Source: Alphaproteobacteria bacterium (GTDB lineage Bacteria; Pseudomonadota; Alphaproteobacteria; SHVV01). From it: DNA of 64,000 bases. Positions 1-64,000 of this stretch are shown in pieces. A program made the translations under genes and the position numbers. Position 1 is the first letter of the stretch. The number at the start of each line of letters is the position of its first letter. The notes beneath the pieces are model-generated. The model was not told where the DNA came from and searched no databases. It worked only from the letters and a program-made list of their open reading frames with translations. The stretch covers positions 4,224,001 to 4,288,000 of the forward strand of contig OZ253470.1 of assembly GCA_965261735.1 (NCBI GenBank). The letters are read 5' to 3'.

Positions 1-889
1 CCTTGCCGATCCGCGTACCCCCCGACCAATCTTCGACGGCCGCGACCACCTTCCCGAGCGCGACGTCGACGTCGCGGTGGCGCAGGTGACGGGTGATGTT
101 GGTGAGGCGCGTGCCGAATAGGAAGGTGTGGACGCGGTCACGATCATTGGTGATGGCGTGCACGAAGTGGAGGAAGATCCGCGAGTAGCTGCTCATCGAG
201 CCGGAAATGTCGCACAGGATGACGAGCGGGGGGCGCCGAGCTAGCCGCGCGCGCCGCCGCAGCGAAATGAGGCCGCCGCCGTAGCGCAGGCCCGAGCGCA
301 AGGTCGCGCGCATGTCGATGCGACGGCCCCGCGCATCCGGTGTGAAGCGCCGCGTCGCCACCTCGTGAACAGGCAGGCGAAAGCGTGCTATCAGCCGCTT
401 GGCCTGCCCCATCTCGTCGATCGTCATGGACTCGAAGTCGGTCTTCTGCAGCACCTCCTCGGCCGAATAGGTCAAGGTCGCGTCGAACGCCACCTCCTTG
501 TCCTTTTCGTCGGGCCCACGTGCCTGCTGGCCCTGAGCCAGCGCCTCCGCGAGGCGACGGCTGGGCGGCGGCGTAGCGGGCTCCGGCACGGCCATGGCCA
601 GGTCCGCCGCAAACAACTCGGCCAGCAAGTCGGGCTTGCGCCAAATGATGTGAAAAGCTTGGTCGAACAGCGCCTGGTGGTCGCGCCGGTTCACGAAGAC
701 CGAGTTGAGCGCCCAATAGAAGTCGGCGCGGCTCTCGATACCCGCGGCCTCGACCGCCCGCACCGCCTCCAAGACCCGGCCCGGACCCGCGGGCAGCCCG
801 GCCGCGCGCAGCACCCGCCCGAAATAGAGGATGTTCTCCGCCAACCTGCCTCTGAGCGGCTGCTCGTCGGTGAGGCGCCCGCTTGTCAT
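1..889 (-). CDS. coxE: CoxE-like VWA-domain protein (3' end runs off the window)
   Basis: ATG at 889 overlaps the coxD stop (ATGA); translates MTSGRLTDEQPLRGRLAENILYFGRVLRAAGLPAGPGRVLEAV... and later the VWA MIDAS motif LCDISGSMSSYSR; follows a MoxR ATPase. Confidence 0.88.
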   Translation of the reverse strand, partial: MTSGRLTDEQPLRGRLAENILYFGRVLRAAGLPAGPGRVLEAVRAVEAAGIESRADFYWALNSVFVNRRDHQALFDQAFHIIWRKPDLLAELFAADLAMAVPEPATPPPSRRLAEALAQGQQARGPDEKDKEVAFDATLTYSAEEVLQKTDFESMTIDEMGQAKRLIARFRLPVHEVATRRFTPDARGRRIDMRATLRSGLRYGGGLISLRRRARLARRPPLVILCDISGSMSSYSRIFLHFVHAITNDRDRVHTFLFGTRLTNITRHLRHRDVDVALGKVVAAVEDWSGGTRIGK

Positions 890-1803
890 ACCGCCTCGGC
901 AAGGTCGGCCTTGACGCGGTCGAGGATGTCGCCGACCTCGCTGTCGCGCACCCGAGCAATATCGTCCTGGTATTTGAGCAGGACCCCCAACGTATCGCCG
1001 ACGACCTGGCGGTCGAGCGCCGTGGCGTTGAGCTGCATCAACGCGTCCGCCCACTCGATGGTCTCGGCGATGCCCGGCACCTTGAACAGGTCGACCCTGC
1101 GTAGCTCCTGAACGAAGGCCACGAGCTGTTGCCCGAGTCGCTCGCCGGCGCCCGGCACCTTGAGGGCGAGAATGGCACGCTCGCGCTCGGCGTCGGGGAA
1201 CTCGACCCAGTGGTAGTAGCAGCGCCGCTTGAGCGCGTCGTGAATCTCGCGCGTTCGGTTCGATGTGATAATGACGATCGGCGGCTTGGCGGCGCGCACC
1301 GTACCGATCTCCGGGATCGTGATCTGGAAGTCGCCGAGAATCTCAAGCAGGAACGCCTCGAACGGCTCGTCCGTGCGGTCGAGCTCGTCGATCAGCAGGA
1401 CGGGTGGGCCGACATCGTCCACTTCGAGCGCCCTCAGCAGCGGCCGCTTGATTAGGAAGCGCTCGGAGAACACGTCGTCTCCTAGCCGCTTGCGGTCCTC
1501 GATCCCCTCGGCCTCCGCCATTCGGATCTCGATCATCTGTGCGGCGTAGTTCCACTCGTACACGGCAGAGCCGAGGTCGAGGCCCTCGTAGCACTGCAAT
1601 CGTTCGAGCCGCCGGCCGAGCATCTCGGCCAGCACCCGCGCGATCTCGGTCTTGCCGACGCCGGCCTCGCCCTCGAGAAACAGGGGTCGCCCGAGCTTGA
1701 GGCTCAAGAAAAGCGTGGTGGCCAAACTACGGTCGGCGATGTAGTCGCCCGCCCGTAACAGATCGAGCGTCTCGTCGATCGACTGGGGTAGCGATCGCGG
1801 CAT
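886..1803 (-). CDS. coxD: CoxD/MoxR-family AAA+ ATPase
   Basis: Walker A GEAGVGKT, RLQCYEGLD, Walker B LLIDELDR, TSNRTREIHDALKRRC; likely start MPRSLPQ at 1803. Confidence 0.92.
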   Translation of the reverse strand: MPRSLPQSIDETLDLLRAGDYIADRSLATTLFLSLKLGRPLFLEGEAGVGKTEIARVLAEMLGRRLERLQCYEGLDLGSAVYEWNYAAQMIEIRMAEAEGIEDRKRLGDDVFSERFLIKRPLLRALEVDDVGPPVLLIDELDRTDEPFEAFLLEILGDFQITIPEIGTVRAAKPPIVIITSNRTREIHDALKRRCYYHWVEFPDAERERAILALKVPGAGERLGQQLVAFVQELRRVDLFKVPGIAETIEWADALMQLNATALDRQVVGDTLGVLLKYQDDIARVRDSEVGDILDRVKADLAEAV

Positions 1804-1890
1804 GGGTGTCAAACTAGGGAAAGGCGGCGTAAAGGACAAGGGACGGCGGCGCGCCGCCGGCCACCGGGCGCGCGCTGGTCGGGCCGGGCG

Positions 1891-2685
1891 CTAACCGCAG
1901 GCGATGACGGCCCGCTTGGCGAGAACGCCTACGAGGTGCGCCCGGTACTCGGCCGAGCCGTGGATGTCGGAGTTGAGCTCGTCGGGCGAGATCGCGATGC
2001 CCTCGATGGCCGAAGGCGCGAAGTCCTTGGCCAGCGCGGCCTCGATCTCGCCGACCCGGAATGCGGTAGCGCCTGCCCCCGCGACCGCGCAGCGTACGCT
2101 GGCGCCCGTCTTGGCGACGAACACCCCGACAATAGCGAAGCGGGAAGCGGGGTTGGGGAACTTGATGTAGGCGGCCTTATCCGGCACCGGGAAGTCGACC
2201 CTGGTGACGAGCTCGCCCTCTTCGAGGGCGGTCTCGAACAGCCCGGTGAAGAAGTCGTCGGCCGCGATCTCGCGCTTGGTGGTGTACACGGTCGCATTCA
2301 GGCCGAGCACGGCGGCGGGGTAGTCGGCGGCCGGATCGTTGTTGCAAATGGAGCCGCCGAGCGTACCGCAGTGGCGCACTTGGGGATCGCCGATGCTGCC
2401 TGCGAGCTGAGCCAGCGCGGGGACCGCCTTTTGCACCTCGGGCGAGTCGGCGACCGCCTCGTGGATCGTCATGGCCCCGATGGTTACGACCTTGCCGGCC
2501 ACCGAAATACCCCTGAGTTCGTCGACGGCGCCGAGATCGACGAGGTCCGACACGCGCGCGAGTCGCATCTTGAGCGGCGGGACGAGCGACATGCCACCGG
2601 CGAGCGCCTTGCCATCCGCTGCCTTGGCCAGGGCCGCCTCGGCCTCTTTCAGGGTGCCCGGGCGGCTGTAGTCGAATTCATACAT
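1891..2685 (-). CDS. coxM: Molybdenum hydroxylase FAD-binding medium subunit (CoxM/CutM-like)
   Basis: LAGGMSL, IGDPQVRHCGTLGGS, NNDPAADYP, KFPNPASRFA motifs. Confidence 0.92.
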   Translation of the reverse strand: MYEFDYSRPGTLKEAEAALAKAADGKALAGGMSLVPPLKMRLARVSDLVDLGAVDELRGISVAGKVVTIGAMTIHEAVADSPEVQKAVPALAQLAGSIGDPQVRHCGTLGGSICNNDPAADYPAAVLGLNATVYTTKREIAADDFFTGLFETALEEGELVTRVDFPVPDKAAYIKFPNPASRFAIVGVFVAKTGASVRCAVAGAGATAFRVGEIEAALAKDFAPSAIEGIAISPDELNSDIHGSAEYRAHLVGVLAKRAVIACG

Positions 2686-2700
2686 GGCGCGATGCCTCCC

Positions 2701-3180
2701 TTAACCCGCGCCGGCCATCGCCTTGGCGCCCGCGTCGATCGCCTTGACGATATTGTGATAGCCGGTGCAGCGGCACATGTTGCCGTCGAGATTGGTGCGA
2801 ATGGTGGTCTCGTCGGGGCTCGGGATACGGCGCACCAGATCGAGCGCAGCCATGACCATGCCGGGCGTGCAGAAGCCGCACTGCAACCCGTGATGCTCGC
2901 GGAACGCCTCCTGCATCGGGTGGAGCACGCCATCCTTGGCGACGCCCTCGATGGTCAACACGTCCTGTCCATCGACCTGGGCCGCGAACAGCGAGCACGA
3001 TTTCACGGAAACGCCGTTGAGGTGGACGGTACAGGCGCCGCACTGGGTCGTGTCGCAACCGACATGGGTGCCCGTTAGGCGAAGATTCTCGCGCAGAAAC
3101 TGAACCAGCAACGTGCGGGATTCGACCTCGCCCGAGACTTCCTTACCGTTCACCCTAAAGGATATGGAATGGATTGCCAT
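2701..3180 (-). CDS. coxS: Molybdenum hydroxylase 2x[2Fe-2S] small subunit (CoxS/CutS-like)
   Basis: [20 protein letters not shown] and CRCTGY cysteine motifs. Confidence 0.93.
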
Positions 3181-3272
3181 ACCCGTCCTCCCTGTTTATT
3201 GCCGCCCCGCACGGCGCGGCAAAGTTCGCCTCATGACGAGCGCCTGTCAAGCAATGCGCGCGGCGCCCGCCC

Positions 3273-5630
3273 TCAGGCCGCCGTTTTTAGAGCCTGCCAT
3301 ACTCGGTCCGCCGTCGCCGGCATGTCGACGTGCGCGACGCCGAGAGCGTCGGTCAAGGCGTTGATGACCGCCGCCGGCGCCGCGATCGCTCCGGCCTCGC
3401 CGCATCCCTTGACCCCCAGCGGGTTGTGCGGGCACAGCGTTTCGGTGAAGCCGAGATTGAAGCTCGTAAGATCGTCCGCGCGCGGTATCGTGTAGTCCAT
3501 AAACGAGCCGGTGAGCAGCTGGCCCGACTCGGGGTCGTGAACGCAGCCCTCGAGCAGCGCCTGGCCTACGCCGTGGGCGACGCCGCCGTGGACCTGTCCC
3601 TCGACGATCATCGGGTTGATGAGCTTGCCGAAGTCGTCGACCGCCGTGTAGTTGACGATCTTGACGCTGCCCGTCTCGGGGTCGACCTCGACCTCGCAGA
3701 TATGGCAGCCGGCTGGGAAGGTGAAATTCGGCGGGTCGTAGAACGCGGTCTCGTCGAGGCCGGGCTCGAGCTCCCCAAGCGGGTAGCTGTGGGGCACGTA
3801 TGCGGCGAAGGCGACTTCGCCTATTCCCATGGTCTTGTCGGTGCCCGTGACGGAGTAGGTGCCGTCGCTGAACTCGATGTCCGCCTCGGCTGCTTCAAGT
3901 GCGTGGGCTGCGATCTTCCGTCCCTTGGCAACGATCTTGTCGGCGGCTTTGGCGATCGCGGAACCACCAACGCCGGCAGATCGCGAGCCGTAGGTTCCCA
4001 TCCCGAAGGGCCCCACCGCCGTATCACCGTGCACGACTTCGACGTTTTCGATCGCGACGCCGAGCCTATCCGCCACGATTTGCGCCAGGGTCGTCTCGTG
4101 ACTCTGCCCCTGGGCCTGCGCCCCCGTGAGTACAGTAACGTTCCCGGTGGGATTGAAGCGGATTTGTGCGGCCTCCCATAACCCAAGGCCGAAGCCGATT
4201 TCGCCGGCGACGTTGGACGGGGCCAGGCCGCAGGCTTCGATGTAACTCGAGAACCCAATCCCACGCAGCTTGCCGCGTCCCTTGGCCGCCTCGCGGCGAC
4301 CTGCAAAACCCGCGTAGTCCGCCATGGCCACGGCCTTGTCGAGGATCGGCTCGTAGTTGCCGCTGTCGTACGTGACCACCACGGGCGTTTGGTAAGGGAA
4401 CGCGTCCGGCGGCACGAAGTTACGGCGGCGAATCTCGGCGGCATCGATGCCCATCTCGCGCGCCGCCTTCTCCACCAGTCGCTCGACGACATACGTGGCT
4501 TCGGGCCGGCCGGCGCCGCGTAGAAGATCCACCGGGGAGGTGTGGGTGAAGACCGCCTTTACGTTGACGTGGATGGCTGGCGTTCGATATTGGCCGGCGA
4601 AAAGCAAGCCATGGAGCCAAGTCGGGATACCCGTGGCGGTGGTCGTCAGGTAGGCGCCCATATTGGCGATGGTGTTGGCGCGTATCCCGAGGAAGATGCC
4701 GCCCTGGTCGAGCGCCAGCTCGGCTTCGGTGACATGGTCACGACCGTGAACATCCGCGACGAAGGCCTCGGAGCGATCCGCGGTCCACTTGACTGGGCGG
4801 CCCACCTTCTTAGCCGCCCACGTACACACGATCTCCTCGGCGTAGACCGGCAGCTTCGATCCGAAGCCGCCGCCGATGTCGGGGGCTACCACCCTTAGCT
4901 TGTGCTCGGGCGCGACATTGTTGAACGCGGACATGATCACCCGTGCGACGTGCGGATTCTGGCTTGTCACATAAAGCGTGAATCTGTCGCTGCCAGGATC
5001 GTAGTCGCCGACCGCGGCACGTGGCTCCACCGCGTTCGGTACCATCCGGTTGTTAACGAGTTCCAGCTTGGTGACGTGGTGGGCGCTGGCGAACGCCTCG
5101 TCGGTCGCGTTCTTGTCGCCGACTTCCCAATCGAAACACAGGTTGCCGGGCGCCTCCGCGTGGATTTGCGGCGCGCCCGACTCGAGCGCTTTGTCCGTGG
5201 GCACGCAGGCCGGCAGCACTTCATAGTCGACAACGACTTGTTCGGCCGCGTCGCGTGCCTGCGCAAGCGTGTCGGCGATGACCACGGCGACCCGATCACC
5301 AACAAATCGGACCGTATCCTTAGCTAAGGCCGGATAGGGCGGCGTCTTGGCCTTCTCGCCATCTTTGCTGGTGACCACCCAGCCGCAGATCGGGCCGACG
5401 ATGCCGTCGGCGTCGAGGTCGGCGCCGGTGAAAACACCGACGACGCCCGGTGCCTTCCTCGCCGCCGCAACGTCGAGGCGCGTGATCCTGGCGTGCGCGT
5501 GTGGCGAGCGCAGGAAGACGGCGTAGGCTTGCCCGGGGCGGTCGATGTCATCGGTGTAGGTGCCGCGGCCGGTGAGGAAGCGGTAGTCCTCCTTACGCCT
5601 GACGCTCGCGCCGATCCCGTCTTCAGCCAT
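3273..5630 (-). CDS. Xanthine dehydrogenase-family molybdopterin large subunit (form II CoxL-like, divergent active-site loop)
   Basis: [41 protein letters not shown]; the loop reads [10 protein letters not shown] rather than form I AYxCSFR or form II AYxGAGR. Confidence 0.9.
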
Positions 5631-5761
5631 ATCGCTGCTCCTCCCGACGCGCTGCCTCGCGCGTTCGCGGCGGGTCTTTACTTCTTAGTTGTTTGTACCG
5701 ATTGCCCACCGCCACCAGTGTCGGACCGGGTAGCGCCGGGCGTCAAGCGAGAACGTACGTC

Positions 5762-6340
5762 CTAGCCCCCGCGGGAGACGTAGTAGAGCAGCGCGACCAT
5801 GACCAGGAACAGGAGGGAGGGCCACAAGACGTACCCGAACGTGCCCTTTTCGGGAGGCGCCGGCGTGGGAACGGCCGCAGGTAGCGCGGCTGCCGCCGGA
5901 GCGGGGAAATGGCCGCTGAACTGGGCGAAAAAGGCTTTGGCCTGCTGTTGCGCGACGCTGTCGATGAGGCGGGAGCCGATCTGCGCCAGCTTCCCGCCCA
6001 CGGAGGCGCTCACCTTGTAGCCGAGCATCGTTTCCTGGCCGTCCTCGGTCAGGGTGACATCGACGCTGCCCTTGGCGAAGCCGACCCCGCCCGCGCCCTG
6101 ACCCTCGCCTGAGATCGTGTAGGCGTTGGGCGGGTCGAGATTGGACAACGTGACCTTGCCTTGGAACTTGGCCCGGAGTGGCCCAACCTTGGCGTTGACG
6201 GTGGCGGTGAACTCGGTATCGGAAAGTCGCTCGATCTTTTCACAGCCCGTGATCGACGCGCGTAGGACCTCGGGGTCGTTGAGGGCCTCCCACACCTGTC
6301 GCTTGGGGGCCGCGATCCGGTACTCGCCCGTCAGGTTCAT
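5762..6340 (-). CDS. coxG: CoxG (SRPBCC) accessory protein with C-terminal TM helix
   Basis: VWEALNDPEVLRASITGCE...GGKLAQIGSRLID, Pro/Ala linker, hydrophobic tail. Confidence 0.9.
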   Translation of the reverse strand: MNLTGEYRIAAPKRQVWEALNDPEVLRASITGCEKIERLSDTEFTATVNAKVGPLRAKFQGKVTLSNLDPPNAYTISGEGQGAGGVGFAKGSVDVTLTEDGQETMLGYKVSASVGGKLAQIGSRLIDSVAQQQAKAFFAQFSGHFPAPAAAALPAAVPTPAPPEKGTFGYVLWPSLLFLVMVALLYYVSRGG

Positions 6341-6487
6341 TTCTTGCCACCCCGCATTCGGCGCGTTGGGCGGAACCTAGTTCAGTCGGCGGGCCGGGTG
6401 CAAGGTTGAGGTGGCGCGAGGCGTCCGCGGTTTATAGAATCTTTACCTCGTTTACCGGAAAATTATCGCTCTCGGGAGGGAGGAGAC

Positions 6488-6712
6488 GTGACACCCGCCG
6501 TTCGCTCAACGCTCGATGTAGTCTTGTGGTTCCTCGACCGCGCCGCGTCGGCGGGCAGCCATCTGTCGGCGCGCCGGCTGCAATGCCTGCTGTTCATGGC
6601 TCAAGCGCGCTACGCGCGAGCCAACGACGGCCGCAAACTAATGCCGGCGACGTTCCTCGCCGCCGAGGCCGGGCCCATCGAACCCACGATTTACCACATC
6701 ATGGGGCACGGC
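6488..6712 (+). pseudogene. DUF4065/Panacea (SocA/GepA-like) domain protein, 3'-truncated and fused to an IS1595 remnant
   Basis: LDVVLWFLDRA...RRLQCLLFMAQARY...MPATFLAAEAGPIEPTIY pattern; from ~6713 the sequence matches IS1595-A. Confidence 0.65.
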
Positions 6713-6874
6713 GGCGGCGCAGGCCGCATCATCGGGGAAAAGTCGCTGGAACTCGGGTAGCGAATGCGGGAATGGGAGATCGGCGCGGTCGAGAACATCC
6801 ATGGCGCGCTCCCCTATATCCGGGTTGCGCCCATTCTAGCCCTAGCGGGTGTGGGTGTAAACCGGATAGGCAAG
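6713..6874 (-). mobile_element. IS1595-A left-end remnant (~160 bp)
   Basis: Matches the left end of the intact copy at 19781-20885 (1 SNP), including terminal IR CCGGATAGGCAAG. Confidence 0.92.
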
Positions 6875-6914
6875 AACATACATCCTCACAGGCGGAGTGT
6901 CACGGATAAGCAGG
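6875..6914 (-). mobile_element. IS1595-B left terminal 40 bp, at the 3' end of the last mrpD-like gene
   Basis: Reverse complement CCTGCTTATCCGTGACACTCCGCCTGTGAGGATGTATGTT matches 46833-46872 (1 SNP). Confidence 0.9.
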
Positions 6915-8624
6915 AAAGAAATAGAGAAGAAGAGTCGCGATTAGCGCGACCGCGACCCACAACACCGCCGCTCCCGTGGACCAGGTTCTTGCGAGGACCC
7001 CTTGGGGGCCGGCAAGCCGAACCAATTCCTCGATCCATGCCTGCGCCTGTTGGCGGGCCAGAGCGCGAACGTCGCGGTCGAGGGCGGTGATGGCGCCGCC
7101 TAGGCGCCCGAACGCGCGCGGTGCGAGCCAGCGATAGACCCATTCAGCGTCGAGGTTTGTGGATCGCAACTCGGGTGGATAGACGCCGGAGAGCATCAGC
7201 CAGGCAAACGCGAGGGCCGAGAAGAACAGAAGTTGAAGCTGGGTGAGGACGTGGCCGGCCGTGTAGGGAACATAGTCGACGGAGTAGGGGAGGAAGTCGT
7301 AGAGAACCCACGGGTACGAGCCGTTGAACACGCACAGGGCCGCCGCGATGCCCATGGCCAGCAGCATGTTCCACGGCGGCTCCTTGGTGCGAATCCCTGA
7401 ATCGTGGGCGAAGAACGCGAAGTAGGGAATCTTGATGCCGGCGTGGTGGAACACGCCCGCCGATGCGAACAGCAGCACCAGCCAGATCCACACGTGGCCC
7501 CCCTCGAGCGCGGCCGTCATTACCATCGACTTGGAGACGAAGCCGCTGAACAGCGGGAACGCCGAAATCGAGGCCGCGCCCACGAGGCACAGGCTGGCGG
7601 TCAGCGGCATGGTCTTGTAGAGGCCGCCGAGGTCGGTGCCGTTGATCCGGCCGGTCATGTGCAGCACCGCCCCCATCGACATGAATAGGAGCGCCTTGAA
7701 GATCACGTCGTTGAACGCGTGCGACACCGCGCCGTTGAGCGCCAGCGCCGTGCCGAGCCCGATGCCGACCACCATGAATCCGATCTGGTTGATCATGCTG
7801 TAAGCGAGCACGCGACGCAGGTCGTTCTCGATGACCGCGTAGAAGATGGGGAACAGCGTCATCAACGCGCCGACATAGATAAGGAGCTCGGTTCCCGGAA
7901 AGCCGCGCGCCAGCGCGTACACCGCGACCTTGGTGGTGAAGGCACTGAGAAAAACGGTGCCGGTCGGCGTCGCCGCCGGATAGGCGTCGGTGAGCCAGTT
8001 ATGGAGGAGGGGAAACGCGCACTTGATGCCGAAGGCGACAAGGATGAGCCAGCTCGCGGGCCCGTCGAGCCCGATAAACTCGAACGCGAGCGAGCCGGTC
8101 GCTCGGTAGTGGAGTGCGGCGCCGGCCAGCAGCAGCACGCCAGAAAGAACCTGGATGACGAGGTAGCGCATGCTGATGGCGGGCGAGGCCGGTGCGCGCC
8201 GGGCCCACACGAGATAGGCCGAGCTCAGCGCCAACGCCTCCCAGAACAGGAACAGCGTAATCAGGTCGCCGGCGAAGACGGCGCCGAGCGCGCTGCCCGC
8301 ATAGACGAGCCCGGCAACGTGCTGGCCCCGCTCTTTTACGTGGAGCGAGAACAGGATCGCTATGAACGCGGCGAGGTGGAAGAGGTAGCCGAACAACCGG
8401 CTCAGTGGGTCGACTCGGAGCAGCACATGGCCGTCGTTGACGAAGCGGGTAGTCGCGTGGATGCCGGGCTCCAGCGTCGCCACGTTGGCCGCGCCGAGCA
8501 GCACCGTGAGCAGAAGGGCCGCGCCGCGCGCCCGCCCCGGTAGCGCGAGGACCGCCAGCGCTCCGGCGAAAAAGATGAACGCCGGTGGCATGTTCCATGG
8601 CAGCCCGGCGATATCAATCGCCAT
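6900..8624 (-). CDS. Mrp Na+/H+ antiporter subunit D-like (third proton-antiporter module); last codons and stop supplied by IS1595-B
   Basis: GIKCAFPLLHNWLTDAYP, AFTTKVAVY, RRVLAYSMINQIGFM; the terminal PAYP* is encoded by the IS end. Confidence 0.88.
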   Translation of the reverse strand: MAIDIAGLPWNMPPAFIFFAGALAVLALPGRARGAALLLTVLLGAANVATLEPGIHATTRFVNDGHVLLRVDPLSRLFGYLFHLAAFIAILFSLHVKERGQHVAGLVYAGSALGAVFAGDLITLFLFWEALALSSAYLVWARRAPASPAISMRYLVIQVLSGVLLLAGAALHYRATGSLAFEFIGLDGPASWLILVAFGIKCAFPLLHNWLTDAYPAATPTGTVFLSAFTTKVAVYALARGFPGTELLIYVGALMTLFPIFYAVIENDLRRVLAYSMINQIGFMVVGIGLGTALALNGAVSHAFNDVIFKALLFMSMGAVLHMTGRINGTDLGGLYKTMPLTASLCLVGAASISAFPLFSGFVSKSMVMTAALEGGHVWIWLVLLFASAGVFHHAGIKIPYFAFFAHDSGIRTKEPPWNMLLAMGIAAALCVFNGSYPWVLYDFLPYSVDYVPYTAGHVLTQLQLLFFSALAFAWLMLSGVYPPELRSTNLDAEWVYRWLAPRAFGRLGGAITALDRDVRALARQQAQAWIEELVRLAGPQGVLARTWSTGAAVLWVAVALIATLLLYFFPAYP

Positions 8625-8856
8625 AGTGATCCTCGCGCCGCACCACCATCCGACGCAGTCCCTTGGCGAGTAGGACCAGAGTGACGCAGGCGACGAAGCC
8701 ATACAGGGCGTAAAAGCCCCAAAAGGCCTCCACCGGGTGCTCCGCGTGCCGATCGAAGGCGAAGTCGGCGAGCAGGAGGATCGCGCACAGCGCGTGAAGG
8801 GCGTACAGCAGGCGGCGTACGTTGGCCGGATTGTCGAAGAGATGCTTCTTGTCCAC
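8614..8856 (-). CDS. Small 2-TM membrane protein of the Mrp operon
   Basis: GTG start, (M)DKKHLFDNPANVRRLL...FYALYGFVACVTLVLLAKGLRRMVVRREDHYGD; overlaps the downstream mrpD-like gene. Confidence 0.75.
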   Translation of the reverse strand: MDKKHLFDNPANVRRLLYALHALCAILLLADFAFDRHAEHPVEAFWGFYALYGFVACVTLVLLAKGLRRMVVRREDHYGD

Positions 8857-8861
8857 CGCGC

Positions 8862-10346
8862 CTACTCGGCCACCGGAGCGAGCCCCGACAACAGCTCGAG
8901 GATCGGGCCGGGCCAGAGGAAGAGTGCGACGCAGCCGAGCGCCGTGAGCGACAACGGCACGACGCACATCGCCGGGGCTCCGCGGATGGCTACGCGCGCG
9001 GAACCTTCCGACACACGGTCGGCACCGAGGAAAGCGCGCACCACCATGGGCAGCAGGTAGCCCGCACTCAGCAAGGAGCCGAGCATCAGGACGCCGAGCA
9101 TGGCGTACTCGCCGGCATCCACCGTGCCCAGGGCAAGCTGCCATTTGCTCCACAGGCCGCCCAAAGGCGGCATGCCGATGATACTGAGGCTGGCCAGGGC
9201 GAAGGCCGTCATCGTGATCGGCATCCTCCGGCCGATGCCGCGCATTTCGCTCACCTCCGACTTTTGTGCGGCCAACATGATGGCGCCCGCGCAAAAGAAC
9301 AGGGTGATCTTGGCGAACGCATGGGTCGCGATGTGCAGCGCGGCGCCGCGCGTCCCCCAGCCGCTCGCGAGCATGGCGCCAAGCACGATGTAGGCGAGCT
9401 GGCTCACCGTCGAGTAGGCGAGGCGGAGCTTGAGGTTGTCCTGACGCAGCGCCACCAGTGCGGCGATCACCAGGGTTGCCGCGGCCACGTACATCATGAT
9501 GTCGGCGGCGGTGAGCCCGGCCAGCGTCTGCCAGCCGAAAATATAGAGGGACACTTTGAGGACCGCGAACACGCCGGCCTTAACCACGGCGACGGCGTGG
9601 AGCAGGGCGCTCACCGGCGTCGGCGCCACCATGGCGGCCGGCAACCAGCGATGGAATGGCATCAGCGCGGCTTTGCCGATGCCGAACACGTAGAGCACCA
9701 GAAGGAGGCCGACCGCGCCGCTTGCGGTATCGGCGGAGAAGATGCCGCCGCGGCTGAAGTCGAGAGTCCCTGCGAGCACCCACGTCCAGCCGACGGCGAG
9801 CAACAGGAAAGCGATCGAGGTACCGAGAAGGAGACCGAGATAGAGCCGCCCGGCGCGTCGTGCTTCGTCGGTGCCGGAGTGCGTGACCAGCGGGTAGGTC
9901 GAGAGCGTCAGCGCCTCGTAGAACAGGAACAGCGTCAACATATTGCCGGCGAAGGCCACGCCCATCGTGCTCGCCAGCGCGACCGCGAAATAGCTGTAAA
10001 ACCGAGTCTGGTTCGCCTCGCCATGGGCCCGCATGTAGCCGAAGGCGTAGACCGAGGTGAGTATCCACAGGAAACTCGCGACGAGCGCGAACAGCATACC
10101 GAGCGGCTCGACCTCGAAAGCGAAGGAGATCCCGGGGACGAGGTCGAACAGTTTCAGCGCGGGCCGGGTGCCCGCGGCGACCATCGGGTACAACGAGGCG
10201 ACGAGCGCAAACAGGGCCGCCGACGTCACCAGCGTCACCGCTTCGCGCACGTTGGGCCAGCGGCCGGTTAACGCGATAAGGCCTGCGCCCACCAGCGGTA
10301 CCAGGATCGCCAGCGCAATCGCGAAGCCGGGATCGAACGGTCTCAC
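8862..10346 (-). CDS. Mrp antiporter subunit D/A-like
   Basis: GKAALMPFHRWLPAAMVAPTPVSALLHAVAVVKAG, LRLAYSTVSQL. Confidence 0.9.
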   Translation of the reverse strand: MRPFDPGFAIALAILVPLVGAGLIALTGRWPNVREAVTLVTSAALFALVASLYPMVAAGTRPALKLFDLVPGISFAFEVEPLGMLFALVASFLWILTSVYAFGYMRAHGEANQTRFYSYFAVALASTMGVAFAGNMLTLFLFYEALTLSTYPLVTHSGTDEARRAGRLYLGLLLGTSIAFLLLAVGWTWVLAGTLDFSRGGIFSADTASGAVGLLLVLYVFGIGKAALMPFHRWLPAAMVAPTPVSALLHAVAVVKAGVFAVLKVSLYIFGWQTLAGLTAADIMMYVAAATLVIAALVALRQDNLKLRLAYSTVSQLAYIVLGAMLASGWGTRGAALHIATHAFAKITLFFCAGAIMLAAQKSEVSEMRGIGRRMPITMTAFALASLSIIGMPPLGGLWSKWQLALGTVDAGEYAMLGVLMLGSLLSAGYLLPMVVRAFLGADRVSEGSARVAIRGAPAMCVVPLSLTALGCVALFLWPGPILELLSGLAPVAE

Positions 10347-11821
10347 GGGGCGATCCCGAGGAGGGCCTGCGCGGCCCGGCCCGCCACCCCTAGCGTCAGC
10401 GAGGTATCGAGGCCGAAGTAGACGCTCGCCCCGGCCAAGAGCCAGATCGGGACCAGCATGGAGGGCGGCGCTTCTTGCGCCGCGCTAGCCTCGGCGGGGG
10501 GGTGGAAGTAGGCCGCCTCGACGACCCGCCAGACGTATCCGAGGGCGACGAGCGAGCTCAGCAGGACGACCACCGCTACCGGCCACGCGCCTTCCTCCAG
10601 GGCCGCCACCACGAGTGTCCACTTGCTCACGAATCCGACGGTGAAGGGCACGCCGATGAGGCTGAGACCGCCGACCACGAACGCCGACATGGTGAGCGGC
10701 ATGCGGCGGCCGAGCCCGCGCAAGGCGTCGAGGCTTACGCCGCCCGCGCGCAGTGCGACCGCGCCAAGGCACATGAACAACGCAGCTTTCGTCACCGCGT
10801 GGTTGAACAGATGGACGATCCCCGCGGTCAGGCCCGTGGTCGATGCGAGGCTGATGCCGGCGACGATGTAGCCGATCTGGGCCAGACTCGAATACGCGAG
10901 CAATCTCTTGACGTCGTTCTGGAACAACGCGACGAGCGAAGCTCCGAGCGCCGCCGCCAGGGCGAGCGGCAGCAGGATGGCGCCAAGTGCCATGGTTTCG
11001 AAGGCAAAGTCCGCGCCGAACAGGGTGAAGGTGAAGCGCAGCAGAACATAGACCGCGACCTTGGTGGCGGTGCCGGCGAGCAGCACGGCGACGGCCGAGG
11101 GCGCGTAGGCATAGGCGTTCGGGAGCCACAGGTGGAGCGGAAACAGCGCGATCTTGATGGCGATGCCGACGGTGAGGAAAGCGAAGGCGGCACGAACGGT
11201 CCGCGTGTCCGCGACCGGCGCCACGCGCTCGGCGAGATCGGCAATGTTGAGGGTGCCCGTCATCATGTACAGGAAGCCGATGCCGATGAGGATGAAGGTG
11301 GCCCCGATCGTGCCCATGATGAGGTAGCGGAACGCCGCCGTCAGCGCCCTGCGATCTTGGCCCATGCCAACCAGGACGTAAGCCGACAGCGAGGCGATCT
11401 CGAGGAACACGAAGAGGTTGAAGGCATCGCCCGTGATCGTGACGCCGAGCAGGCCTGCGAGGGCGAGGAGGTAGACGCAGTAGAAGCGGTGGTGCTGCGC
11501 CGCGGCGATCTCGGCGCCGACGCTGGCGCGGGCGAACGGCATGGTCACCGCGGCGATGCCGGCGACGACAACCAGCACGAAGGCGTCGACCGGGTCGACC
11601 CGGTACTCGATGCCCCACGGCACCGCCCAGCCGCCGAGCTCGTAGGAGATCACGCCCGTCTCGAGAACGCGGGCCAGCAGCCATAGCGCAATGGCGAAGG
11701 CCGTCCAGCTCGCCAGCGTCGCCAGCGGCCACGCCAGGGCGCCACGGCGGCTCAGCACGCACAGCGGTGCGCCCACAAGTGGCACCGCCACTTGCAATAT
11801 CGGCAGATGGTCGACGATCAC
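10343..11821 (-). CDS. mrpD: Mrp antiporter subunit D
   Basis: TGDAFNLFVFLEI, KIALFPLHLWLPNAY, KRLLAYSSLAQIGY. Confidence 0.9.
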   Translation of the reverse strand: MIVDHLPILQVAVPLVGAPLCVLSRRGALAWPLATLASWTAFAIALWLLARVLETGVISYELGGWAVPWGIEYRVDPVDAFVLVVVAGIAAVTMPFARASVGAEIAAAQHHRFYCVYLLALAGLLGVTITGDAFNLFVFLEIASLSAYVLVGMGQDRRALTAAFRYLIMGTIGATFILIGIGFLYMMTGTLNIADLAERVAPVADTRTVRAAFAFLTVGIAIKIALFPLHLWLPNAYAYAPSAVAVLLAGTATKVAVYVLLRFTFTLFGADFAFETMALGAILLPLALAAALGASLVALFQNDVKRLLAYSSLAQIGYIVAGISLASTTGLTAGIVHLFNHAVTKAALFMCLGAVALRAGGVSLDALRGLGRRMPLTMSAFVVGGLSLIGVPFTVGFVSKWTLVVAALEEGAWPVAVVVLLSSLVALGYVWRVVEAAYFHPPAEASAAQEAPPSMLVPIWLLAGASVYFGLDTSLTLGVAGRAAQALLGIAP

Positions 11822-12171
11822 GGTTCGTCGTCCAGGCGGATGATTTCGTCCTCCTCGACGCTGCCATAGGCCTCGCGGATGCGAACGATAAGGGCGAGCG
11901 CGAGTGCGGTGGTCGCCACGCCGACGACGATGGCGGTGAGAATGAGAACGTGGGGCAGGGGGTTTGAGTAGACCTCGGCGCCGCCGCCGACGATCGGAGC
12001 CGTGCCGCCGGCCACCTTGCCGACGCTGATGTAGAACAGGAAGACGGAGGTCTGAAAGATGTTGAGGCCGACGAGCTTCTTGACCAGGTTGCCGCGGGCG
12101 ACGACCGTGTAGAAGCCGGCCATCATCAGCACCATGACCACCCAGTAATTGAAGTGGCCGAGCACCGCCAT
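11818..12171 (-). CDS. mrpC: Mrp antiporter subunit C
   Basis: NLVKKLVGLNIFQ, NPLPHVLILTAIVVGVAT. Confidence 0.92.
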   Translation of the reverse strand: MAVLGHFNYWVVMVLMMAGFYTVVARGNLVKKLVGLNIFQTSVFLFYISVGKVAGGTAPIVGGGAEVYSNPLPHVLILTAIVVGVATTALALALIVRIREAYGSVEEDEIIRLDDEP

Positions 12172-12174
12172 CGC

Positions 12175-12591
12175 TCAGCGCGTGCGGCCGGCGAACGCGA
12201 AGAAAACGGCGACCATGACGGCGGCGACGGTGATACCGACGCCGAACTCGACCAGTAGGATGCCGAGGTGTTGGCCCTTGGCCGGTTCCGCGGCCAATAC
12301 GGAGTAGTCGAGATAGTTGCCGCCTAGCGCGAGTGCGACGATGCCGACACCGGCATAGATGAGCACACCCGTCGCAACCAGGATCTCTACGGCACCGTCC
12401 GGAGCGACCTGGCGCGCCCGCTCGATGCCGAAGACGAGGCCATACAAGATGAAGGCGGCCGCACAGATGACGCCAGCCTGGAATCCGCCGCCGGGCCCGA
12501 AGTCGCCGTGAAACTGGACGTACAGCCCGAACAGCAGAATGAAGGGAATCAGTATCTTGCTCACCACGCGCAGGACGAGGTGGTGCCTCAT
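12175..12591 (-). CDS. mrpB: Mrp antiporter subunit B
   Basis: HGDFGPGGGFQAG signature. Confidence 0.92.
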   Translation of the reverse strand: MRHHLVLRVVSKILIPFILLFGLYVQFHGDFGPGGGFQAGVICAAAFILYGLVFGIERARQVAPDGAVEILVATGVLIYAGVGIVALALGGNYLDYSVLAAEPAKGQHLGILLVEFGVGITVAAVMVAVFFAFAGRTR

Positions 12592-13172
12592 CGGTCCTGG
12601 CCCCGCGCCCGGCGGTGCCTCGCCCCGCCGATCAATAGCATGACACCGATACCGGCCGTAAAGATCACCACGACCTCGCCGAGCGTGTCGTAACCGCGAT
12701 AGCTCGCGAGCACGGCGGTCACCACGTTGGGGACGCCGGTCTCGGCCGGGCCGCGCTCGAGATAACGCGGGGCGACGTGCCGGTGCGCCGGCGCCGCCGG
12801 GTCGGCGAAGTCCGGCATGTCGAGGGTGCCGTAGAGCAGCGCCACGCCGGTGGCGCCGACGATGAGGAGCGGCAGCAGCGACGTCTGTACCGGGATTTTC
12901 TCACGCGCGCTGGTGAGGCCGAGCGTGGCGAACATCAGTACGGTCGTGATGCCGGCGCCCACGGCTGCCTCGGTGAAGGCCACGTCGACGGCATCCAGGT
13001 TCACGAACAGTGCCGCCATTACCAAGCTGTAAACGCTGAACAGCATGACGACGGCAACCAGATTGCGGAGCCGGATAACCGTCACCGCGACAACGAGAAG
13101 GAATACCAGCAACGCGATGTCGACTAGATAGGCGATGGCGGATCGTCCTTGGCCTCGGGCGCCTTGACCCAC
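12588..13172 (-). CDS. DUF4040/MrpB-like N-terminal subunit
   Basis: AVDVAFTEAAVGAG and NVVTAVLASYRGYDTLGE; start uncertain (GTG at 13172, or an ATC at ~13136 after AAGGA). Confidence 0.85.
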   Translation of the reverse strand: MGQGARGQGRSAIAYLVDIALLVFLLVVAVTVIRLRNLVAVVMLFSVYSLVMAALFVNLDAVDVAFTEAAVGAGITTVLMFATLGLTSAREKIPVQTSLLPLLIVGATGVALLYGTLDMPDFADPAAPAHRHVAPRYLERGPAETGVPNVVTAVLASYRGYDTLGEVVVIFTAGIGVMLLIGGARHRRARGQDR

Positions 13173-13465
13173 GGCCTTAGCCCGTTGAACAGGGCGGCCT
13201 TGGCCAGCGCATGCGTAGCGGTCGGGCTGGTGAAAAACAAAAATACGAGGATGAACAACAGCTTGACGCTGATCAGCGAGAGCCCGCTTTGAATCATGAG
13301 GCCAGCGACGATCAGCGCGATGGCCAAGGTATCGGTGATGCCTGCGGTGTGCAGCCGGGTGTAGAAGTCCGGCAGCCGCATCAGACCGATGCTACCGATC
13401 AGTAAGAAAACGCTGCCGGTGGTGAGCAGGATCCAGGTCAGAATGTCGCCGAGTTCCGCTGTCAT
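13124..13465 (-). CDS. mrpG: Mrp antiporter subunit G
   Basis: GLMRLPDFYTRLHTAGITDT, TSPTATHALAKA; ATG overlaps the mrpF stop. Confidence 0.92.
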   Translation of the reverse strand: MTAELGDILTWILLTTGSVFLLIGSIGLMRLPDFYTRLHTAGITDTLAIALIVAGLMIQSGLSLISVKLLFILVFLFFTSPTATHALAKAALFNGLRPWVKAPEAKDDPPSPI

Positions 13466-13761
13466 GGTGTCTCCAGCCGGCGCCAACGCTCCTCCTCGCG
13501 GCCCGCCTCGCCGAGGTCGCCAAACTCGAAGAACTTCAGCATTGCAACGGTGGCGATGAAGCTGAGCAGTGGGTAGATCAGAGCGATGTCGACAAAATGC
13601 GGCCGACCGGTCAAGAAGCCCATGACAATGACCAGAATCGTCGTTTTCGTCGTGAACATGTTGACGGCAAGGATGCGGTCGTAAACCGTCGGGCCGACGA
13701 CCGCGCGAAACAGCGTTAGCGTCATGGTCACGAGGATGATCGCCGTGGTAAGGGCGAACAT
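13462..13761 (-). CDS. mrpF: Mrp antiporter subunit F
   Basis: GPTVYDRILAVN, DIALIY. Confidence 0.9.
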   Translation of the reverse strand: MFALTTAIILVTMTLTLFRAVVGPTVYDRILAVNMFTTKTTILVIVMGFLTGRPHFVDIALIYPLLSFIATVAMLKFFEFGDLGEAGREEERWRRLETP

Positions 13762-14237
13762 CAGTCACGGCCCTCCATGGCGAGGACGCGACGATCCATC
13801 TCTCCGGTCGCAAGATCGTCCGCGAAACCGCCCTCCAGCGCGTGCACCAGCACCTCGTCGCGTTCCAGCAGCACGGCCACGGTGCCGGGCGTCAGCGTGA
13901 TCGAGTTGGCGTAGGTGACGCGGCCCACGGCGGTCCTCTGGCTCGGCACGAGCCGAATCAGGCGCGGGTCGATGGGCAGGCTGGGGGTTAGGATGCGGCG
14001 GGCGACGTCGAGATTGGCGCGCGCTATCTCGACGAACAGCCACGCCCAATAACGCAGCGCGTTGATCCCGAGATGAACGGGGTGGCCCTCGTGGTCGATC
14101 ACGTCCATCCGATGGGTAAGCGCGACAACCAAGGCGCACGACGCGATCCCGAGAATGATCGTCAGTGCCTCGTAATGCCCGGAAAACAAAAGCCATACGG
14201 CCAGTAGCACGACAAACAGACTTGCGGTACGCGTCAT
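13761..14237 (-). CDS. mrpE: Mrp antiporter subunit E
   Basis: ANSITLTPGT, VLVHAL. Confidence 0.92.
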   Translation of the reverse strand: MTRTASLFVVLLAVWLLFSGHYEALTIILGIASCALVVALTHRMDVIDHEGHPVHLGINALRYWAWLFVEIARANLDVARRILTPSLPIDPRLIRLVPSQRTAVGRVTYANSITLTPGTVAVLLERDEVLVHALEGGFADDLATGEMDRRVLAMEGRD

Positions 14238-14419
14238 GGCCCCTCAATGGTTTTTCAAGGCGCGGCGGTGCGAGAAGATAATATGGATGGCACCGGATGC
14301 CAACTAATGTCGGGGTCGCCCGACCCCCGAAATCAGGAGTGGCCAAGGCCCCGAGCACATTTGTGGAGGGGTGGCGAAAGTGTTAAGATGACGACCAGTA
14401 CGGGGAGGATGTCCAGGCC

Positions 14420-14959
14420 ATGGTAGAAGAGGATCAGCGCTCGGAGGACACGGGGCAAGAAACCGAAGTAGCAACCGGAACCGTCAAATGGTTCAATCGA
14501 ATAAAGGGATTCGGTTTTATTACACCGTCGGACAATTCGAGCGATATTTTTATTCATCTGTCGACGCTGAAGACTCTCGGACTCGATTCCGTTGAAGAGG
14601 GCGCGACGCTGGTGTGCGAGGTCGCGCGTGGACCCAAGGGCCTTCAGGCGGTGCGCGTGATCGAAATCGATGACAGTACCGCGAGCCCGCCGGCGGGCCG
14701 CGTCGGTGGCTTCGATTCAGGGGTGGCGCAGGGGACGCTCGTCGCCGAGGGCCCTTTTTTCGACGCCGTCGTGAAATGGTTCAACGCGGACAAGGGCTAC
14801 GGGTTTCTGTCGAGTGGCGAAGACGCGCCCGACATTTTCGTCCATATCAAGACCTTGCGCCGCGTAGGCATTGAAAACCTGCAGGCGGGTCAGGCCGTTC
14901 GGGTGCGCGTCGGTCAAGGCCCGAAGGGGCCGCAAGCGGCCGAAATCGAAACCGGCTAA
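14420..14959 (+). CDS. Cold-shock protein with two CSD domains
   Basis: [18 protein letters not shown] and [18 protein letters not shown]. Confidence 0.93.
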
Positions 14960-14984
14960 TCACGTCGGCGCCGCGAGCGCGCCG

Positions 14985-15938
14985 TCACTCCAGCTCGACC
15001 GCGTAGTCCGCGACCGGTCGGGCTCGCGCAATCAAGCCCTGTCGCACGAGGAACTCGGCAAAGCGCCGATAACGCCCCCTATCCAGTGCCGCGGGCCGGA
15101 GCGCGAAGCGCGCCAGCGTGTCGCGCCACGCGCGACGGTTGAGCTCGTCGTCGAGTTCCTTGCGGCCGCGCACGAATAGTTCCCAGCTCTCGTCGGTGTG
15201 ATTGACGAGGAACTGCGTCCCCTGCTCAAGGGCGACGAGGAAGCGCTTCAGCGCGGGGTCGCCCAGCCGATCGGTGTGGGCGACCAGGATGAGCTCGTCG
15301 TAGGCTGGGACGCCTTCCTCCTCGACGTAGAACGCCCGGCCGGGCCGGCCCACGAGGTCCATCTGGTTGAGCTCGAAGTTACGAAAGGCGCCAATGACCG
15401 CATCGACTTGGCCGCTGATGAGCGCCGGCGACAACGAGAAATTCACGTTGACCAAGACCACGTCCTCGAGGGCCAACCCGTGCCGGGCCAGCATTGCCTT
15501 GAGGAGCGCGTCCTCGAAGCCGCCAACGGAGAAGCCGATGCGCGCCCCTTTGAGGTCGGCGATCGATTGCACCGGGCCATCGGCCAGCACTACGAGCGAG
15601 TTGAGCGGCGTCGCCACGAGTGTGCCGATGCGCTTGAGCGGGAGCCCCCGGTCGACGTGCATATGCAGCTGAGGCTGGTAGGACACCGCGATATCCGCTT
15701 TGCCGGCCGCGACCAGCTTGGGTGGGTCGTTGGGGTCGGCCGGGGCGATGAACGTAACCTCCAGTCCCTGCGCGGCGAAGTAGCCCTTTTCGAGGGCAAC
15801 GAACAGCGTTGCGTGGTCGGGGTTGACGAACCAGTCCAACATCACCGAGAGCGGCTCCGCCCGCACCTGTCCGGACATCAGCCACACAGCGAGCGCTAGG
15901 ACGACACAGCGGGCGAGGGCGGTATGGAACATCGACAT
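14985..15938 (-). CDS. thiY: HMP/thiamine-precursor ABC transporter substrate-binding protein (NMT1/THI5-like)
   Basis: Signal peptide, LDWFVNPDH, PADPNDPPKLVAAG, GAFRNFE; start at 15938. Confidence 0.9.
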   Translation of the reverse strand: MSMFHTALARCVVLALAVWLMSGQVRAEPLSVMLDWFVNPDHATLFVALEKGYFAAQGLEVTFIAPADPNDPPKLVAAGKADIAVSYQPQLHMHVDRGLPLKRIGTLVATPLNSLVVLADGPVQSIADLKGARIGFSVGGFEDALLKAMLARHGLALEDVVLVNVNFSLSPALISGQVDAVIGAFRNFELNQMDLVGRPGRAFYVEEEGVPAYDELILVAHTDRLGDPALKRFLVALEQGTQFLVNHTDESWELFVRGRKELDDELNRRAWRDTLARFALRPAALDRGRYRRFAEFLVRQGLIARARPVADYAVELE

Positions 15939-15964
15939 GTGTGGTGACTCCTGGGTCACGAGGC

Positions 15965-16750
15965 TCAGATCGCCTCGGGCTCCCCCTCGGGCGACGACTC
16001 GACCTGCCAGGGCAACGCGCGCCGCAGTACGCGGTCCATGAGCGCGAACAGGAGCACCGACATACCGGCCAAGGTAAACAGGGCTGCGAACAGCAGGTCG
16101 ATCTGCATGCGCCCGTTGGCATGCAGCATGAGGTAGCCGAGGCCGGCACTGGATCCGACCCACTCGCCGATGATGGCGCCGATCGGCGCGACGGCGGTGG
16201 CGATCCGTAGGCCCGACGCCAGCGACGGTAGGGCGGCGGGGATGCGGACGTGGCGCAGCACCGCCCACCGTGCCCGCGGGTGGCCCGCGGTCATGGTGTG
16301 GGCGATGTCGAGCCAACCTCGATCCGTGCGCCTGAGGCCATCGAGAAAGTTGGTGGCGATGGGGAAGTAGATGATCAGCGTCGCCATCACGACCTTGGAT
16401 GCCAGGCCATAGCCGAACCACAGGACCAGGAGCGGCGCGACGGCGAACACCGGGATCGCCTGGGATGCCACCAGCACCGGCATCAGCCAGCGCCGCGCTG
16501 GGCGGACGTGGACGATAAACAACGCACTGGCCACGCCGAGCAGCGTGCCCAAGGCCAGGCCCAGGAGGATCTCGGTCAGCGTTATCGCGGCGTGATGGCT
16601 GATCGCTGCCGCCGCCCCTTGCCAGGCGCGGGCCACCGCCGCCGGGCCCGGGAGGATGTAGGGTGGTACCCCGCTCGCCCATACCACGATCTGCCACAAC
16701 GCCAGGATACCGGACAGGGTGACCGCGGCCCGTGCCAACCGGGCGGTCAT
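15965..16750 (-). CDS. thiX: HMP ABC transporter permease
   Basis: SQAIPVFAVAPLLVLWFGYG, IIGEWVGSSAGLG; ATG at 16750 overlaps the ATPase stop. Confidence 0.9.
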   Translation of the reverse strand: MTARLARAAVTLSGILALWQIVVWASGVPPYILPGPAAVARAWQGAAAAISHHAAITLTEILLGLALGTLLGVASALFIVHVRPARRWLMPVLVASQAIPVFAVAPLLVLWFGYGLASKVVMATLIIYFPIATNFLDGLRRTDRGWLDIAHTMTAGHPRARWAVLRHVRIPAALPSLASGLRIATAVAPIGAIIGEWVGSSAGLGYLMLHANGRMQIDLLFAALFTLAGMSVLLFALMDRVLRRALPWQVESSPEGEPEAI

Positions 16751-17589
16751 GCCGGGCCGACCTCGACAATGCGCGCGGGCGCGCCGGCGCGGGTGGGCCG
16801 CTGCCATACCCCGAGCCGGCGCAACAGGTCGCGGTGCATGAGCCCGACGTCACTCGCGGTCGGGTCGCGCGGCGGCGCACCCAAAGGGACCGTCGAATCG
16901 CTCAGGGTTGCCGGCCGCCCCGTCATAAGGAGCAGTCGGTGACCAAGCCGAAGCGCCTCGACCGGGTCGTGGGTGACGAGCACGACCGTGCGCTCGCGGA
17001 GCAGCTCTGCGGCCAGATCCTGGAGGTCCATCCGCGTCAGCGCATCGAGTGCCGAGAAGGGCTCGTCCATAAGGACGACCGGCCGGTCCTCCATCAGCGT
17101 GCGCGCGAGCGCCACGCGCTGGCGCATGCCGGCCGATAGGGTTGCGGGCCGATCGTCCCCGTGGTCGGCGAGGTCGACCCGCTCGAGCAGCGCGTGGGCG
17201 CGGTCCGTGTCGGTCGTGTCCCCACGCAGGCGGCTCCCCAGCGCCACGTTGTCGAGGGCAGAAAGCCACGGCAGCAGAAGGTCGCCCTGGTCCATGTAGG
17301 CGGTGCGCCCGGCAAGCGGTCGGCCGTCGCCCGCGCGCACCCGACCGGCCGGAATCCTGGGTCCGAGCCCGGCGATCAGACGCAACAGGGTCGTCTTGCC
17401 GATACCGCTCGGGCCCAGCAGGCAGGTCGTGCGACCCGCCTCCAGCGTCACGTCGAGGCCGGCGAACAGCACGCGCCCCTGATACTCGATAATGGCGTTG
17501 ACGATTTCGACCGAGGGTGCCGGCGGCGCGGCGCTACTCCGCGCGCTAGCCGACCCATGTTCGGGATGGAGGATGGCGCCCTCGGCCAT
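16747..17589 (-). CDS. thiZ: HMP ABC transporter ATPase
   Basis: GPSGIGKT, LSAGMRQRVALAR, LMDEPFSALD. Confidence 0.9.
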   Translation of the reverse strand: MAEGAILHPEHGSASARSSAAPPAPSVEIVNAIIEYQGRVLFAGLDVTLEAGRTTCLLGPSGIGKTTLLRLIAGLGPRIPAGRVRAGDGRPLAGRTAYMDQGDLLLPWLSALDNVALGSRLRGDTTDTDRAHALLERVDLADHGDDRPATLSAGMRQRVALARTLMEDRPVVLMDEPFSALDALTRMDLQDLAAELLRERTVVLVTHDPVEALRLGHRLLLMTGRPATLSDSTVPLGAPPRDPTASDVGLMHRDLLRRLGVWQRPTRAGAPARIVEVGPA

Positions 17590-17594
17590 ATCTG

Positions 17595-17686
17595 CACTCC
17601 TTCCTACGCCGGTACGAGCCGGATCAGGTTCGAGGGGTCGTTCCGCCAGGGAACCTCTCAGCCGGAATTTCCGGCTCCCCCGAGTG
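17595..17686 (-). ncRNA. TPP riboswitch
   Basis: Minus strand CACTCGGGGG...GCTGAGA...GACCC...GAACCTGATCCGG...TACCGGCGTAGGAAGGAGTG; the 3' strand of P1 overlaps the SD of thiZ, suggesting translational control. Confidence 0.93.
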
Positions 17687-17786
17687 GCGCTGCACTATGA
17701 AACCCCGAGAGCCGCCCGGTCAAGCGGCTTGGCGGCCGCGCGAGGGCGGCGTTTACGAGGCCCCCGTTTCCGGATAAGGAACGCCC

Positions 17787-18245
17787 ATGCTGCGCCGCCT
17801 GGGGTTCCTTCTCGTCGTTGCCGCCAGCCTCGGCGCGGGCCTCGCCGGCGCCCTCGCGCTCGAGCGCTCGCGGCTCGTCATCGTTGCGCCGTCGGGCCGT
17901 CACGCTTTCGATGTCGAGATCGCGGCGACGGCGGCCGACCGCGAGCGCGGGCTCATGTTTCGCCGCAACTTGGCCCCGGATGCCGGCATGCTGTTCGACT
18001 ACGGCGCGCCAACCCGGGTCAGTATGTGGATGAAGAACACCTACATCCCCCTCGACATGCTCTATGTCGCAGATGACGGTCGAATCATTCACATCGTCGA
18101 GCGCACGATCCCGCACTCGCTGACACCGCTGTCCGCCGCCCGTCCCGTGCGTGCGGTGCTGGAGCTCAATGCCGGCACCGCGGCACGCCTCGAGCTGCGC
18201 CTCGGTGACACCATCCTGCACACCACGTTCGGCAATGCGGAGTGA
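17787..18245 (+). CDS. DUF192 exported protein
   Basis: RERGLMFR...GMLFD...MWMKNTYIPLDML...VLELNAG. Confidence 0.93.
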   Translation: MLRRLGFLLVVAASLGAGLAGALALERSRLVIVAPSGRHAFDVEIAATAADRERGLMFRRNLAPDAGMLFDYGAPTRVSMWMKNTYIPLDMLYVADDGRIIHIVERTIPHSLTPLSAARPVRAVLELNAGTAARLELRLGDTILHTTFGNAE

Positions 18246-18675
18246 GGGGTTGGCGGGGCGCGGGACCGGCGAAGTACCTGACGGCTTTGCCCCGATCGTG
18301 CACAGCGCCCGCTTCGGTGAGCTGATCGGGCCAATCTACGAGAGGGAAGGGGCCGGCGACCTGGTGCGCGCCATTCGCGTGGACGAGAAGCACACCAACG
18401 CGGGCCGCATCGTTCATGGCGGCGCGCTCATGACCTTCGCCGACATCGTGCTCGCCCAGGCCGTCATTAGGGCGCTCGAGGCGAGGCCGGTAACTGTGCG
18501 CCTCATCGGCGACTTCCTCGCTCCGGTACGTATCGGCGCGTGGCTCGAGGGCCGCGCCCATCTCACCCGCCACGGTCGCGCGTTGGCGTTCGCCGAGGGC
18601 GTCTTCACGGTCGGGCCGCAAACGGTGATGACGGCCGCCGCAACCTTCAGCCTGCGCCGCCCGCGGGGGGACTAG
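18235..18675 (+). CDS. PaaI-family thioesterase
   Basis: HTNAGRIVHGGALMTFAD hotdog-fold motif. Confidence 0.87.
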   Translation: MRSEGLAGRGTGEVPDGFAPIVHSARFGELIGPIYEREGAGDLVRAIRVDEKHTNAGRIVHGGALMTFADIVLAQAVIRALEARPVTVRLIGDFLAPVRIGAWLEGRAHLTRHGRALAFAEGVFTVGPQTVMTAAATFSLRRPRGD

Positions 18676-18733
18676 GGCGGGCGTGCTTGCTGGGCGATGC
18701 CGCTTCGTGTATCTCAGGGCCGAGAGTGAGCGG

Positions 18734-18810
18734 CGGGGCGTGGCGCAGCCTGGTAGCGCGGCTGCTTTGGGAGCAGCAGGTCGCTGGTTCGAATCCAGTC
18801 GCCCCGACCA
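18734..18810 (+). tRNA. tRNA-Pro(TGG)
   Basis: 77-nt cloverleaf: CGGGGCG acceptor, anticodon arm GCTGC-TTTGGGA-GCAGC, GGTTCGAATCC, encoded CCA. Confidence 0.97.
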
Positions 18811-18838
18811 TGCAGCGCGGGGCCACAATGGAGAGCCC

Positions 18839-19132
18839 ATGCTCGCACGCATTTTTCAACCGACCAAGAACGCGATGCAATCCGGCCGCGCCAATACGCG
18901 CGCGTGGTATCTCGAGTTCGCGCCCGAACAGGCGCGCGAGATCGAGGGCCTCATGGGCTGGACGAGCTCGGCCGACATGAACGGGCAGGTGGTGCTCAAG
19001 TTCGATTCGCGTGCGGCGGCGATCGCCTTCGCCGATGGGCGAGGCATTCCCTACCGCGTCGTTGAGCCCAAGAAACCGACGCCCCAGCGGCGCCCCTATG
19101 CCGACAATTTTCGATACGATCAGATGCGCTAG
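18839..19132 (+). CDS. ETC complex I subunit (NDUFS4-like, PF04800)
   Basis: ARIFQPTKNAMQSG...LMGWTSSAD...YADNF; sits between tRNA-Pro and tRNA-Arg as in many alphaproteobacteria. Confidence 0.93.
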   Translation: MLARIFQPTKNAMQSGRANTRAWYLEFAPEQAREIEGLMGWTSSADMNGQVVLKFDSRAAAIAFADGRGIPYRVVEPKKPTPQRRPYADNFRYDQMR

Positions 19133-19137
19133 CCATC

Positions 19138-19214
19138 GCGCCCTTAGCTCAGCTGGATAGAGCAACAGCCTTCTAAGCTGTGGGTCACAGGTTCGAGTCC
19201 TGTAGGGCGCGCCA
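19138..19214 (+). tRNA. tRNA-Arg(TCT)
   Basis: 77-nt cloverleaf: anticodon arm ACAGC-CTTCTAA-GCTGT, GGTTCGAGTCC, CCA. Confidence 0.97.
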
Positions 19215-19277
19215 TTATCCTTGCCGATCCTGGCGGAGCAATGGGTCATCGGGCTTCGAGGCATGCGATGGGAGCGA

Positions 19278-19492
19278 TGAGGCGGATGTCGGCGCGGGCG
19301 CTTATGGGGGCCATGGCGCTGCTCTGGGTCTCCGCCTGCGCGGGCGGTCAGGTTTGGTACGAAGAGCGCTGTAGCAGCCTTGGGTTTAAGACGGGCACGG
19401 CGGAGTTCGTCCAATGCCTGCAGCGAGAGAAGGCCTGGATCGAACCGACCTCGCGGCGCGCCCAATATGATTCGCGAGGTGACGCCCCCTAG
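19278..19492 (+). CDS. Small putative lipoprotein
   Basis: Signal peptide ending VSAC; C-x3-GF-x2-GT-x2-F-x2-C pattern; start uncertain. Confidence 0.55.
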
Positions 19493-19539
19493 CGGGCCGC
19501 CCCGCAACGGTCCGGTTCGCACCACAACGGATGATAGCC

Positions 19540-21231
19540 ATGGCGTCTCCGGCCGTTGCCGAAAGTCCGGCTCCCGACATCAACTGGAACAATCTGTGGT
19601 GGATCGCGATCCTCCTGGTCGTCCTGATCGTGGCGATCCGCGTCGAGAACTTCTGGTTCCTCAACTTCATTCACGTCTTCGCCGGCCTTTTGTGGACGGG
19701 CATCGACCTTTTCATGGGTTTCGTGATCGGCCCGATCATGCGAAGTCTTGGCGCCGAGGCCCGCCGCGCCATGATCGTTCCTTGCCTATTCGGTTAACGC
19801 CCATGACCGCTACATGTAGGGTGCCACCACTCTCCCGAGTAAAGCTCGGCATAGGTTGGAGCAGAGGTGTCGCCCGCGATGCCGAGCAATGAGCGGAAGG
19901 CGTTGAACGGGTAGAACCGCCTGTTGAAGCGGAAGGTGAACTCGTTGAGGTAGGCTTGTAGGTGCTGGTGGCTAACGCCGTGGTGGATACCGATCAGCCA
20001 CGTCTTCAGGTTGGCGAAAACCAGATGGATGATCGGCAGGTATTGCTCGGCAACCTCTGGATCACCACACTCGGCAACAGCGAAGTGCTCATAGCCGCGC
20101 TTACCGAGGCCAGCATAGCCGCTCCAATCGTCAGTAACGATCAGCGATCGCGGCGCGACGGTGCTCTCGACGAACCCACAGAGCGACTCGGCGCTACGGT
20201 CGAGCACGACGGCGAGCCGAACGCGTCCGGCATAGCGTCCGTCTTTCCGGTTGTCGAGCTTGGTGCCCGGCTTTCGATGACGCACCTCGATGGCACAGGA
20301 GACGGGAACCTTGTGGTGAACACCACGGCCTTCCCCACGCGTTCGCCCGCCAACCCAGGTTTCGTCCACCTCAACATGGTTCTTGGGCTGTCCACCGATC
20401 CTGTCTTGGTTGGGCCGCACCATGCCCGAGCGGAGCTTGTGGAGAATTTGAAAGGCCGTCTCGTAGCGCGAAAGACCAAGTTGCCGCTGAAACTGCACGG
20501 CGGACATGCCGGGCGTCTGACTGGCGACCAGATAAGCGGCCCAGAACCAGACGTTCAGCGGAGTGTGGCTACGCTCCATCACTGTTCCCACCGTCAGCCC
20601 GGTGTTCTGGCGGCACTTGCGGCAGCGCAGGACGCCAGGGCGGTTTTCAAAGTGGAACGGCTCTCCCGCCGTGCCGCAGTGCGGGCAGGCAAAGCCGTCT
20701 CCCCAGCGGGCTTTCTCCAGGTAGGCGGCGCAGGCCGCATCATCGGGGAAAAGTCGCTGGAACTCGGGTAGCGAATGCGGGAATGGGAGATCGGCGCGGT
20801 CGAGAACATCCATGGCGCGCTCCCCTATATCCGGGTTGCGCCCATTCTAGCCCTAGTGGGTGTGGGTGTAAACCGGATAGGCAAGGATCGTTCGTCTCAT
20901 GCCGCGCATGCTCTTTATCATGCCGACCGTCTCTATTGTGGCGACGATGGCGGGCTGGTTCCTGGCCGTTCAAGCCGGGTACATCGATCTACCCTACCCT
21001 CAGCTGTGGTGGGTGATTGGCGCGCTCGCGATCGTCACCATCCTGACCGTTCAGGGGCTGGGCCTCCTCCTGCCGACCAATATCCGCGTTTATCTCGAGA
21101 TGCGCAGTGACCATCCCGACATGGACAAGGTCGGCCGCCTGATGCGCATCTACATGTTCGTGATCGCCTCGCAAGGCATCATGCAACTCGCCATCATCGT
21201 CATCATGACGCGATTTGCGTCCGGCCTGTAG
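19540..21231 (+). pseudogene. Multi-TM membrane protein split by IS1595-A
   Basis: Removing 19781-20885 and one TSD copy restores the frame ...ARRAMIVRLMPRMLFIMP... Confidence 0.88.
19781..20885 (-). mobile_element. IS1595-family element A (ISSod11-like), intact; transposase 19794-20813
   Basis: IRs CTTGCCTATYCGG, 8-bp TSD GATCGTTC (19773-19780 and 20886-20893); Zn ribbon CPHCG/CRKC, EVDE, TDD, YLNEFTFRFNRR. Confidence 0.96.
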
Positions 21232-21273
21232 CCGCCGCTCCCGCGAAGAACCCAGGGCGCGCCGCCGCGAATC

Positions 21274-21416
21274 GTCGGAATCCTTACACTCTCGACGTCG
21301 TCCGCGATCGCTTGGGGATAAGCGCGTCTAACCCCTTGTAATCCAACAGATAATATCAGAATCGTTGTGGCGGACTGCAGGGCGCGGCGGCGTCACGACC
21401 GTTAGGATTGTTTACA
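21274..21416 (+). promoter_or_regulatory. Two putative PEP-CTERM-box activator sites
   Basis: GTCGGAATCCTTACA (21274-21288) and GTTAGGATTGTTTACA (21401-21416); TTTACA-type motifs are reported upstream of PEP-CTERM genes. Confidence 0.6.
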
Positions 21417-21478
21417 CTTCGCGTGGTCCAACCGGTCTCGATACCGTAACTCATTGAATCTTAAGGAACCGCGCCCTT

Positions 21479-21493
21479 GGGCACGGTCCTTGC
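21479..21493 (+). promoter_or_regulatory. sigma54 (-24/-12) promoter
   Basis: GGGCAC-GGTCC-TTGC with correct GG-N10-GC spacing; IHF-like site TAACTCATTGAAT at 21447-21459. Confidence 0.7.
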
Positions 21494-21608
21494 GCTTAAT
21501 GCGCAGCGGACGGTTCGAGTTGCCCGGGTGCCTCAAGTGTAACGGGCGTCACAGTGCAGCCGAGGTGATGCGTGCAAATGTACGGTACCAAAAAGAAGGT
21601 TCGCCCTC

Positions 21609-22613
21609 ATGCGTAGCCCCGACGGCCTTCATGTGCCTTCCATGGCGCTGGTCGCGTTGCTCGTTTCGGCGCCGGTGCTCGCCGCACCGTTCTCGGTCGA
21701 CGGCGACCTCAGCGACTGGGGCATCGTCGTCGGCGACGGTTCGGCCACCACGCTGGACAGCATCATCGGTGACCCCGGCGGCCTGGTCGTCAACAACACC
21801 AACGGGGGCGTGGGCACGGACTATTCGGGCCTCGCACTGGGCGGCGGCATCTGGACGTTCGCGGTCGAAGACACCAACGATTCGCGCGACAACTACGCGG
21901 TCGGCCCCAACTATGGCGGCCAGAACTACGATATCGAATTCATCGGCCTGGCACGCGAAGCGGACAAGATCTTCGTCGCTATTCTGAGCGGGCTGAGGCC
22001 GGACAATTCGCCCAACAACACCACACCCGATTCGCGCTACTTCGGTCCCGGTGACATCTTCATCCGCTCCGATGACCTCGCCAAGGACTTCGTTCTCGAG
22101 GCTGGAGGCGGGCCTTCGGGCGTAAGCGGCGGCACGTCCACGACCGAAGGCGATGCCGGGTCGGACTACACATTGAATAGCAGCGGTTTCACGACCGCGC
22201 ACGCGACCTCACACGCGGATCAGAAAGTGGGGACGCTTTGGGAACGCAGCGACGTCGACGTGGTCCTGGATCCCATCACGCCCAAGCTCGATGCCCAATT
22301 CAGGGTCAAGACCGGTAGTGGTGGCGCGGCGCTCGGAACCGCCGTAGCGACGGCCGACTACGAGTTCACGCTGAACACGGTTACGGCGACGCATTCCATC
22401 ATCGAGTTCTCGCTGCCGCTGAGCGTCTTCTACGCCGATGTCAACGACCTCAGCGAACTGATCCACTTTACCTTTGGACCCTCGTGCGGCAACGATACGT
22501 TGACCACCTCCGGTACGCCGCCCAGCATACCGGAACCCGCGAGCCTGATCCTGCTCGGCATCGCGCTCGGTGGCCTTGGCTTCGTCGCACGGCGGCGCCG
22601 CCGCTCGAGCTGA
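21609..22613 (+). CDS. PEP-CTERM sorting-domain surface protein
   Basis: Signal peptide, Gly/Asp/Thr-rich body, C-terminal IPEPASLILLGIALGGLGFVARRRRRSS. Confidence 0.93.
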   Translation: MRSPDGLHVPSMALVALLVSAPVLAAPFSVDGDLSDWGIVVGDGSATTLDSIIGDPGGLVVNNTNGGVGTDYSGLALGGGIWTFAVEDTNDSRDNYAVGPNYGGQNYDIEFIGLAREADKIFVAILSGLRPDNSPNNTTPDSRYFGPGDIFIRSDDLAKDFVLEAGGGPSGVSGGTSTTEGDAGSDYTLNSSGFTTAHATSHADQKVGTLWERSDVDVVLDPITPKLDAQFRVKTGSGGAALGTAVATADYEFTLNTVTATHSIIEFSLPLSVFYADVNDLSELIHFTFGPSCGNDTLTTSGTPPSIPEPASLILLGIALGGLGFVARRRRRSS

Positions 22614-22715
22614 CGACCCGCAGCGCACGGACCTCAACTGGCGCCCGGCCAGTCGACCACCGCACTCGGCGCCCTCCCAACAACCTCTGATGCGAGCCCA
22701 CGCCAGGGGCGCCCT

Positions 22716-23903
22716 GTGACTCCCGGCGGGCACGGAGCGCGCAGTAGCGCAGCCGCGACAAAGCGGAGGAGGGTGGTCTACGGCTTGCTCGCTATTTGTT
22801 TGGCGGTCGTCGTGGGCTTCGCACTCGCCGAAGTCGGGACGCGCGCACTTGCGCCCGCGAGCGGCAGTGCCGGTACGCTCGACCCGGGGCTATTCCGCTA
22901 CGATGCGCGCCTCGGCTGGCGGTTGTCGCCGAACTGGTCGGGCAGGCACGTTCACGAGGCTTATTCCGCCGCCTACGCCACCAATCGCCATGGCTTTCGC
23001 GGCACGTTCGAGCGCGCCCGCGCACCCGGCACCACGCGCCACGCGTTTCTGGGCGACAGCTTCACCTTCGGCTTCGGCGTCGATGACGGCCACACGTTCG
23101 TCGACCTGTTGAACGCGGGTGGCCGCGGCGTGTCCTACCTCAATTTCGCCGTGCCGGGCTACAGCACGGATCAGCAAGCGCTGCTGCTCGCCGATACGGT
23201 CCTGGATTTTGCGCCCGAATCGGTTCACGTCGTCGTTTATCTCGGCAACGACATTTTTGACAATCAGCGCGACATCCCGATCCAGGGAAACGCGCGCAAG
23301 CCCCGTTTCGTCAACAGTCCCGGTGGCCTTGCGCTCGAGGGCGTACCGGTGCCGCGGGGTGCGCTACCGGTGGCTGACGCGGCTGGCGGCTTGCGCGCTA
23401 TCATTTTCGGCGAGGACGCATCCCTCGGCCCGCTCGGGAGCTGTGTTCGGCTGGTCCGCACTGTACCGGCGGGCCGAGCCCCTTCTTCACAGGCCGAGCG
23501 ACCTCGACGCTCACTTCGAGCGCAACTTCGCCGAGGCCCTCGATCTCTTCGCGGCAATCACCGTGCAGGCGCGAGATGGGGCGGCGGCGGCCGGCGCGAG
23601 CTTCGGGCTCGTCCTCATGCCGGGGCCGTCGTTCATCACCAGGCCGCGCTCCGTTTCGGCACGGTTCCAGAATTATCTACGGCGCACGATCGTTGAGCGT
23701 AGCGAACGACTCGGCATCCCTGTCGTCGATCTCGCCGGGCTGTTGCGCGAGCGCCATGAGCGCGCACCGGGAGTCTGGTTTTTCCCCGCGAGGGCCACCT
23801 CACCGTGGAGGGGCATTGCGTTGTCGCCGATGAATTGTTCCGGCGCATGTTCGGCGGCGGCCAGGGCAGCGACAACGCGCCTGGCCAGACTTGCACGCCC
23901 TAG
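22716..23903 (+). pseudogene. SGNH/GDSL-like hydrolase with two frameshifts (~23440, ~23789)
   Basis: FLGDSFTFG, NFAVPGYSTDQ, YLGND in the first frame; continuation in a second frame; EGHLTVEGH block V in a further shifted frame ending TAG 23901-23903. Confidence 0.78.
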
Positions 23904-24110
23904 GCCACCACGAAAACGCGCGGCGAGGCCGGAAACGGCTAGGCCGCGAACGCCCCGTAAGCTACAAATAGAGTTCCAGACCGAGCCACCGGGTTCCACC
24001 AGCGTCCTCTTAGGCGGCGACAGCCGTGGCTGGCGCTCCACGGCTCCGGGCGAGTCGCGGAGGGCTTGCACCACCGTCGGCTCGGCTATGGCGGCGGAAC
24101 GGGGGGCGAG

Positions 24111-24560
24111 ATGCCAACGTACGTCAATCCAAACAAGTGCGACGGGTGCAGGGCGCTCGACCGCCCGGCATGCATGTACATCTGCCCGATGGACCTGATG
24201 ACGCTCGATACGGCGACCGGCAAGGGGTTCAACCAGGAGCCCGACCTGTGCTGGGAGTGCTATTCCTGCGTCAAGATCTGCCCCAACAGCGCCATCGACA
24301 TGCGCGGCTATGCCGACGTGATGCCTATGGGGGCGGCGCTCAAGCCGGTGCGCGGCACACGCTCCATCATGTGGACCGCCCAGTATCGAGACGGCCGCAT
24401 CAAGCAGTTCAAGCTGCCGATCCGGAGCACGCCGTGGGGTTCGATCGTTCCCTTTCCGGATGACGCGCGGCCGAGCCGGATGGACGTCAAGTCGACGGCC
24501 CTCTTCGGCGAGGAAAAGTATCTCGGCGTGGACCGGCTTCCCGCGCCCGGGTCCGCGTAG
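24111..24560 (+). CDS. aprB: Adenylylsulfate (APS) reductase beta subunit
   Basis: MPTYVNPNKCDGC...ACMYICPMDLM...NQEPDLCWECYSCVKICP...RGYAD. Confidence 0.95.
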   Translation: MPTYVNPNKCDGCRALDRPACMYICPMDLMTLDTATGKGFNQEPDLCWECYSCVKICPNSAIDMRGYADVMPMGAALKPVRGTRSIMWTAQYRDGRIKQFKLPIRSTPWGSIVPFPDDARPSRMDVKSTALFGEEKYLGVDRLPAPGSA

Positions 24561-24585
24561 TCCGGCGCGGCGTTTGGAAGGACCA

Positions 24586-26454
24586 GTGGATCAGCCTGAA
24601 ACCGAGGTCGTCGAGTGCGACGTCTTGATCGTCGGTGGCGGCATGTCCGGCTGCGGGGCTGCCTACGAGACCGCATTCTGGGCCAAGGAACAGGGCCTGC
24701 GCACCGTCGTGGTCGAGAAGGCGGCGATGGAGCGCAGCGGGGCCGTGGCCATGGGCCTCTCGGCCATCAACTGCTACATGGGCATGAAATGGGGCGAGAA
24801 CACGCCTGAGGATTTCGTTCGCTACGTCCGCAACGACCTCATGGGCCTGTCCCGCGAGGACTTGGTCTACGACATCGCCCGCCACGTCGACTCGGCGGTC
24901 CACATGTTCGAGGACTGGGGCCTGCCGTTCCTCAAGACCGAGGAGGGACGTTACGTCCGCGAGGGCCGCTGGCAGGTCATGATCCACGGCGAGTCCTACA
25001 AGCCCATCGTCTCCGAGGCGGCGAAGAAGGCGGTCGGCAACGACAACGTTTATCAGCGCATTTTCATCTCCCATCTGCTGAAGGACAGGCGCAACCCCAA
25101 CCGCATCGCCGGCGCAGTCGGCTTCAGCGTCCGCGACCCGAAGATCTATGTGTTCAAGGCGCGCGCGGTCGTGTGCGCCTGCGGCGGGGCAACCAACGTG
25201 TGGCGCCCGCATGCGGTGGGCGAAGGCCTGGGGCGGATCTGGTACTCGGTCTTCAACACGGGCTCGGTCTACAAGCTCATGCTCAACGCCGGGGCGGAGC
25301 TCAGCCAAATGGAGCACCGCCTGGTGCAGACCCGTTTCAAGGACGGCTATGGGCCGGTGGGGATGTGGTTCCTGCTGTTCAAATCGGTCGTCAAGAACGC
25401 CTACGGCGAGCGCTATGACGAGACCCGCGCGGCCGAGCTGGAGAAGTGGGCGCCTTACGGAACTGCGCATCCGGTGCCGACCCCATTGCGCAACCACCAG
25501 ATGCTGCAGGACATCTTCGCGGGGCGCGGCCCGCACTACATGCGCACCGATGAAGCCCTGCAACGGCTGTACGAGGGGCAGACGCCGGAGCGCATCCGCG
25601 AGATCGAGAGCGAGGCCTGGGAGGACTTCCTCGACATGACGATGTCCCAGGCCCTGCTATGGGCCGCCCACGGAATCGATCCGGCCGAGGACCCCTCCGA
25701 GCTCTCGATCACCGAGCCCTATCTGATGGGCTCGCACGCGTCGGGCTGCGGTGCCTGGGTAAGCGGTCCCGATGACGTCTCGCCGCCCGAATACCGCTGG
25801 GGCTACAACCGGATGACGACCGTCGAGGGCTTGTTCGCGGCCGGTGATGGCGTGAGTGGATCGGCGCACAAGTTCTCGTCGGGGTCCTTCACCGAGGGCA
25901 GGCTCGCAGGGAAAGCCGCGGTCGCCTACATCGCCGACCTGGGCGAGAGGCCCGAGGTTGACGACGCCGAGGTCGGCCGCATCACGCGCGAGCTTTGGCG
26001 CCCGGTGGAGGTCGCCGCGCAGGCGGGCCCCGCGACCTCGCACGAGGACGTCGAGGCCAAGTATTTTCTACCCAAGCTCGGGCTGTTCCGGCTGCAGAAA
26101 ATCATGGACGAGTACGCCGCTGGCCCGGGCGCCTACTACACGACCAATGAAGCAACCCTGAAACGCGGACTCCAGCTACTGGCCGAACTCAGGGCGGACA
26201 TGGAGAACCTGGGCGCGCGCGACCTCCATGACCTGCTGCGGTGCTGGGAACTTCGCGACCGCGTTCTGTGCGCGGAGTGCCACATCCATCACGTGCTGTT
26301 TCGCGAAGAGACGCGCTGGCCAGGCTATTTGTACCGCTCCGACCACCCCAAGCTCGACGAGGAGAACTGGAAGGTGTTCGTGAACTCGCGCTACGACGCC
26401 GATAGCGATACCTGGCACATGTCGAAGAAGCCCTTCATTCCCCTCATCGACTGA
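24586..26454 (+). CDS. aprA: APS reductase alpha subunit
   Basis: GGGMSGCG FAD motif, RSGAVAMGLSAINCY, REGRWQVMIHGESYK, RFKDGYGPVG, EDFLDMT, MGSHAS, HKFSSGS, REETRWPG; GTG start after GAAGGA. Confidence 0.95.
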   Translation: MDQPETEVVECDVLIVGGGMSGCGAAYETAFWAKEQGLRTVVVEKAAMERSGAVAMGLSAINCYMGMKWGENTPEDFVRYVRNDLMGLSREDLVYDIARHVDSAVHMFEDWGLPFLKTEEGRYVREGRWQVMIHGESYKPIVSEAAKKAVGNDNVYQRIFISHLLKDRRNPNRIAGAVGFSVRDPKIYVFKARAVVCACGGATNVWRPHAVGEGLGRIWYSVFNTGSVYKLMLNAGAELSQMEHRLVQTRFKDGYGPVGMWFLLFKSVVKNAYGERYDETRAAELEKWAPYGTAHPVPTPLRNHQMLQDIFAGRGPHYMRTDEALQRLYEGQTPERIREIESEAWEDFLDMTMSQALLWAAHGIDPAEDPSELSITEPYLMGSHASGCGAWVSGPDDVSPPEYRWGYNRMTTVEGLFAAGDGVSGSAHKFSSGSFTEGRLAGKAAVAYIADLGERPEVDDAEVGRITRELWRPVEVAAQAGPATSHEDVEAKYFLPKLGLFRLQKIMDEYAAGPGAYYTTNEATLKRGLQLLAELRADMENLGARDLHDLLRCWELRDRVLCAECHIHHVLFREETRWPGYLYRSDHPKLDEENWKVFVNSRYDADSDTWHMSKKPFIPLID

Positions 26455-26480
26455 CCGGGCGGGGAGGAGCGGCACGGCGC

Positions 26481-28343
26481 GTGACCATGGACCGGCCGGC
26501 AAAGGAAGTGGTGGCGTGCGATGTCCTGATCGTGGGCGGCGGCATGGCCGGTTGCGGCGCCGCGTACGAGGCGGCGCGCGTAGCCAGGGACAAGGGCCTT
26601 AGGACGGTTCTGGTCGACAAGTCGACCATCGCTCGCAGCGGTGCGGTCGGCATGGGCCTGTCGACGATCAACTGCTACATCGGCGCCGAAGGCGGCGAGA
26701 ACACGCCCGAGGACTTCGTCCGTTACGTGCGCAACGACCTCATGGGTATCTCGCGCGAAGACCTAGTCATGGATATCGCGCGCACCGTGGACGCGGCGGT
26801 CCATCTGTTCGAGGACAAGGGTCTCAAGTTTGCCTCGGGCGGCGAGAACGGGCGTTACGCGCGCGCGGGCCGCTGGCAGGTCAAGATCGAAGGCGACTCG
26901 TACAAGCCGATCGTGGCCGACCTCGCCCGCGAGGCCCTCGGCGAGGACAACCTGTTCGAGCACGTCTTCATCTCCCATCTGCTCAAGGACAGGCGTGACC
27001 CGAACCGCATCGCCGGCGCCGTTGGCTTCGGTTTGCGCGAGCCCAAGATTTACGTCTTCACCGCCCGCGCGGTGATCTGCGCGTCCGGCGGCGCGACCGA
27101 CGTCTGGCGCCCGCACCGAATGAGCGAAGGCCTCGGCCGGTATTGGTACGCCGCGTTCAACTCGGGCTCGGTCTACCGGCTCATGCTCGAGGCCGGGGCC
27201 GAGATGAGCCAGATGGAGCACCGCCTCATCCAGACCAGGTTCAAGGAGGGCTACGGCCCCGTGGGCATGTGGTCGCTGCATCAGCGGGCGGCGGCCGAGG
27301 GCGTGTTTGGAGACGGCGCGGGAGAGGGCGACGACGGGTGGTTGCCATACGGCGCGGCCGATCCGACCCCAACGCCGGTTCGCAACTTCCAAATGATGCG
27401 AGGCATCTTCGCCGGGCGAGGTCCCTTCACCATGAGGGCCGACGAGGCGTTCCAGAGGCTCTATCGGGGCCAATCGCCGGAAAGCGTTGTCGGGCTCGAT
27501 GGGTGGGGCGACTTCCTCGACGGTACCACCAAGGCACAGGCGCTCGATTGGGCGGCCCAGCCCGTCGATCCCTCGGCGCCGGCGGAAGAGGTCTATCTGA
27601 GCGAGCCCTATCTGCTCGGCGCCCATGCGTCCGCGTGCGGCGCCTGGGTGAGCGGACCCGAGGACATCGCGCCGCCCGAATACCGTTGGGGCTACAACCG
27701 GATGACCACGGTTGCCGGGTTGTTCACCGCCGGCGACGGGGTTGGCGGCGCGGCCCACAAGTTCTCGTCCGGCTCGTTCGCCGAGGGCTCACTCGCTGGG
27801 AAAGCCATTCTCGCCTACGTTGCCGACCTGGCGGAAACGCCGGAGATCGACGACGGTGAGGTCAACCGGATCCAAGAGGATATCTGGGCGCCCTTCGCCG
27901 CCTACGAGGAGGGCCGCGGCGCCTCGTCGCGCGACGATGTCAACCCGAACTATCTCTTCCCCAAGATGGGGCTCCTGCGGCTGCAAAAGATGATGGACGA
28001 GTATGCCGGCGGCCCAGGCGCTTACTACCGGGTCAACGATCCGACGCTCGTGCGCGGGCTCGAGCTCCTTCAAACGCTCAAGGAAGACCTCGACAAGCTC
28101 GCCGCGCGCGACGTGCGCGAGCTACTGCGCTGCTGGGAGTTACGCGACCGCGTGCTGTCCGCCGAGTGCCACGTGCGCCACGTGTTGTTCCGCAAGGAGA
28201 CACGGTGGCCGGGCTACCTCTTTCGCCCCGACTACGCCAGCCTCGACGACGACAACTGGAAGGTGTTCGTCAACTCGCGCTACGACGCCGCCTCGGGCAC
28301 CTGGGAGATGTCGAAGAAGCCGGTAATTGCGGTGATCGACTAA
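26481..28343 (+). CDS. Second, diverged APS reductase alpha-like subunit (AprA')
   Basis: Full-length colinear paralogue of the upstream aprA with substitutions in conserved motifs (RAGRWQVKIEGDSYK, MWSLHQR, GDFLDGT, LGAHAS). Confidence 0.9.
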   Translation: MTMDRPAKEVVACDVLIVGGGMAGCGAAYEAARVARDKGLRTVLVDKSTIARSGAVGMGLSTINCYIGAEGGENTPEDFVRYVRNDLMGISREDLVMDIARTVDAAVHLFEDKGLKFASGGENGRYARAGRWQVKIEGDSYKPIVADLAREALGEDNLFEHVFISHLLKDRRDPNRIAGAVGFGLREPKIYVFTARAVICASGGATDVWRPHRMSEGLGRYWYAAFNSGSVYRLMLEAGAEMSQMEHRLIQTRFKEGYGPVGMWSLHQRAAAEGVFGDGAGEGDDGWLPYGAADPTPTPVRNFQMMRGIFAGRGPFTMRADEAFQRLYRGQSPESVVGLDGWGDFLDGTTKAQALDWAAQPVDPSAPAEEVYLSEPYLLGAHASACGAWVSGPEDIAPPEYRWGYNRMTTVAGLFTAGDGVGGAAHKFSSGSFAEGSLAGKAILAYVADLAETPEIDDGEVNRIQEDIWAPFAAYEEGRGASSRDDVNPNYLFPKMGLLRLQKMMDEYAGGPGAYYRVNDPTLVRGLELLQTLKEDLDKLAARDVRELLRCWELRDRVLSAECHVRHVLFRKETRWPGYLFRPDYASLDDDNWKVFVNSRYDAASGTWEMSKKPVIAVID

Positions 28344-28476
28344 GGGCGCGGAAAGGGCGTCTACCCATAAGTGCAGTTTGAATCTCAGTTTGGTTGGACT
28401 TTGACCGGTAAGCTCGCGCAATAAGCGTCGGTGCCGTTCTCTTTACCCGTCTTGTACGTGCCAATTCCAGTCCTTC

Positions 28477-29855
28477 GGTCGTGTCCCAGGACGTGGTGTA
28501 GGAGTTGTTGGAGCCTCTGTTAGCTGTGGGTAGGCGGCTTGCCGTAGCGACCGCCGAGAGTCTGGCGTAGGCAAGCCGGCTATCCACAGCGGAGGCCATC
28601 GCGGTTCCGGTTTAGGGTTGGGCTAGTGCAAACCAACCTAACCCGAAGGAGAACCACGATGACCCAGGACATGATGACCCTGCGCGCGCTTTTGGAGAAG
28701 AGCTCCGATGCCGATCTGCTTTGCGAGATGATCGGCTTCACGGCCGAGCCGCTGATGGCACTGGAGGTTGAGGGCCTGACCGGCGCCGCTCACGGCGAGC
28801 GCTCGGCGGATCGTATCACCCACCGCAACGGCGACCGCGACCGGTCCTGGGAGACGCGGGCCGGCACGGTCGAGCTGAAGATCCCGAAGCTGAGGAAGGG
28901 GAGCTACTTCCCGGGCTTCCTGGAGCCGCGGCGGATGGCCGAGAAGGCGCTGGCTGCGGTGATCCAGGAGGCCTACATCCAGGGCGTGTCGACCCGCTCG
29001 GTCGACGACCTGGTGCAGGCCATGGGCATGTCGGGCGTCTCCAAGAGCCAGGTCTCCAGGCTGTGCGGCGAGATCGACGATAAGGTCAACGGCTTCCTCG
29101 ATCGATCGCTGGAGGGCGACTGGCCCTATCTGTGGCTCGACGCAACCTATGTGAAGGTGCGCGAGGCCGGGCGCATCGTCTCGGTCGCGGTGACCGTGGC
29201 TGTGGCCGTCAACGACCAGGGCCGCCGCGAGGTCCTGGGCATGGCGATCGGCGCGTCTGAGGCCGAGGCCTTCTGGACCGAGTTCCTGCGCTCGCTGGCC
29301 CGGCGCGGGCTGCGTGGCGTGAAGCTGTTGATCTCCGACGACCACAAGGGTCTGAAGGCCGCCGCGACCCGGATCCTCGGCGCCACCTGGCAAAGATGCC
29401 GCGTGCACTTCGCCCGCAACCTGCTGGCCCATGCCGGCCGCCAGGGCCGGCGCGTCGTCTCCGCCTTCGTCGCCACCGCCTTCGCCCAGGAGGACGCCGA
29501 CAGCGCGAAGGCCCAGTGGCGTCAGGTCGCCGACCAGCTCAGGCCCAAGGTGCCCAAGCTGGCAGTTCTCATGGACGAAGCCGAGCACGACGTCCTCGCC
29601 TACATGACTTTCCCCAAGGAGCACCGCCAGAAATTGCACTCCACAAACCCGATCGAACGGCTCCATGCCGAGGTCAAGCGCCGCACCAACGTCGTCGGCA
29701 TCTTTCCCAACGAAGCCGCCATCACACGGCTCGTCGGCGCCATCCTTCTCGAGCAGAACGATGAGTGGGCCGTCTCAAGGAGATACATGACGCTGGAATC
29801 CATCGCTCCGCTGAGCGATGGTGTCCCCATCACGCTGCCCACCGTGGCAGCCTGA
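28477..29855 (+). mobile_element. IS256-family element (transposase 28659-29855); right end apparently deleted
   Basis: Left end GGTCGTGTCCCAGGACGTGGTGTAG; [31 protein letters not shown]; no matching right IR seen after the stop. Confidence 0.9.
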
Positions 29856-30137
29856 ACGTCCCGGGCGGGCGCCGTAGCCCGGCCCGGGGTTCGTGGGCGT
29901 TGCCAACGCCGCCACGATCCCGCACTCAGAACTCGCGACCCTCGGGCATGATACGAAAGTCGGGGCCATCGCTGGTGCGCGTCGGCGCGGTCGACGATGC
30001 GCAGACGGCACTGGCGGTGGTCGCCAAAGGAACGTGCCGACCGCGGCGAGGTCGTCATCGGCGACTCCAAGGGCGCCGGCGAGCTCGGATGAGGCGGCCG
30101 CCCAAGGGCGCGCCGCACCGATGCGACGCGCCGTCTC

Positions 30138-31277
30138 TCAGCGGGATCGGCGCCTTTTAGGTTGCGCGTCGCGAGCTTCTGCGAGCACCGTACCCTCGAT
30201 GTTGGCGTCGGTCAGGTTGGCCTGGAACAAATCCGCGTCCGAGAGGTCGGCGCCGCTCAGGTTGGCGGGCCACATCTGCGCTTTCTCCTCGCCATCCGCT
30301 CCTTTGAGCTCAACGGGTCCCAAATCCGCGTGGGACAGTTTGGCGCCCCGTAGATTGGCGTTGCTCAGGTTGCATCCCCTTAGGTCGGCATATCTGAGAT
30401 CGCCACCGGTTAGGTTCGAGTCTTGAAGATTGCAAAGAACGAACTGACCCGACGAGAGGTTGGCGCCGGCCAGGCTGCAACCGCTGAGGTCGGCGCCGCT
30501 CAGGAAGACGCCGGCGAGATCGCCGCTGGAAAAGTCCTGGCCCGCCAACTCGGCGCGGCACCCTACGGTGCCCGAAGTATCCTCCCACAACGCATGATCG
30601 CGCAGCATGACCTGGATGTCGAAGGGCAGGCGGCCGGTATTGCGGCTCACTTCCGCTCCCTGCAGATCCACGCCATTGAGCTCAACCTCGGCGAGGATGG
30701 CGCCACGCAGGTTCGCGCCCTGCAAGCGCGCCTGGCTGAGTACGGCGCGGCGTAGGTTAGCGCCGGTTAAGTTGGCGTCCTTGAGGCGCGCCGACTCCAG
30801 GTTGGCGTCGGTCAGGTCGACGCCACGCATGTCGGCGCTGGCGAGCGACGCCTCTTTGAAGTTGGCCTTTATCATCGACGAATTGCGCAGATTGGCATGG
30901 TTGAGTTTGGCCTTCTCGAAGTCTGATTCGTCGAGCATGGCCTCGGAGAGGTCGGCGCCGCGCGCGACGATCTCGGCGGAAAGGAGGGCACCTGCCCGCA
31001 GGTCGGCGTCGCGCAGAATGGCTCCCTTGAGCTTGGCGCCGTGCAAGCGGATACCGCGCAAATCGGCGCGCGCGAAATTGGCTCCGCTTGTCAGTAACGA
31101 TCAGCGATCCCGGCGCGACGGTGCTCTCGACGAACCCACAGAGCGACTCGGCGCTACGGTCGAGCACGACGGCGAGCCGAACGCGTCCGGCATAGCGTCC
31201 GTCTTTCCGGTTGTCGAGCTTGGTGCCCGGCTTTCGATGACGCACCTCGATGGCACAGGAGACGGGTATAGCGTCAT
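30138..31277 (-). pseudogene. Pentapeptide-repeat protein; 5' part disrupted by an IS1595-A internal fragment
   Basis: Many A(D/N)Lxx repeats at 30138-31089; orphan SD plus ATG (MTLYP) at 31277 beyond the IS fragment. Confidence 0.82.
31090..31266 (-). mobile_element. IS1595-A internal fragment lacking both ends
   Basis: Matches transposase codons ...VSCAIEVRHRKPGTKLDNRKDGRYAGRVRLAVV...LIVTD (1 SNP). Confidence 0.92.
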
Positions 31278-31413
31278 TCGCGCAATATTTCTCCCCCCCT
31301 TCCGCTGTGCCGATGCTTCATGTCAGTCGGCGCGATACGTTGCCTCGGCGCGACACTTGCCGCGACCGCGCTCATCCTCAACAATGAGGACAACTCGATG
31401 GGCAGCGTGCGAC

Positions 31414-32052
31414 ATGGCGGCGCCGAGCGACACCAAGATTAACGTGCACACGGCTTTCGCGACGCCGGTGGCGACGGCGCAGCTGGCCGGGGCCGAGCAC
31501 CTTAACAAGCGACTGGCGCAACTGATCCGCTCGCGCACGGACAGCCACTCGAGCACCCGGCACAGCAATCTTGGCGGCTGGCAGTCGAGCTGGGACTTCC
31601 TGGACTGGGGCGGTACCGCGGGCCGCGAGCTGTTCGATCACGTGACGTCGCTCGCGGACCGTCTCACCGCCGACCGGGAGGGCCGGCCGGTCAAGGTCAA
31701 ATGGAAGATCAACGCCTGGGCCAACGTCAACGAGCTCGGCCACGGCAACGAGTTTCACACCCATCCGGGGGCCTTCTGGTCCGGCACCTACTACGTCGAC
31801 GATGGCGGAATCGTCGCCGACCCCTCGCTCGGCGGCGAATTCGAGTTCCAGGATCCGCGCGGCGTGCTGCCGGCGATGTATGCCCCACTACTGTGCATCG
31901 CCATGCCGGGCGGCGCGTCAATGGGGGCCAGCGAGACGCTGCACCCGCGCGCCGGCATGATGGTCCTGTTCCCGGCCTGGCTGTCGCACGGGGTGCGCCC
32001 CTATCACGGCACCGGCCAGCGCATCTCCGTCGCGTTCAATCTAAGCGTGTGA
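31414..32052 (+). CDS. 2OG-Fe(II) oxygenase (TIGR02466-like)
   Basis: SNLGGWQS, AWANVN, HTHPGAFWSGTYY, DPR, FPAWLSHGVRP, RISVAFN. Confidence 0.88.
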   Translation: MAAPSDTKINVHTAFATPVATAQLAGAEHLNKRLAQLIRSRTDSHSSTRHSNLGGWQSSWDFLDWGGTAGRELFDHVTSLADRLTADREGRPVKVKWKINAWANVNELGHGNEFHTHPGAFWSGTYYVDDGGIVADPSLGGEFEFQDPRGVLPAMYAPLLCIAMPGGASMGASETLHPRAGMMVLFPAWLSHGVRPYHGTGQRISVAFNLSV

Positions 32053-32060
32053 GGGAAACG

Positions 32061-32861
32061 GTGGCGGGACGGCTTGAGGACAAGGTCGCGATCGTCACCG
32101 GGGCCGGGTCGATCGGCCCCGGCTGGGGCAACGGCAAGGCGGTGGCGGTGCTGTTTGCCCGCGAAGGGGCCAATGTCATGGCCCTCGACATCAATCTGGA
32201 GGCGGCGCAGGAAACCGCCGCCATCGTGGCGGCCGAGGGTGGCAGGTGCACGGCGCGGCGCACCGACGTGACGCGGGGCGACGAGGTGGCCGACGCCGTG
32301 GCCCACTGCATCGACATTCATGGCCGCATCGACGTGCTCCACAACAATGTCGGCATCGCTGAGGTCGGCGGCCCCATCACTGCCAGCGAGGAAAGCTGGG
32401 ACCGGGTCAACGCCGTCAACCTCAAGAGCATGTTCCTGACCTGTAAGCACGTGCTCCCGCACATGGTGGCACGAGGCGCGGGCACGATCGTCAACGTCGC
32501 CTCGATCGCCGGCATTCGCTGGATGGGCGTGCCCTACATCTCCTACAGCGCGACCAAGGCGGCCATCCTCGCCTTCAGCCGCTCGGTGGCGCTCGAACAT
32601 GCGGGCGACGGCATCCGCTGCAACAGCATCCTGCCCGGGCTCATGGATACGCCGATGGTCGAGCACGCGCTGCGCGATTTCTACGCCGACGGCGACATTG
32701 CGCGCATGAAGGAGATTCGCGGCGCGCAATGCCCGACGGGGCGCATGGGCGACGCCTGGGACGTGGCCTTTGCCGCCCTCTACCTCGCTTCCGATGAGGC
32801 CAAGTACGTCACCGCCGCCGAGCTCGTCGTCGATGGTGGCGTCAGTGCCAAGAGCGCATGA
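32061..32861 (+). CDS. Short-chain dehydrogenase/reductase
   Basis: TGAGSIGPGWGNG, HNNVG, YSATK; GTG start. Confidence 0.9.
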   Translation: MAGRLEDKVAIVTGAGSIGPGWGNGKAVAVLFAREGANVMALDINLEAAQETAAIVAAEGGRCTARRTDVTRGDEVADAVAHCIDIHGRIDVLHNNVGIAEVGGPITASEESWDRVNAVNLKSMFLTCKHVLPHMVARGAGTIVNVASIAGIRWMGVPYISYSATKAAILAFSRSVALEHAGDGIRCNSILPGLMDTPMVEHALRDFYADGDIARMKEIRGAQCPTGRMGDAWDVAFAALYLASDEAKYVTAAELVVDGGVSAKSA

Positions 32862-32907
32862 GCGCGTGCCGGCCCGGGGTGAAGGGTGTGGCGCCGCGGA
32901 CCGGGCG

Positions 32908-34148
32908 ATGACCGCGCTGACGCGCCGGGCGCTTGCCGCGCTCGATGCCGGCGACCCGCTCGCCGGCTTTCGCCGCGCCTTCGCACTGCCCAAGGGCGTG
33001 ATCTACCTCGACGGCAATTCGCTCGGGCCGCTGCCGAGAGACGCCGCGCGTCGGCTCAACGAGGTCGTGCGCCGCCAATGGGGCGACGATCTGATCCTAA
33101 GCTGAATCGCCACCAATGGATCGATTGGCCGGCGCGAGTCGGCGACAAGATCGCGCGTTTGATCGGCGCCACTCGGGGCGAGGTCGTGGTCGCCGATTCG
33201 ACGTCGATCAATCTGTTCAAGCTGCTCGCGGGGGCGCTGCGTGCGCGCCCCAAACGCTCCGTCATCCTGTCCGAGCAGGGCAACTTCCCGACCGATCTTT
33301 ATGTCGCCCAGGGATTGACCGAGCTCCTTGGCGGCCGTCACGAGCTGCGGCTGGCCGCGAGCGAGGAGATTACGGCGAGCATCGACGAGGACGTTGCCGT
33401 CATCATGTTGACCCACGTCGACTACCGCTCGGGCGCCATGCACGACATGGCGGCCGTCAACGCGGCCGGCCACGCGAAGGGCGCGCTGATGCTGTGGGAC
33501 CTGTCGCATAGTGCCGGTGCCGTGCCGCTCGACATGCGGGCCGCCGGCACCGATCTGGCGGTCGGTTGCGGCTACAAGTACCTGAACGGCGGCCCCGGGG
33601 CGCCGGCCTTCCTGTTCGTCGCCGAGCGTCTGCAGGACGGGTTGCACCAGCCGATCACCGGGTGGATGGGACACGCCGAGCCCTTTGCCTTCGCGCCCGA
33701 CTATCGCCCGGTCACGGGGATCTCCCGCAATCTCGTCGGTACGCCGCCGATCCTCGCGCTTGCCGCGCTCGAGACCGGCGTCGATGTCCTCTTGCGTGCC
33801 GATCCCAGCGCGCTGCGCGAGAAATCGCTCGCTCTCACCGACCTCTTCATGCGCCTCGTCGAGCAAGAATGCCCGGGCCATGGGTTCACCATCGCAACCC
33901 CGCGCGAGACGGCAACACGCGCGAGCCAAGTGGCGCTACGCCACGACGAGGGCCTTCCCATCATGCAGGCGCTGATCGAAGCAGGCGTCATCGGTGATTT
34001 TCGCGCGCCCGACCTGCTACGGTTCGGCTTCGCACCGCTCTACAATCGCTACACCGACGTCTGGGATGCGGTGGCGGCGTTGTCCGAGATCATGCGGACG
34101 CGAGCGTGGGACAGCCCCGCCTTTCGCCGGCGCGCCGTCGTGACCTGA
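32908..34148 (+). pseudogene. kynU: Kynureninase with 1-bp deletion near 33103
   Basis: IYLDGNSLG, DSTSINLFK, NFPTDLY, WDLSHSAG, GCGYKYLNGGPG; AGCTGAAT needs one more G to read LILSWN. Confidence 0.9.
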
Positions 34149-34165
34149 GGCAAACGCAAAGAGTC

Positions 34166-35020
34166 GTGCCGAAATCCCGCAAAGCCGGCAGCACCGGCGA
34201 TAGCCTTCCGGACGGCGCCCACACCGATTTCGGCGACTCGCTGAGCTACGCCGACTATCTCGGCCTCGGCTCGCTGCTGTCGAGCCAGCACCCGCTCTCG
34301 GAGCGCCACGACGAGCTCCTGTTCATCATTATCCACCAGACGACGGAGCTGTGGTTGAAGCTCGCCCTTCATGAGCTCGGGGCGGCAACGGCGTCGATTC
34401 GCGAGGACCGGCTGAAGCCCGCCTTCAAGATGCTGGCACGCTTCTCGCGCATTCAATCGCAGCTCATCCAGTCGTGGGACGTGCTGTCGACCTTGACGCC
34501 CTCGGACTACATGACCTTTCGTCACGTTCTCGGCCGCGCCTCTGGCTTTCAGTCGCACCAATACCGGCTGATCGAGTTCGCGCTCGGCAACAAGAACCGC
34601 GCCCTGTTGGCGCCGCACCGCCACGACGCCGCCGTCCTGAGCCGCCTCGATGCGGCGCTCAACGCGCCGAGCCTCTACGACGAGGTGATCCGCCTGCTGG
34701 CGCGGCGCGGGTTCGCACTCGCGCCCGCCTGCGTCGAGCGCGATTGGAGCGCGCCCTACGCGGCGGACGCCTCCGTCTCCGGCGCCTGGCTCGAGGTTTA
34801 CCGCGATACCGCGACCCATTGGGACCTTTATGAGCTCGCCGAGGAGCTGGTCGATCTCGAGGATTGGTTCCAGCAATGGCGCTTTCGCCACGTCACCACG
34901 GTCGAGCGCATCATCGGCCACAAGCGCGGCACCGGAGGCACCGCTGGCGTGAGCTACTTGCGAAAGGCGCTGGATGTGCGCTTCTTCCCTGAATTGTGGG
35001 ACGTGCGCACGGCTCTCTAG
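34166..35020 (+). CDS. kynA: Tryptophan 2,3-dioxygenase
   Basis: [53 protein letters not shown]. Confidence 0.95.
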
Positions 35021-35046
35021 CGCGCCCAGTACCTCGGATCGGAAGT

Positions 35047-36761
35047 ATGGCCAAAGTCTACCGCCGGACGTTCGAGTGGCGCTTCGACCAGCCGCCCGAG
35101 GCGCTGTGGCCGGCGCTCGCCGATACGGCCAAGTTCAACGAGGCCGCCGGCATCCCCAAACACGCGATCGAGGAGGTGACGCAAGCGGACGGCTCGGTGC
35201 GCTTCTTCGCCGAGGCGCGCCGGGGACCTATTCGCATTGCCTGGGAAGAGATCCCGATGGAGTGGGTCGATGGCCAATGGTTTCGCCATCTCCGCGTGTT
35301 CTCCCGGGGCCCAATCCACAGCCTGTGCGCGACGCTGCGCCTCGAGCCCGACGGCCGCGGCGGCGCCCTCGGCCACTACGAGATCGAGGCCACGGCTGCC
35401 AACTTGCTCGGCACCCTCGCCCTGGCTACCGTTTTCTTTTGGGTCGCACGGCGCATCTTCACCGGCCTCGCCGACACCGCCGGTGACTGGGCGGCAGGGC
35501 GCCGCGAGGCACCCTTCAAGGCGCCGCCGCGGCTCTCGGCTGCGGCCCACGCCCGGCTCGACGCGATGACGGCGCGCATCGACCGGTCCGCCAACGGCCA
35601 CGGCCTCGGTGGCCGGCTGGGCGGCTGGATCGCGGCCGCGCAGGAGGTCGATCTCATGCGCATCCGGCCGGTGGCGCTGGCCCGTCAATGGGGCGAGGAC
35701 GAGCGCGACGTCATCGAGATGTGCCTGCAGGCGGTCTCGGAGGGGCTGCTCGAGTTGCGCTGGGACCTGCTGTGTCCGCGCTGTCGCGGCGCCAAGCTGG
35801 TGGTCGGTGCACTCGACCAACTGCCGCGCGGCGCACACTGCGCTTCGTGCAACATCGACTACGACCGCGAGTTCACCCGCAACGTCGAGCTGACGTTTCA
35901 TCCCGCGCCCGCGGTGCGCGACGTGATCGACGGCGAATTTTGTCTCTTCGGGCCGATGTCCACGCCCCACGTCAAAGTGCAGGCGACGGTCGAGCCCGGC
36001 GAGACGCTGACGCTGCCGCAGCCGCGGTCGCGGTCGCCGCGGGGGAGGTTGCAAAAGAAGGAGAGGTCGCGCTCGTCAACGGTGAGGACCGCCGCCGCAC
36101 CTTCATTATCGAGTCGCGCGAGTGGATGCGCGACGCGCTAACCGCGCATCGCGTCACCACTATGCAGGCCTTTCGCGACCTGTTCGCGGCCGAGGCGCTT
36201 CGGCCCGGCGACGAGGCGGCCATCTCGAACGTCACGCTCATGTTCACCGACCTCAAGGGCTCGACCGAGCTCTACGAGCGGGTCGGCGATGCCGCCGCGT
36301 TCCGCCTCGTGCGCCAGCACTTCGCCTTCTTGGCCCGGGTCGTACGGGCCAACAATGGCGCGATCGTCAAGACCCTCGGCGATGCCATCATGGCCGCGTT
36401 CGCCGATCCCGCGGATGCCGTGCGCGCGGCACAGGCGATTCAAGAAGAGGTGACGGAGTTCAACGAGGCCTCGGGTGGCGAGGACATCGTCATCAAGCTC
36501 GGCCTTCACGGCGGGCCTTGCATCGCGGTGGAGCTGAACGACCGCCTCGACTATTTCGGCTCGACCGTGAACATGGCGGCGCGTCTGCAGGGCGAAAGCG
36601 TCGGCAGTGATATCGTCCTGTCCGAGGCCATCGTCAACGACCCCGCCGTCACGCACCTCCTGAGCGCCGCCGAGCTGACGACCGAGCGCCGGTCGATCAA
36701 GGGCTTCGACGAGCCGATCACGGTGCGCCGCCTAACCGGCAAGAGCCTCCTCGGCGCGTGA
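35047..36761 (+). pseudogene. Class III adenylate/guanylate cyclase (SRPBCC-like + DUF5939-like + cyclase), frame broken near 36020
   Basis: WDLLCPRC...CASC, FTDLKGST, VKTLGDA, LDYFGSTVNMAAR lie in different frames. Confidence 0.82.
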
Positions 36762-37693
36762 GCGAAGGTCGCTCTCCGGGGATCGTCGTCCCGCTGGTGA
36801 TGCTGCTCGCCGCCGGTCTCGCCTGGGGGGCGATCTTTACCGTCAACAGGATCGCCGCCGAAGCCGGCGTACCGCCAGTCGTTTACGCGTTCTGGTCGAT
36901 CCTACTGGCCGGGCTCACCATGGCGGTCGTGTCGCTCGCGGTCGAGGGGCTGCCACGCCTAGGCCCTCGCTTCCTGCTGTTCTATTTCGTCTCCGGCGTC
37001 GCCAATTTCGGCTTCGCGATCATCCTGTTCGCCTATGTGGCCGCCGAGCTGCCCGCCGGTGTGGTGACGCTGGTGATGATGATGACGCCGACCATGACGT
37101 ATGCGTTCGCCTTCGCGCTCCGAATCGAGCGGTTTCGCGTCGCGAGTTTCCTCGGGCTGCTGTTCGGCATCGGTGGCGTGCTGATGATCGTGCTCCCGGA
37201 TTTCAGCCTGCCGTCGCGCGACATGGTGGTCTGGTTCCTGCTCGCCCTGTTGGGGCCGACCTCGTTTGCCGCGGGCAACGTCTATGTGGCGATGTACCGC
37301 CCGCCCGAAGCGCCCGGATTGATGTTGACCGCGGGCCTCTGTCTCGGCGCGTGCGTCTTCATCCTGCCGGCGCTTGTCATCGCCGGCGGCGACCTCGACC
37401 CCTTGGCCCTACGGGCCGAGGGACTCGCCGCGATGGGTCTGGCGGCGCTGATTTACATCGTCACCCTGTCACTGTTTTTCGAGATCATCCGTCGCGTCGG
37501 GCCCCTGTTCTGGAGCCAGATCGGCTACGTCGCCGTGGCCTCCGGGATTGTGTGGGGCGCTGCCGTGTTCGGCGAGCGCCTCAGCGTCGGCATCTGGCTC
37601 GGCGCGGGCCTCATGGGCGTCGGATTGGCGCTCGTCAACCGAGGCGTGCGCGATGCCGCGCGTGAAACAGCGGGCCGCGTGGGGGCGGACTAG
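36758..37693 (+). CDS. DMT/EamA-family transporter
   Basis: About 10 TM helices in two EamA repeats, FGERLS. Confidence 0.85.
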   Translation: MSEGRSPGIVVPLVMLLAAGLAWGAIFTVNRIAAEAGVPPVVYAFWSILLAGLTMAVVSLAVEGLPRLGPRFLLFYFVSGVANFGFAIILFAYVAAELPAGVVTLVMMMTPTMTYAFAFALRIERFRVASFLGLLFGIGGVLMIVLPDFSLPSRDMVVWFLLALLGPTSFAAGNVYVAMYRPPEAPGLMLTAGLCLGACVFILPALVIAGGDLDPLALRAEGLAAMGLAALIYIVTLSLFFEIIRRVGPLFWSQIGYVAVASGIVWGAAVFGERLSVGIWLGAGLMGVGLALVNRGVRDAARETAGRVGAD

Positions 37694-37714
37694 GGCGGCG
37701 ATGCCGCGAGTACA

Positions 37715-39561
37715 CTAAAGGTAGAAGACGTCGAGCTCGCCGTGCCGCCCGCGAATGGGGTGGCGCCCGGCTTCTTTGGCGACGATCGTGGCGCCCGCGG
37801 CTTGTGCGGTGGTGCCACTCAACAGGATGGTGACGGCGGAGCCGGTGCGCCCGACCTCCTTCGCCAGCTGCTCGAGGCGGTTGGCTGTATTCACGGTGTC
37901 GCCGACGATCGTGTAGTTGATGCGGCCCGGCGCACCGATATTACCGACGATCACCTCGCCGCTGTGCAGCCCGATCCGCACCTCGACCGGCGGCGTCCTC
38001 AATGGGGTCGCGTCCGCGTTGTCGGCCTCGACGGCGGCGCGAATGGCGAGCGCCGCCCGGCACGCGCGCGCCGTGTGGTCGGGCTGGCTCTCGGGAGCGC
38101 CCCAGAACGCCATCACGGCATCGCCGATGAACTTGTCGATGGTCCCGCTCTCGTCCTCGATGCAGGAGCTGAGGACGGCGAAATGGTGGTTGAGGAAGGC
38201 GGCGGTCTCTCCGGCCGTCATGGCCTCCGACTGACTCGTGAATCCGGCGATGTCGGTGAAAATGACGGTTGCCTCGCGGGTGACCGATTCCTGGACCGCG
38301 GATTCGCCGTAGCGCACGAGTCGGCGCACCAGGTTGCGCGGCACGTAGGTCTCGAACCAGCGCAGGCCCGTGACCATGGAGTTGAAGGCCTGCGCCGAAT
38401 CGGTGATCTCGGTGAAGAGGCTGATGGGGAGCCGCGGCACACGCGAGAGCGACAGGTCGCGCACCTGTTGCGCGGCGCCGGCCAGGCGGTTGAGGGGCGT
38501 GCTCAGGTAGCGCGCGAACGCGTAGGCCGCCACAAGCGCAGCAGTACGAGCAGGCCGGCGATCGCCGCCCATCGCAGGCGTAGGAGCTCATCGGTAATTC
38601 GCGCCGCGGGGAAGTAGACGCCGGCGAGCCACGGCGTATCACCGTAGGTGGTGAGGCGGCGCGACAGCACGGCGACACTGTTGCCGCCAACGTCGATGAC
38701 GTTGAAACCGGTGCTGCCGGCGAGCCGCGCGACTCGGCCGACGGCGCGCTGGGGCTCGGTCAAAGCCTGGAGCACCGGGTCCGCCACTTCAGCCAGCGGC
38801 GGCATGGGCTGGGCGGCGGTCGTCGGAAAGGGGGTGTCCACGAGGCGCGGATGCGCCAGCACGAAGTTATCGTCGTAGAGCACGAAGGCAGACCCGTCGA
38901 GCCTGCTGGCGGTCTCGGCGAGCAATGCCGACAGCCGGTCGATGCGCACCGTGGCGGCGAGCAGGCCGAGGTAGCGGCCCCCGCGGTGTACGGCGTAGCG
39001 CGCGTTGATCAGCGTTACATCCGCGGGTTCGGGTTTGATGACCTCGGCCCAATAAAGACCGGCGCGCCCGCGTCCCTCCTCGAAACCGTCGCGGATCACC
39101 GACATCTTCGAAATATCCAGGACCTGGAGGTTGACCCCATCTTCTGTGCGCAGCGCGAACACCATCTTTAGATCGTCGCGGATGAAGACGACGGAGCGGA
39201 CCTGCGGCGTCGCCGCCAGCGCCCCCGAGAGATACTTGCCGAGGTCGGCGTCGACGGTATGGTCGATGGCGCCACTCTCGATCTGCCGGCCGATGTGAGA
39301 GAGCTGTTCCTCGGCCGGCCGCAAGTGCTGGGCGATTCGCCCAACGATCAACTCGATCGTGGCGGCGGACTTGTCGCGCAACAGGTCGAGCGTGTTCTCT
39401 CTGGCGCTCCACATTCTGAGCGCGAGCACAGTGACGACGGCGAGGAGAACCAGACCGCCGAAGCCGAACACGAGGCCCATCGTAATGTTGATCTGAAAGC
39501 GCGAAGGGACCGCCGGCGCGAGGTCGGTGGGCGGCTGCGTGTCTATTGTTTCCTGCGGCAT
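37715..39561 (-). pseudogene. Membrane adenylate/guanylate cyclase (extracytoplasmic sensor, HAMP, cyclase), frameshift ~38540
   Basis: FTDIAGFT, DKFIGDAVMAFWGAP, NYTIVGDTVNTANRLE; the frame switches inside TM2. Confidence 0.83.
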
Positions 39562-39721
39562 CGGCAGTGGCTTCAATGATGTCCTTCGGTGCGGAAGACT
39601 AAGGGAAATGCCCGTGCATTGCATGGAAATCGGTGCCGCGGATTGAGTTCGTTTCCAATGGCCCCACACGTCATGCGCTGGTACAACGGCATAGCGCTGT
39701 AAGCCCAAGGAGGGAGCGGTC

Positions 39722-40444
39722 GTGCACGATGTGAGCCTGCCACGGGAGATCGTCGATGCGGTCGTCGCCGCACGCGGCCGGCGCTATGTTTACGAGGCTA
39801 TAGACCCGCGCACCACGGCCTTGGTCGTCGTCGACATGCAGAATATGTTCGTCGCGGACGAGGCCCCCTTCGAGGTGCCGAGCGCGCGTGACATCGTCCC
39901 CAACATCAACCGCCTGGCCGCTGCCGTGCGCGGCGCCGGCGGTCAGGTCGTGTGGATTCAGGCGACGCAAGGGGCCGAAGGAAGTGGGCAGTTCTTCGCG
40001 CTGTATTTCGACAACTTCGTCCCTTCGGAGCGCCGTCGCGTCTGCCTCGATGCCGCGCGGGAAGGCAGCCCCCATCACGCGCTGTACGCGGGTCTCGACG
40101 TGGCGCCGGGCGACCGCCGGATCAAGAAGTCTCGCTTCAGCGCCTTTATTCAGGGCGCTTCGGACATCGAAAGGCACCTGCGCGAGGGCGGCATCGACAC
40201 GCTTCTCATCGCCGGCACGGCGACCAACGTGTGTTGCGAATCGACGGCGCGCGACGCCATGATGTTGGGCTTCAAGATCACCATGTTGTCGGACGCCACG
40301 GCCTCGCACAGCGATGCTGAGCACTTGGCCGGCCTGCTGACCATGTTTCGCTACTTCGGTGACGTGCGCACGACGGCGGAGGCAATCGCCCTGCTCGAAG
40401 CAGGTGAGGCAAAAGCGCCGGTGCTTGCGGCGGCTACGGCCTAG
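39722..40444 (+). CDS. Isochorismatase-family cysteine hydrolase (RutB-like)
   Basis: VVDMQN, KSRFSAF, GTATNVCCESTARD. Confidence 0.9.
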   Translation: MHDVSLPREIVDAVVAARGRRYVYEAIDPRTTALVVVDMQNMFVADEAPFEVPSARDIVPNINRLAAAVRGAGGQVVWIQATQGAEGSGQFFALYFDNFVPSERRRVCLDAAREGSPHHALYAGLDVAPGDRRIKKSRFSAFIQGASDIERHLREGGIDTLLIAGTATNVCCESTARDAMMLGFKITMLSDATASHSDAEHLAGLLTMFRYFGDVRTTAEAIALLEAGEAKAPVLAAATA

Positions 40445-40484
40445 CGGGGCCGAGGCGCTAGTCCGCGCCACGGGGAGCCGGCAT

Positions 40485-41474
40485 ATGGAACAGAGGCAAT
40501 TGGGTCCCCTCGGATCGGTCAGCGCGCTGGCGCTGGGCGGTGGGGGCCTCGGGCAGGTGTGGGGCGCCACCACCCGCGACGAGGCCGTGGCGACGGCGCG
40601 GGCCGCAGCCAATGCCGGCATCACGCTATTCGACCTCGCGCCGCTCTACGGCAACGGCGAGTCGGAGCGGGTCATCGGCGAGGCGTTCGCGGGACAGCTT
40701 CCGCCGGGCGTGCGCGTGGCCACCAAGGTCATGCTCGGGAACCCGCCCGCCGCCGGCGTCCATGACACTATCGTTCATTCGCTGAACGAGAGCCTGCGAC
40801 TTCTCAAGCTCGATCGCGTAGCGCTCCTTCAACTCCACTCCAATCTTATCCCCGACGGCCTCGTGGTCGACGGCGACACCGAGCGTCAGCACCGCATCAT
40901 GACCCAAATGACGACGTACGCCCGCTATGCGCGACCGGTGTTGGAGCGGCTGCGCGAGCAGGGCCGTATCGACGCCTGGGGTATTTCCGGGATCGGCCGG
41001 CCCGATTGCATCATCGAGGCGATCGCCGACGACCCCCCGCCAGCCACGGTTCAGTGCATCGCAAACCTGCTCGATTCCCCGGGCGGGCTGTACCGATTCG
41101 ATGAACCGCCGCGGCCGCGCGACATCATCGCGGCGGCCCACGCGCGCGGGGTCGGCGTGCTCGGCATCAGGGCGGTGCAGGCGGGCGCGCTTAGCGACGG
41201 TTTCGACCGCGACGTCCCCGACGATTACCCGGAGATGGCCGATTTCCGACGGGCCGCGCCGTTTCGCGCCGTGGCCGCCGAGGTTGGCGAGAATCCCGCC
41301 ATTTTGGCGCACCGTTATGCGCTATCGATGGCGGGCGTCGGGAGCGTGGTGCTCGGCGTCAAGAACCGGTCCGAACTCGAGGACTGCCTCGCCGCCGAGG
41401 CGGCGGGACCGCTCGACGCAGGCGCCATGGCCAGAATCGACGCAGCCGTCGGCCCGGGCGATGAGAGGCCTTAG
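40485..41474 (+). CDS. Aldo/keto reductase
   Basis: LGGGG, FDLAPLYG, ATK, LQLH, LGVKN. Confidence 0.87.
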   Translation: MEQRQLGPLGSVSALALGGGGLGQVWGATTRDEAVATARAAANAGITLFDLAPLYGNGESERVIGEAFAGQLPPGVRVATKVMLGNPPAAGVHDTIVHSLNESLRLLKLDRVALLQLHSNLIPDGLVVDGDTERQHRIMTQMTTYARYARPVLERLREQGRIDAWGISGIGRPDCIIEAIADDPPPATVQCIANLLDSPGGLYRFDEPPRPRDIIAAAHARGVGVLGIRAVQAGALSDGFDRDVPDDYPEMADFRRAAPFRAVAAEVGENPAILAHRYALSMAGVGSVVLGVKNRSELEDCLAAEAAGPLDAGAMARIDAAVGPGDERP

Positions 41475-41506
41475 GGACAGGGCGAGTAGAGCAGGGGACT
41501 ATCGCG

Positions 41507-42130
41507 ATGTACTACGATGTCGAGCGCAACGATCACGGCCTGCCGCACGATCCCTTCAAGAGCTGCGTCGTTCCGCGCCCGGTCGGGTGGATCAGCACGC
41601 TGAGCCGCGCCGGCATCGCCAACCTCGCACCGTTCAGCTTTTTCAACGGGGCCGGGCTCAATCCGCCGCAGGTGATGTTCGCGTCGGCGCATCAGCACGT
41701 CGAAGGCGGCGCCACCGATACCCTGATCAACATCGAGGAGACCGGTGAGTTCGTCGTCAACATGGCGACGTGGGAACTACGCGAGCAGATGAACGCGACC
41801 TCCAGGGAGGTTGAGCGATCGGTCGACGAGTTCGTGCTCGCGGGCCTCGAGAAAGTGCCGTCGGTTCAGGTCAAGCCGCCTCGCGTCAAGGCCGCGCCCA
41901 TCCACCTCGAATGCACCTATATCCGCACCATCGACCTCCCCGCCAACGATCCCAAGCAGCCCAACCTGATGGTGATCGGCCGGGTCGTCGGCATTCACAT
42001 CAGTGACGACGTGCTCACCGAGGGCATGATCGACATGAGCAAATTCAAGCCCATCGCCCGCCTCGGTTACCAGGACTACTCCGTGGCCGATAATTTTTTC
42101 ACCATGCCGTTTCCCTACACGCGTGCGTGA
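41507..42130 (+). CDS. Flavin reductase-like (DIM6/NTAB) protein
   Basis: PRPVGWIST, NLAPFSFFN, TGEFVVN, PIARLG. Confidence 0.9.
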   Translation: MYYDVERNDHGLPHDPFKSCVVPRPVGWISTLSRAGIANLAPFSFFNGAGLNPPQVMFASAHQHVEGGATDTLINIEETGEFVVNMATWELREQMNATSREVERSVDEFVLAGLEKVPSVQVKPPRVKAAPIHLECTYIRTIDLPANDPKQPNLMVIGRVVGIHISDDVLTEGMIDMSKFKPIARLGYQDYSVADNFFTMPFPYTRA

Positions 42131-42155
42131 GGCGGCCTAGACTCGGAGTCGCGCC

Positions 42156-42557
42156 ATGACCGACGAGAAACGCGGCCTCGGTTCGCTCCTGCGGCGCTTT
42201 ACCGAGCCGCGCGGCGCCGGCCACGTCATGATCGAGGCAAAGGATCTCGAACAACGTGTGAGTCAGCGCGAGGACATCCTCATCATCGACGTGCGCGAAG
42301 CCGACGAGTTCGTCGGTCCATTCGGCCACATTCCGGGAGCCCGCCACATCGCGCTCGGGGACATACAGGGTCGGATCGAGCAGCTCAGCGGCGAAAAGGA
42401 GCGGCCGATTGCGCTGGTATGCCGGACCGACAAGCGCTCGGCATCGGCTGCCGCGCTCCTTGGGGCCGCGGGCTTCAAGCACGTCATGGTACTGCGCAAC
42501 GGCATGGAGCAATGGAACAGAGAGCGCTTTGAGGTCGACAACAGCGCCCCCGGGTGA
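42156..42557 (+). CDS. Rhodanese-like sulfurtransferase
   Basis: IDVREADEF, GHIPGA, CRTDKRS active-site loop. Confidence 0.9.
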   Translation: MTDEKRGLGSLLRRFTEPRGAGHVMIEAKDLEQRVSQREDILIIDVREADEFVGPFGHIPGARHIALGDIQGRIEQLSGEKERPIALVCRTDKRSASAAALLGAAGFKHVMVLRNGMEQWNRERFEVDNSAPG

Positions 42558-42604
42558 CATGGGCAGCGGCGTTTCGCGGGCCATCACCAGCGAGGAGGAA
42601 GGTC

Positions 42605-42893
42605 CTTGCCTATCCGGTTTACACCCACACCCACTAGGGCTAGAATGGGCGCAACCCGGATATAGGGGAGCGCGCCATGGATGTTCTCGACCGCGCCGAT
42701 CTCCCATTCCCGCATTCGCTACCCGAGTTCCAGCGACTTTTCCCCGATGATGCGGCCTGCGCCGCCTACCTGGAGAAAGCCCGCTGGGGAGACGGCTTTG
42801 CCTGCCCGCACTACGGCACGGCGGGAGAGCCGTTCCACTTTGAAAACCGCCCTGGCGTCCTGCGCTGCCGCAAGTGCCGCCAGAACACCGGGC
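42605..42893 (+). mobile_element. IS1595-A 5' fragment, cut by an IS3
   Basis: Left IR CTTGCCTATCCGG and the first ~72 transposase codons. Confidence 0.93.
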
Positions 42894-43217
42894 TGTCTGA
42901 CGTCAGCGCCTTTGGGACAAATTGAGGTAATTGCATAACGGAGGATTTCTGGCTCATCGTAGTGACCGAAGGGAACGAAGATGAGACAGAAATCAATGAG
43001 CAAGAACGACCCGGCGGAGAGAGCTGTTCGGGATATTCGCCGCAAGACACGCAAGCAGTATTCGGCTGAGGAGAAGATCCGGATTGTGGTGTCGGGCCTG
43101 CGCGGCGAGGAGAGCATCGCCGCCTTGTGCCGCCGCGAGGGCATCGCCGAGGGTCTGTATTACAGCTGGTCGAAAGAGTTTTTGGAAGCGGGCAAGAAGC
43201 GGCTCGCCGGCGACACC
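42894..43217 (+). mobile_element. IS3-family left end with truncated orfA
   Basis: Begins TG; MRQKS...YSAEEKIRIV...ALCRREGI...WSKEFLEAGKKRLAGDT, then an abrupt junction. Confidence 0.85.
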
Positions 43218-43367
43218 GGCCGAAATGTCCCGCACCAGACACTCAACCGTCTTGTCGGGGAGCACGAGGGCAGCCGGAGCGCCAATGTTCCAGCGCATGT
43301 AGACGCGCCGTTCGGCGGTGTGCCGCATCACGGTCGTGCGGCTGGTTATTTCATTCGGCATGGCCAT
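43215..43367 (-). pseudogene. PilZ-domain protein N-terminal remnant
   Basis: ERRVYMR (RxxxR) and RDISAG motifs, cut at the IS3 junction. Confidence 0.6.
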
Positions 43368-43574
43368 GGACCATGGGCCCAACGAGGGTCATTCGCGGCG
43401 CCTACCCTACGGCCCTTGTCTTAAGCTATTCCCAACGCCTCGAGCGGCCGACTAGAAGCCAAATCCCGGAGAGAGTGGCGCCGGGCGGGTAGGGCACAAA
43501 TTTGTGGCGCCCACTACCTTCGGACGGCGTTAGACTCCAACACTGCCCACCACATGAAAGCGCGGGAGGAGAAC

Positions 43575-44234
43575 ATGGCACTGCGAATCAATGACGAAGC
43601 GCCGGACTTCGTGGCCGAGACGACGGAAGGCACGATCAAGTTCCACGAGTGGATCGGCGATGGATGGGCGATCCTGTTTTCGCATCCGAAGGATTTCACG
43701 CCCGTGTGCACGACGGAGCTCGGCTACATGGCCGGCCTGAAGCCCGAGTTCGAGAAACGCAACTGCAAGATCCTCGGCCTCAGCGTCGATCCGGTGACCA
43801 ACCACGCCGAGTGGTCGAAGGACATCGAGGAAACGCAAGGCCACGCCGTCAACTATCCGCTGATCGGCGATCCCGAGCTCAAGACCGCGAAGCTCTTCGA
43901 CATGCTTCCGGCGGGCGCGGGGGACACGTCCGAGGGCAGGACGCCGGCCCATAACGCGACCGTGCGCTCGGTGTTCCTCATCGGGCCCGACAAGAAGATC
44001 AAGGCCATGCTGACCTACCCGATGAGCACCGGCCGAAATTTCGACGAGGTCCTTCGGCTGCTCGATTCCTGCCAGCTGACCGCCAAACACCAGGTCGCGA
44101 CACCGGTCAACTGGAAGCAGGGCGACGACGTCATCATCGTGCCCACGGTATCGGACGAGCAGGCCAAGGAAAAATACCCGGGCGGCTGGAAGGCCCCGAA
44201 ACCGTACCTGCGTATCGTGCCACAACCTAAGTAG
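43575..44234 (+). CDS. 1-Cys peroxiredoxin (Prx6)
   Basis: FSHPKDFTPVCTTELG, YPMSTGRNFDE, ATPVNW. Confidence 0.95.
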   Translation: MALRINDEAPDFVAETTEGTIKFHEWIGDGWAILFSHPKDFTPVCTTELGYMAGLKPEFEKRNCKILGLSVDPVTNHAEWSKDIEETQGHAVNYPLIGDPELKTAKLFDMLPAGAGDTSEGRTPAHNATVRSVFLIGPDKKIKAMLTYPMSTGRNFDEVLRLLDSCQLTAKHQVATPVNWKQGDDVIIVPTVSDEQAKEKYPGGWKAPKPYLRIVPQPK

Positions 44235-44262
44235 GGGCCGCGGCTTGCGGGGCAGGCCGCGC

Positions 44263-44284
44263 GGGCGGGTTTTCGAACCCGCCC
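44263..44284. terminator. Hairpin between convergent prx and DUF1761 genes
   Basis: Perfect 9-bp stem GGGCGGGTT-TTCG-AACCCGCCC; no strong U tract. Confidence 0.5.
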
Positions 44285-44293
44285 CAGCCGTTG

Positions 44294-44728
44294 TTAGGCG
44301 CCCGGTGCGGCGCCCCAAGGCCACCAGCCGATGATGGCGCCCTTGACGACGAAGCTGATCAGGGTGTGCCCCGCAACGATCACGTGGCTCGCCACGCTGC
44401 GCAATTCGAAGAGCAGCGTCAGGCTGACGGCCGGGGCGGCGAAACCGATCCACACCAAAAGCCCGACCAGGGCGCCGCCGCCCAGTGTTCCGGCATCGGC
44501 CCAACCGATCGTCGCCGCCAACAGGACGGCCATGAGGAGCTGGAAGATCGCCGCCAGGACGTACAGCACCGGCTGGTTGGCGGCGCGAACTTCCTCCTCG
44601 GTCTTGCCGGCGGCTTTCATCCAGGCGTTGCCGACGACACCCGGCATGAAGTACACGGCACCGATCACCATCCCGACGACGGTGGCGACGACGACAGCGA
44701 CGTAGTTGACGTCCCATTCGAGCGACAC
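44294..44728 (-). CDS. DUF1761 membrane protein
   Basis: NYVAVVVAT...GAVYF...GNAWM, four TM helices. Confidence 0.8.
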   Translation of the reverse strand: MSLEWDVNYVAVVVATVVGMVIGAVYFMPGVVGNAWMKAAGKTEEEVRAANQPVLYVLAAIFQLLMAVLLAATIGWADAGTLGGGALVGLLVWIGFAAPAVSLTLLFELRSVASHVIVAGHTLISFVVKGAIIGWWPWGAAPGA

Positions 44729-45267
44729 GGCAGCCCCCCCCTTAGGCTAGCGACACGTGCATTCGGGGCCGGATTGTGCGCGGGAGTGCGCTGAGACTCA
44801 AGCAGTTAGGCGCTTTAGGCGTTTTCCGTCGCGCGCGCCTCGAATCCCGTCAGCTCGCAATAGTAGCGCCAGAATCCGCGCACCGGCACTTCGGTCAGGA
44901 TCGTGTCCTGGTCCTCGATCGGCCCGGTGGCGCCCACCTCGACAACCGAGTACGCGTGGCTGCCGGCATGGGCCCTGCGCTGTGCGAGGACGCCGGCCTC
45001 GCCGTCCTCCAGCGACACGAGGCACGCAGAGGTCCGACGAATTGGACCTGGCGCATCCGCGCCGCCCGAGGCGGCCGCTCGACTGGGTTTTGCTTGATAA
45101 TGAGTAGCGTTAACACGACATGACGAGTGGCGTTGACAGGACGCCCGGTCGCCGACATCCTGCGGCCGCCCGCAAGTCGCCGCCGACTTGCGGTCAGGAG
45201 CCGAACTTCGCGCGGTGTGGCTGTGCTTAAGGAATTCAACCGCCGCCATTCGGCACAAGGAGTGTGA

Positions 45268-46123
45268 ATGAGGAGAGGATCGCGCGCTGTTTGTCGGATT
45301 GACGGCGCTGGCGCTCATGGCGGGTGCGGCGCCTGCTGCGGTCGAGGAGCCCCCGGCCCAGGACTGTGACTGGCTCGCAGCCGCGCCGAGCGACGGTTTC
45401 GGCCGCGGGGTCCCGTTCAGCGAACTCGACGGCGATCGCGCCGTTGCTGCGTGCCGGACGGCGGTGAGGGAGCACCCCGACTCGCTGCGCCTCAAGGCCC
45501 ATTTGGGGCGCGCGCTCATCAAGGTCAGCGAGTTCGACGAGGCCCGCACCGTCCTCACCAAGGCGGCGCGCGATGGGCAACCAGGCGCGCAGGCCACCTT
45601 GGGCGCCATCTACTACTTTGCGATCGGAGTGGAGCGCGATTACGGGCGCGCACTCGACTGGTTCGAGAAGGCGGCCAAACAGGGCAACGCGGTGGCCGAG
45701 ACCAATCTTGGCGTCATGCATACCTTCGGCCCCGGTGTCCGATCGAACCCAGACCGCGCCGTCAGGTGGTTCACGAGCGCCGCCGAGAAGGGCCACCCCG
45801 ATGCCCAGGCCAACCTTGGCAACATGTACGAGAAAGGCGAGGGGCTCGGCCGCGACTACGAGGAGGCCGCGCGCTGATACAGCGCCTCGGCGCGGCAAGG
45901 CAATGCCAAGGGTCAAGTGAACCTCGCCCGTATGTACGAAGCCGGGACCGGCCTCGCGATCGACGAGGGCCGGGCGCTGTTCTGGTACGCGCTGGCGACG
46001 GAGTGGGGCGCGGGCGCGGTGCGCAATCTCGCGAGCGAAAGCGTCGACCGCCTAAAACGGTCGCTCGACGAAGACGAAGTGACGCGGATCTACGCGGAGG
46101 TCGCGGCCTGGAAGCCCGAGTAA
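45268..46123 (+). pseudogene. Sel1-repeat exported protein with a premature stop
   Basis: Sel1 repeats (AQATLGAIY, AQANLGNMYEKGEG); TGA at 45875-45877 where Trp is expected (EAAR*YSASA); probable 5' frameshift too. Confidence 0.8.
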
Positions 46124-46184
46124 CCTCCATCATTCGGAGCCACACCCGGGTGCCCGGTAATACGCGTCGCCGCGGCGCGAGCCC

Positions 46185-46757
46185 TCATCTTTGTCGGATG
46201 GCTTTGATCCGAGCATCGAGGACGGCGGCCGCCGCTTCCCGTCCCGTGTCGCGCAGCAGGGCCGCGTAGCCGGACAGGACGGTGGCGAGGCGCAGGTCGC
46301 GCTGGGCCGTCGTCTTTCCCAATATCGTGAGGGCGCGAATGTAGAGCATCTCGGCCTCGACGTGGCGGTCGCTGGCGCTGAGGAGATTCGCTATGTTGTT
46401 GAGGGTCGTAGCCACTCTCGGGTGGTTGTGCCCAAGCGTTCTTTCCTTGATGGTCAGTGCGCGCCTGTAGAGCTTTTCGGCCCGCGCGGGCTGGCCCAGC
46501 GCGTCACGAACGCGCGCCACGCTGTCGAGCACGGTGGCCGTGTTGGGATGCTCGGGGCCGAACTCGCGCTCGCTCAGCCGCAATGTGTATTCGGCGGCCG
46601 GCAGCCCGTTCCGGTAGTCGCGCTTGGCGTAGAGCGCCTCGGCCTGCGCATAGGCGGCCCTAAGCTGCGGCGATTGCGCTGGACTCGCGCCGGACCACAG
46701 AAGCACGCACGCCCACACTACCAGCCATCGGGTGTGTGTCGCACAGTTCCCAGCCAT
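46185..46757 (-). CDS. TPR-repeat (kinesin-light-chain-like) exported protein
   Basis: FGPEHPNTATVL, LGHNHPRVATTLNNIA repeats after a signal peptide. Confidence 0.8.
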   Translation of the reverse strand: MAGNCATHTRWLVVWACVLLWSGASPAQSPQLRAAYAQAEALYAKRDYRNGLPAAEYTLRLSEREFGPEHPNTATVLDSVARVRDALGQPARAEKLYRRALTIKERTLGHNHPRVATTLNNIANLLSASDRHVEAEMLYIRALTILGKTTAQRDLRLATVLSGYAALLRDTGREAAAAVLDARIKAIRQR

Positions 46758-46832
46758 CGCCCGAGCCGTGACCTCGGTAGCACCTAAATCGATTGCTCTG
46801 CCACGACACCTGCAGCCTAGCACAAAATACAA

Positions 46833-47859
46833 CCTGCTTATCCGTGACACTCCGCCTGTGGGGATGTATGTTCTCAATATGTTCTGTATGAGGGGGGTCA
46901 CGGTTATGGGGTTCAAGGTTGCATCGCGCGTGCGTGGTCTGAACGACGAGGCGTTTCGGGAGGCCTTCGGCACCAAGGAGCAGTGCCGCGCGGCGCTGGT
47001 CCGGCTGCGCTGGCCGGGCGGCTTCGTCTGCCCCTGCTGCGGCCATCGGGAGCATTGCGTGTTGGCGGGTCGGGGTCTCTATCAATGCAACCGGTGCAAG
47101 AAGCAGACATCGCCCACGGCGGGCACGATCTTCCACGCGACCAAGCTGCCGCTGACAGTCTGGTTTGCCGCCATCCACCTGATCGTGACGGCGAAGAACG
47201 GCATCTCGTCGGTGGAACTCGGCCGCCGTCTCGGGGTCAAGCAGCCGACGGCCTGGGCCGTGAAGCACAAGATCATGGCGGTGATGGCGCGGCGCGAGGG
47301 GGAGACGGCGCTTACGGGGCGGGTCGAGATGGACGACGCCTATCTCGGCGGGGTGCGCTCCGGCGGCAAGCGGGGCCGCGGCGTGGCGGGCAAAACGCCC
47401 TTCGTGGCGGCGGTCTCGACCAGTCCCGAGGGGCGCCCGCGCAAGCTGAAGCTGGCGCCGGTCAAGGGCTTCCGCAAGCGCGAGATCGCGCGCGGCGCCA
47501 AGCACTGGCTGGCCCCCGGCGCGGCGGTTGTGACGGACCGCCTGGGCTGCTGGAGCGCACTCGAAGAAGCCGCCTGCAGCCACCAGGCGATCCGCACCGG
47601 GTCGGGCCGCCAGGCGGCCCGCATGGCATCGTTCAAATGGGTGAACACGACGCTCGGCAACATCAAAAGCGCGATCACCGGGACTTATCGCAAGCTCGGC
47701 CCCGACCATGCCGGACGCTATCTCGCCAGCTTCGCCTGGCGCTACAACCGGCGCTATCAACTCCAGACAATGATCCCGCGTTTCGTCCATAGCGCCGCAC
47801 GAAACCAGCCCATGCCCTATCGCCTCCTCATCGCCGGATGACTTTCAGGGATAAGCAGG
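46833..47859 (+). mobile_element. IS1595-family element B, intact; transposase ~46906-47841
   Basis: IRs CCTGCTTATCC/GGATAAGCAGG, 8-bp TSD AAATACAA; CPCCG/CNRC, EMDDAY, VVTD, FAWRYNRR. Confidence 0.96.
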
Positions 47860-48229
47860 AAATACAATGCACATCATTCGCAGGACCTGCGTGAGGCCCG
47901 TGTCGGGGAAAATTCAATGGCTTGTCAGGATTAACTCACCTACGCGGTAGGAGCGCGAACCATGCCTTGCCCGACGAACGCCTCACATCGCCACTACGAA
48001 AGCATTGCCCGTGAACGCCGCGACGATACATATGACCACGCCGCCCGTTTCCCGAACCTCGCCAGCTTTCGAGCGGCTCTGGTTGGCCAAATCACGGCCG
48101 GACTACCGGCGAAAATCATAGCGCGCGCACTTCGACGCCCGCGCGGCCTCACCCTCGCCCGGTCCCGGCCTCGCCTGCTTGACACGGCGCCGCGTAAGGG
48201 CCGACATTAAGATAAAGCGCTAAACCTCA

Positions 48230-49258
48230 ATGCACACGGAGGTGGAGACGATGGCAGTTCAAACCCAGGAAGCGCTGGCGGTTCGCTTCTCTCCACGGCG
48301 GCTCGGCCATACCAACCTGTTCGTCGGCGAACTCGCTCGCGCGATGGACTTCTACAGCAGGGTCGCCGGCTTCCAGGAGGTGTTCCGCATTCCCCACAAC
48401 AACGCGGGCTTCGTCTCCAACGGCAACACCCATCACGATCTCGGCCTGGTGACCTCGTCCGATCGACCGCGGCTCGGCACCGACTGTAAGCCGCTGCCCT
48501 CGCACGGGCGTTCGATGCAACCCGGGCTCAATCACCTCGGCTGGGAGCTCGAGAACGAGAAGCAGCTGGTCGAAGCCTACCGCCGTGCGCAGGCCCTCGG
48601 CTACCCGCTGCACCGGCTCATCGACCATCAGCTGTCGCACAGCATTTACCTGTTCGATCCGGACGGCCACCAGCACGAGATGTACGCCGACATCATCCAG
48701 GACTGGCGCTCGTTCTTCGATAGCCAGGACAGCCGGCCAGTCACCGGCAGCTGGGACCCCGAGGCCGCCGAGCCCCTCACTGAGCCCCGCTATACGGCAA
48801 ACGCACCGCTGCGCAGGGTGGACGATGCGCTCGTGCATTCGCTCCGCATCACGCATGTCGTGTTCATGACCCGCGACCACGAGGGCATGGTGGACTTCTT
48901 CACCGACGTTGCCGGCCTCGAACCGGTGTTCGAGGCCCCCGACGACGGGTTCGCCTGCTTCGCCGGCAGCGGCGCCGGCTACGCCTGCGACGTGGCGCTG
49001 TTTCGCCAGCCGCCCGGTACGGGGCCTGCGATCCACCATCATAGCTACCAGGTCGACGGCGAGGCCGAGCTAGGACGGGCGGAGGCCGCGCTGATCGAAG
49101 CGGGTATCGCGATCGAGAGGAAGGTCGACAACGCGGGCAAGCTTAGCCTGTTCGTCATGGACCCCGACGAGTTGCGCTGCGAGTTCTACGTCGCGCGGAA
49201 GCCCGACTTCGGCGCGGCCGCGGCCGCGCCGGCCGAGGAGCAGCCGTTCCTCGTTTAG
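48230..49258 (+). CDS. Two-domain VOC-family protein (extradiol dioxygenase-like), copy 1
   Basis: RRLGHTNLFV, NTHHDLG, GLNHLGWE, DPDGHQHE; second domain THVVF/HHHSY/DPDELRCE. Confidence 0.82.
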   Translation: MHTEVETMAVQTQEALAVRFSPRRLGHTNLFVGELARAMDFYSRVAGFQEVFRIPHNNAGFVSNGNTHHDLGLVTSSDRPRLGTDCKPLPSHGRSMQPGLNHLGWELENEKQLVEAYRRAQALGYPLHRLIDHQLSHSIYLFDPDGHQHEMYADIIQDWRSFFDSQDSRPVTGSWDPEAAEPLTEPRYTANAPLRRVDDALVHSLRITHVVFMTRDHEGMVDFFTDVAGLEPVFEAPDDGFACFAGSGAGYACDVALFRQPPGTGPAIHHHSYQVDGEAELGRAEAALIEAGIAIERKVDNAGKLSLFVMDPDELRCEFYVARKPDFGAAAAAPAEEQPFLV

Positions 49259-49306
49259 GGCAAGATCAGCAGGCTCGCGTCGGCACCTATTGGAGGGGCT
49301 TTGAAA

Positions 49307-50320
49307 ATGGCGGTTGACGTAGATCTAGGCACGGATGCGGCGGTTAAATTTGCCACCCGCCGGGTTGGACACACGAACCTGTTCGTCGCCGAGCTCGCCC
49401 GCTCGATGCAGTTCTATGGCGGCGTCGCGGGTTTCGAGGAGGTGTTCACGGAGCCCGCGATCATCGCCGGCTTCCTGTCGAATGGTAATACCCACCACGA
49501 CCTCGGCCTGATCCAGTGCCGGGAGGGTGACATCATCGGCAAGGGCGGCCGTCGGCACACCTCGAGCGGCCGCGCGATGCAACCGGGGCTCAACCATCTA
49601 GGCTGGGAGACCGAGAACGAGAAGCTGCTGGTCGAGGCGTACGATCGGGCGGTCGCCGCCGGCGTCAACATCCGCGGCTGCACCGATCACCAATCCTCGC
49701 ACAGCATCTATACGTTCGACCCCGATGGATTCGTGCACGAGTACTACGCCGACATGCTCCCCGACTGGCGCTCTTTCTTCAACAACAGCGCCGGCAGCCT
49801 GATCTCGGGAACCTGGGACCCGCACGCCGGAACGCCCACGACAAAGACGGCGTACCCCGTCGATCCCGAGATCCGCCCGGCGCAGGGCGCCCTCATTCCC
49901 TCGCAGCGCTTCACGCACGCGGTCTTTGTCACGCGCCAGCACGAAGCGATGGTGGCCTTCCACCGGGACGTTGCCGGCCTCCGCGTGGTCCACGAATCCA
50001 AGGCGGGCGACTTCATCTGCCTCGCCGGCTCGCACACCAACTTCGCCTGCGATCTCGTCCTGTTCAAGGGCGAGCCCGACCGCGCGGCGTCGGTGCACCA
50101 CTACAGCTATCAGTTGGCCAGTGAGCCCGAGCTCGATGCGGCTGAGCGCGCGATCGAGAAGGCCCGCATCGTGATCGAGAAGCGAATCGACTGCGCGCTC
50201 AAGCGCAGCTTCTTCATCCCCGATCCGGACGGCATCCGGTGCGAGTTCTACGTGGCTCGCGCGCCTGAGTTCGACTTCGTCGAGGAGGCCGAGCCGGCGT
50301 TGCGCCCCTACCTCGTGTAA
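49307..50320 (+). CDS. Two-domain VOC-family protein, copy 2 (paralogue)
   Basis: Same motif set, colinear with copy 1; SD GGAGG upstream. Confidence 0.82.
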   Translation: MAVDVDLGTDAAVKFATRRVGHTNLFVAELARSMQFYGGVAGFEEVFTEPAIIAGFLSNGNTHHDLGLIQCREGDIIGKGGRRHTSSGRAMQPGLNHLGWETENEKLLVEAYDRAVAAGVNIRGCTDHQSSHSIYTFDPDGFVHEYYADMLPDWRSFFNNSAGSLISGTWDPHAGTPTTKTAYPVDPEIRPAQGALIPSQRFTHAVFVTRQHEAMVAFHRDVAGLRVVHESKAGDFICLAGSHTNFACDLVLFKGEPDRAASVHHYSYQLASEPELDAAERAIEKARIVIEKRIDCALKRSFFIPDPDGIRCEFYVARAPEFDFVEEAEPALRPYLV

Positions 50321-50332
50321 GGCCGAACGAAC

Positions 50333-51438
50333 CTTGCCTATCCGGTTTACACCCACACCCACTAGGGCTAGAATGGGCGCAACCCGGATATAGGGGAGCG
50401 CGCCATGGATGTTCTCGACCGCGCCGATCTCCCATTCCCGCATTCGCTACCCGAGTTCCAGCGACTTTTCCCCGATGATGCGGCCTGCGCCGCCTACCTG
50501 GAGAAAGCCCGCTGGGGAGACGGCTTTGCCTGCCCGCACTGCGGCACGGCGGGAGAGCCGTTCCACTTTGAAAACCGCCCTGGCGTCCTGCGCTGCCGCA
50601 AGTGCCGCCAGAACACCGGGCTGACGGTGGGAACAGTGATGGAGCGTAGCCACACTCCGCTGAACGTCTGGTTCTGGGCCGCTTATCTGGTCGCCAGTCA
50701 GACGCCCGGCATGTCCGCCGTGCAGTTTCAGCGGCAACTTGGTCTTTCGCGCTACGAGACGGCCTTTCAAATTCTCCACAAGCTCCGCTCGGGCATGGTG
50801 CGGCCCAACCAAGACAGGATCGGTGGACAGCCCAAGAACCATGTTGAGGTGGACGAAACCTGGGTTGGCGGGCGAACGCGTGGGGAAGGCCGTGGTGTTC
50901 ACCACAAGGTTCCCGTCTCCTGTGCCATCGAGGTGCGTCATCGAAAGCCGGGCACCAAGCTCGACAACCGGAAAGACGGACGCTATGCCGGACGCGTTCG
51001 GCTCGCCGTCGTGCTCGACCGTAGCGCCGAGTCGCTCTGTGGGTTCGTCGAGAGCACCGTCGCGCCGCGATCGCTGATCGTTACTGACGATTGGAGCGGC
51101 TATGCTGGCCTCGGTAAGCGCGGCTATGAGCACTTCGCTGTTGCCGAGTGTGGTGATCCAGAGGTTGCCGAGCAATACCTGCCGATCATCCATCTGGTTT
51201 TCGCCAACCTGAAGACGTGGCTGATCGGTATCTCACCACGGCGTTAGCCACCAGCACCTACAAGCCTACCTCAACGAGTTCACCTTCCGCTTCAACAGGC
51301 GGTTCTACCCGTTCAACGCCTTCCGCTCATTGCTCGGCATCGCGGGCGACACCTCTGCTCCAACCTATGCCGAGCTTTACTCGGGAGAGTGGCGGCACCC
51401 TACATGTAGCGGTCATGGGCGTTAACCGGATAGGCAAG
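50333..51438 (+). mobile_element. IS1595-A full-length copy with a +1 frameshift (~51232) and non-matching flanks
   Basis: Both IRs present; GGTATCTCACC vs GGTATCCACC; flanks GAACGAAC and AAACTCCC do not form a TSD. Confidence 0.94.
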
Positions 51439-51486
51439 AAACTCCCTTCCAGCGGACACAAACATAGGAAGGGTGATTACGATGGA

Positions 51487-52880
51487 GGTTGTGTCTCGAA
51501 AGTGGTGGAAATTGGTTTTGGCGCCTCTCCGAGCGGGTTGAGTTTTGCGGCGGTCAGGCTGCGCGGTCAAGGGTTTCGTCGGCGATTAGCTGATCGAGGG
51601 TTTCCCATCCATCGACTTTGCGCATCTGGATTTGGCCGGAAGCGAGGAGTGCCCAGAGGAGCATCGGCACTGTTTCGGGACACGGCAGCACGGTCTGTGT
51701 TTTGATCCGGCGCTTGAACTCCTCGTTGAGACGCTCAATGGCGTTGGTCGTTCGGGCTGATTTCCATTGGCTCTTGGACAGGCGCGTGAAGGTAAAGAGC
51801 TTGTCGCCCGCTTCTGCGAGGCTGTCCGCGACGGCCCTGCATTTCAGCCGCCACTTGCGGACAAACGCCTTGCGGCGGGTTTCCACCTCGGAGGCAGTGT
51901 CGGCATAGATCATATCGCGGTAATCTTCGCTCAGCTCGTCATGCATGTGTTTGGGAGCATGACCCAGAAGGTTGCGGTGCTTGTGCACGGTGCAGCGTTG
52001 AACGGGAAGGTCATCGCCCCAAAGCGCCGACAGAGCCGCCTCCAGTCCCGGCGCGCCATCGACGATGACAAACCCGGGCCGTTTCAGTCCACGCGCATCA
52101 AGGTCGTCGAGGAACTGGCGCCACGCCGCCTGGCTTTCTCCGCCCATATTCCCGATCGAAAGCAAGACCTTCTGGCCATCCCGGCGCACCCCTATAGCCG
52201 CGAGAACCGAGATGTTGGTGGCCTTGCGGTCCAGTCGGGTCTTGATCACAGTGCCGTCAAGGATCAGCCGAACGATATCCTCATCCGCGAGGCCACGGCT
52301 GCACCAGGCGTCCCAATCGACCTTCACCTTGCGCCACGCCCGGCTCACAACGTCCTTGCTCACAGCACCCCGGAAGAGCCCGAACAGCGCGCGTTTCACC
52401 CGCCGCGTGTTGGTTCCGGACAGATACACCGAAGCGATCAGCGCCTCGGCCTTTCTGGTCAGCCGCTGGTAGCGCGGCAGCGCCCGCGAACGCCATTCCG
52501 ACGCCCGACCGTCTTCCTCAACGATCCGCGCACGCGGCACGCTCACCCTCTCGGTCCCGAATGTCCCCGTCAGTTGCCGCTCCCGGTGCCCGTTCCGATA
52601 CCCTTGCCGAAGCGCGTCCTCTCGACCGTATCGGCAGCGCCCGAGAAACTGCGCAAGTTCCTCCTCAAAAACGGCCTCGATCGTGGATCTGATGTTCTCC
52701 CGCAGCCGGTCCTCGAGCGGATCATAGCCGGCGTCATTGGCCAGTAGCGAAAGCGCGGAAGTCTCGGTAGTGTTCTTCATGGCGTGATCTCCTTGGCGGT
52801 GCTAGCCGCCGATTGGGTGGTTGTCTTGTCACCCGGAGATTACGCCATCCTCAAATTTCCACCACTTTCGAGACACAGCC
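51487..52880 (-). mobile_element. IS256-family element (second type), intact; transposase 51554-52780
   Basis: IRs GG(T/C)TGTGTCTCGAAAGTGGTGGAAATT, 8-bp TSD ACGATGGA; LILDGT, IVDGAPGL, QRCTVH, TTNAIERL. Confidence 0.96.
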
Positions 52881-52989
52881 ACGATGGACGGCGTAGGATT
52901 CTCCCCCTCGGTGTCGAGGAAGGCCGGGCCACGGCCGACGGAGCAATTTCGATAGACACAGAGTATCGCGTCGGGTGAGGTTGGGTCAC

Positions 52990-53478
52990 ATGCTGAGAAT
53001 ATTGGTCATCCTGATCATTGGCGGTGTCATCGGCGCCGGTATCGGATTCGCCGGTGGCTTATTCGTTTATCCCTATATATTTTTAGCTGACGTCGTCGCT
53101 AACGAAACGTTGGATGCGTCCAATCGCCAGGCCGTGGCGGATGGCACTTTCATCCACGCAAATCCGTCGGATCCGGTTCATTATGGCAAAGGGCCGGTGA
53201 CCGTATTTCGCGATCTCGTGCGAATTGAAAATGGGTTCGAGGTCGGCCCTGGTCCAAAATACCACGTCTATCTGGTCAAGAAGAAGGACGTCAAGAATTC
53301 GAGCGACGTCAAGGATGCCGAATTCAAGGACCTTGGACGACTTCGCGCATTTCGCGGCAGCCAGAACTATCCGATCCCCGAGGGCGTTAATCCCCGCGAC
53401 TATGCCAGCGTCGTAATCTGGTGTGAGACGTTTGGCGTCTTGATCTCGCCCGCCAGCCTGACCTTCAAGGGAAGCTGA
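52990..53478 (+). CDS. DM13-domain protein
   Basis: N-terminal TM, HYGKG, GPGPKYHVYL, DLGRLRAFRGSQNYPIP, VVIWCETFGVLISPA. Confidence 0.88.
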   Translation: MLRILVILIIGGVIGAGIGFAGGLFVYPYIFLADVVANETLDASNRQAVADGTFIHANPSDPVHYGKGPVTVFRDLVRIENGFEVGPGPKYHVYLVKKKDVKNSSDVKDAEFKDLGRLRAFRGSQNYPIPEGVNPRDYASVVIWCETFGVLISPASLTFKGS

Positions 53479-53510
53479 TTCGGCGGTGGACTAGCTGGGA
53501 TGACGCCTGT

Positions 53511-53890
53511 CCCTGTCCCTCTCATTTATTCCATCTATCGCAGAAACCTTGGAATTTTTCATCACCACCGGATACCCTTTCCGGCATGCATAAGATCATC
53601 GAAATCTTCGTGGGCCGCGCGGCACTCCACACAGAAATCCTTGCCCTGCGATAGCAGGTTGCCCCTTCCATTTATTCCATCGGACATCCGAAGCGATGGC
53701 CGGGACCTTTTCCGCTTCAGGACGGCTCCCTGCTGGCGGAGGGCAAGAAGTTCTGTGTGACGACCGACGAAGAGTTTGCGGAAGACGGTGGGGGGGGGTC
53801 GATGATCTTATGCATGTCGGAAAGGGTATCCGGTGGTGATGAAAAATCCCAAGGTTTCTGCCGCAGATGGAATAAATGGGAGGGACAGGG
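53511..53890. repeat. 380-bp element with 92-bp terminal inverted repeats (MITE-like or foldback)
   Basis: 53511-53602 vs the reverse complement of 53799-53890: 86/92 identical; further inverted matches inside the spacer. Confidence 0.88.
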
Positions 53891-54270
53891 CCGCAACACC
53901 AAGCTCCACGCTGTCTGCGATGCGAAAGGCAGGCCCCTCGTCCTGCTCCTGACACCAGGAAACGTCCATGATTGCAAGGTCGCCCAGCGCTATATCGAAG
54001 CCATGCCGCCCGCCGCCGAACTCGTCGCCGACAAGGGCTATGACAGCAAAGCCCTGCGCGACTGGCTGGCAGAACGCGGAACCACGGCCGTCATCCCACC
54101 GCGCAAGAACCGCTAAGGTCCAATACCATTATGACAAGACCGTCTACAGGCAGCGCAACATCATCGAGCGCATGTTTTGCCGCCTCAAGGACTGGCGCCG
54201 TATAGCCACCCGCTTCGACCGCAACATCAAAAACTTCATCGCCGCAATCGCCCTTGCCGCCGCCGTCGTC
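53889..54270 (+). mobile_element. IS5-family (IS427-like) transposase 3' fragment, frameshifted
   Basis: GRNTKLHAVCD, ADKGYDS, IPPRKNR, YRQRNIIERMFCRLKDWRRIATRFDR; extra T at ~54114. Confidence 0.85.
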
Positions 54271-54344
54271 AGAAGGACGCTGACCGCCCCAAGTCTTGAG
54301 ACGAACCGTGCGCAAAGGGCGGCGTGTGGCGCAAAGGAGGCATC

Positions 54345-54867
54345 ATGCTCCGCTCGGACGGCTATTCGCCGCTAGTCTATTGTTCTTCACTGGCTTGCGA
54401 CAATCTTCGTGGTTGCGTTGTTCCTTACCCACGATGGGGAGCGCGGTAGCTCGGCGTATGTCTTTCATGTGAGCGGCGGCGCCATCGTCGGCGCGCTTCT
54501 TCTGTGGCGCGTTTGGCATCGCGTCAGACGCGGCATGATCGATTTGCCGGATCAGGCTTTCCTGCTCAACACCGCCGCGCGAGGGGTGCAGTGGGGGTTT
54601 CTGGCGGCTATCGTTGTCGCAGTGATAACCGGGTACCTGTTGCCCTGGTCGCAGGGGATTCCCCTGGACGTATTTGGTGTGGCCATTCCCTCACCGATTG
54701 CGTCAAGCCGGGGATTCCACGAGCTCATGGAAGAGGTGCATGATGTCTCCGGGCATTTGTTCATACCTCTGCTTGCCCTGCACATTCTGGGAGCGGCCAA
54801 GCACGCGATCGTCGATAAGAGCGGCATAGCCCGTCGCATGTTCAAACCCACAAGCGGCGGTCGTTGA
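54345..54867 (+). pseudogene. Cytochrome b561-like (YceJ) protein with a 5' +1 frameshift
   Basis: SD GGAGG, MLRSDGYSPL then SIVLHWLA in another frame; heme-ligand His in LHW, FHVS, VHDVSGH, LHILGAAKH. Confidence 0.75.
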
Positions 54868-54954
54868 TCATCGATGCTGCCGACTCCGCATTTGGTAACG
54901 GACTGACCGGCTTCGGGGTCCGAGTCTACCTGGCAGCTCGCAGCGGCCAGTTCG

Positions 54955-55547
54955 TTAACATCCAGCACAACTCTCCGAGGCAGCGACGGTGTCCGTCACA
55001 GAGCCGGTCTTGAGGCCGGCGAGTGTGACAATTTCGCCGCCCCGGCACGGTCGACCACGACTCGCTCCAGCTGGCGCGCACGCAGAACCCTTGTGAGGTG
55101 AGTGGGGCCGCCTGTTTCGACCGCGCTTCGGTTTCATTGCGGGAGGGAGCTTCGCCCAGTCCAGTGGCTCACCAACCTCGGCCATGTCGAGATCGACGAT
55201 GTAGATGCTTCCGGCCTCACCGCATTCAGCCAGAGGCTGCACGACCTCGGAGCCCGCCCGCCTCGCCAAAAGCTCATCGCCTTGTGGAGAGAACGCGAAG
55301 GGGTGGGTTCTGCGCCCGTTCGCGTCGCAATGGAGCGTATAGAGAGCGAAGAAGCGGTTCTCCACCGCTCGCAGCCGAAGAACGGACGACCATTTGATAT
55401 CGGTCACATTGTCAAAGCTTGGGTTGACCCAAAGCTGTGCGCCGCACTTGGCAAGAAAGCACGGAAGCAACCCCAAATAGTGATCGTGGCAGATCGTTGC
55501 CCCGGCGCTCACGCCGGCCAGGTCAAAGGTGGGAAGCATGTCGAGCG
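54955..55547 (-). pseudogene. Carbon-nitrogen hydrolase (nitrilase-fold) fragment, cut by an IS1111 end
   Basis: GATICHD and LRAVEN motifs; 5' part replaced by the IS. Confidence 0.55.
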
Positions 55548-55945
55548 TGTGTGGACGCCCCCGTTGATGCAAGCAGTTTTTGGTCGGCTCGGTGCATGCG
55601 GTCAGGTGCTGTCGTGTGTCCGGCCTCTCTATGCGGCAGATGACACGCCGCGGGCCCGTATGGAGATACGCGGATTGGGTCCAAATCGGTTACGCGAGCT
55701 TGAAAGCTCTCCGTTCGGATGCTGGTTTTCCCAACCCGGTCTCGTTGACCTTTGCCCTTACCTGTCCTCCGTCCTGCCCACATCCCCGACGGCTTCCCGC
55801 ACTTCGCCGTTCTCTCAGGCGGTGGCGGGAGCCCGGTAGCTCTCCTTCTTCGTCAGTAGCACCCAGACGATGCGCGCCATCCTGTTGGCCAGCGCCACCG
55901 CGACGAGCATCCTCGGCTTGCGCGCCAGCATCCCGGCCAGCCAGG
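55548..55945 (-). mobile_element. IS110/IS1111-type 3' remnant (transposase C-terminus, non-coding region, right end)
   Basis: LVAVALANRMARIVWVLL; right end TTGCAT...GGGGGCGTCCAC-ACA resembles the element at 59136. Confidence 0.83.
55560..55814 (-). ncRNA. Putative bridge/seek RNA of the IS1111 remnant
   Basis: Same architecture as 59150-59387 (GAGC-TTTCAA-GCTC hairpin between guide slots; donor guide ACACACGA matches its own right end). Confidence 0.62.
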
Positions 55946-56374
55946 TGTTAACGGCGGAGGAATAATGCTCCACGCGAGGCGGCCGGGCGGTTTGGTCGCG
56001 GCGGCGCAAAATTGTGCCACTCATGGTCCCTTGTCGGTTGCGACGAGGGGCAGGAGATGTACGGCGTGGAGCTCTATGCGGCGGTTCGACTGGCGGTTGT
56101 CGACGAGGGTCTGAATCATCACGAGGCGGGCCGGCGGTTCGGCATTGACCGTCGCACGGTGAAGAAGATGCTGACCTACTCGGCGCCACCGGGCTACCGC
56201 CGGACGAAGCCGGTCCGGCGGCCCAAGCTGGACGGGTTCACCGGCATCGTCGACGCGATCCTGGAGGCGGACACGGATCCGGACGTGCCGCGCAAGCAGC
56301 GCCACACGGCGCACCGGATATTCGAGCGGCTACGGGACGAGCACGGGTTCACCGGCGGCTATACCATCGTGAAG
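55946..56374 (+). mobile_element. IS21-family left end with istA N-terminus, truncated by an IS5
   Basis: TGTTAACGGCGGAG end; MYGVELY...RFGIDRRTVKK...RKQRHTAHRIFERLRDEHGFTGGYTIVK. Confidence 0.87.
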
Positions 56375-57463
56375 GGCTTTGGTGCATGGACCTAAGGATT
56401 AGTATATCTGGCTCCGCTTCCGTCTTTGAGAGTTTGTCATGCCTTTCAAGTTCCACGCATCGCGTCGCCACCATATCCCCAGAGCCAAGTACCGGGTCAT
56501 GAACTGGCCGGATTATGACCGTGGTTTGGTTCGGCGCGGCGACATTCGTTTCTGGATTGATGAGAGCGCCCTGGAGCAATGGGACGCAGCCAAGCGGCGA
56601 ACTCCTGGTGGCCAGCGGCGGTTTTCAGAGTTGGCGATTTCCACGACACTGATGCTGGGGGTGGTCTTCAGATTGCCGCTGCGCCAGACGGAAGGCTTTG
56701 TGCGTTCCCTCGTGGACTTGATGGGGTGCGATTTGCAGGTAGCGGATCACACCACACTGTCGCGGCGGCGGCGAACGGTGGATGTCGTTGTGGAAACCAG
56801 CACGAACAAGCGGTCTACGGATATCGTGCTGGATTCCACGGGCCTGAAATTCTTTGGCGCTGGCGAGTGGGCTCGCGCCAAGCACGGTGAAACGCGGCGC
56901 TCGTGGCGCAAGCTGCATATCTCGGTTGACCCGGCCAGCAGCGAGATCCGGACGCATGAACTGACCGGTGACGACACGGCCGATGCGACGATGGCGGGAC
57001 CGCTGGTCGCCGGTTCCGGTGGGATGATCCGGCGCGTGTTTGCCGACGGCGCCTATGACGGGGAGCCCGTGACAAAAGCGATCCGAGAAGCTCGGCCACC
57101 GAATTCACCACCTGAAATCATCATCCCGCCACGCGCCACATCCATTCCTCCCCCGGACACGCCTCATGGCGGATCGGAACGGGAGCACCATGCGGCGGAG
57201 ATCGCGTCGAAGGGAAGGATGAACTGGCAGAAACGACAGGGCTACGGATTGAGAGCGCTTGGCGAAACAGCCATGGCTCGCGTCAAGAGGCTCAACGGCG
57301 GCAAGCTCAACGCTCGCACATTCCAATCCCAACAAACCGAAATCGCCATGCAGATCGACGCACTCAATCGCTCTATCCGTGCGGCGAAACCAAACACAAT
57401 CAGGATCCGCTAACCAACCGGGGAATGGGCGATCACACCATCGCAGCTCCATGCACCAAAGCC
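56375..57463 (+). mobile_element. IS5-family (IS903-like) element; transposase 56439-57413
   Basis: Perfect 16-bp IR GGCTTTGGTGCATGGA; NWPDYDRGLVRRG, DSTGLK, WRKLH, DGAYD; no TSD. Confidence 0.93.
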
Positions 57464-57508
57464 GATTGGCGCGTCTTTACAACTCGTATGGACCAAGACT
57501 GACCGGCT

Positions 57509-58708
57509 TCACTCCTTGCGCGGCAGAAACAACATCGGCACGAAATAGGCGGTAAACAGCGTGAAGGCGACAAACCAACTGCCGGCGGTTGCCCAGAGCA
57601 GACTTAGAGCGGGCACGACCTCGAAGGCTGCGCGTGTGCAGACCGCCAGCGTAGCGAAACCGTATATCGCGACAACCCATGGTCCAGCGTGGAGGTCGCG
57701 CCCGGTATGGCCGAGAACCGCGCGGGTCATGACGGCCAGGGTCATCGTCCCGATCGCGCCGAGTGTAAGTACATGCAGCGCCAACGGCTCCATCACCCAG
57801 TCTACGAGCATCGAGGCCCCGAGAAGGCCGAGGCCCAATGCAAGCCAGAAGTAGCCGGCATGCAACACAGTCACAAGCGGCTCGGCTGCCGTCCTCCAGC
57901 CCCGCCATCGTGCCAGCCGGACGAGGTTCAATGCCCCTGCTAACGTTAGGAGAATGCCGGAAAGCGGGATAGGCGCCGATCCCACCCAGGCCGCGAGCGC
58001 AACCGCTGTCACGGCGAGCGTCGTTTGGTCGAACCGGCCCATCGGCGCTGTGATATTCGGGCCCGCTCGCCGCTCGAACCAGTTGTGCGTGAAGCTCGGA
58101 ACGATGCGCCCGCCGATCAACGTTATTAACAGCGACATGACGGCGATGGAGAGCCGAACACCCGCCTCTCCCACATGAGCCACGCCCGCCGCGGAGAGAT
58201 GGAACAGCACGTTGGCGGTCAACATCAGTATAAGCCCGGCGAGGACCGGCAGATTGCGCCAGTTGCGGCCCGCAACGATCGCGTTACCGACAAGAACCGA
58301 GAGAACTCCCAGATAGGCAAGATCGGCGACCGCCGTTGGCATTGGTCCGACTGCGCCTCCCCACCAGACGGCACCCCGGCCGCAAAGCCAGATCAAGGCG
58401 AGTGCGCCGAGCGGCCAGCCCCTTACTGGAGGGCGCCCGGTCCAGTTCGGCACCGCGGTCAACACGAAGCCACCGAGCGCCGCCCCGACATACCCGAACA
58501 TCATCTCATGGACGTGCCACATCGTCGCATCGCCCAGCCCGGGATATGAGATCGCCCCCGACCAGATCCCGATCCATAGGGGCACAGACAGCGCAGCCCA
58601 CAGCCCGGCCAGGAAGAAAAGCGGGCGAAAACCCTCTCGAAGAAACTCCGGCCCGGAATAGTGGCGTTGCGGTTCTAGCCGTGTCTGGTTCGTTATTTCT
58701 GCCCCCAT
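57509..58708 (-). CDS. nnrS: NnrS-family membrane protein
   Basis: GFRPLFF, WHVHEMMFGY, GFVLTAVPNWTG, GGRIVPSFT, MTRAVLGHTGR. Confidence 0.93.
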   Translation of the reverse strand: MGAEITNQTRLEPQRHYSGPEFLREGFRPLFFLAGLWAALSVPLWIGIWSGAISYPGLGDATMWHVHEMMFGYVGAALGGFVLTAVPNWTGRPPVRGWPLGALALIWLCGRGAVWWGGAVGPMPTAVADLAYLGVLSVLVGNAIVAGRNWRNLPVLAGLILMLTANVLFHLSAAGVAHVGEAGVRLSIAVMSLLITLIGGRIVPSFTHNWFERRAGPNITAPMGRFDQTTLAVTAVALAAWVGSAPIPLSGILLTLAGALNLVRLARWRGWRTAAEPLVTVLHAGYFWLALGLGLLGASMLVDWVMEPLALHVLTLGAIGTMTLAVMTRAVLGHTGRDLHAGPWVVAIYGFATLAVCTRAAFEVVPALSLLWATAGSWFVAFTLFTAYFVPMLFLPRKE

Positions 58709-58961
58709 GAGGGTGTGGGTCTGGTATGGAAAATCTAAGTCATTGATTTAGTGCGTTTTTGTGTCGAGACGAACGGCCGAAAACGGCTATTCGTGACAAT
58801 GGGCCGCTCCAAGGCAGGATTTTGTCACGACGGCAGGGTGGAGCAGGGGAGGTGGGAACGCTCCGCACCGCCAGAGGCGGTACGATGCCGTGTCTCGAAA
58901 CCCAACATCGGGAGCATTGCCATGGCAGTATCCCCGCCTCCGGCGCCTTCGTCCATCGATC

Positions 58962-59026
58962 CTTGCCTATCCGGTTTACACCCACACCCACTAGGGCTAG
59001 AATGGGCGCAAACCGGATATAGGGGA
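58962..59026 (+). mobile_element. IS1595-A left-end remnant (~65 bp)
   Basis: CTTGCCTATCCGGTTTACACCC...GGATATAGGGGA (1 SNP). Confidence 0.9.
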
Positions 59027-59120
59027 TGAAATAGGTCTGCCCAAAGCTGGACGAGAACATCATCAGCATCCCGAAGCTCAGAAAGCCGCGGTTGCGTAGA
59101 ATGAAATGGAAATAGGTCAC
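59025..59120 (-). pseudogene. MFS transporter N-terminal remnant
   Basis: FILRNRGFLSFGMLMMFSSSFGQTYFI, cut by the IS1595-A remnant. Confidence 0.65.
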
Positions 59121-59149
59121 AGGAAGGCGTTGTCATGTATGGACGCCCC

Positions 59150-59387
59150 CGGTGTTGCAAGGGGAAAACTGATTTGAATCGGCGGTAGAGCTTGCAGTCA
59201 TGTATCCGGCCTTTTCGCTGCGGTACGCTGACCGCTGGCCCTGATGGAATCCGAAAGATCGACGCCCAGTCAGACTAACGAGCTTGATGCTCGGACAATG
59301 CCTCGGGTTTGGCCGATCTCGGGTGGAACCCTGTTTCGCCATCAAATCGTCGTCACCCTCGCAATTTGATCCCGGTTTGCCAGCTGG
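59150..59387 (-). ncRNA. Putative bridge/seek RNA downstream of the IS1111 transposase
   Basis: Guides GGCATTGTC and GTTAGTCTGAC match both sides of the target; CCATCA and ATACATGA match the circle junction; RNA boundaries approximate. Confidence 0.75.
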
Positions 59388-60425
59388 CTATGCCGGCGTC
59401 GGTCGGTAGATACGCTCGTACCTGAGCAGTGCCCAGGCGACACGGGCTGCCTTATTGGCCATGGCGACCAGCACCACGTTTGTCGGCCGCCGCGCCAGGA
59501 GCCGGTCGGTCCAGCCAGGCCCCGTGCCCGGCTTGGCGCGGCGCCAGCGCAGCACGCTTCGCGCACCATGCACGAGCAAGCGCCTGATATAGCCATCCCC
59601 GCGCTTCGAGATCCGCCCCAGCCTGTCCTTGCCGCCACTCGAGTGTTGTCGGGGCACGAGACCGAGCCAGGCCGAGAGCTGCCGGCCCGAGCGAAACTGC
59701 GCGCCATCTCCGATCGTCGCGACCAGCGCCGTCGCGGTGATGACACCGACGCCGGGGATCGTCGCAAGCCGGCGGCTCGCCTCGTTGGAGCGGTGCCATG
59801 CCATAAGTGTCGCCTCCAGCTGCTTGATCCGGGCCTGAGCAGAGCGGAGCTGCTCAACCAGAGAGCCAAGCGCCTCGCGTGCCAGAGGCGGCAGTCGCAC
59901 ATCGCCGGGATCTTCGATAATGGCAACCAGTTCCTCCACCTTCGACGCCCCCTGAGCGACGATCAGTCCGAACTCCGCACAGTGGCCGCGCAGCGCATTG
60001 ATCACCATCGTGCGTTGACGGACCAACAGCTCTCGGGCCCGGTGCAGCATCAGAACCGACTGCTGCTCGGCGCTTTTCGCCGGTGCAAAGCGCATCGTCG
60101 GACGCGTCACTGCCTCACAGATCGCTTCCGCATCCGCTGCGTCGTTCTTATTCGTTTTGACGAAGGGACGAACGTATTGAGGCGGAATCAGCTGAACTTT
60201 GTGCCCGTGTGCTTGCAGTTCCCGAGCCCAATAGTGCGCAGAGGCACAGGCTTCCATACCGACAAGACAGGATGGCAATCCGGCGAAGAACGCCAGCACC
60301 TTCTGTTGGTAGCGACCGTAAATTTCCCATTTGTAACGACCCAAAATTTCTCACTTTGGGCTTGTCGCTGAAGGCGTCCCGGGCCGCTCTGTTGGCTTTG
60401 CCAACAGAGCGGGATCGGTGCGCGG

Positions 60426-61448
60426 ATGTACAAATGGGAGACCAGGATGTTGTTGAAGCACTATCTGGACCGGGGTGTCTCGAAGGCGGAGCTGTCGAGG
60501 CGGTTCGGGGTGAACCGTCGGACGATCCACAATTGGGTCGATACCGGCCAACTGGACCGGGATCTGGCGGCCGGTGCGCGAGGGTATTCGCCCCGTCCGC
60601 CGGTGGCCCACAAGCTGGACCCCTACAAGGCGATCATCGACGCCCGTCTTGAGGCGTTCCCGAAGCTGTCGGCGAAGCGGCTTTTCGATGAGGTCCGCGC
60701 TGCGGACTACCCGGGCTGCTACTCTCGCGTGAACGACTACGTGCGGGCGACGCGACCGCGCGAACCGGTTGAATCGCTGGTCCGGTTCGAGACGCCGGCG
60801 GGGCGTCAGGGCCAGGTGGACTTCGGTACGTTCACGCTGCCCTGGGGCCGGCGCCATGCCCTGGTGATCGTCCTCGGCTTCACCCGGCTGCTGTGGCTGC
60901 ACTTCTATACTCGGCAGACCATGCCGGTCCTGATGGAAGGTCTGGAGAGCGCCTTCGACCGGTTCGGCGGGGTTCCGGAGGAGCTGCTGTTCGACCAGAT
61001 GCGCGCCGTGGTGCTGTCCGACGACCGCGGGGCCGGCGGCGGCCTGGTGCTGAACGAGGAGTTTCTGCGGTTCGCCGCGCACTGGGGGTTCATGCCGCGC
61101 TCGTGCCGACCCTATCGGGCCCAGACCAAGGGCAAAGTGGAGCGCCCGATCCGCTACATCCGCGAGAGCTTCTTCTACGGCCGCTCGTTTGCGAATGACA
61201 ACGATCTCAACGAGCAGGCCGTGCGCTGGCTGGAGGGCACAGCCAACGTCCGCCGGCATGCCACGACCGGGGAGCGTCCTGTCGACCGCTTCGAGCGCGA
61301 CGAGCGAGCGGTGCTTCTCCCCTTGGCGAACCATCCCTATCGACGTCTCGGCGTCCGGCATGCTCCGGAGCCCGCGCCGCGGCGACTGCCGGCAACCGTG
61401 AAGGTCGAGCAGCGACCGCTTAGTGTCTATGCGGAGGCGCTGCAATGA
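60426..61448 (+). CDS. istA: IS21 transposase
   Basis: RFETPAGRQGQVDF, LFDQM, TKGKVERPIRY. Confidence 0.95.
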   Translation: MYKWETRMLLKHYLDRGVSKAELSRRFGVNRRTIHNWVDTGQLDRDLAAGARGYSPRPPVAHKLDPYKAIIDARLEAFPKLSAKRLFDEVRAADYPGCYSRVNDYVRATRPREPVESLVRFETPAGRQGQVDFGTFTLPWGRRHALVIVLGFTRLLWLHFYTRQTMPVLMEGLESAFDRFGGVPEELLFDQMRAVVLSDDRGAGGGLVLNEEFLRFAAHWGFMPRSCRPYRAQTKGKVERPIRYIRESFFYGRSFANDNDLNEQAVRWLEGTANVRRHATTGERPVDRFERDERAVLLPLANHPYRRLGVRHAPEPAPRRLPATVKVEQRPLSVYAEALQ

Positions 61449-62242
61449 ACGCTCCGGCGCCGGCCCGGCGCGACCGGCTGCGGGCAATGCTGGCGGACCT
61501 CAAGATGCCGGGCGCGCTGGAGGCCGTCGACGGCATCCTCTCGGACGCCGACGGCGGCACGATCTCGGCGGCCGAGGCCATCGAGCAGTTGCTGAACGCC
61601 CAGATCGTGCTGCGCAACAACCGCCGTCTCCAGACCGCCATGCGCTCTTCGCGGCTGCCGGCTGTGAAGACGCTCGATCAGTTCGACTTCGCCTTCCAGC
61701 CCAGCATCAAGCGCGAGCAGATCGAGAGCTTGCACGAGCTCGGCTTCCTGGACCGCGGCGAGAACGTGATCCTGCTCGGCCCACCAGGCGTCGGGAAAAC
61801 GCACTTGGCGATCAGCCTCGCGATCGCGGCGGCCGAGGCCGGCCGGCGCGTCTACTACGGCACGCTCGCGGCGCTGATCGAGTCCCTCACCGAGGCCAAG
61901 GCCGCCGGCAATCTGACCCGGCGGCTGCGCGTGCTCACCCATCCGGCCCTGCTGGTGGTCGACGAGATCGGCTACCTGCCGGTCAACCAGGACGGCGCCG
62001 TGCTCTTCTTCCAGCTCATCAACGCCCGGCACGAGAGGGCGTCGACTGTGCTGACGTCGAACAAGGGTTTCGAGGACTGGGGTGGCGTGCTCGGCGACGA
62101 GGTCATGGCGGCGGCTCTCATCGACCGCCTTGTGCACCACTGCCACATCGTCAACATCCGGGGCAACAGCTACCGGATGAAGGAGCATCAGAACCTGCTG
62201 CAGTCCGGCTCGGATCGACGCAGGAAAAGAGCCGCCGCGTGA
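61445..62242 (+). CDS. istB: IS21 helper ATPase
   Basis: GPPGVGKTHLA, VDEIGYLP, DRLVHH, GNSYR. Confidence 0.95.
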   Translation: MNAPAPARRDRLRAMLADLKMPGALEAVDGILSDADGGTISAAEAIEQLLNAQIVLRNNRRLQTAMRSSRLPAVKTLDQFDFAFQPSIKREQIESLHELGFLDRGENVILLGPPGVGKTHLAISLAIAAAEAGRRVYYGTLAALIESLTEAKAAGNLTRRLRVLTHPALLVVDEIGYLPVNQDGAVLFFQLINARHERASTVLTSNKGFEDWGGVLGDEVMAAALIDRLVHHCHIVNIRGNSYRMKEHQNLLQSGSDRRRKRAAA

Positions 62243-62798
62243 TCGCCGGCTCAAACGGAGACAGGAGCGGTGACACCCGCCCGCTGTGGATAACCGGGTT
62301 GTCGCCGCCAGACTCTTGGCGGTCGCTGCGCCAACCCGGTTACCTACAGCTCGACCAAGTCCGACACCCCAAACACCGCGTCTGGGGGTACGACCGAACG
62401 CTCAAAGTGAGAAATATTTCGATCGACAAAAGTGGGAAATTTTCAGTCGCAATTGACACCTTCCCGCGGCGCAGCTTCCGCCGTAGTACCGGTCGTCCCT
62501 CACCATCAGCACCGTGAACCTGGAACACCGTCTTTGCCAGATCAAACCCAATTGTCGTAATATCCATCGTGGACGCTCCCTCTGTCTGGGTTGTTCAACA
62601 CACTCCAGTATGGCTCATCGTGAAGCCGTAGGGGGCTTCCATACCATCAGACGAACTGGATAGGATCTGAAGAACCTGCAAACCAGGCCTCTCAGGCTGC
62701 AAGTTGACGCCACTCGGCCAAGGCGGCGGCTCGGGTTTGTTTGAAAATATCGCGGCGGTTGAGATGGCGTTCGTGGCTGAAGTGGTTATGGATTGAGG

Positions 62799-63903
62799 CT
62801 TGCCTATCCGGTTTACACCCACACCCACTAGGGCTAGAATGGGCGCAACCCGGATATAGGGGAGCGCGCCATGGATGTTCTCGACCGCGCCGATCTCCCA
62901 TTCCCGCATTCGCTACCCGAGTTCCAGCGACTTTTCCCCGATGATGCGGCCTGCGCCGCCTACCTGGAGAAAGCCCGCTGGGGAGACGGCTTTGCCTGCC
63001 CGCACTGCGGCACGGCGGGAGAGCCGTTCCACTTTGAAAACCGCCCTGGCGTCCTGCGCTGCCGCAAGTGCCGCCAGAACACCGGGCTGACGGTGGGAAC
63101 AGTGATGGAGCGTAGCCACACTCCGCTGAACGTCTGGTTCTGGGCCGCTTATCTGGTCGCCAGTCAGACGCCCGGCATGTCCGCCGTGCAGTTTCAGCGG
63201 CAACTTGGTCTTTCGCGCTACGAGACGGCCTTTCAAATTCTCCACAAGCTCCGCTCGGGCATGGTGCGGCCCAACCAAGACAGGATCGGTGGACAGCCCA
63301 AGAACCATGTTGAGATGGACGAAACCTGGGTTGGCGGGCGAACGCGTGGGGAAGGCCGTGGTGTTCACCACAAGGTTCCCGTCTCCTGTGCCATCGAGGT
63401 GCGTCATCGAAAGCCGGGCACCAAGCTCGACAACCGGAAAGACGGACGCTATGCCGGACGCGTTCGGCTCGCCGTCGTGCTCGACCGTAGCGCCGAGTCG
63501 CTCTGTGGGTTCGTCGAGAGCACCGTCGCGCCGCGATCGCTGATCGTTACTGACGATTGGAGCGGCTATGCTGGCCTCGGGAAGCGCGGCTATGAGCACT
63601 TCGCTGTTGCCGAGTGTGGTGATCCAGAGGTTGCCGAGCAATACCTGCCGATCATCCATCTGGTTTTCGCCAACCTGAAGACGTGGCTGATCGGTATCCA
63701 CCACGGCGTTAGCCACCAGCACCTACAAGCCTACCTCAACGAGTTCACCTTCCGCTTCAACAGGCGGTTCTACCCGTTCAACGCCTTCCGCTCATTGCTC
63801 GGCATCGCGGGCGACACCTCTGCTCCAACCTATGCCGAGCTTTACTCGGGAGAGTGGCGGCACCCTACATGTAGCGGTCATGGGCGTTAACCGGATAGGC
63901 AAG
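62799..63903 (+). mobile_element. IS1595-A full-length copy (transposase 62871-63890), non-matching flanks
   Basis: Both IRs present; left flank GATTGAGG (IS6), right flank GTATGTTC (IS1595-B). Confidence 0.95.
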
Positions 63904-64000
63904 GTATGTTCTCAATATGTTCTGTATGAGGGGGTCACGGTTATGGGGTTCAAGGTTGCATCGCGCGTGCGTGGTCTGAACGACGAGGCGTTTCGGGAGG
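63904..64000 (+). mobile_element. IS1595-B body starting at its base ~34 (continues beyond the window)
   Basis: Matches 46866 onward except for one G-run length difference. Confidence 0.92.

Follow-up and report, generated by a model that had tools for sequence, protein, structure and literature searches.

The gene for the alpha subunit of APS reductase, aprA, is a standard marker in studies of sulfur cycling and is treated as though it stood for a single enzyme and a single function. More than one AprA per genome also occurs in sulfur oxidisers whose aprBA genes form two separate loci (Apr lineages I and II), each copy having its own aprB and the copies deriving from different lineages by lateral transfer. 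To our knowledge, the dissimilatory APS reductase scaffold has been adapted to a different substrate in one case, a methanogen's PAPS reductase. The lineage concept for sulfur oxidisers is set out in PMC5099947. AprA itself (TIGR02061) is known from structures of the Archaeoglobus fulgidus (1JNR, 2FJA) and D. gigas (3GYX) enzymes. Its residues Y95, W144, W234, F261, V273, G274, F277, L278 and F448 form a pre-formed hydrophobic channel cluster described as "strictly conserved", Glu-A141 touches the sulfate of APS through a water molecule, Asp-A361 also makes a water-mediated contact, and Asn-A74, whose absence from Pyrobaculum was read as a sign of non-function, contacts the sulfate as well as holding the isoalloxazine; the helical domain is the interface between heterodimers (Meyer & Kuever 2008, PMC2211403). 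In Methanothermococcus thermolithotrophicus the APSR-like PAPS reductase (8A8O) also has an AprA-derived alpha subunit, in which the catalytic residues are kept and the ribose-facing loop is substituted. A few substitutions in loop 104–123 turn the enzyme to PAPS, K120, R121 and S122 (A. fulgidus Q143, W144 and Q145) being proposed to confer this specificity and Gln-A145 being said to clash with the 3'-phosphate (Jespersen et al. 2023, PMC10322725).

Here we describe an alphaproteobacterial locus, contained in a stretch of 64,000 nucleotides (the window), in which an aprB gene is followed by a canonical aprA and by a diverged second copy, aprA'. AprA' is likewise a three-domain flavoprotein encoded in an aprB-led cluster, but its gene comes second, after that of a canonical alpha, and the two alphas have a single beta gene between them. 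The Methanothermococcus enzyme, in contrast, is the lone alpha subunit of its cluster, and, unlike the copies of the two-locus sulfur oxidisers, AprA and AprA' are tandem sister paralogues behind a single aprB.

The aprB-aprA-aprA' cluster and its surroundings

All three genes lie on the plus strand in uninterrupted reading frames. aprB (24111..24560, 149 aa; TIGR02060, 190.5 bits, threshold 135.65) is the only gene for an iron-sulfur beta subunit in the cluster; eight cysteines are unchanged throughout 43 aligned AprB rows, and the tryptophan of its CWEC motif presumably occupies the place of Trp-B48 in A. fulgidus. The GTG start of aprA (24586..26454, +, 622 aa; TIGR02061, 941.9 bits) follows the aprB stop after 25 nt and is preceded by GGAAGGA; the gene encodes a canonical alpha subunit with every tabulated active-site and channel residue in place. 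A further 26 nt separate the aprA stop from the start of aprA' (26481..28343, +, 620 aa; 796.7 bits), the diverged paralogue, and both alpha subunits exceed the TIGR02061 cut-off of 641.75. Coordinates and NCBIfam scores agree with the earlier note, which had described one aprB and two full-length, intact alpha genes. A Shine-Dalgarno-like GGAGGAG read from the sequence (26464..26470, +) stands 10 nt upstream of GTG 26481 and 16 nt upstream of ATG 26487, either of which could be the initiation codon of aprA'. Scanning of positions 23400–28700 gave no promoter-like site and one terminator-like site, inside aprA', and shuffled sequences gave more.

The surroundings are disrupted, as had been claimed: the GDSL/SGNH gene upstream of aprB is frameshifted, being split over two overlapping frames, and the window contains at least 10 IS transposase genes or fragments.

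Age, distribution and maintenance of aprA'

The view that aprA and aprA' share long near-identical stretches of DNA, and result from a recent local duplication, was not borne out. The proteins are identical at 405 of 624 aligned residues (65%), while the codon-aligned genes are 72% identical overall, with a longest exact run of 20 nt and a best 30-codon window of 84%. In a careful tree of 34 rows, ten of which are A' sequences including that of the window, A' forms one clade (support 100/100), the partner A sequences form another (100/99), and the two are sisters (98/90). Branching order within A' broadly parallels that within A, and the duplication is older than the separation of the four genomes that carry the arrangement. 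These sequence relationships are best explained by a single ancient event, in which aprA was duplicated in tandem within a lineage of Alphaproteobacteria and gave rise to aprA'. No gene conversion between the two genes was seen in the window, where third-position identity is 0.49–0.59. At one other locus (L001) the N-terminal FAD domain has a third-position identity of 0.77, the top off-diagonal value, a weak hint of conversion that is not established.

AprA' is not peculiar to this assembly, a possibility that the earlier note had raised. A search of 5.8 billion proteins placed A' in nine clusters at 90% identity, and it also occurs at three loci from metagenome-assembled genomes (L001, L002 and L003), always in the order aprB-aprA-aprA'. 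These are three of the 78 genome loci fetched, and all of those among the 78 whose AprA falls in the window's AprA clade; of five loci flagged as carrying two aprA genes, L047 and L066 proved to be single genes split by binning. Recurrence is supported further by the protein clusters P0004 and P0010, whose longest contigs are equally long, as are those of P0003 and P0011. The window's AprA shares 82–87% identity with the first alpha gene at each of the three loci, and orthologous A' are 60–87% identical, with gene order the same in four independent assemblies. Beyond the three genes themselves no neighbourhood is shared, the flanks differing among the window and the three loci, and neither the window nor the 10 kb around the locus in L001–L003 contains sat, aprM or qmo. 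The arrangement is common to a small clade of Alphaproteobacteria and apparently undescribed before; a full-text literature search, with subscription journals outside its reach, returned no description of aprB-aprA-aprA' or of a diverged second aprA.

Estimates of omega under GY+F3X4 in IQ-TREE, approximate because synonymous sites are saturated, are 0.058 (four taxa) and 0.061 (three taxa) for A', compared with 0.036 and 0.033 for A; this model was used in place of pairwise maximum-likelihood dN/dS in Biopython, which was unstable (0.03–0.79). NG86 dN/dS is 0.24–0.28 for A' against L001 and L002 and 0.11–0.15 for A in the same genome pairs, and path lengths in the 34-row tree give A' a rate 2–4 times that of A. 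These values for A' stand well below the dN/dS near 1 proposed as the mark of a decaying duplicate. AprA' is under purifying selection, as an intact frame had previously hinted, and its low omega, recurrence and open frame of 620 codons support a maintained paralogue rather than a decaying copy.

Fold and active site of AprA'

An AF2 model of AprA' from a 129-row alignment (pLDDT 80.4, pTM 0.87; a model from a 19-row alignment, pLDDT 57, was set aside) matches 2fja_A with a Foldseek TM-score of 0.91 at 50% identity and 3gyx_A with 0.90; pLDDT falls below 50 at residues 55–62, 214–225, 257–270 and 335–351, which are active-site loops. As modelled, AprA' has its FAD-binding, capping and helical domains folded as in the known AprA structures, and it possesses N64, W222, R253 and H382, the four active-site residues used to assess AprA membership. 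Assignment to the succinate dehydrogenase/fumarate reductase flavoproteins was rejected (best score 171.6 bits, where 587 is required; TM-score 0.6–0.7 at 15–19% identity). Uncontrolled runs predicting an AprA'-AprB complex with FAD and two 4Fe-4S clusters scored 0.10, 0.65 and 0.04, the mark being 0.32, and count neither for nor against binding.

Residues were numbered after A. fulgidus AprA (2fja_A), counted by hand on the HMMER alignment (AprA' E = 4e-202), and on this count the lost glutamate and methionine are Glu-A141 and Met-A365, in agreement with the earlier note. Met-A365 is unnamed in section 12 of PMC2211403, where the neighbouring Asp-A361 is named. W144, W234, R265, V273, G274, H398, H446 and F448 are retained in all ten A' sequences, in which the FAD motifs are also invariant; R317 is kept in nine, L278 in eight and Y95 in seven. 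The motifs INCY, TRFK, PTPxRN, GxH and HKFSSGS, previously listed as conserved, are all found in AprA'. Relative to AprA, AprA' has replaced E141, M147, H149, F277, F279, F280, H319, E360 and M365 and gained Arg225. The loss of E141, H149, F277 and H319 and the gain of Arg225 are common to all ten A', whereas among 115 canonical rows E141 is present in 111, F277, H149 and H319 in 114 each, and Arg225 in none. The channel changes generally are absent, or nearly so, from those 115 rows, which answers the earlier concern that such substitutions might be commonplace in canonical AprA. The set of replaced channel residues also takes in M147, F280 and the 360–366 segment; across A', F277 becomes S, T, P, Y or H, F280 becomes Q, S, A, P or D, and the M365 region carries G, H or Q plus T.

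In the window's AprA', F277 is serine and E141 is alanine, and these are its departures when the hydrophobic cluster and the sulfate contact are considered, the remaining cluster residues and D361 being kept. Asn-A74, which this protein retains, is Ser or Asp in three of ten A' lineages (L001_Ap, P0006 and L003_Ap/P0078). The motif changes reported from the first inspection, REGRWQVMIHGESY to RAGRWQVKIEGDSY, MWFLLFK to MWSLHQR and AWEDFLD-MT to GWGDFLDGT, can all be read in the sequence. The change of MGSH to LGAH is likewise real but not unusual, since D. gigas AprA (3gyx) has LLGSH, and the rewritten capping loop, Gly/Asp-rich with a four-residue deletion, is present in the window's AprA' but belongs to the window/P0002 sub-lineage only, rather than being a trait of all A'.

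An alignment of 114 canonical AprA has 282 columns with a conservation of 93% or more, and all ten A' keep 173 of them. The capping domain has more than its share of strongly diverged columns (11/60, against 17/222 in the rest of the protein; Fisher odds ratio 2.7, p = 0.026), those of the FAD domain cluster at A. fulgidus positions 141–159 and 61–79, and the helical domain is the best conserved part, with one diverged among its 47 conserved columns. Loop 104–123 of the Methanothermococcus reductase aligns with A. fulgidus 141–149, a segment changed in A', and its R118, K124 and N126 align with E141, M147 and H149, positions replaced in A' also, although the two proteins (TM-score 0.80) are only 31–32% identical. 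At the sites of K120, R121 and S122 the window's AprA' has R131, W132 and Q133, retaining Trp and Gln; its identification as a PAPS reductase is not supported on these grounds, and a straightforward change to PAPS use is not suggested, because Gln-A145, the residue said to clash with the 3'-phosphate, is kept. Some other A' carry R, D or A at this position.

Possible functions of AprA'

The explanation that we rank first, and to which we give roughly even chances, is that AprA' is a functional FAD-binding alpha paralogue with an altered nucleotide-side pocket, kept in a three-gene aprB-aprA-aprA' unit. With the residues of the FAD-N5/sulfite centre (W234, R265, H398) and those for phosphate, ribose and adenine (V273, G274, H446, R317 and mostly L278) retained, AprA' would, like AprA, form a pair with AprB to transfer electrons and perform the same N5-sulfite adduct chemistry, while the remodelled ribose side and channel wall may confer a preference for another nucleotide or sulfonucleotide, or other kinetics. 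A single beta gene would then serve the cell for two alpha-beta isoenzymes, or for tetramers that mix alpha and alpha'. By analogy, the Methanothermococcus reductase, changed in the same loop, offers a precedent for such a switch. Against this explanation count the loss of Asn-A74 in three of ten lineages, the loss of F277 in all, and the faster evolution of A', as well as the retained Trp-A144 and Gln-A145 of the window's protein, the saturation of synonymous sites, the low pLDDT of the active-site loops and the absence of sat, aprM and qmo from the window and from the 10 kb around the other three loci.

The losses of Asn-A74 and F277 and the faster evolution, with the universal loss of E141 and a helical domain, the interface between heterodimers, that has diverged least in A', favour a dead or weakened pseudo-enzyme serving as a structural or regulatory partner of AprA and AprB in an alpha/alpha'/beta2 hetero-oligomer. 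A mere scaffold would have no need of R265, H398, W234, H446, F448, V273, G274 and the FAD motifs, however, all invariant in ten of ten; omega is about 0.06 across the entire gene, and the adenine clamp R317/L278 is mostly kept. We regard such a role as unlikely, and among the three functional options of the earlier note the non-catalytic partner would, on sequence grounds, be the least favoured. A departure from nucleotide chemistry, to an AMP-independent sulfite dehydrogenase in which water entering a polar, open channel resolves the FAD-sulfite adduct, or to an enzyme for another anion, would suit a channel wall that is now polar or small at F277, F280 and the M365 region and has lost E141; it is harder to reconcile with the retained phosphate, ribose and adenine binders (R265, V273, G274, H446, R317, L278 and, in seven of ten, Y95), and seems to us decidedly improbable. 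That AprA' is a redundant duplicate drifting to loss, or an artefact of collapsed strain variants, might be suspected from an IS-rich region with at least one frameshifted gene, but a single gene order in four independent assemblies with orthologues 60–87% identical, the monophyly of A', its low omega, an open frame of 620 codons and a DNA identity to aprA of only 72% make this very improbable indeed.

Beyond the functional paralogue that we prefer, AprA' may, more tentatively, be the founder of a new AprB-sharing functional subfamily using another co-substrate, either a (sulfo)nucleotide such as PAP or PAPS or sulfite without AMP; this we consider possible, if doubtful. Were it so, aprB-aprA-aprA' would be a two-headed system performing two sulfur reactions on one electron-transfer subunit. 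If AprA' is distinct, some marine or host-associated Alphaproteobacteria would draw two activities of the APS reductase type from a single operon, and aprA surveys would merge a different paralogue with the canonical gene. AprA' would then be a second case of retuning, and one naturally paired, with ancestral and derived forms side by side and specificity directly testable at the level of single residues.

A second alpha subunit encoded beside aprB and aprA

Three APS reductase genes lie in tandem on the forward strand of the window: aprB (24111-24560; 149 aa), encoding the iron-sulfur beta subunit and scoring 190.5 bits against TIGR02060 (cut-off 135.65); aprA (24586-26454; GTG start, 622 aa), encoding the canonical alpha subunit (A); and aprA' (26481-28343; 620 aa), encoding a diverged second alpha subunit (A'). 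Against the aprA equivalog profile TIGR02061 (cut-off 641.75), aprA scores 941.9 bits and aprA' 796.7 bits. The genes are separated by 25 nt (aprB/aprA) and 26 nt (aprA/aprA'), and aprA', the second copy, has a GGAGGAG site of its own 10 nt 5' of its GTG. The two alpha proteins are identical at 405 of 624 aligned residues (65%), and their comparison confirmed every item in the earlier note's list of motifs kept or altered in AprA'. By HMMER alignment, AprA' matches Archaeoglobus fulgidus AprA (2fja_A) with E = 4e-202, and its AF2 model (129-row alignment; pLDDT 80.4, pTM 0.87) superposes on that structure with a TM-score of 0.91. Only residues 55-62, 214-225, 257-270 and 335-351 of the model have pLDDT <50, the rest being confident; these segments are loops lining the flavin/substrate site, where many A'-specific changes fall, and their low pLDDT could stem from the missing cofactor or from an alignment dominated by canonical sequences, and need not imply disorder.

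Distribution, age and maintenance of AprA'

AprA' is an ancient and conserved second copy of the alpha subunit that selection has maintained. Queried with AprA', a database of 5.8 billion clustered proteins returned a graded series of relatives, given here as 90%-identity cluster representatives: P0001 (100% identity), P0002 (87%), P0003 (74%, from a named Kiloniellales MAG), P0004 (73%), P0005 and P0006 (71%), P0007 (67%) and P0008 (66%), followed by ordinary AprA at no more than 66% identity to the window AprA'. When the most divergent A' member served as query, P0078 was the sole addition, making this a genuine but uncommon family of nine 90%-identity clusters. A scan of genome contigs found two alpha genes at 3 of 78 loci, all ordered aprB-aprA-aprA': L001 (JACZQZ010000056, a Proteobacteria MAG), L002 (JBHICX010000132, a Kiloniellales MAG) and L003 (OZ251446, an Alphaproteobacteria MAG chromosome). 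Loci L047 and L066 were also flagged, and both are binning artefacts. Among the fetched loci, L001-L003 alone have a first AprA that falls within the AprA clade of the window, such that all four genomes with DNA context in this clade carry the arrangement. With nine protein clusters and three more loci, AprA' is not peculiar to this assembly. Our full-text literature searches, which covered non-subscription sources, found no published description of an aprB-aprA-aprA' arrangement.

In the main phylogeny (IQ-TREE, LG+C20+F+G4, 34 rows), the ten A' rows form a clade with support of 100/100; the AprA proteins encoded beside AprA', together with the window's own AprA, form a partner clade (100/99); and the two clades are sisters (98/90), with broadly parallel branching orders. 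A quick 57-row tree gave the same result. This topology fits one duplication in a common ancestor, followed by co-inheritance of A and A'. In an 8-taxon codon tree, A' fell within the A group, beside the L003 AprA; this tree lacked support values and was given no weight, but some doubt attaches to exactly where the duplication node lies. From that node, A tips lie at 0.16-0.25 and A' tips at 0.38-1.01 substitutions per site, the rate of A' being 2-4 times that of A and the L003/P0078 branch extreme at 0.78. This most diverged lineage (L003:11894-13792 and P0078) has an open frame and is 93% conserved between its two sources; it carries changes of Asn-A74 to Asp, Tyr-A95 to His and Asp-A361 to Glu, and of the motifs RSGAV to HGGPV and TRFK to PRFK, which may reflect another shift in function or else a loosening of constraint.

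The duplication is not recent. Long near-identical DNA stretches had been reported between the two genes, yet their codon-aligned nucleotide identity is 72% and their longest exact shared run 20 nt; at third positions, which are ~87% G+C in this genome, the identity is 0.49-0.59. The stretches that are alike are conserved protein motifs and no fresh copy. At L001 (8025-11875), aprA and aprA' have a third-position identity of 0.77 across the N-terminal FAD domain and 0.61 across the capping domain; the former, the highest off-diagonal value, exceeds orthologous A-A comparisons and faintly suggests a partial gene conversion from which the capping domain would have been spared.

Nor is AprA' a decaying copy, with dN/dS near 1, and the selection that the earlier note had suspected is borne out. 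Omega estimates (IQ-TREE, GY+F3X4) are 0.036 for A and 0.058 for A' with four taxa, and 0.033 and 0.061 with three; Nei-Gojobori dN/dS for the same genome pairs is 0.11-0.15 for A and 0.24-0.28 for A', and 0.15-0.19 and 0.39-0.46 respectively against L003, all absolute values being rough because synonymous sites are saturated and biased. Biopython pairwise maximum likelihood estimates were unstable (0.03-0.79). Compared over the same genome pair, A' has roughly double the dN of its neighbour A, and the two genes stay well under the neutral level.

The active site and possible role of AprA'

Residues are numbered after A. fulgidus AprA, with positions hand-counted on HMMER alignments; the count upholds the E141 and M365 of the earlier note. 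In the relevant sections of Meyer & Kuever 2008 (PMC2211403), the AprA active centre consists of N74, W234, R265 and H398; E141 and D361 make water-mediated sulfate contacts; R265, V273, G274, Y95 and H446 contact phosphate and ribose; R317 and L278 clamp the adenine; and the channel is pre-formed by a hydrophobic cluster including F277. M365 is not among the residues named in sections 10-12 of that paper. The window A' retains N74, Y95, W144, Q145, W234, R265, V273, G274, L278, R317, D361, H398, H446 and F448, and shows the changes E141A, M147K, H149E, E151D, S/A225R, F277S, F279H, F280Q, K281R, H319F, E360G, M365G/T with a one-residue insertion, M395L and S397A. M395L is unremarkable, since the canonical enzyme of D. 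gigas has LLGSH.

Of the 282 columns in which 114 canonical AprA show conservation of 93% or more, 173 are kept in all ten A', and 28 are strongly diverged. Diverged columns are over-represented in the capping domain (11/60 versus 17/222 elsewhere; odds ratio 2.7, p = 0.026), cluster at positions 61-79 and 141-159 of the FAD domain, and account for 1/47 in the helical domain. All ten A' have lost E141 (A/D/N/K; E in 111/115 canonical rows), and likewise H149 (D/E/V), F277 (S/T/P/Y/H) and H319 (F/Y), each present in 114/115 canonical rows, while Arg at 225 occurs in 10/10 A' and 0/115 canonical rows; on these counts, the A' substitutions are not common in canonical AprA. W144, W234, R265, V273, G274, H398, H446 and F448 are present in 10/10 A', R317 in nine and L278 in eight; N74 is found in seven, including the window, with Ser in L001 and Asp in P0006 and L003/P0078. 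Only the window/P0002 branch has the Gly/Asp-rich loop, together with its 4-residue deletion. Single odd residues occur in the otherwise canonical AprA P0030, P0050, P0076, P0081 and P0018, four having G, A, T or V for E141 and P0018 having Y for F277; hence E141 appears not to be absolutely invariant outside A', sequencing error being possible.

The retained FAD site, N5 reaction centre and nucleotide-binding residues, together with strong purifying selection, favour reading AprA', a variant of the APS reductase alpha family, as a functioning flavoenzyme over reading it as a scaffold; the consistent changes along the channel wall and on the ribose side speak against a role identical to that of AprA. 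In passages of Jespersen et al. 2023 (PMC10322725), the loop 141-149 is the proposed route of an APS-to-PAPS switch in a Methanothermococcus APSR-like enzyme, which in our alignment resembles A' in having other residues at E141, M147 and H149. The window A', unlike that enzyme, keeps both W144 and Q145, and because Q145 is said in the same passages to clash with the 3'-phosphate, a plain PAPS switch is not indicated, and A' is not classed here with the Methanothermococcus enzyme. AprA' would presumably use the single AprB, and the cell would make two isoenzymes or mixed tetramers from A and A'; the well-kept helical domain would permit alpha-alpha' contacts. AprBA and Sat of related marine symbionts are thought (PMC10356861) to oxidise sulfite from taurine and other sulfonates; oxidation of sulfonate-derived sulfite is a plausible physiological frame here, with no tie to AprA' found within the window. 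AprA' is a clear and cheap experimental target.

Genomic surroundings

The conserved unit is aprB, aprA and aprA' and nothing more: its flanks are unlike one another in all four genomes, and sat, aprM and qmo are absent from the window and from within 10 kb of the unit in L001-L003. The only sulfur-related neighbour across the four contexts is a metallo-beta-lactamase-fold and rhodanese fusion gene of persulfide-dioxygenase-like type (L003:7471-8889, minus strand) upstream of aprB-aprA-aprA', with a metallophosphoesterase gene (8663-9493) between it and aprB. Directly upstream of the window aprB, a GDSL/SGNH-hydrolase-like gene (22716-24100) is spread over two overlapping frames (22716-23696 and 23119-24198) whose out-of-frame tails are rich in Arg; a frameshift has probably made it a pseudogene, and the native promoter region of aprB may be affected.

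Insertion sequences are very abundant in the window (19794-20813, 28626-29855, 30757-31245, 46732-47841, 50405-51247, 51554-52780, 56439-57413, 59388-60344, 60426-62242 and 62871-63890), comprising four IS1595/ISXO2-like transposases and a fragment, two of IS256/Mutator type, and one copy each of DDE_Tnp_1, IS110 and IS21 (rve and IstB), a pattern that recalls genomes in IS expansion; an IS256-type gene starts 283 nt past the aprA' stop. The interval 50000-60000 looks like an acquired island, given its lower G+C (0.59-0.62 against ~0.66), IS elements at its borders and inside, and its genes for DM13, cytochrome b561 and NnrS. Elsewhere, within 886-14237, an aerobic CO-dehydrogenase-type cluster (AAA ATPase, FAD subunit, 2Fe-2S subunit, large molybdopterin subunit and CoxG) adjoins a seven-gene Mrp/Mnh-type cation/proton antiporter operon, and adjacent kynureninase and tryptophan 2,3-dioxygenase genes (32886-35020) form a kynurenine pathway module.

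Follow-up and report, generated by a model that had tools for sequence, protein, structure and literature searches.

The insertion sequences IS4321 and IS5075 were reportedly described by Partridge and Hall in 2003. These IS1111-family elements possess subterminal inverted repeats and enter the terminal repeats of another transposable element, namely transposons of the Tn3/Tn21 family, always at a fixed position and with a fixed orientation.

Experimental work on further members of the same family (ISEc11, ISKpn4/ISPst6 and ISPa11) demonstrated that such elements employ a seekRNA, and that report describes the RNA as essential and programmable in four IS1111-family members (PMC11187229). It lists as hallmarks of the family a transposase of 330-350 amino acids, subterminal repeats of 11-13 bp, extensions of 7 bp at the left end and 3 bp at the right, and, following the transposase gene, a long non-coding region. 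For IS621, of the IS110 group, an RNA has likewise been established that is bispecific, one of its loops binding the target and the other the donor (PMC11208160, PMC11208158).

In the window, by which we mean the whole 64,000-nucleotide stretch of DNA that was analysed, an insertion sequence with the same general organisation interrupts the terminal inverted repeat of an IS6-family element. From comparison of its sequence with those of its relatives, we consider it likely, at a probability of roughly 0.88, that this is an RNA-guided IS1111 element that targets IS6-family ends by means of an RNA from its 3' non-coding region. The seekRNA and bridge RNA mechanism itself is already known; what is novel is the class of target, together with a natural series of retargeted guides.

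The locus shares with IS4321/IS5075 the family, the subterminal repeats and the fixed position and orientation within a foreign terminal repeat, and differs from them in that its targets are short IS6-family repeats and their miniature derivatives. With ISEc11, ISKpn4/ISPst6 and ISPa11 (PMC11187229) it has in common the 3' non-coding region, the 7-nt and 3-nt extensions, a transposase of about 340 amino acids, two short guides in the same order with overlapping matches in the target, and natural retargeting among relatives. Those elements are directed to a short linear site, to integron attC sites and to REP sequences, in place of the IS6 terminal repeat, and their seekRNAs were demonstrated by experiment, whereas that of the present element is predicted by comparison. 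The predicted RNA resembles that of IS621 in being bispecific, in that each loop reads the bottom strand to the left and the top strand to the right of a shared core, and in having guide extensions that match the non-cognate partner, as handshake guides do. It departs from IS621 in being encoded at the 3' rather than the 5' end, in the reversed order of guides within each loop, in the long subterminal repeats of its element, in a core that appears to be TG(A) instead of CT, and in carrying the cross-matching extension on its left guides. A search of 72,556 plasmid records yielded nothing close to the transposase and RNA, no sequence exceeding approximately 70% nucleotide identity.

Architecture of the element

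On the basis of its sequence, the element is assigned to the IS1111 family of the IS110 superfamily: it combines a DEDD transposase bearing an IS110-type C-terminal domain with the size, the subterminal repeats and extensions, and the 3' non-coding region of that group (Table 1). Intact 1,354-bp copies exist elsewhere in the window's genome, one of them at genome positions 1963846-1965199, and the transposase measures 339 amino acids in five of eight complete copies there; the product of one intact copy (L006:1397-2416) reaches 348.8 bits with NF033542, for which the cut-off is 140 bits, and also matches PF01548 and PF02371. The non-coding regions are of unequal length, 252 nt on the 3' side (59136-59387) versus 82 nt on the 5' side. 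Across copies the ends read TGATGGT + ATGGA(A/C)GCCCCC ... GGGGGCGTCCAT + ACA, the repeats being complementary at 12 of 12 positions in other copies and at 11 of 12 in the window copy. The latter is inactive: the mismatch lies in its left repeat, and a 2,153-bp IS21-family insertion, bordered on both sides by CACCTTC, occupies its transposase gene. The preliminary description correctly recognised an element here, but its limits of 59126-62660 took in about 10 bp of flanking sequence on each side.

Table 1. Coordinates of the IS1111-family element, its predicted guide RNA and neighbouring features in the window.
Feature	Position	Strand	Remarks
IS1111-family element	59136-62649	-	3,514 bp here: 1,354-bp element plus nested IS21 insertion
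Right end	59136-59150	-	subterminal repeat GGGGGCGTCCAT (59150 to 59139), 3-nt extension ACA (59138 to 59136)
Left end	62631-62649	-	7-nt extension TGATGGT (62649 to 62643), subterminal repeat ATGGAAGCCCCC (62642 to 62631)
Transposase gene, N-terminal part	62457-62567	-	ATG at 62567
Transposase gene (DEDD), C-terminal part and stop codon	59388-60303	-	Pfam PF01548, PF02371
Nested IS21-family element	60304-62456	+	istA 60426-61448, istB 61445-62242
IS6 right inverted repeat, terminal 10 bp	59126-59135	-	GGCGTTGTCA on the + strand; severed from the rest of IS6 by IS1111
IS6-family remnant	62650-62799	-	inner right repeat (GACGAACTGG...), last 35 transposase codons, stop 62692-62694
IS1595-family element	62800-63902	+	transposase 62871-63890; truncates the IS6 remnant; outside the system
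Predicted seekRNA/bridge-RNA domain	59155-59365	-	long-range helix UUGCGAGGG (59365 to 59357) with CCCUUGCAA (59163 to 59155); consensus fold
Predicted target-binding loop and closing stems	59255-59320	-	GAGAUCGGCC (59320 to 59311) pairs with 59263 to 59255
Right-flank-matching guide GGCATTGTC	59294-59302	-	59302 to 59294; motif located, flank comparison, shuffle test
Cap hairpin CGAGC-AUCAA-GCUCG of target-binding loop	59279-59293	-	3 of 4 counted pairs compensatory
Left target guide GUUAGUC then UGAC (GTTAGTCTGAC)	59269-59279	-	equals top strand, left flank and core
Right donor guide CCAUCA	59242-59247	-	complementary to element's left end TGATGG
Left donor guide AUACA then UGAC	59197-59205	-	equals right end ATACA plus first 4 nt of target's right flank

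The IS6-family target and its empty site

The flanks rejoined across the insertion, AGTTCGTC|TGACAACGCC, had been read beforehand as an IS6 repeat, and this is what they are: in a related genome (locus L118) an intact IS6-family element, which encodes a 231-amino-acid transposase, carries the window's target uninterrupted in its terminal repeat, as GGCGTTGTCA|GACGAAC, and is identical to window positions 62650-62800 at 149 of 151 bases. The remnant in the window amounts to only 150 bp, ended by the IS1595-family element, and shows 77% identity to the C-terminal 35 amino acids of the transposase of an intact IS6 element (locus L112). Its stop codon is separated from the insertion point by 42 bp and from the IS6 terminus by 52 bp, rather than by the distance of about 35 bp first proposed. 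The L118 locus is the empty site of the window insertion; it equals the joined window flanks, and beyond the shared TGA core nothing has been duplicated or lost. Every resolved case has the interior of IS6 on the 5' side of the inserted element.

The terminal repeat of the intact L118 element, as the check suggested in the preliminary description confirmed, is exactly GGCGTTGTCAGACGAAC, and therefore the window insertion entered a site that differs from each guide at one position, in line with the tolerance of about one mismatch per guide that had been postulated. The ideal target predicted from the guides, TTAGTCTGACAATGCC, also proved to be real: genome G001 contains more than 100 uninterrupted and perfect examples, which form the ends of an 805-bp IS6-family element. 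Two intact IS6 elements of 805 bp, L112 and L117, end in the perfect target, and in L112 the terminal 16 bp are the same at both ends (GGCATTGTCAGACTAA). The 231-amino-acid transposase of L112 scores 175.1 bits against NF033587 (cut-off 125 bits) and matches PF13610, and the target element as a whole, with its IS6/IS240-type DDE transposase, its length of about 0.8 kb and its short terminal inverted repeats, fits the IS6 family. Elements of that family generate an 8-bp target duplication; none was seen at the two intact elements (L112 and L117), which belong to a background of hundreds of copies where recombination could erase it.

The predicted guide RNA

All of the motifs quoted in the preliminary description (GGCATTGTC, CGAGC-ATCAA-GCTCG at 59293 to 59279, GTTAGTCTGAC, CCATCA at 59247 to 59242, ATACATGA and both element ends) were located on the minus strand at the coordinates given for them. 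The folding and covariation analysis recommended there supported the fold and showed that the guides covary with the flanks: the consensus structure comprises 40 pairs, with 92.8% of cells paired (36-44% when the pairing is slid), and 15 pairs display compensatory change, a result equalled in none of 500 shuffles. Among the homologues the donor loop's GGCC stem does not vary and so gives no covariation signal. In the free-RNA fold, CCAUCA also pairs with UGAUGG at 59344 to 59339. The target-binding loop probably corresponds to the short seekRNA of 70-100 nt described in PMC11187229.

Within this loop GGCAUUGUC precedes GUUAGUCUGAC in the RNA, and their target matches share GAC. Such order and overlap agree with the IS1111 seekRNAs of that report, where the RNA segment that complements the top strand comes first, 5' of the one that complements the bottom strand, and where the two target matches likewise overlap. 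The left target guide matches the window's own GTTCGTC|TGAC at 10 of 11 positions. The matches are not attributable to chance: when the non-coding region was dinucleotide-shuffled 5,000 times, a joint match of 9/9 and 11/11 to the consensus target never arose, and a match of at least 8/9 plus at least 10/11 to the window's own flanks was equally absent (0/5,000).

The donor loop covaries in a corresponding manner with the ends of the element, a left-end change from TGATGG to TGATGC going together with an RNA change from CCAUCA to GCAUUA, and a change from ACA to AGA at the element's end with one from AUACA to AUAGA. A second loop matching both strands of the circle junction had been proposed, and the part concerning CCATCA, which reads the left end, was upheld. 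The other motif, ATACATGA (59205 to 59198), lengthens to ATACATGAC, and the integrated right junction CCATACA|TGAC fits this longer form one base better than the circle junction does; across homologues, the extension is nearer to the target's right flank in 68 of 73 cases and nearer to the element's left end in none, with five ties. The donor-side match is thus, on these sequences, better read as the right end joined to the target's right flank, in a handshake-like arrangement, than as purely the circle junction.

No sigma-70-like promoter precedes the non-coding region, as would be expected because transcription of IS1111 RNAs would, according to the literature, start at a promoter formed at the circle junction. 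The abutted-end (circle) junction was absent from the assembly and the fetched loci. Assembled contigs from three RNA libraries span the region but cannot show transcription, and the depth pattern of a DNA run is similar.

Other copies and their junctions

Examination of the flanks of other copies, as had been suggested, bore out the proposed target. In the window's genome, all nine external right junctions consist of TGACAATGCC (five) or a one-base variant (four), and beyond these shared 10 bp every right junction has a different sequence; nine of the 12 left junctions are the interiors of IS6-type repeats (six of right-repeat and two of left-repeat type, and one in an IS6-type miniature element). 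Both the left-repeat and the right-repeat ends of IS6 are hit, and in one 179-bp IS6 remnant each of the two repeats has received a copy, the pair being oppositely oriented. Of 29 high-identity matches to the non-coding region in three other genomes, 27 continue through the same 10 bp, and the right flank reads TGACAATGCC at nine of ten related loci of the 97% group.

The constancy of the right side raises the question of whether only the right guide and core, that is TGACAATGCC, are effective, with IS6 ends being merely the commonest carriers of this 10-mer and the left guide a minor contributor. The left flank is perfect at only three of the 12 junctions and unrelated at another three (ACATTTC, ACATTCC and ACCAGCC, which lack any resemblance to the left guide), and the insertion in the miniature element has three mismatches to that guide. 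The three unrelated flanks need either later rearrangement or a loose left-guide requirement; they have no uninterrupted counterpart in the window's genome, which fits later rearrangement. Against a negligible role for the left guide, at least 16 uninterrupted IS6-type ends of the same genome, in which the right half is off by zero or one base and the left half has three mismatches, are all empty, and no empty site with zero or one mismatch remains there. The left guide furthermore covaries with the left flank across lineages, so that recognition through the right guide alone is improbable.

Natural retargeting among relatives

Relatives whose transposases are 56-97% identical possess different guides, and these match their own flanks. 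Over 74 elements, guides agree with their own flanks at a mean of 12.2 of 16 positions; the mean falls to 7.4 of 16 when the flanks are taken from elements whose guides differ. Guides shift together with flanks in at least nine guide/target lineages, while the surrounding stems are preserved by compensatory changes; pairs of left guide and left flank include GUUAAUG with GTTAATG, AUAACG with CTAACG, and GGCAGCU with GCAGCT. Three lineages, with left guides GUUAGUC/GUUAAUC, GUUAAUG and AUAACG, correspond to three subtypes of IS6 repeat, each of which is found uninterrupted in the host genome of its own lineage.

These observations also bear on the notion that the transposase protein recognises the IS6 repeat as DNA, the non-coding matches being incidental or captured IS6 remnants. 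Stretches of the region do coincide exactly with parts of the IS6 repeat, and neither an RNA nor a ribonucleoprotein was seen in this work. One segment, however, stands in repeat orientation (positions 1-9) and the other reproduces positions 7-17 as their reverse complement, with a conserved hairpin between them, so that together they are not a captured copy. Their variation with the flanks in those lineages, within stems held by compensatory change, and the experimental requirement for a programmable RNA in the family, cited above, likewise make recognition by protein very unlikely.

Least likely of all is that a single ancestral insertion of IS1111 into IS6 spread as a composite unit or by segmental duplication: IS6 elements are mobile, the window's genome is extremely repeat-rich, and copies 2942630 and 3095510, which have in common 35 bp of unrelated left flank, may be duplicates of each other, but left flanks fall into unrelated classes (right-repeat, left-repeat and miniature-element repeat), those of the right-repeat class are only about 87-95% identical where the IS1111 copies are 98-100% identical, the 179-bp remnant was entered twice in opposite orientations, the numerous uninterrupted targets of the relative G001 and the L118 site contradict the expectation that no empty site exists anywhere, and copying cannot explain how relatives with different guides come to occupy correspondingly different sequences.

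Proposed mechanism

Under the RNA-guided reading, the element would move as a circle, as other members of its family suggest, and the DEDD transposase would insert that circle without target duplication under the guidance of an RNA from the 3' non-coding region. This predicted RNA has two internal loops, for target and donor. In the donor loop CCAUCA reads the element's left end, and AUACA plus UGA its right end. The target guides jointly specify 17 bp (GTTAGTC-TGA-CAATGCC), corresponding to positions 1-17 of the terminal inverted repeat in one subgroup of the IS6 family. Insertion always occurs 10 bp inside the IS6 end and in a single orientation, with the transposase start facing the IS6 interior. 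The window copy entered a repeat variant with one mismatch per guide, and was later inactivated by IS21 at about codon 37 of its transposase gene; its IS6 host was truncated by the IS1595 element.

Wider significance

A broader and tentative reading, possible though on the unlikely side, is that the clade of IS1111 elements with transposases at least about 73% identical to the present one consists of specialised hyperparasites of IS6, acting as a natural RNA-guided IS6 suppressor whose cognate IS6 is extinct in the window's genome. On that reading, the left guides may have diversified alongside the IS6 repeat subtypes (GACTAAC, CATTAAC and CGTTAAC/CGTTAGC), insertion may disable an IS6 end by splitting the terminal 10 bp from its repeat, and the cognate IS6 may survive in the window's genome only as fragments beside IS1111 copies. 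Were it true, the guide extensions, which follow the partner DNA, would allow handshake pairing in the IS1111 family to be viewed comparatively for the first time.

RNA-guided recombinases of the IS110 and IS1111 groups are under development as genome-editing tools, and the IS1111 branch is, according to the literature, without a structure and said to differ in mechanism from IS621. The clade provides a series of guides that nature has retargeted among closely related sequences, in which empty, occupied and near-cognate sites can be read from genomes; it can reveal which guide positions tolerate mismatches, and it reveals that the left donor guide has a 3' extension that tracks the target's right flank. 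IS6-family ends also join the short list of safe, multi-copy, horizontally travelling mobile-element landing sites for IS1111. IS6-family elements are important for gene mobilisation in many bacteria, which lends practical interest to a natural system able to read their terminal repeat.

With regard to the distribution of IS6 ends as such, genome G001, in contrast to the window's genome, keeps hundreds of them free.

Anatomy of the element and its target

The element is very probably an IS1111-family insertion sequence that is guided by RNA into the terminal repeats of IS6-family elements (an estimate of roughly 0.88), and the same interpretation in the preliminary description is supported by an uninterrupted counterpart of the insertion site, by repeated insertions into IS6 repeats, and by guide segments that covary with both the target and the element's own ends. 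Every sequence-level defining feature of an IS1111-family seekRNA (or bridge RNA) system that was looked for, the mechanism having been published in 2024, was found, and the element ends, flanks and guide segments reported earlier were all located in the window. Comparison with an intact genomic copy, from which the window copy differs at 23 positions, indicated an intact length of 1,354 bp and a 339-aa transposase; in the window that gene is broken, 193 nt into the element, by an IS21-family insertion with CACCTTC on either side. From the stop codon to the right end of the element, 252 nt are non-coding.

Features of the element, its RNA region and its flanks (window positions)
Feature	Position	Strand	Remarks
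IS1111-type element	62649 to 59136	minus	TGATGGT... to ...CCATACA
Left end, 7-nt extension	62649 to 62643	minus	
Left subterminal repeat	62642 to 62631	minus	ATGGAAGCCCCC
Right subterminal repeat	59150 to 59139	minus	GGGGGCGTCCAT
Right-end extension	59138 to 59136	minus	ACA
Transposase gene	start 62567, resumption 60303, end 59388	minus	broken by IS21
IS21-family insertion	60304-62456		2,153 bp; istA and istB on plus strand
Long-range closing helix (probable)	59365 to 59357 with 59163 to 59155	minus	around both loops
Target loop	59320 to 59255	minus	two closing stems, 5' single-stranded GGCAUUGUC, capping hairpin, 3' single-stranded (G)UUAGUCUGAC
Donor loop			CCAUCA, GGCC-closed hairpin, AUACAUGAC
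Outermost 10 bp of IS6 repeat	59126-59135		GGCGTTGTCA; left of element
IS6-family remnant	62650-62799		150 bp, right of element; inner right terminal repeat and last 35 transposase codons (stop 62692-62694)
IS1595-family element	~62800-63902		separates IS6 remnant from rest of IS6

The target had been reconstructed by joining the two flanks, and that reconstruction proved correct: in another alphaproteobacterial metagenome-assembled genome (locus L118), an IS6-family element that is intact and encodes a 231-aa transposase ends in GGCGTTGTCA directly followed by GACGAACTGGATAGG..., the two halves being joined without an IS1111 element between them, and 149 of 151 positions are identical to window 62650-62800. 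Insertion thus occurred without duplication, at position 10/11 of the IS6 terminal repeat. The same IS6 type is complete at two further loci (L112 and L117), where it spans 805 bp with 16 identical terminal bp at each end and its transposase matches PF13610 and NF033587, the latter at 175 bits (cut-off 125). The predicted ideal target is GTTAGTCTGACAATGCC; the window's site is a repeat variant, GTTCGTCTGACAACGCC, with one mismatch to each guide, a tolerance that had been anticipated from the window and that both the guide comparison and the empty site bear out. An IS6 end whose outermost 10 bp are parted from the remaining repeat in this way is probably disabled.

Other copies and their insertion sites

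About a dozen copies of the IS1111 element were found in the window's genome (G000, 5.03 Mb in one contig), and their flanks rebuild IS6 repeats, a check put forward in the preliminary description: all nine external right junctions continue with TGACAATGCC (five) or a one-base variant of it (four), the sequence beyond those 10 bp differing at every one, and 9 of 12 left junctions are of IS6 type. The left junctions comprise three ending in ...GTTAGTC, three that are one base removed from it (the window's GTTCGTC, GTTGGTC and GTTTGTC), two ending in ...CCCATTTACTC, the form that the left repeat takes in that IS6 type, and one (GTTAACT) in a repeat of a miniature element of about 132 bp with IS6-type ends; the remaining three are unrelated and lack an uninterrupted counterpart. 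A CCCATTTACTC-type flank at locus L037 lies directly beside the N-terminal end of an IS6 transposase gene of full length.

The cognate IS6 type is present in G000 only as fragments, and an uninterrupted site at 0-1 mismatch from the 18-nt ideal target no longer exists there; at least 17 intact IS6 elements of other subtypes (repeats ending ...CGTTAAC, four mismatches) are all unoccupied. In a related genome (G001), which holds about 11 IS1111 copies, GTTARTCTGACAATGCC occurs 440 times at two or fewer mismatches, versus once for a reversed-pattern control, and more than 100 of the 440 matches are perfect and uninterrupted. Across three related genomes (G001-G003), 27 of 29 high-identity matches to the non-coding region run on through the 10-bp IS6 terminus, 25 of them ending within two bases past it. 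A plasmid collection held no close relatives, its best match having 66-69% nucleotide identity and being annotated just as 'IS110 family transposase'.

Several individual arrangements in G000 were also observed. A 179-bp IS6 remnant (G000:C1 1989069-1989247, the L009/L014 region) is flanked on each side by the left end of an IS1111 copy; the two copies are diverged and lie head to head, one in a left-repeat-type and the other in a right-repeat-type flank. The miniature element, with terminal repeats GGCTTTGTCAAGTTAAC...GTTAACTTGACAATGCC, is present in about eight copies (for example at G000:C1 1959964-1960109, 335730-335877 and 338842-338976), and the one at 1963846 holds an IS1111 element despite three mismatches to the left guide. 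In the copy that ends at 1987714, the right end is followed directly by two IS6 termini in tandem (TGACAATGCC, then TGACAACGCC, at about 1987694-1987713), one possibility being that an element brought its old 10-bp flank with it into a new IS6 end. In the copy at 2942630-2944361 (L007/L012; 1,732 bp in total) the last 378 nt are tandemly repeated, which gives it two RNA genes and two right ends, the first of which adjoins the element's own transposase-gene sequence (TGGACCGACC...).

Guides follow targets

The analysis recovered 524 relatives. Relatives of the element carry different guides in the same alignment columns, and these fit their own flanks.

Guides and flanks of related elements (slash, insertion point)
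Loci	5' guide	3' guide	Flanks
L046	GGCAUUGUC	GUUAAUG-UGAC	GTTAATG / TGACAATGCC
L047-49	GGCUUUGUC	AUAACG-UGA	CTAACG-type / TGACAATGCC
L053-55	UAAACUGUC		... / GGACAGTTTA
L098	GUGAUUCA	GGCAGCU-UGAU	GCAGCT / TGAATCAC

Three lineages (the window, L046 and L047 types) match three different IS6 repeat subtypes, each of which is present uninterrupted in the host genome concerned, next to genes for IS6 transposases; L050 also adjoins a divergent IS6 transposase gene. A large distant group has the guides UGUGCCA and GCUUU-UGA, and its sites are REP-like palindromes. Scored at 16 positions over 74 elements, guides agreed with their own flanks at 12.2 and with the flanks of elements whose 5' guide was different at 7.4; since the distant REP-targeting group has its right guide displaced in register by 1-2 nt, the same shifts were allowed for all pairs. 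Ends were not located by the repeat search in 13 of 80 related loci, and flanks were shorter than 20 bp in four of the other 67; the set consists of the remaining related loci together with eight complete copies from G000. A composite duplication, as an explanation of the shared flanks, and captured sequence, as an explanation of the guide matches, were considered and rejected.

In related lineages, guides likewise match their own sites: these are, for sister lineages in Hoeflea metagenome-assembled genomes (L052-L056 and L103; transposases 69-70% identical), a repeated motif of about 35 bp (GTGCCAGAAATTCGG-TGA-CGGTTTACTTAATTC), and, for lineages in many alphaproteobacterial ones (L059-L110; 56-59% identity), REP-like palindromes (ATGTCCGCTT...AGCGGACAT).

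The donor guides had been described as matching the element's ends, and in this respect they do follow them: a change of the right extension from ACA to AGA is accompanied by AUACA to AUAGA in the guide, of the element end from CCAT to CCAC by AUACA to ACACA, and of the left end from TGATGG to TGATGC by CCAUCA to GCAUUA. That description is refined as regards the four bases past the left donor guide: in 68 of 73 elements (one of the 74 being dropped for an insertion in a guide column) they correspond to the first four of the target's right flank instead of the element's left end, with five ties, none favouring the left end, and 17 of 19 distinct combinations favouring the right flank. The four bases past the left target guide are nearer the element's left end in 12 of the 19 combinations. 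These extensions resemble the handshake guides of IS621, which, according to PMC11208158 and PMC13626964, pair with partner DNA after strand exchange, and they may play a handshake-like role here.

Structure of the putative guide RNA

The fold of the non-coding region is better than those of its shuffled versions (z = -3.45), and the covariation that had been proposed as a check on this fold was found. In an alignment of the region with 15 homologues (transposases 56-97% identical), analysed with RNAalifold and by counting pairs in a structure of 40 pairs, 92.8% of cells are paired, versus 36-44% with the partner slid by 1-3 columns; 15 pairs are changed on both sides, and none of 500 column shuffles was as good. 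In this alignment the distant group is displaced by one column at the long-range helix (43-51/259-267), which is why pairing there reaches only 82.6%; the helix is probably real.

The guides run 5' to 3' as right target, left target, right donor and left donor (by the definitions in PMC11208160), the reverse of the order in IS621; PMC11187229 reports both a reversed order and an overlap of the two target matches for IS1111-family seekRNAs. Both target matches were reproduced in none of 5,000 dinucleotide shuffles of the non-coding region. No Rfam family was found at E<=1 over 58500-64000, and a promoter and terminator scan of 59050-59550 found nothing. Three metatranscriptome runs from two studies yielded contigs that span both the non-coding region and the transposase gene; contigs are blind to transcription, strand and ends, and the depth profile of a DNA run is similar.

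A copy of the top strand of the element's left end, UGAUGG (59339-59344, minus), lies inside the RNA and pairs in the consensus fold with the right donor guide CCAUCA (59242-59247); in the distant group both RNA segments and the DNA end change jointly (UAAUGC, GCAUUA and TGATGC). Possible roles are that of a structural helix, masking of the guide by the RNA itself, and guidance of the second strand. One community contig from an RNA-library run (X13) follows the element over 59130-59267 and then, at junction 59267/59268, continues into a CGTTAAC-type IS6 terminus (GGCATTGTCACGTTAAC...); this single contig, of depth about 12, would represent an IS6 insertion within the IS1111 guide-RNA gene of some relative.

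Proposed mechanism and known parallels

The observed basis for a mechanism consists of family membership, the element boundaries, the empty site and repeated insertions, in one orientation, into IS6-type repeats, together with a putative gene for a structured RNA, in which all four guides covary with target and element ends. By analogy with the family, as set out in PMC11187229, the element would excise as a circle with abutted ends, and the resulting junction would create a promoter for both the RNA and the transposase gene; the complex of RNA and transposase would then pair with both strands of a 17-bp site and of the junction, and strands would be exchanged at the TG(A) core. A conserved TTGCAA lies in the right end, 17 nt before the hexamer that would span the abutted-end junction. 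A circle or tandem junction of this kind gave no match in G000 or in any fetched locus.

These comparisons add a natural series of guide retargeting, and for the IS1111 branch they supply comparative evidence of handshake-like pairing. The nearest biological parallel is offered by IS4321 and IS5075, which reportedly lie in Tn21-family repeats. An IS1111-family element targeting IS6-family repeats was not reported in the literature searched by title and start of abstract, ISfinder lying outside that scope; the target logos of PMC11187229 (more than 300 ISfinder entries) or Supplementary Table 5 of PMC11208160 could contain one.

Genomic neighbourhood and host setting

The IS1595-family element that truncates the IS6 remnant encodes a 339-aa transposase (PF12762 and PF12760), and its left end is also represented by a 66-bp copy at 58962-59027. 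With a 400-nt flank that includes this left end as query, BLAST gave about 200 matches in the 5-Mb genome, indicating that the IS1595 family is massively expanded there. The nearest ordinary chromosomal gene to the nested pile of insertion sequences is a 399-aa reading frame of the NnrS family (57509-58708, minus; PF05940, 354.7 bits). Near-identical sequence (at least half of sampled words) was present in 17 of the 24 public runs listed (12 studies). These runs include metagenomes from sponges, marine samples and marine sediment, and they point to a host lineage that is marine and possibly associated with sponges.
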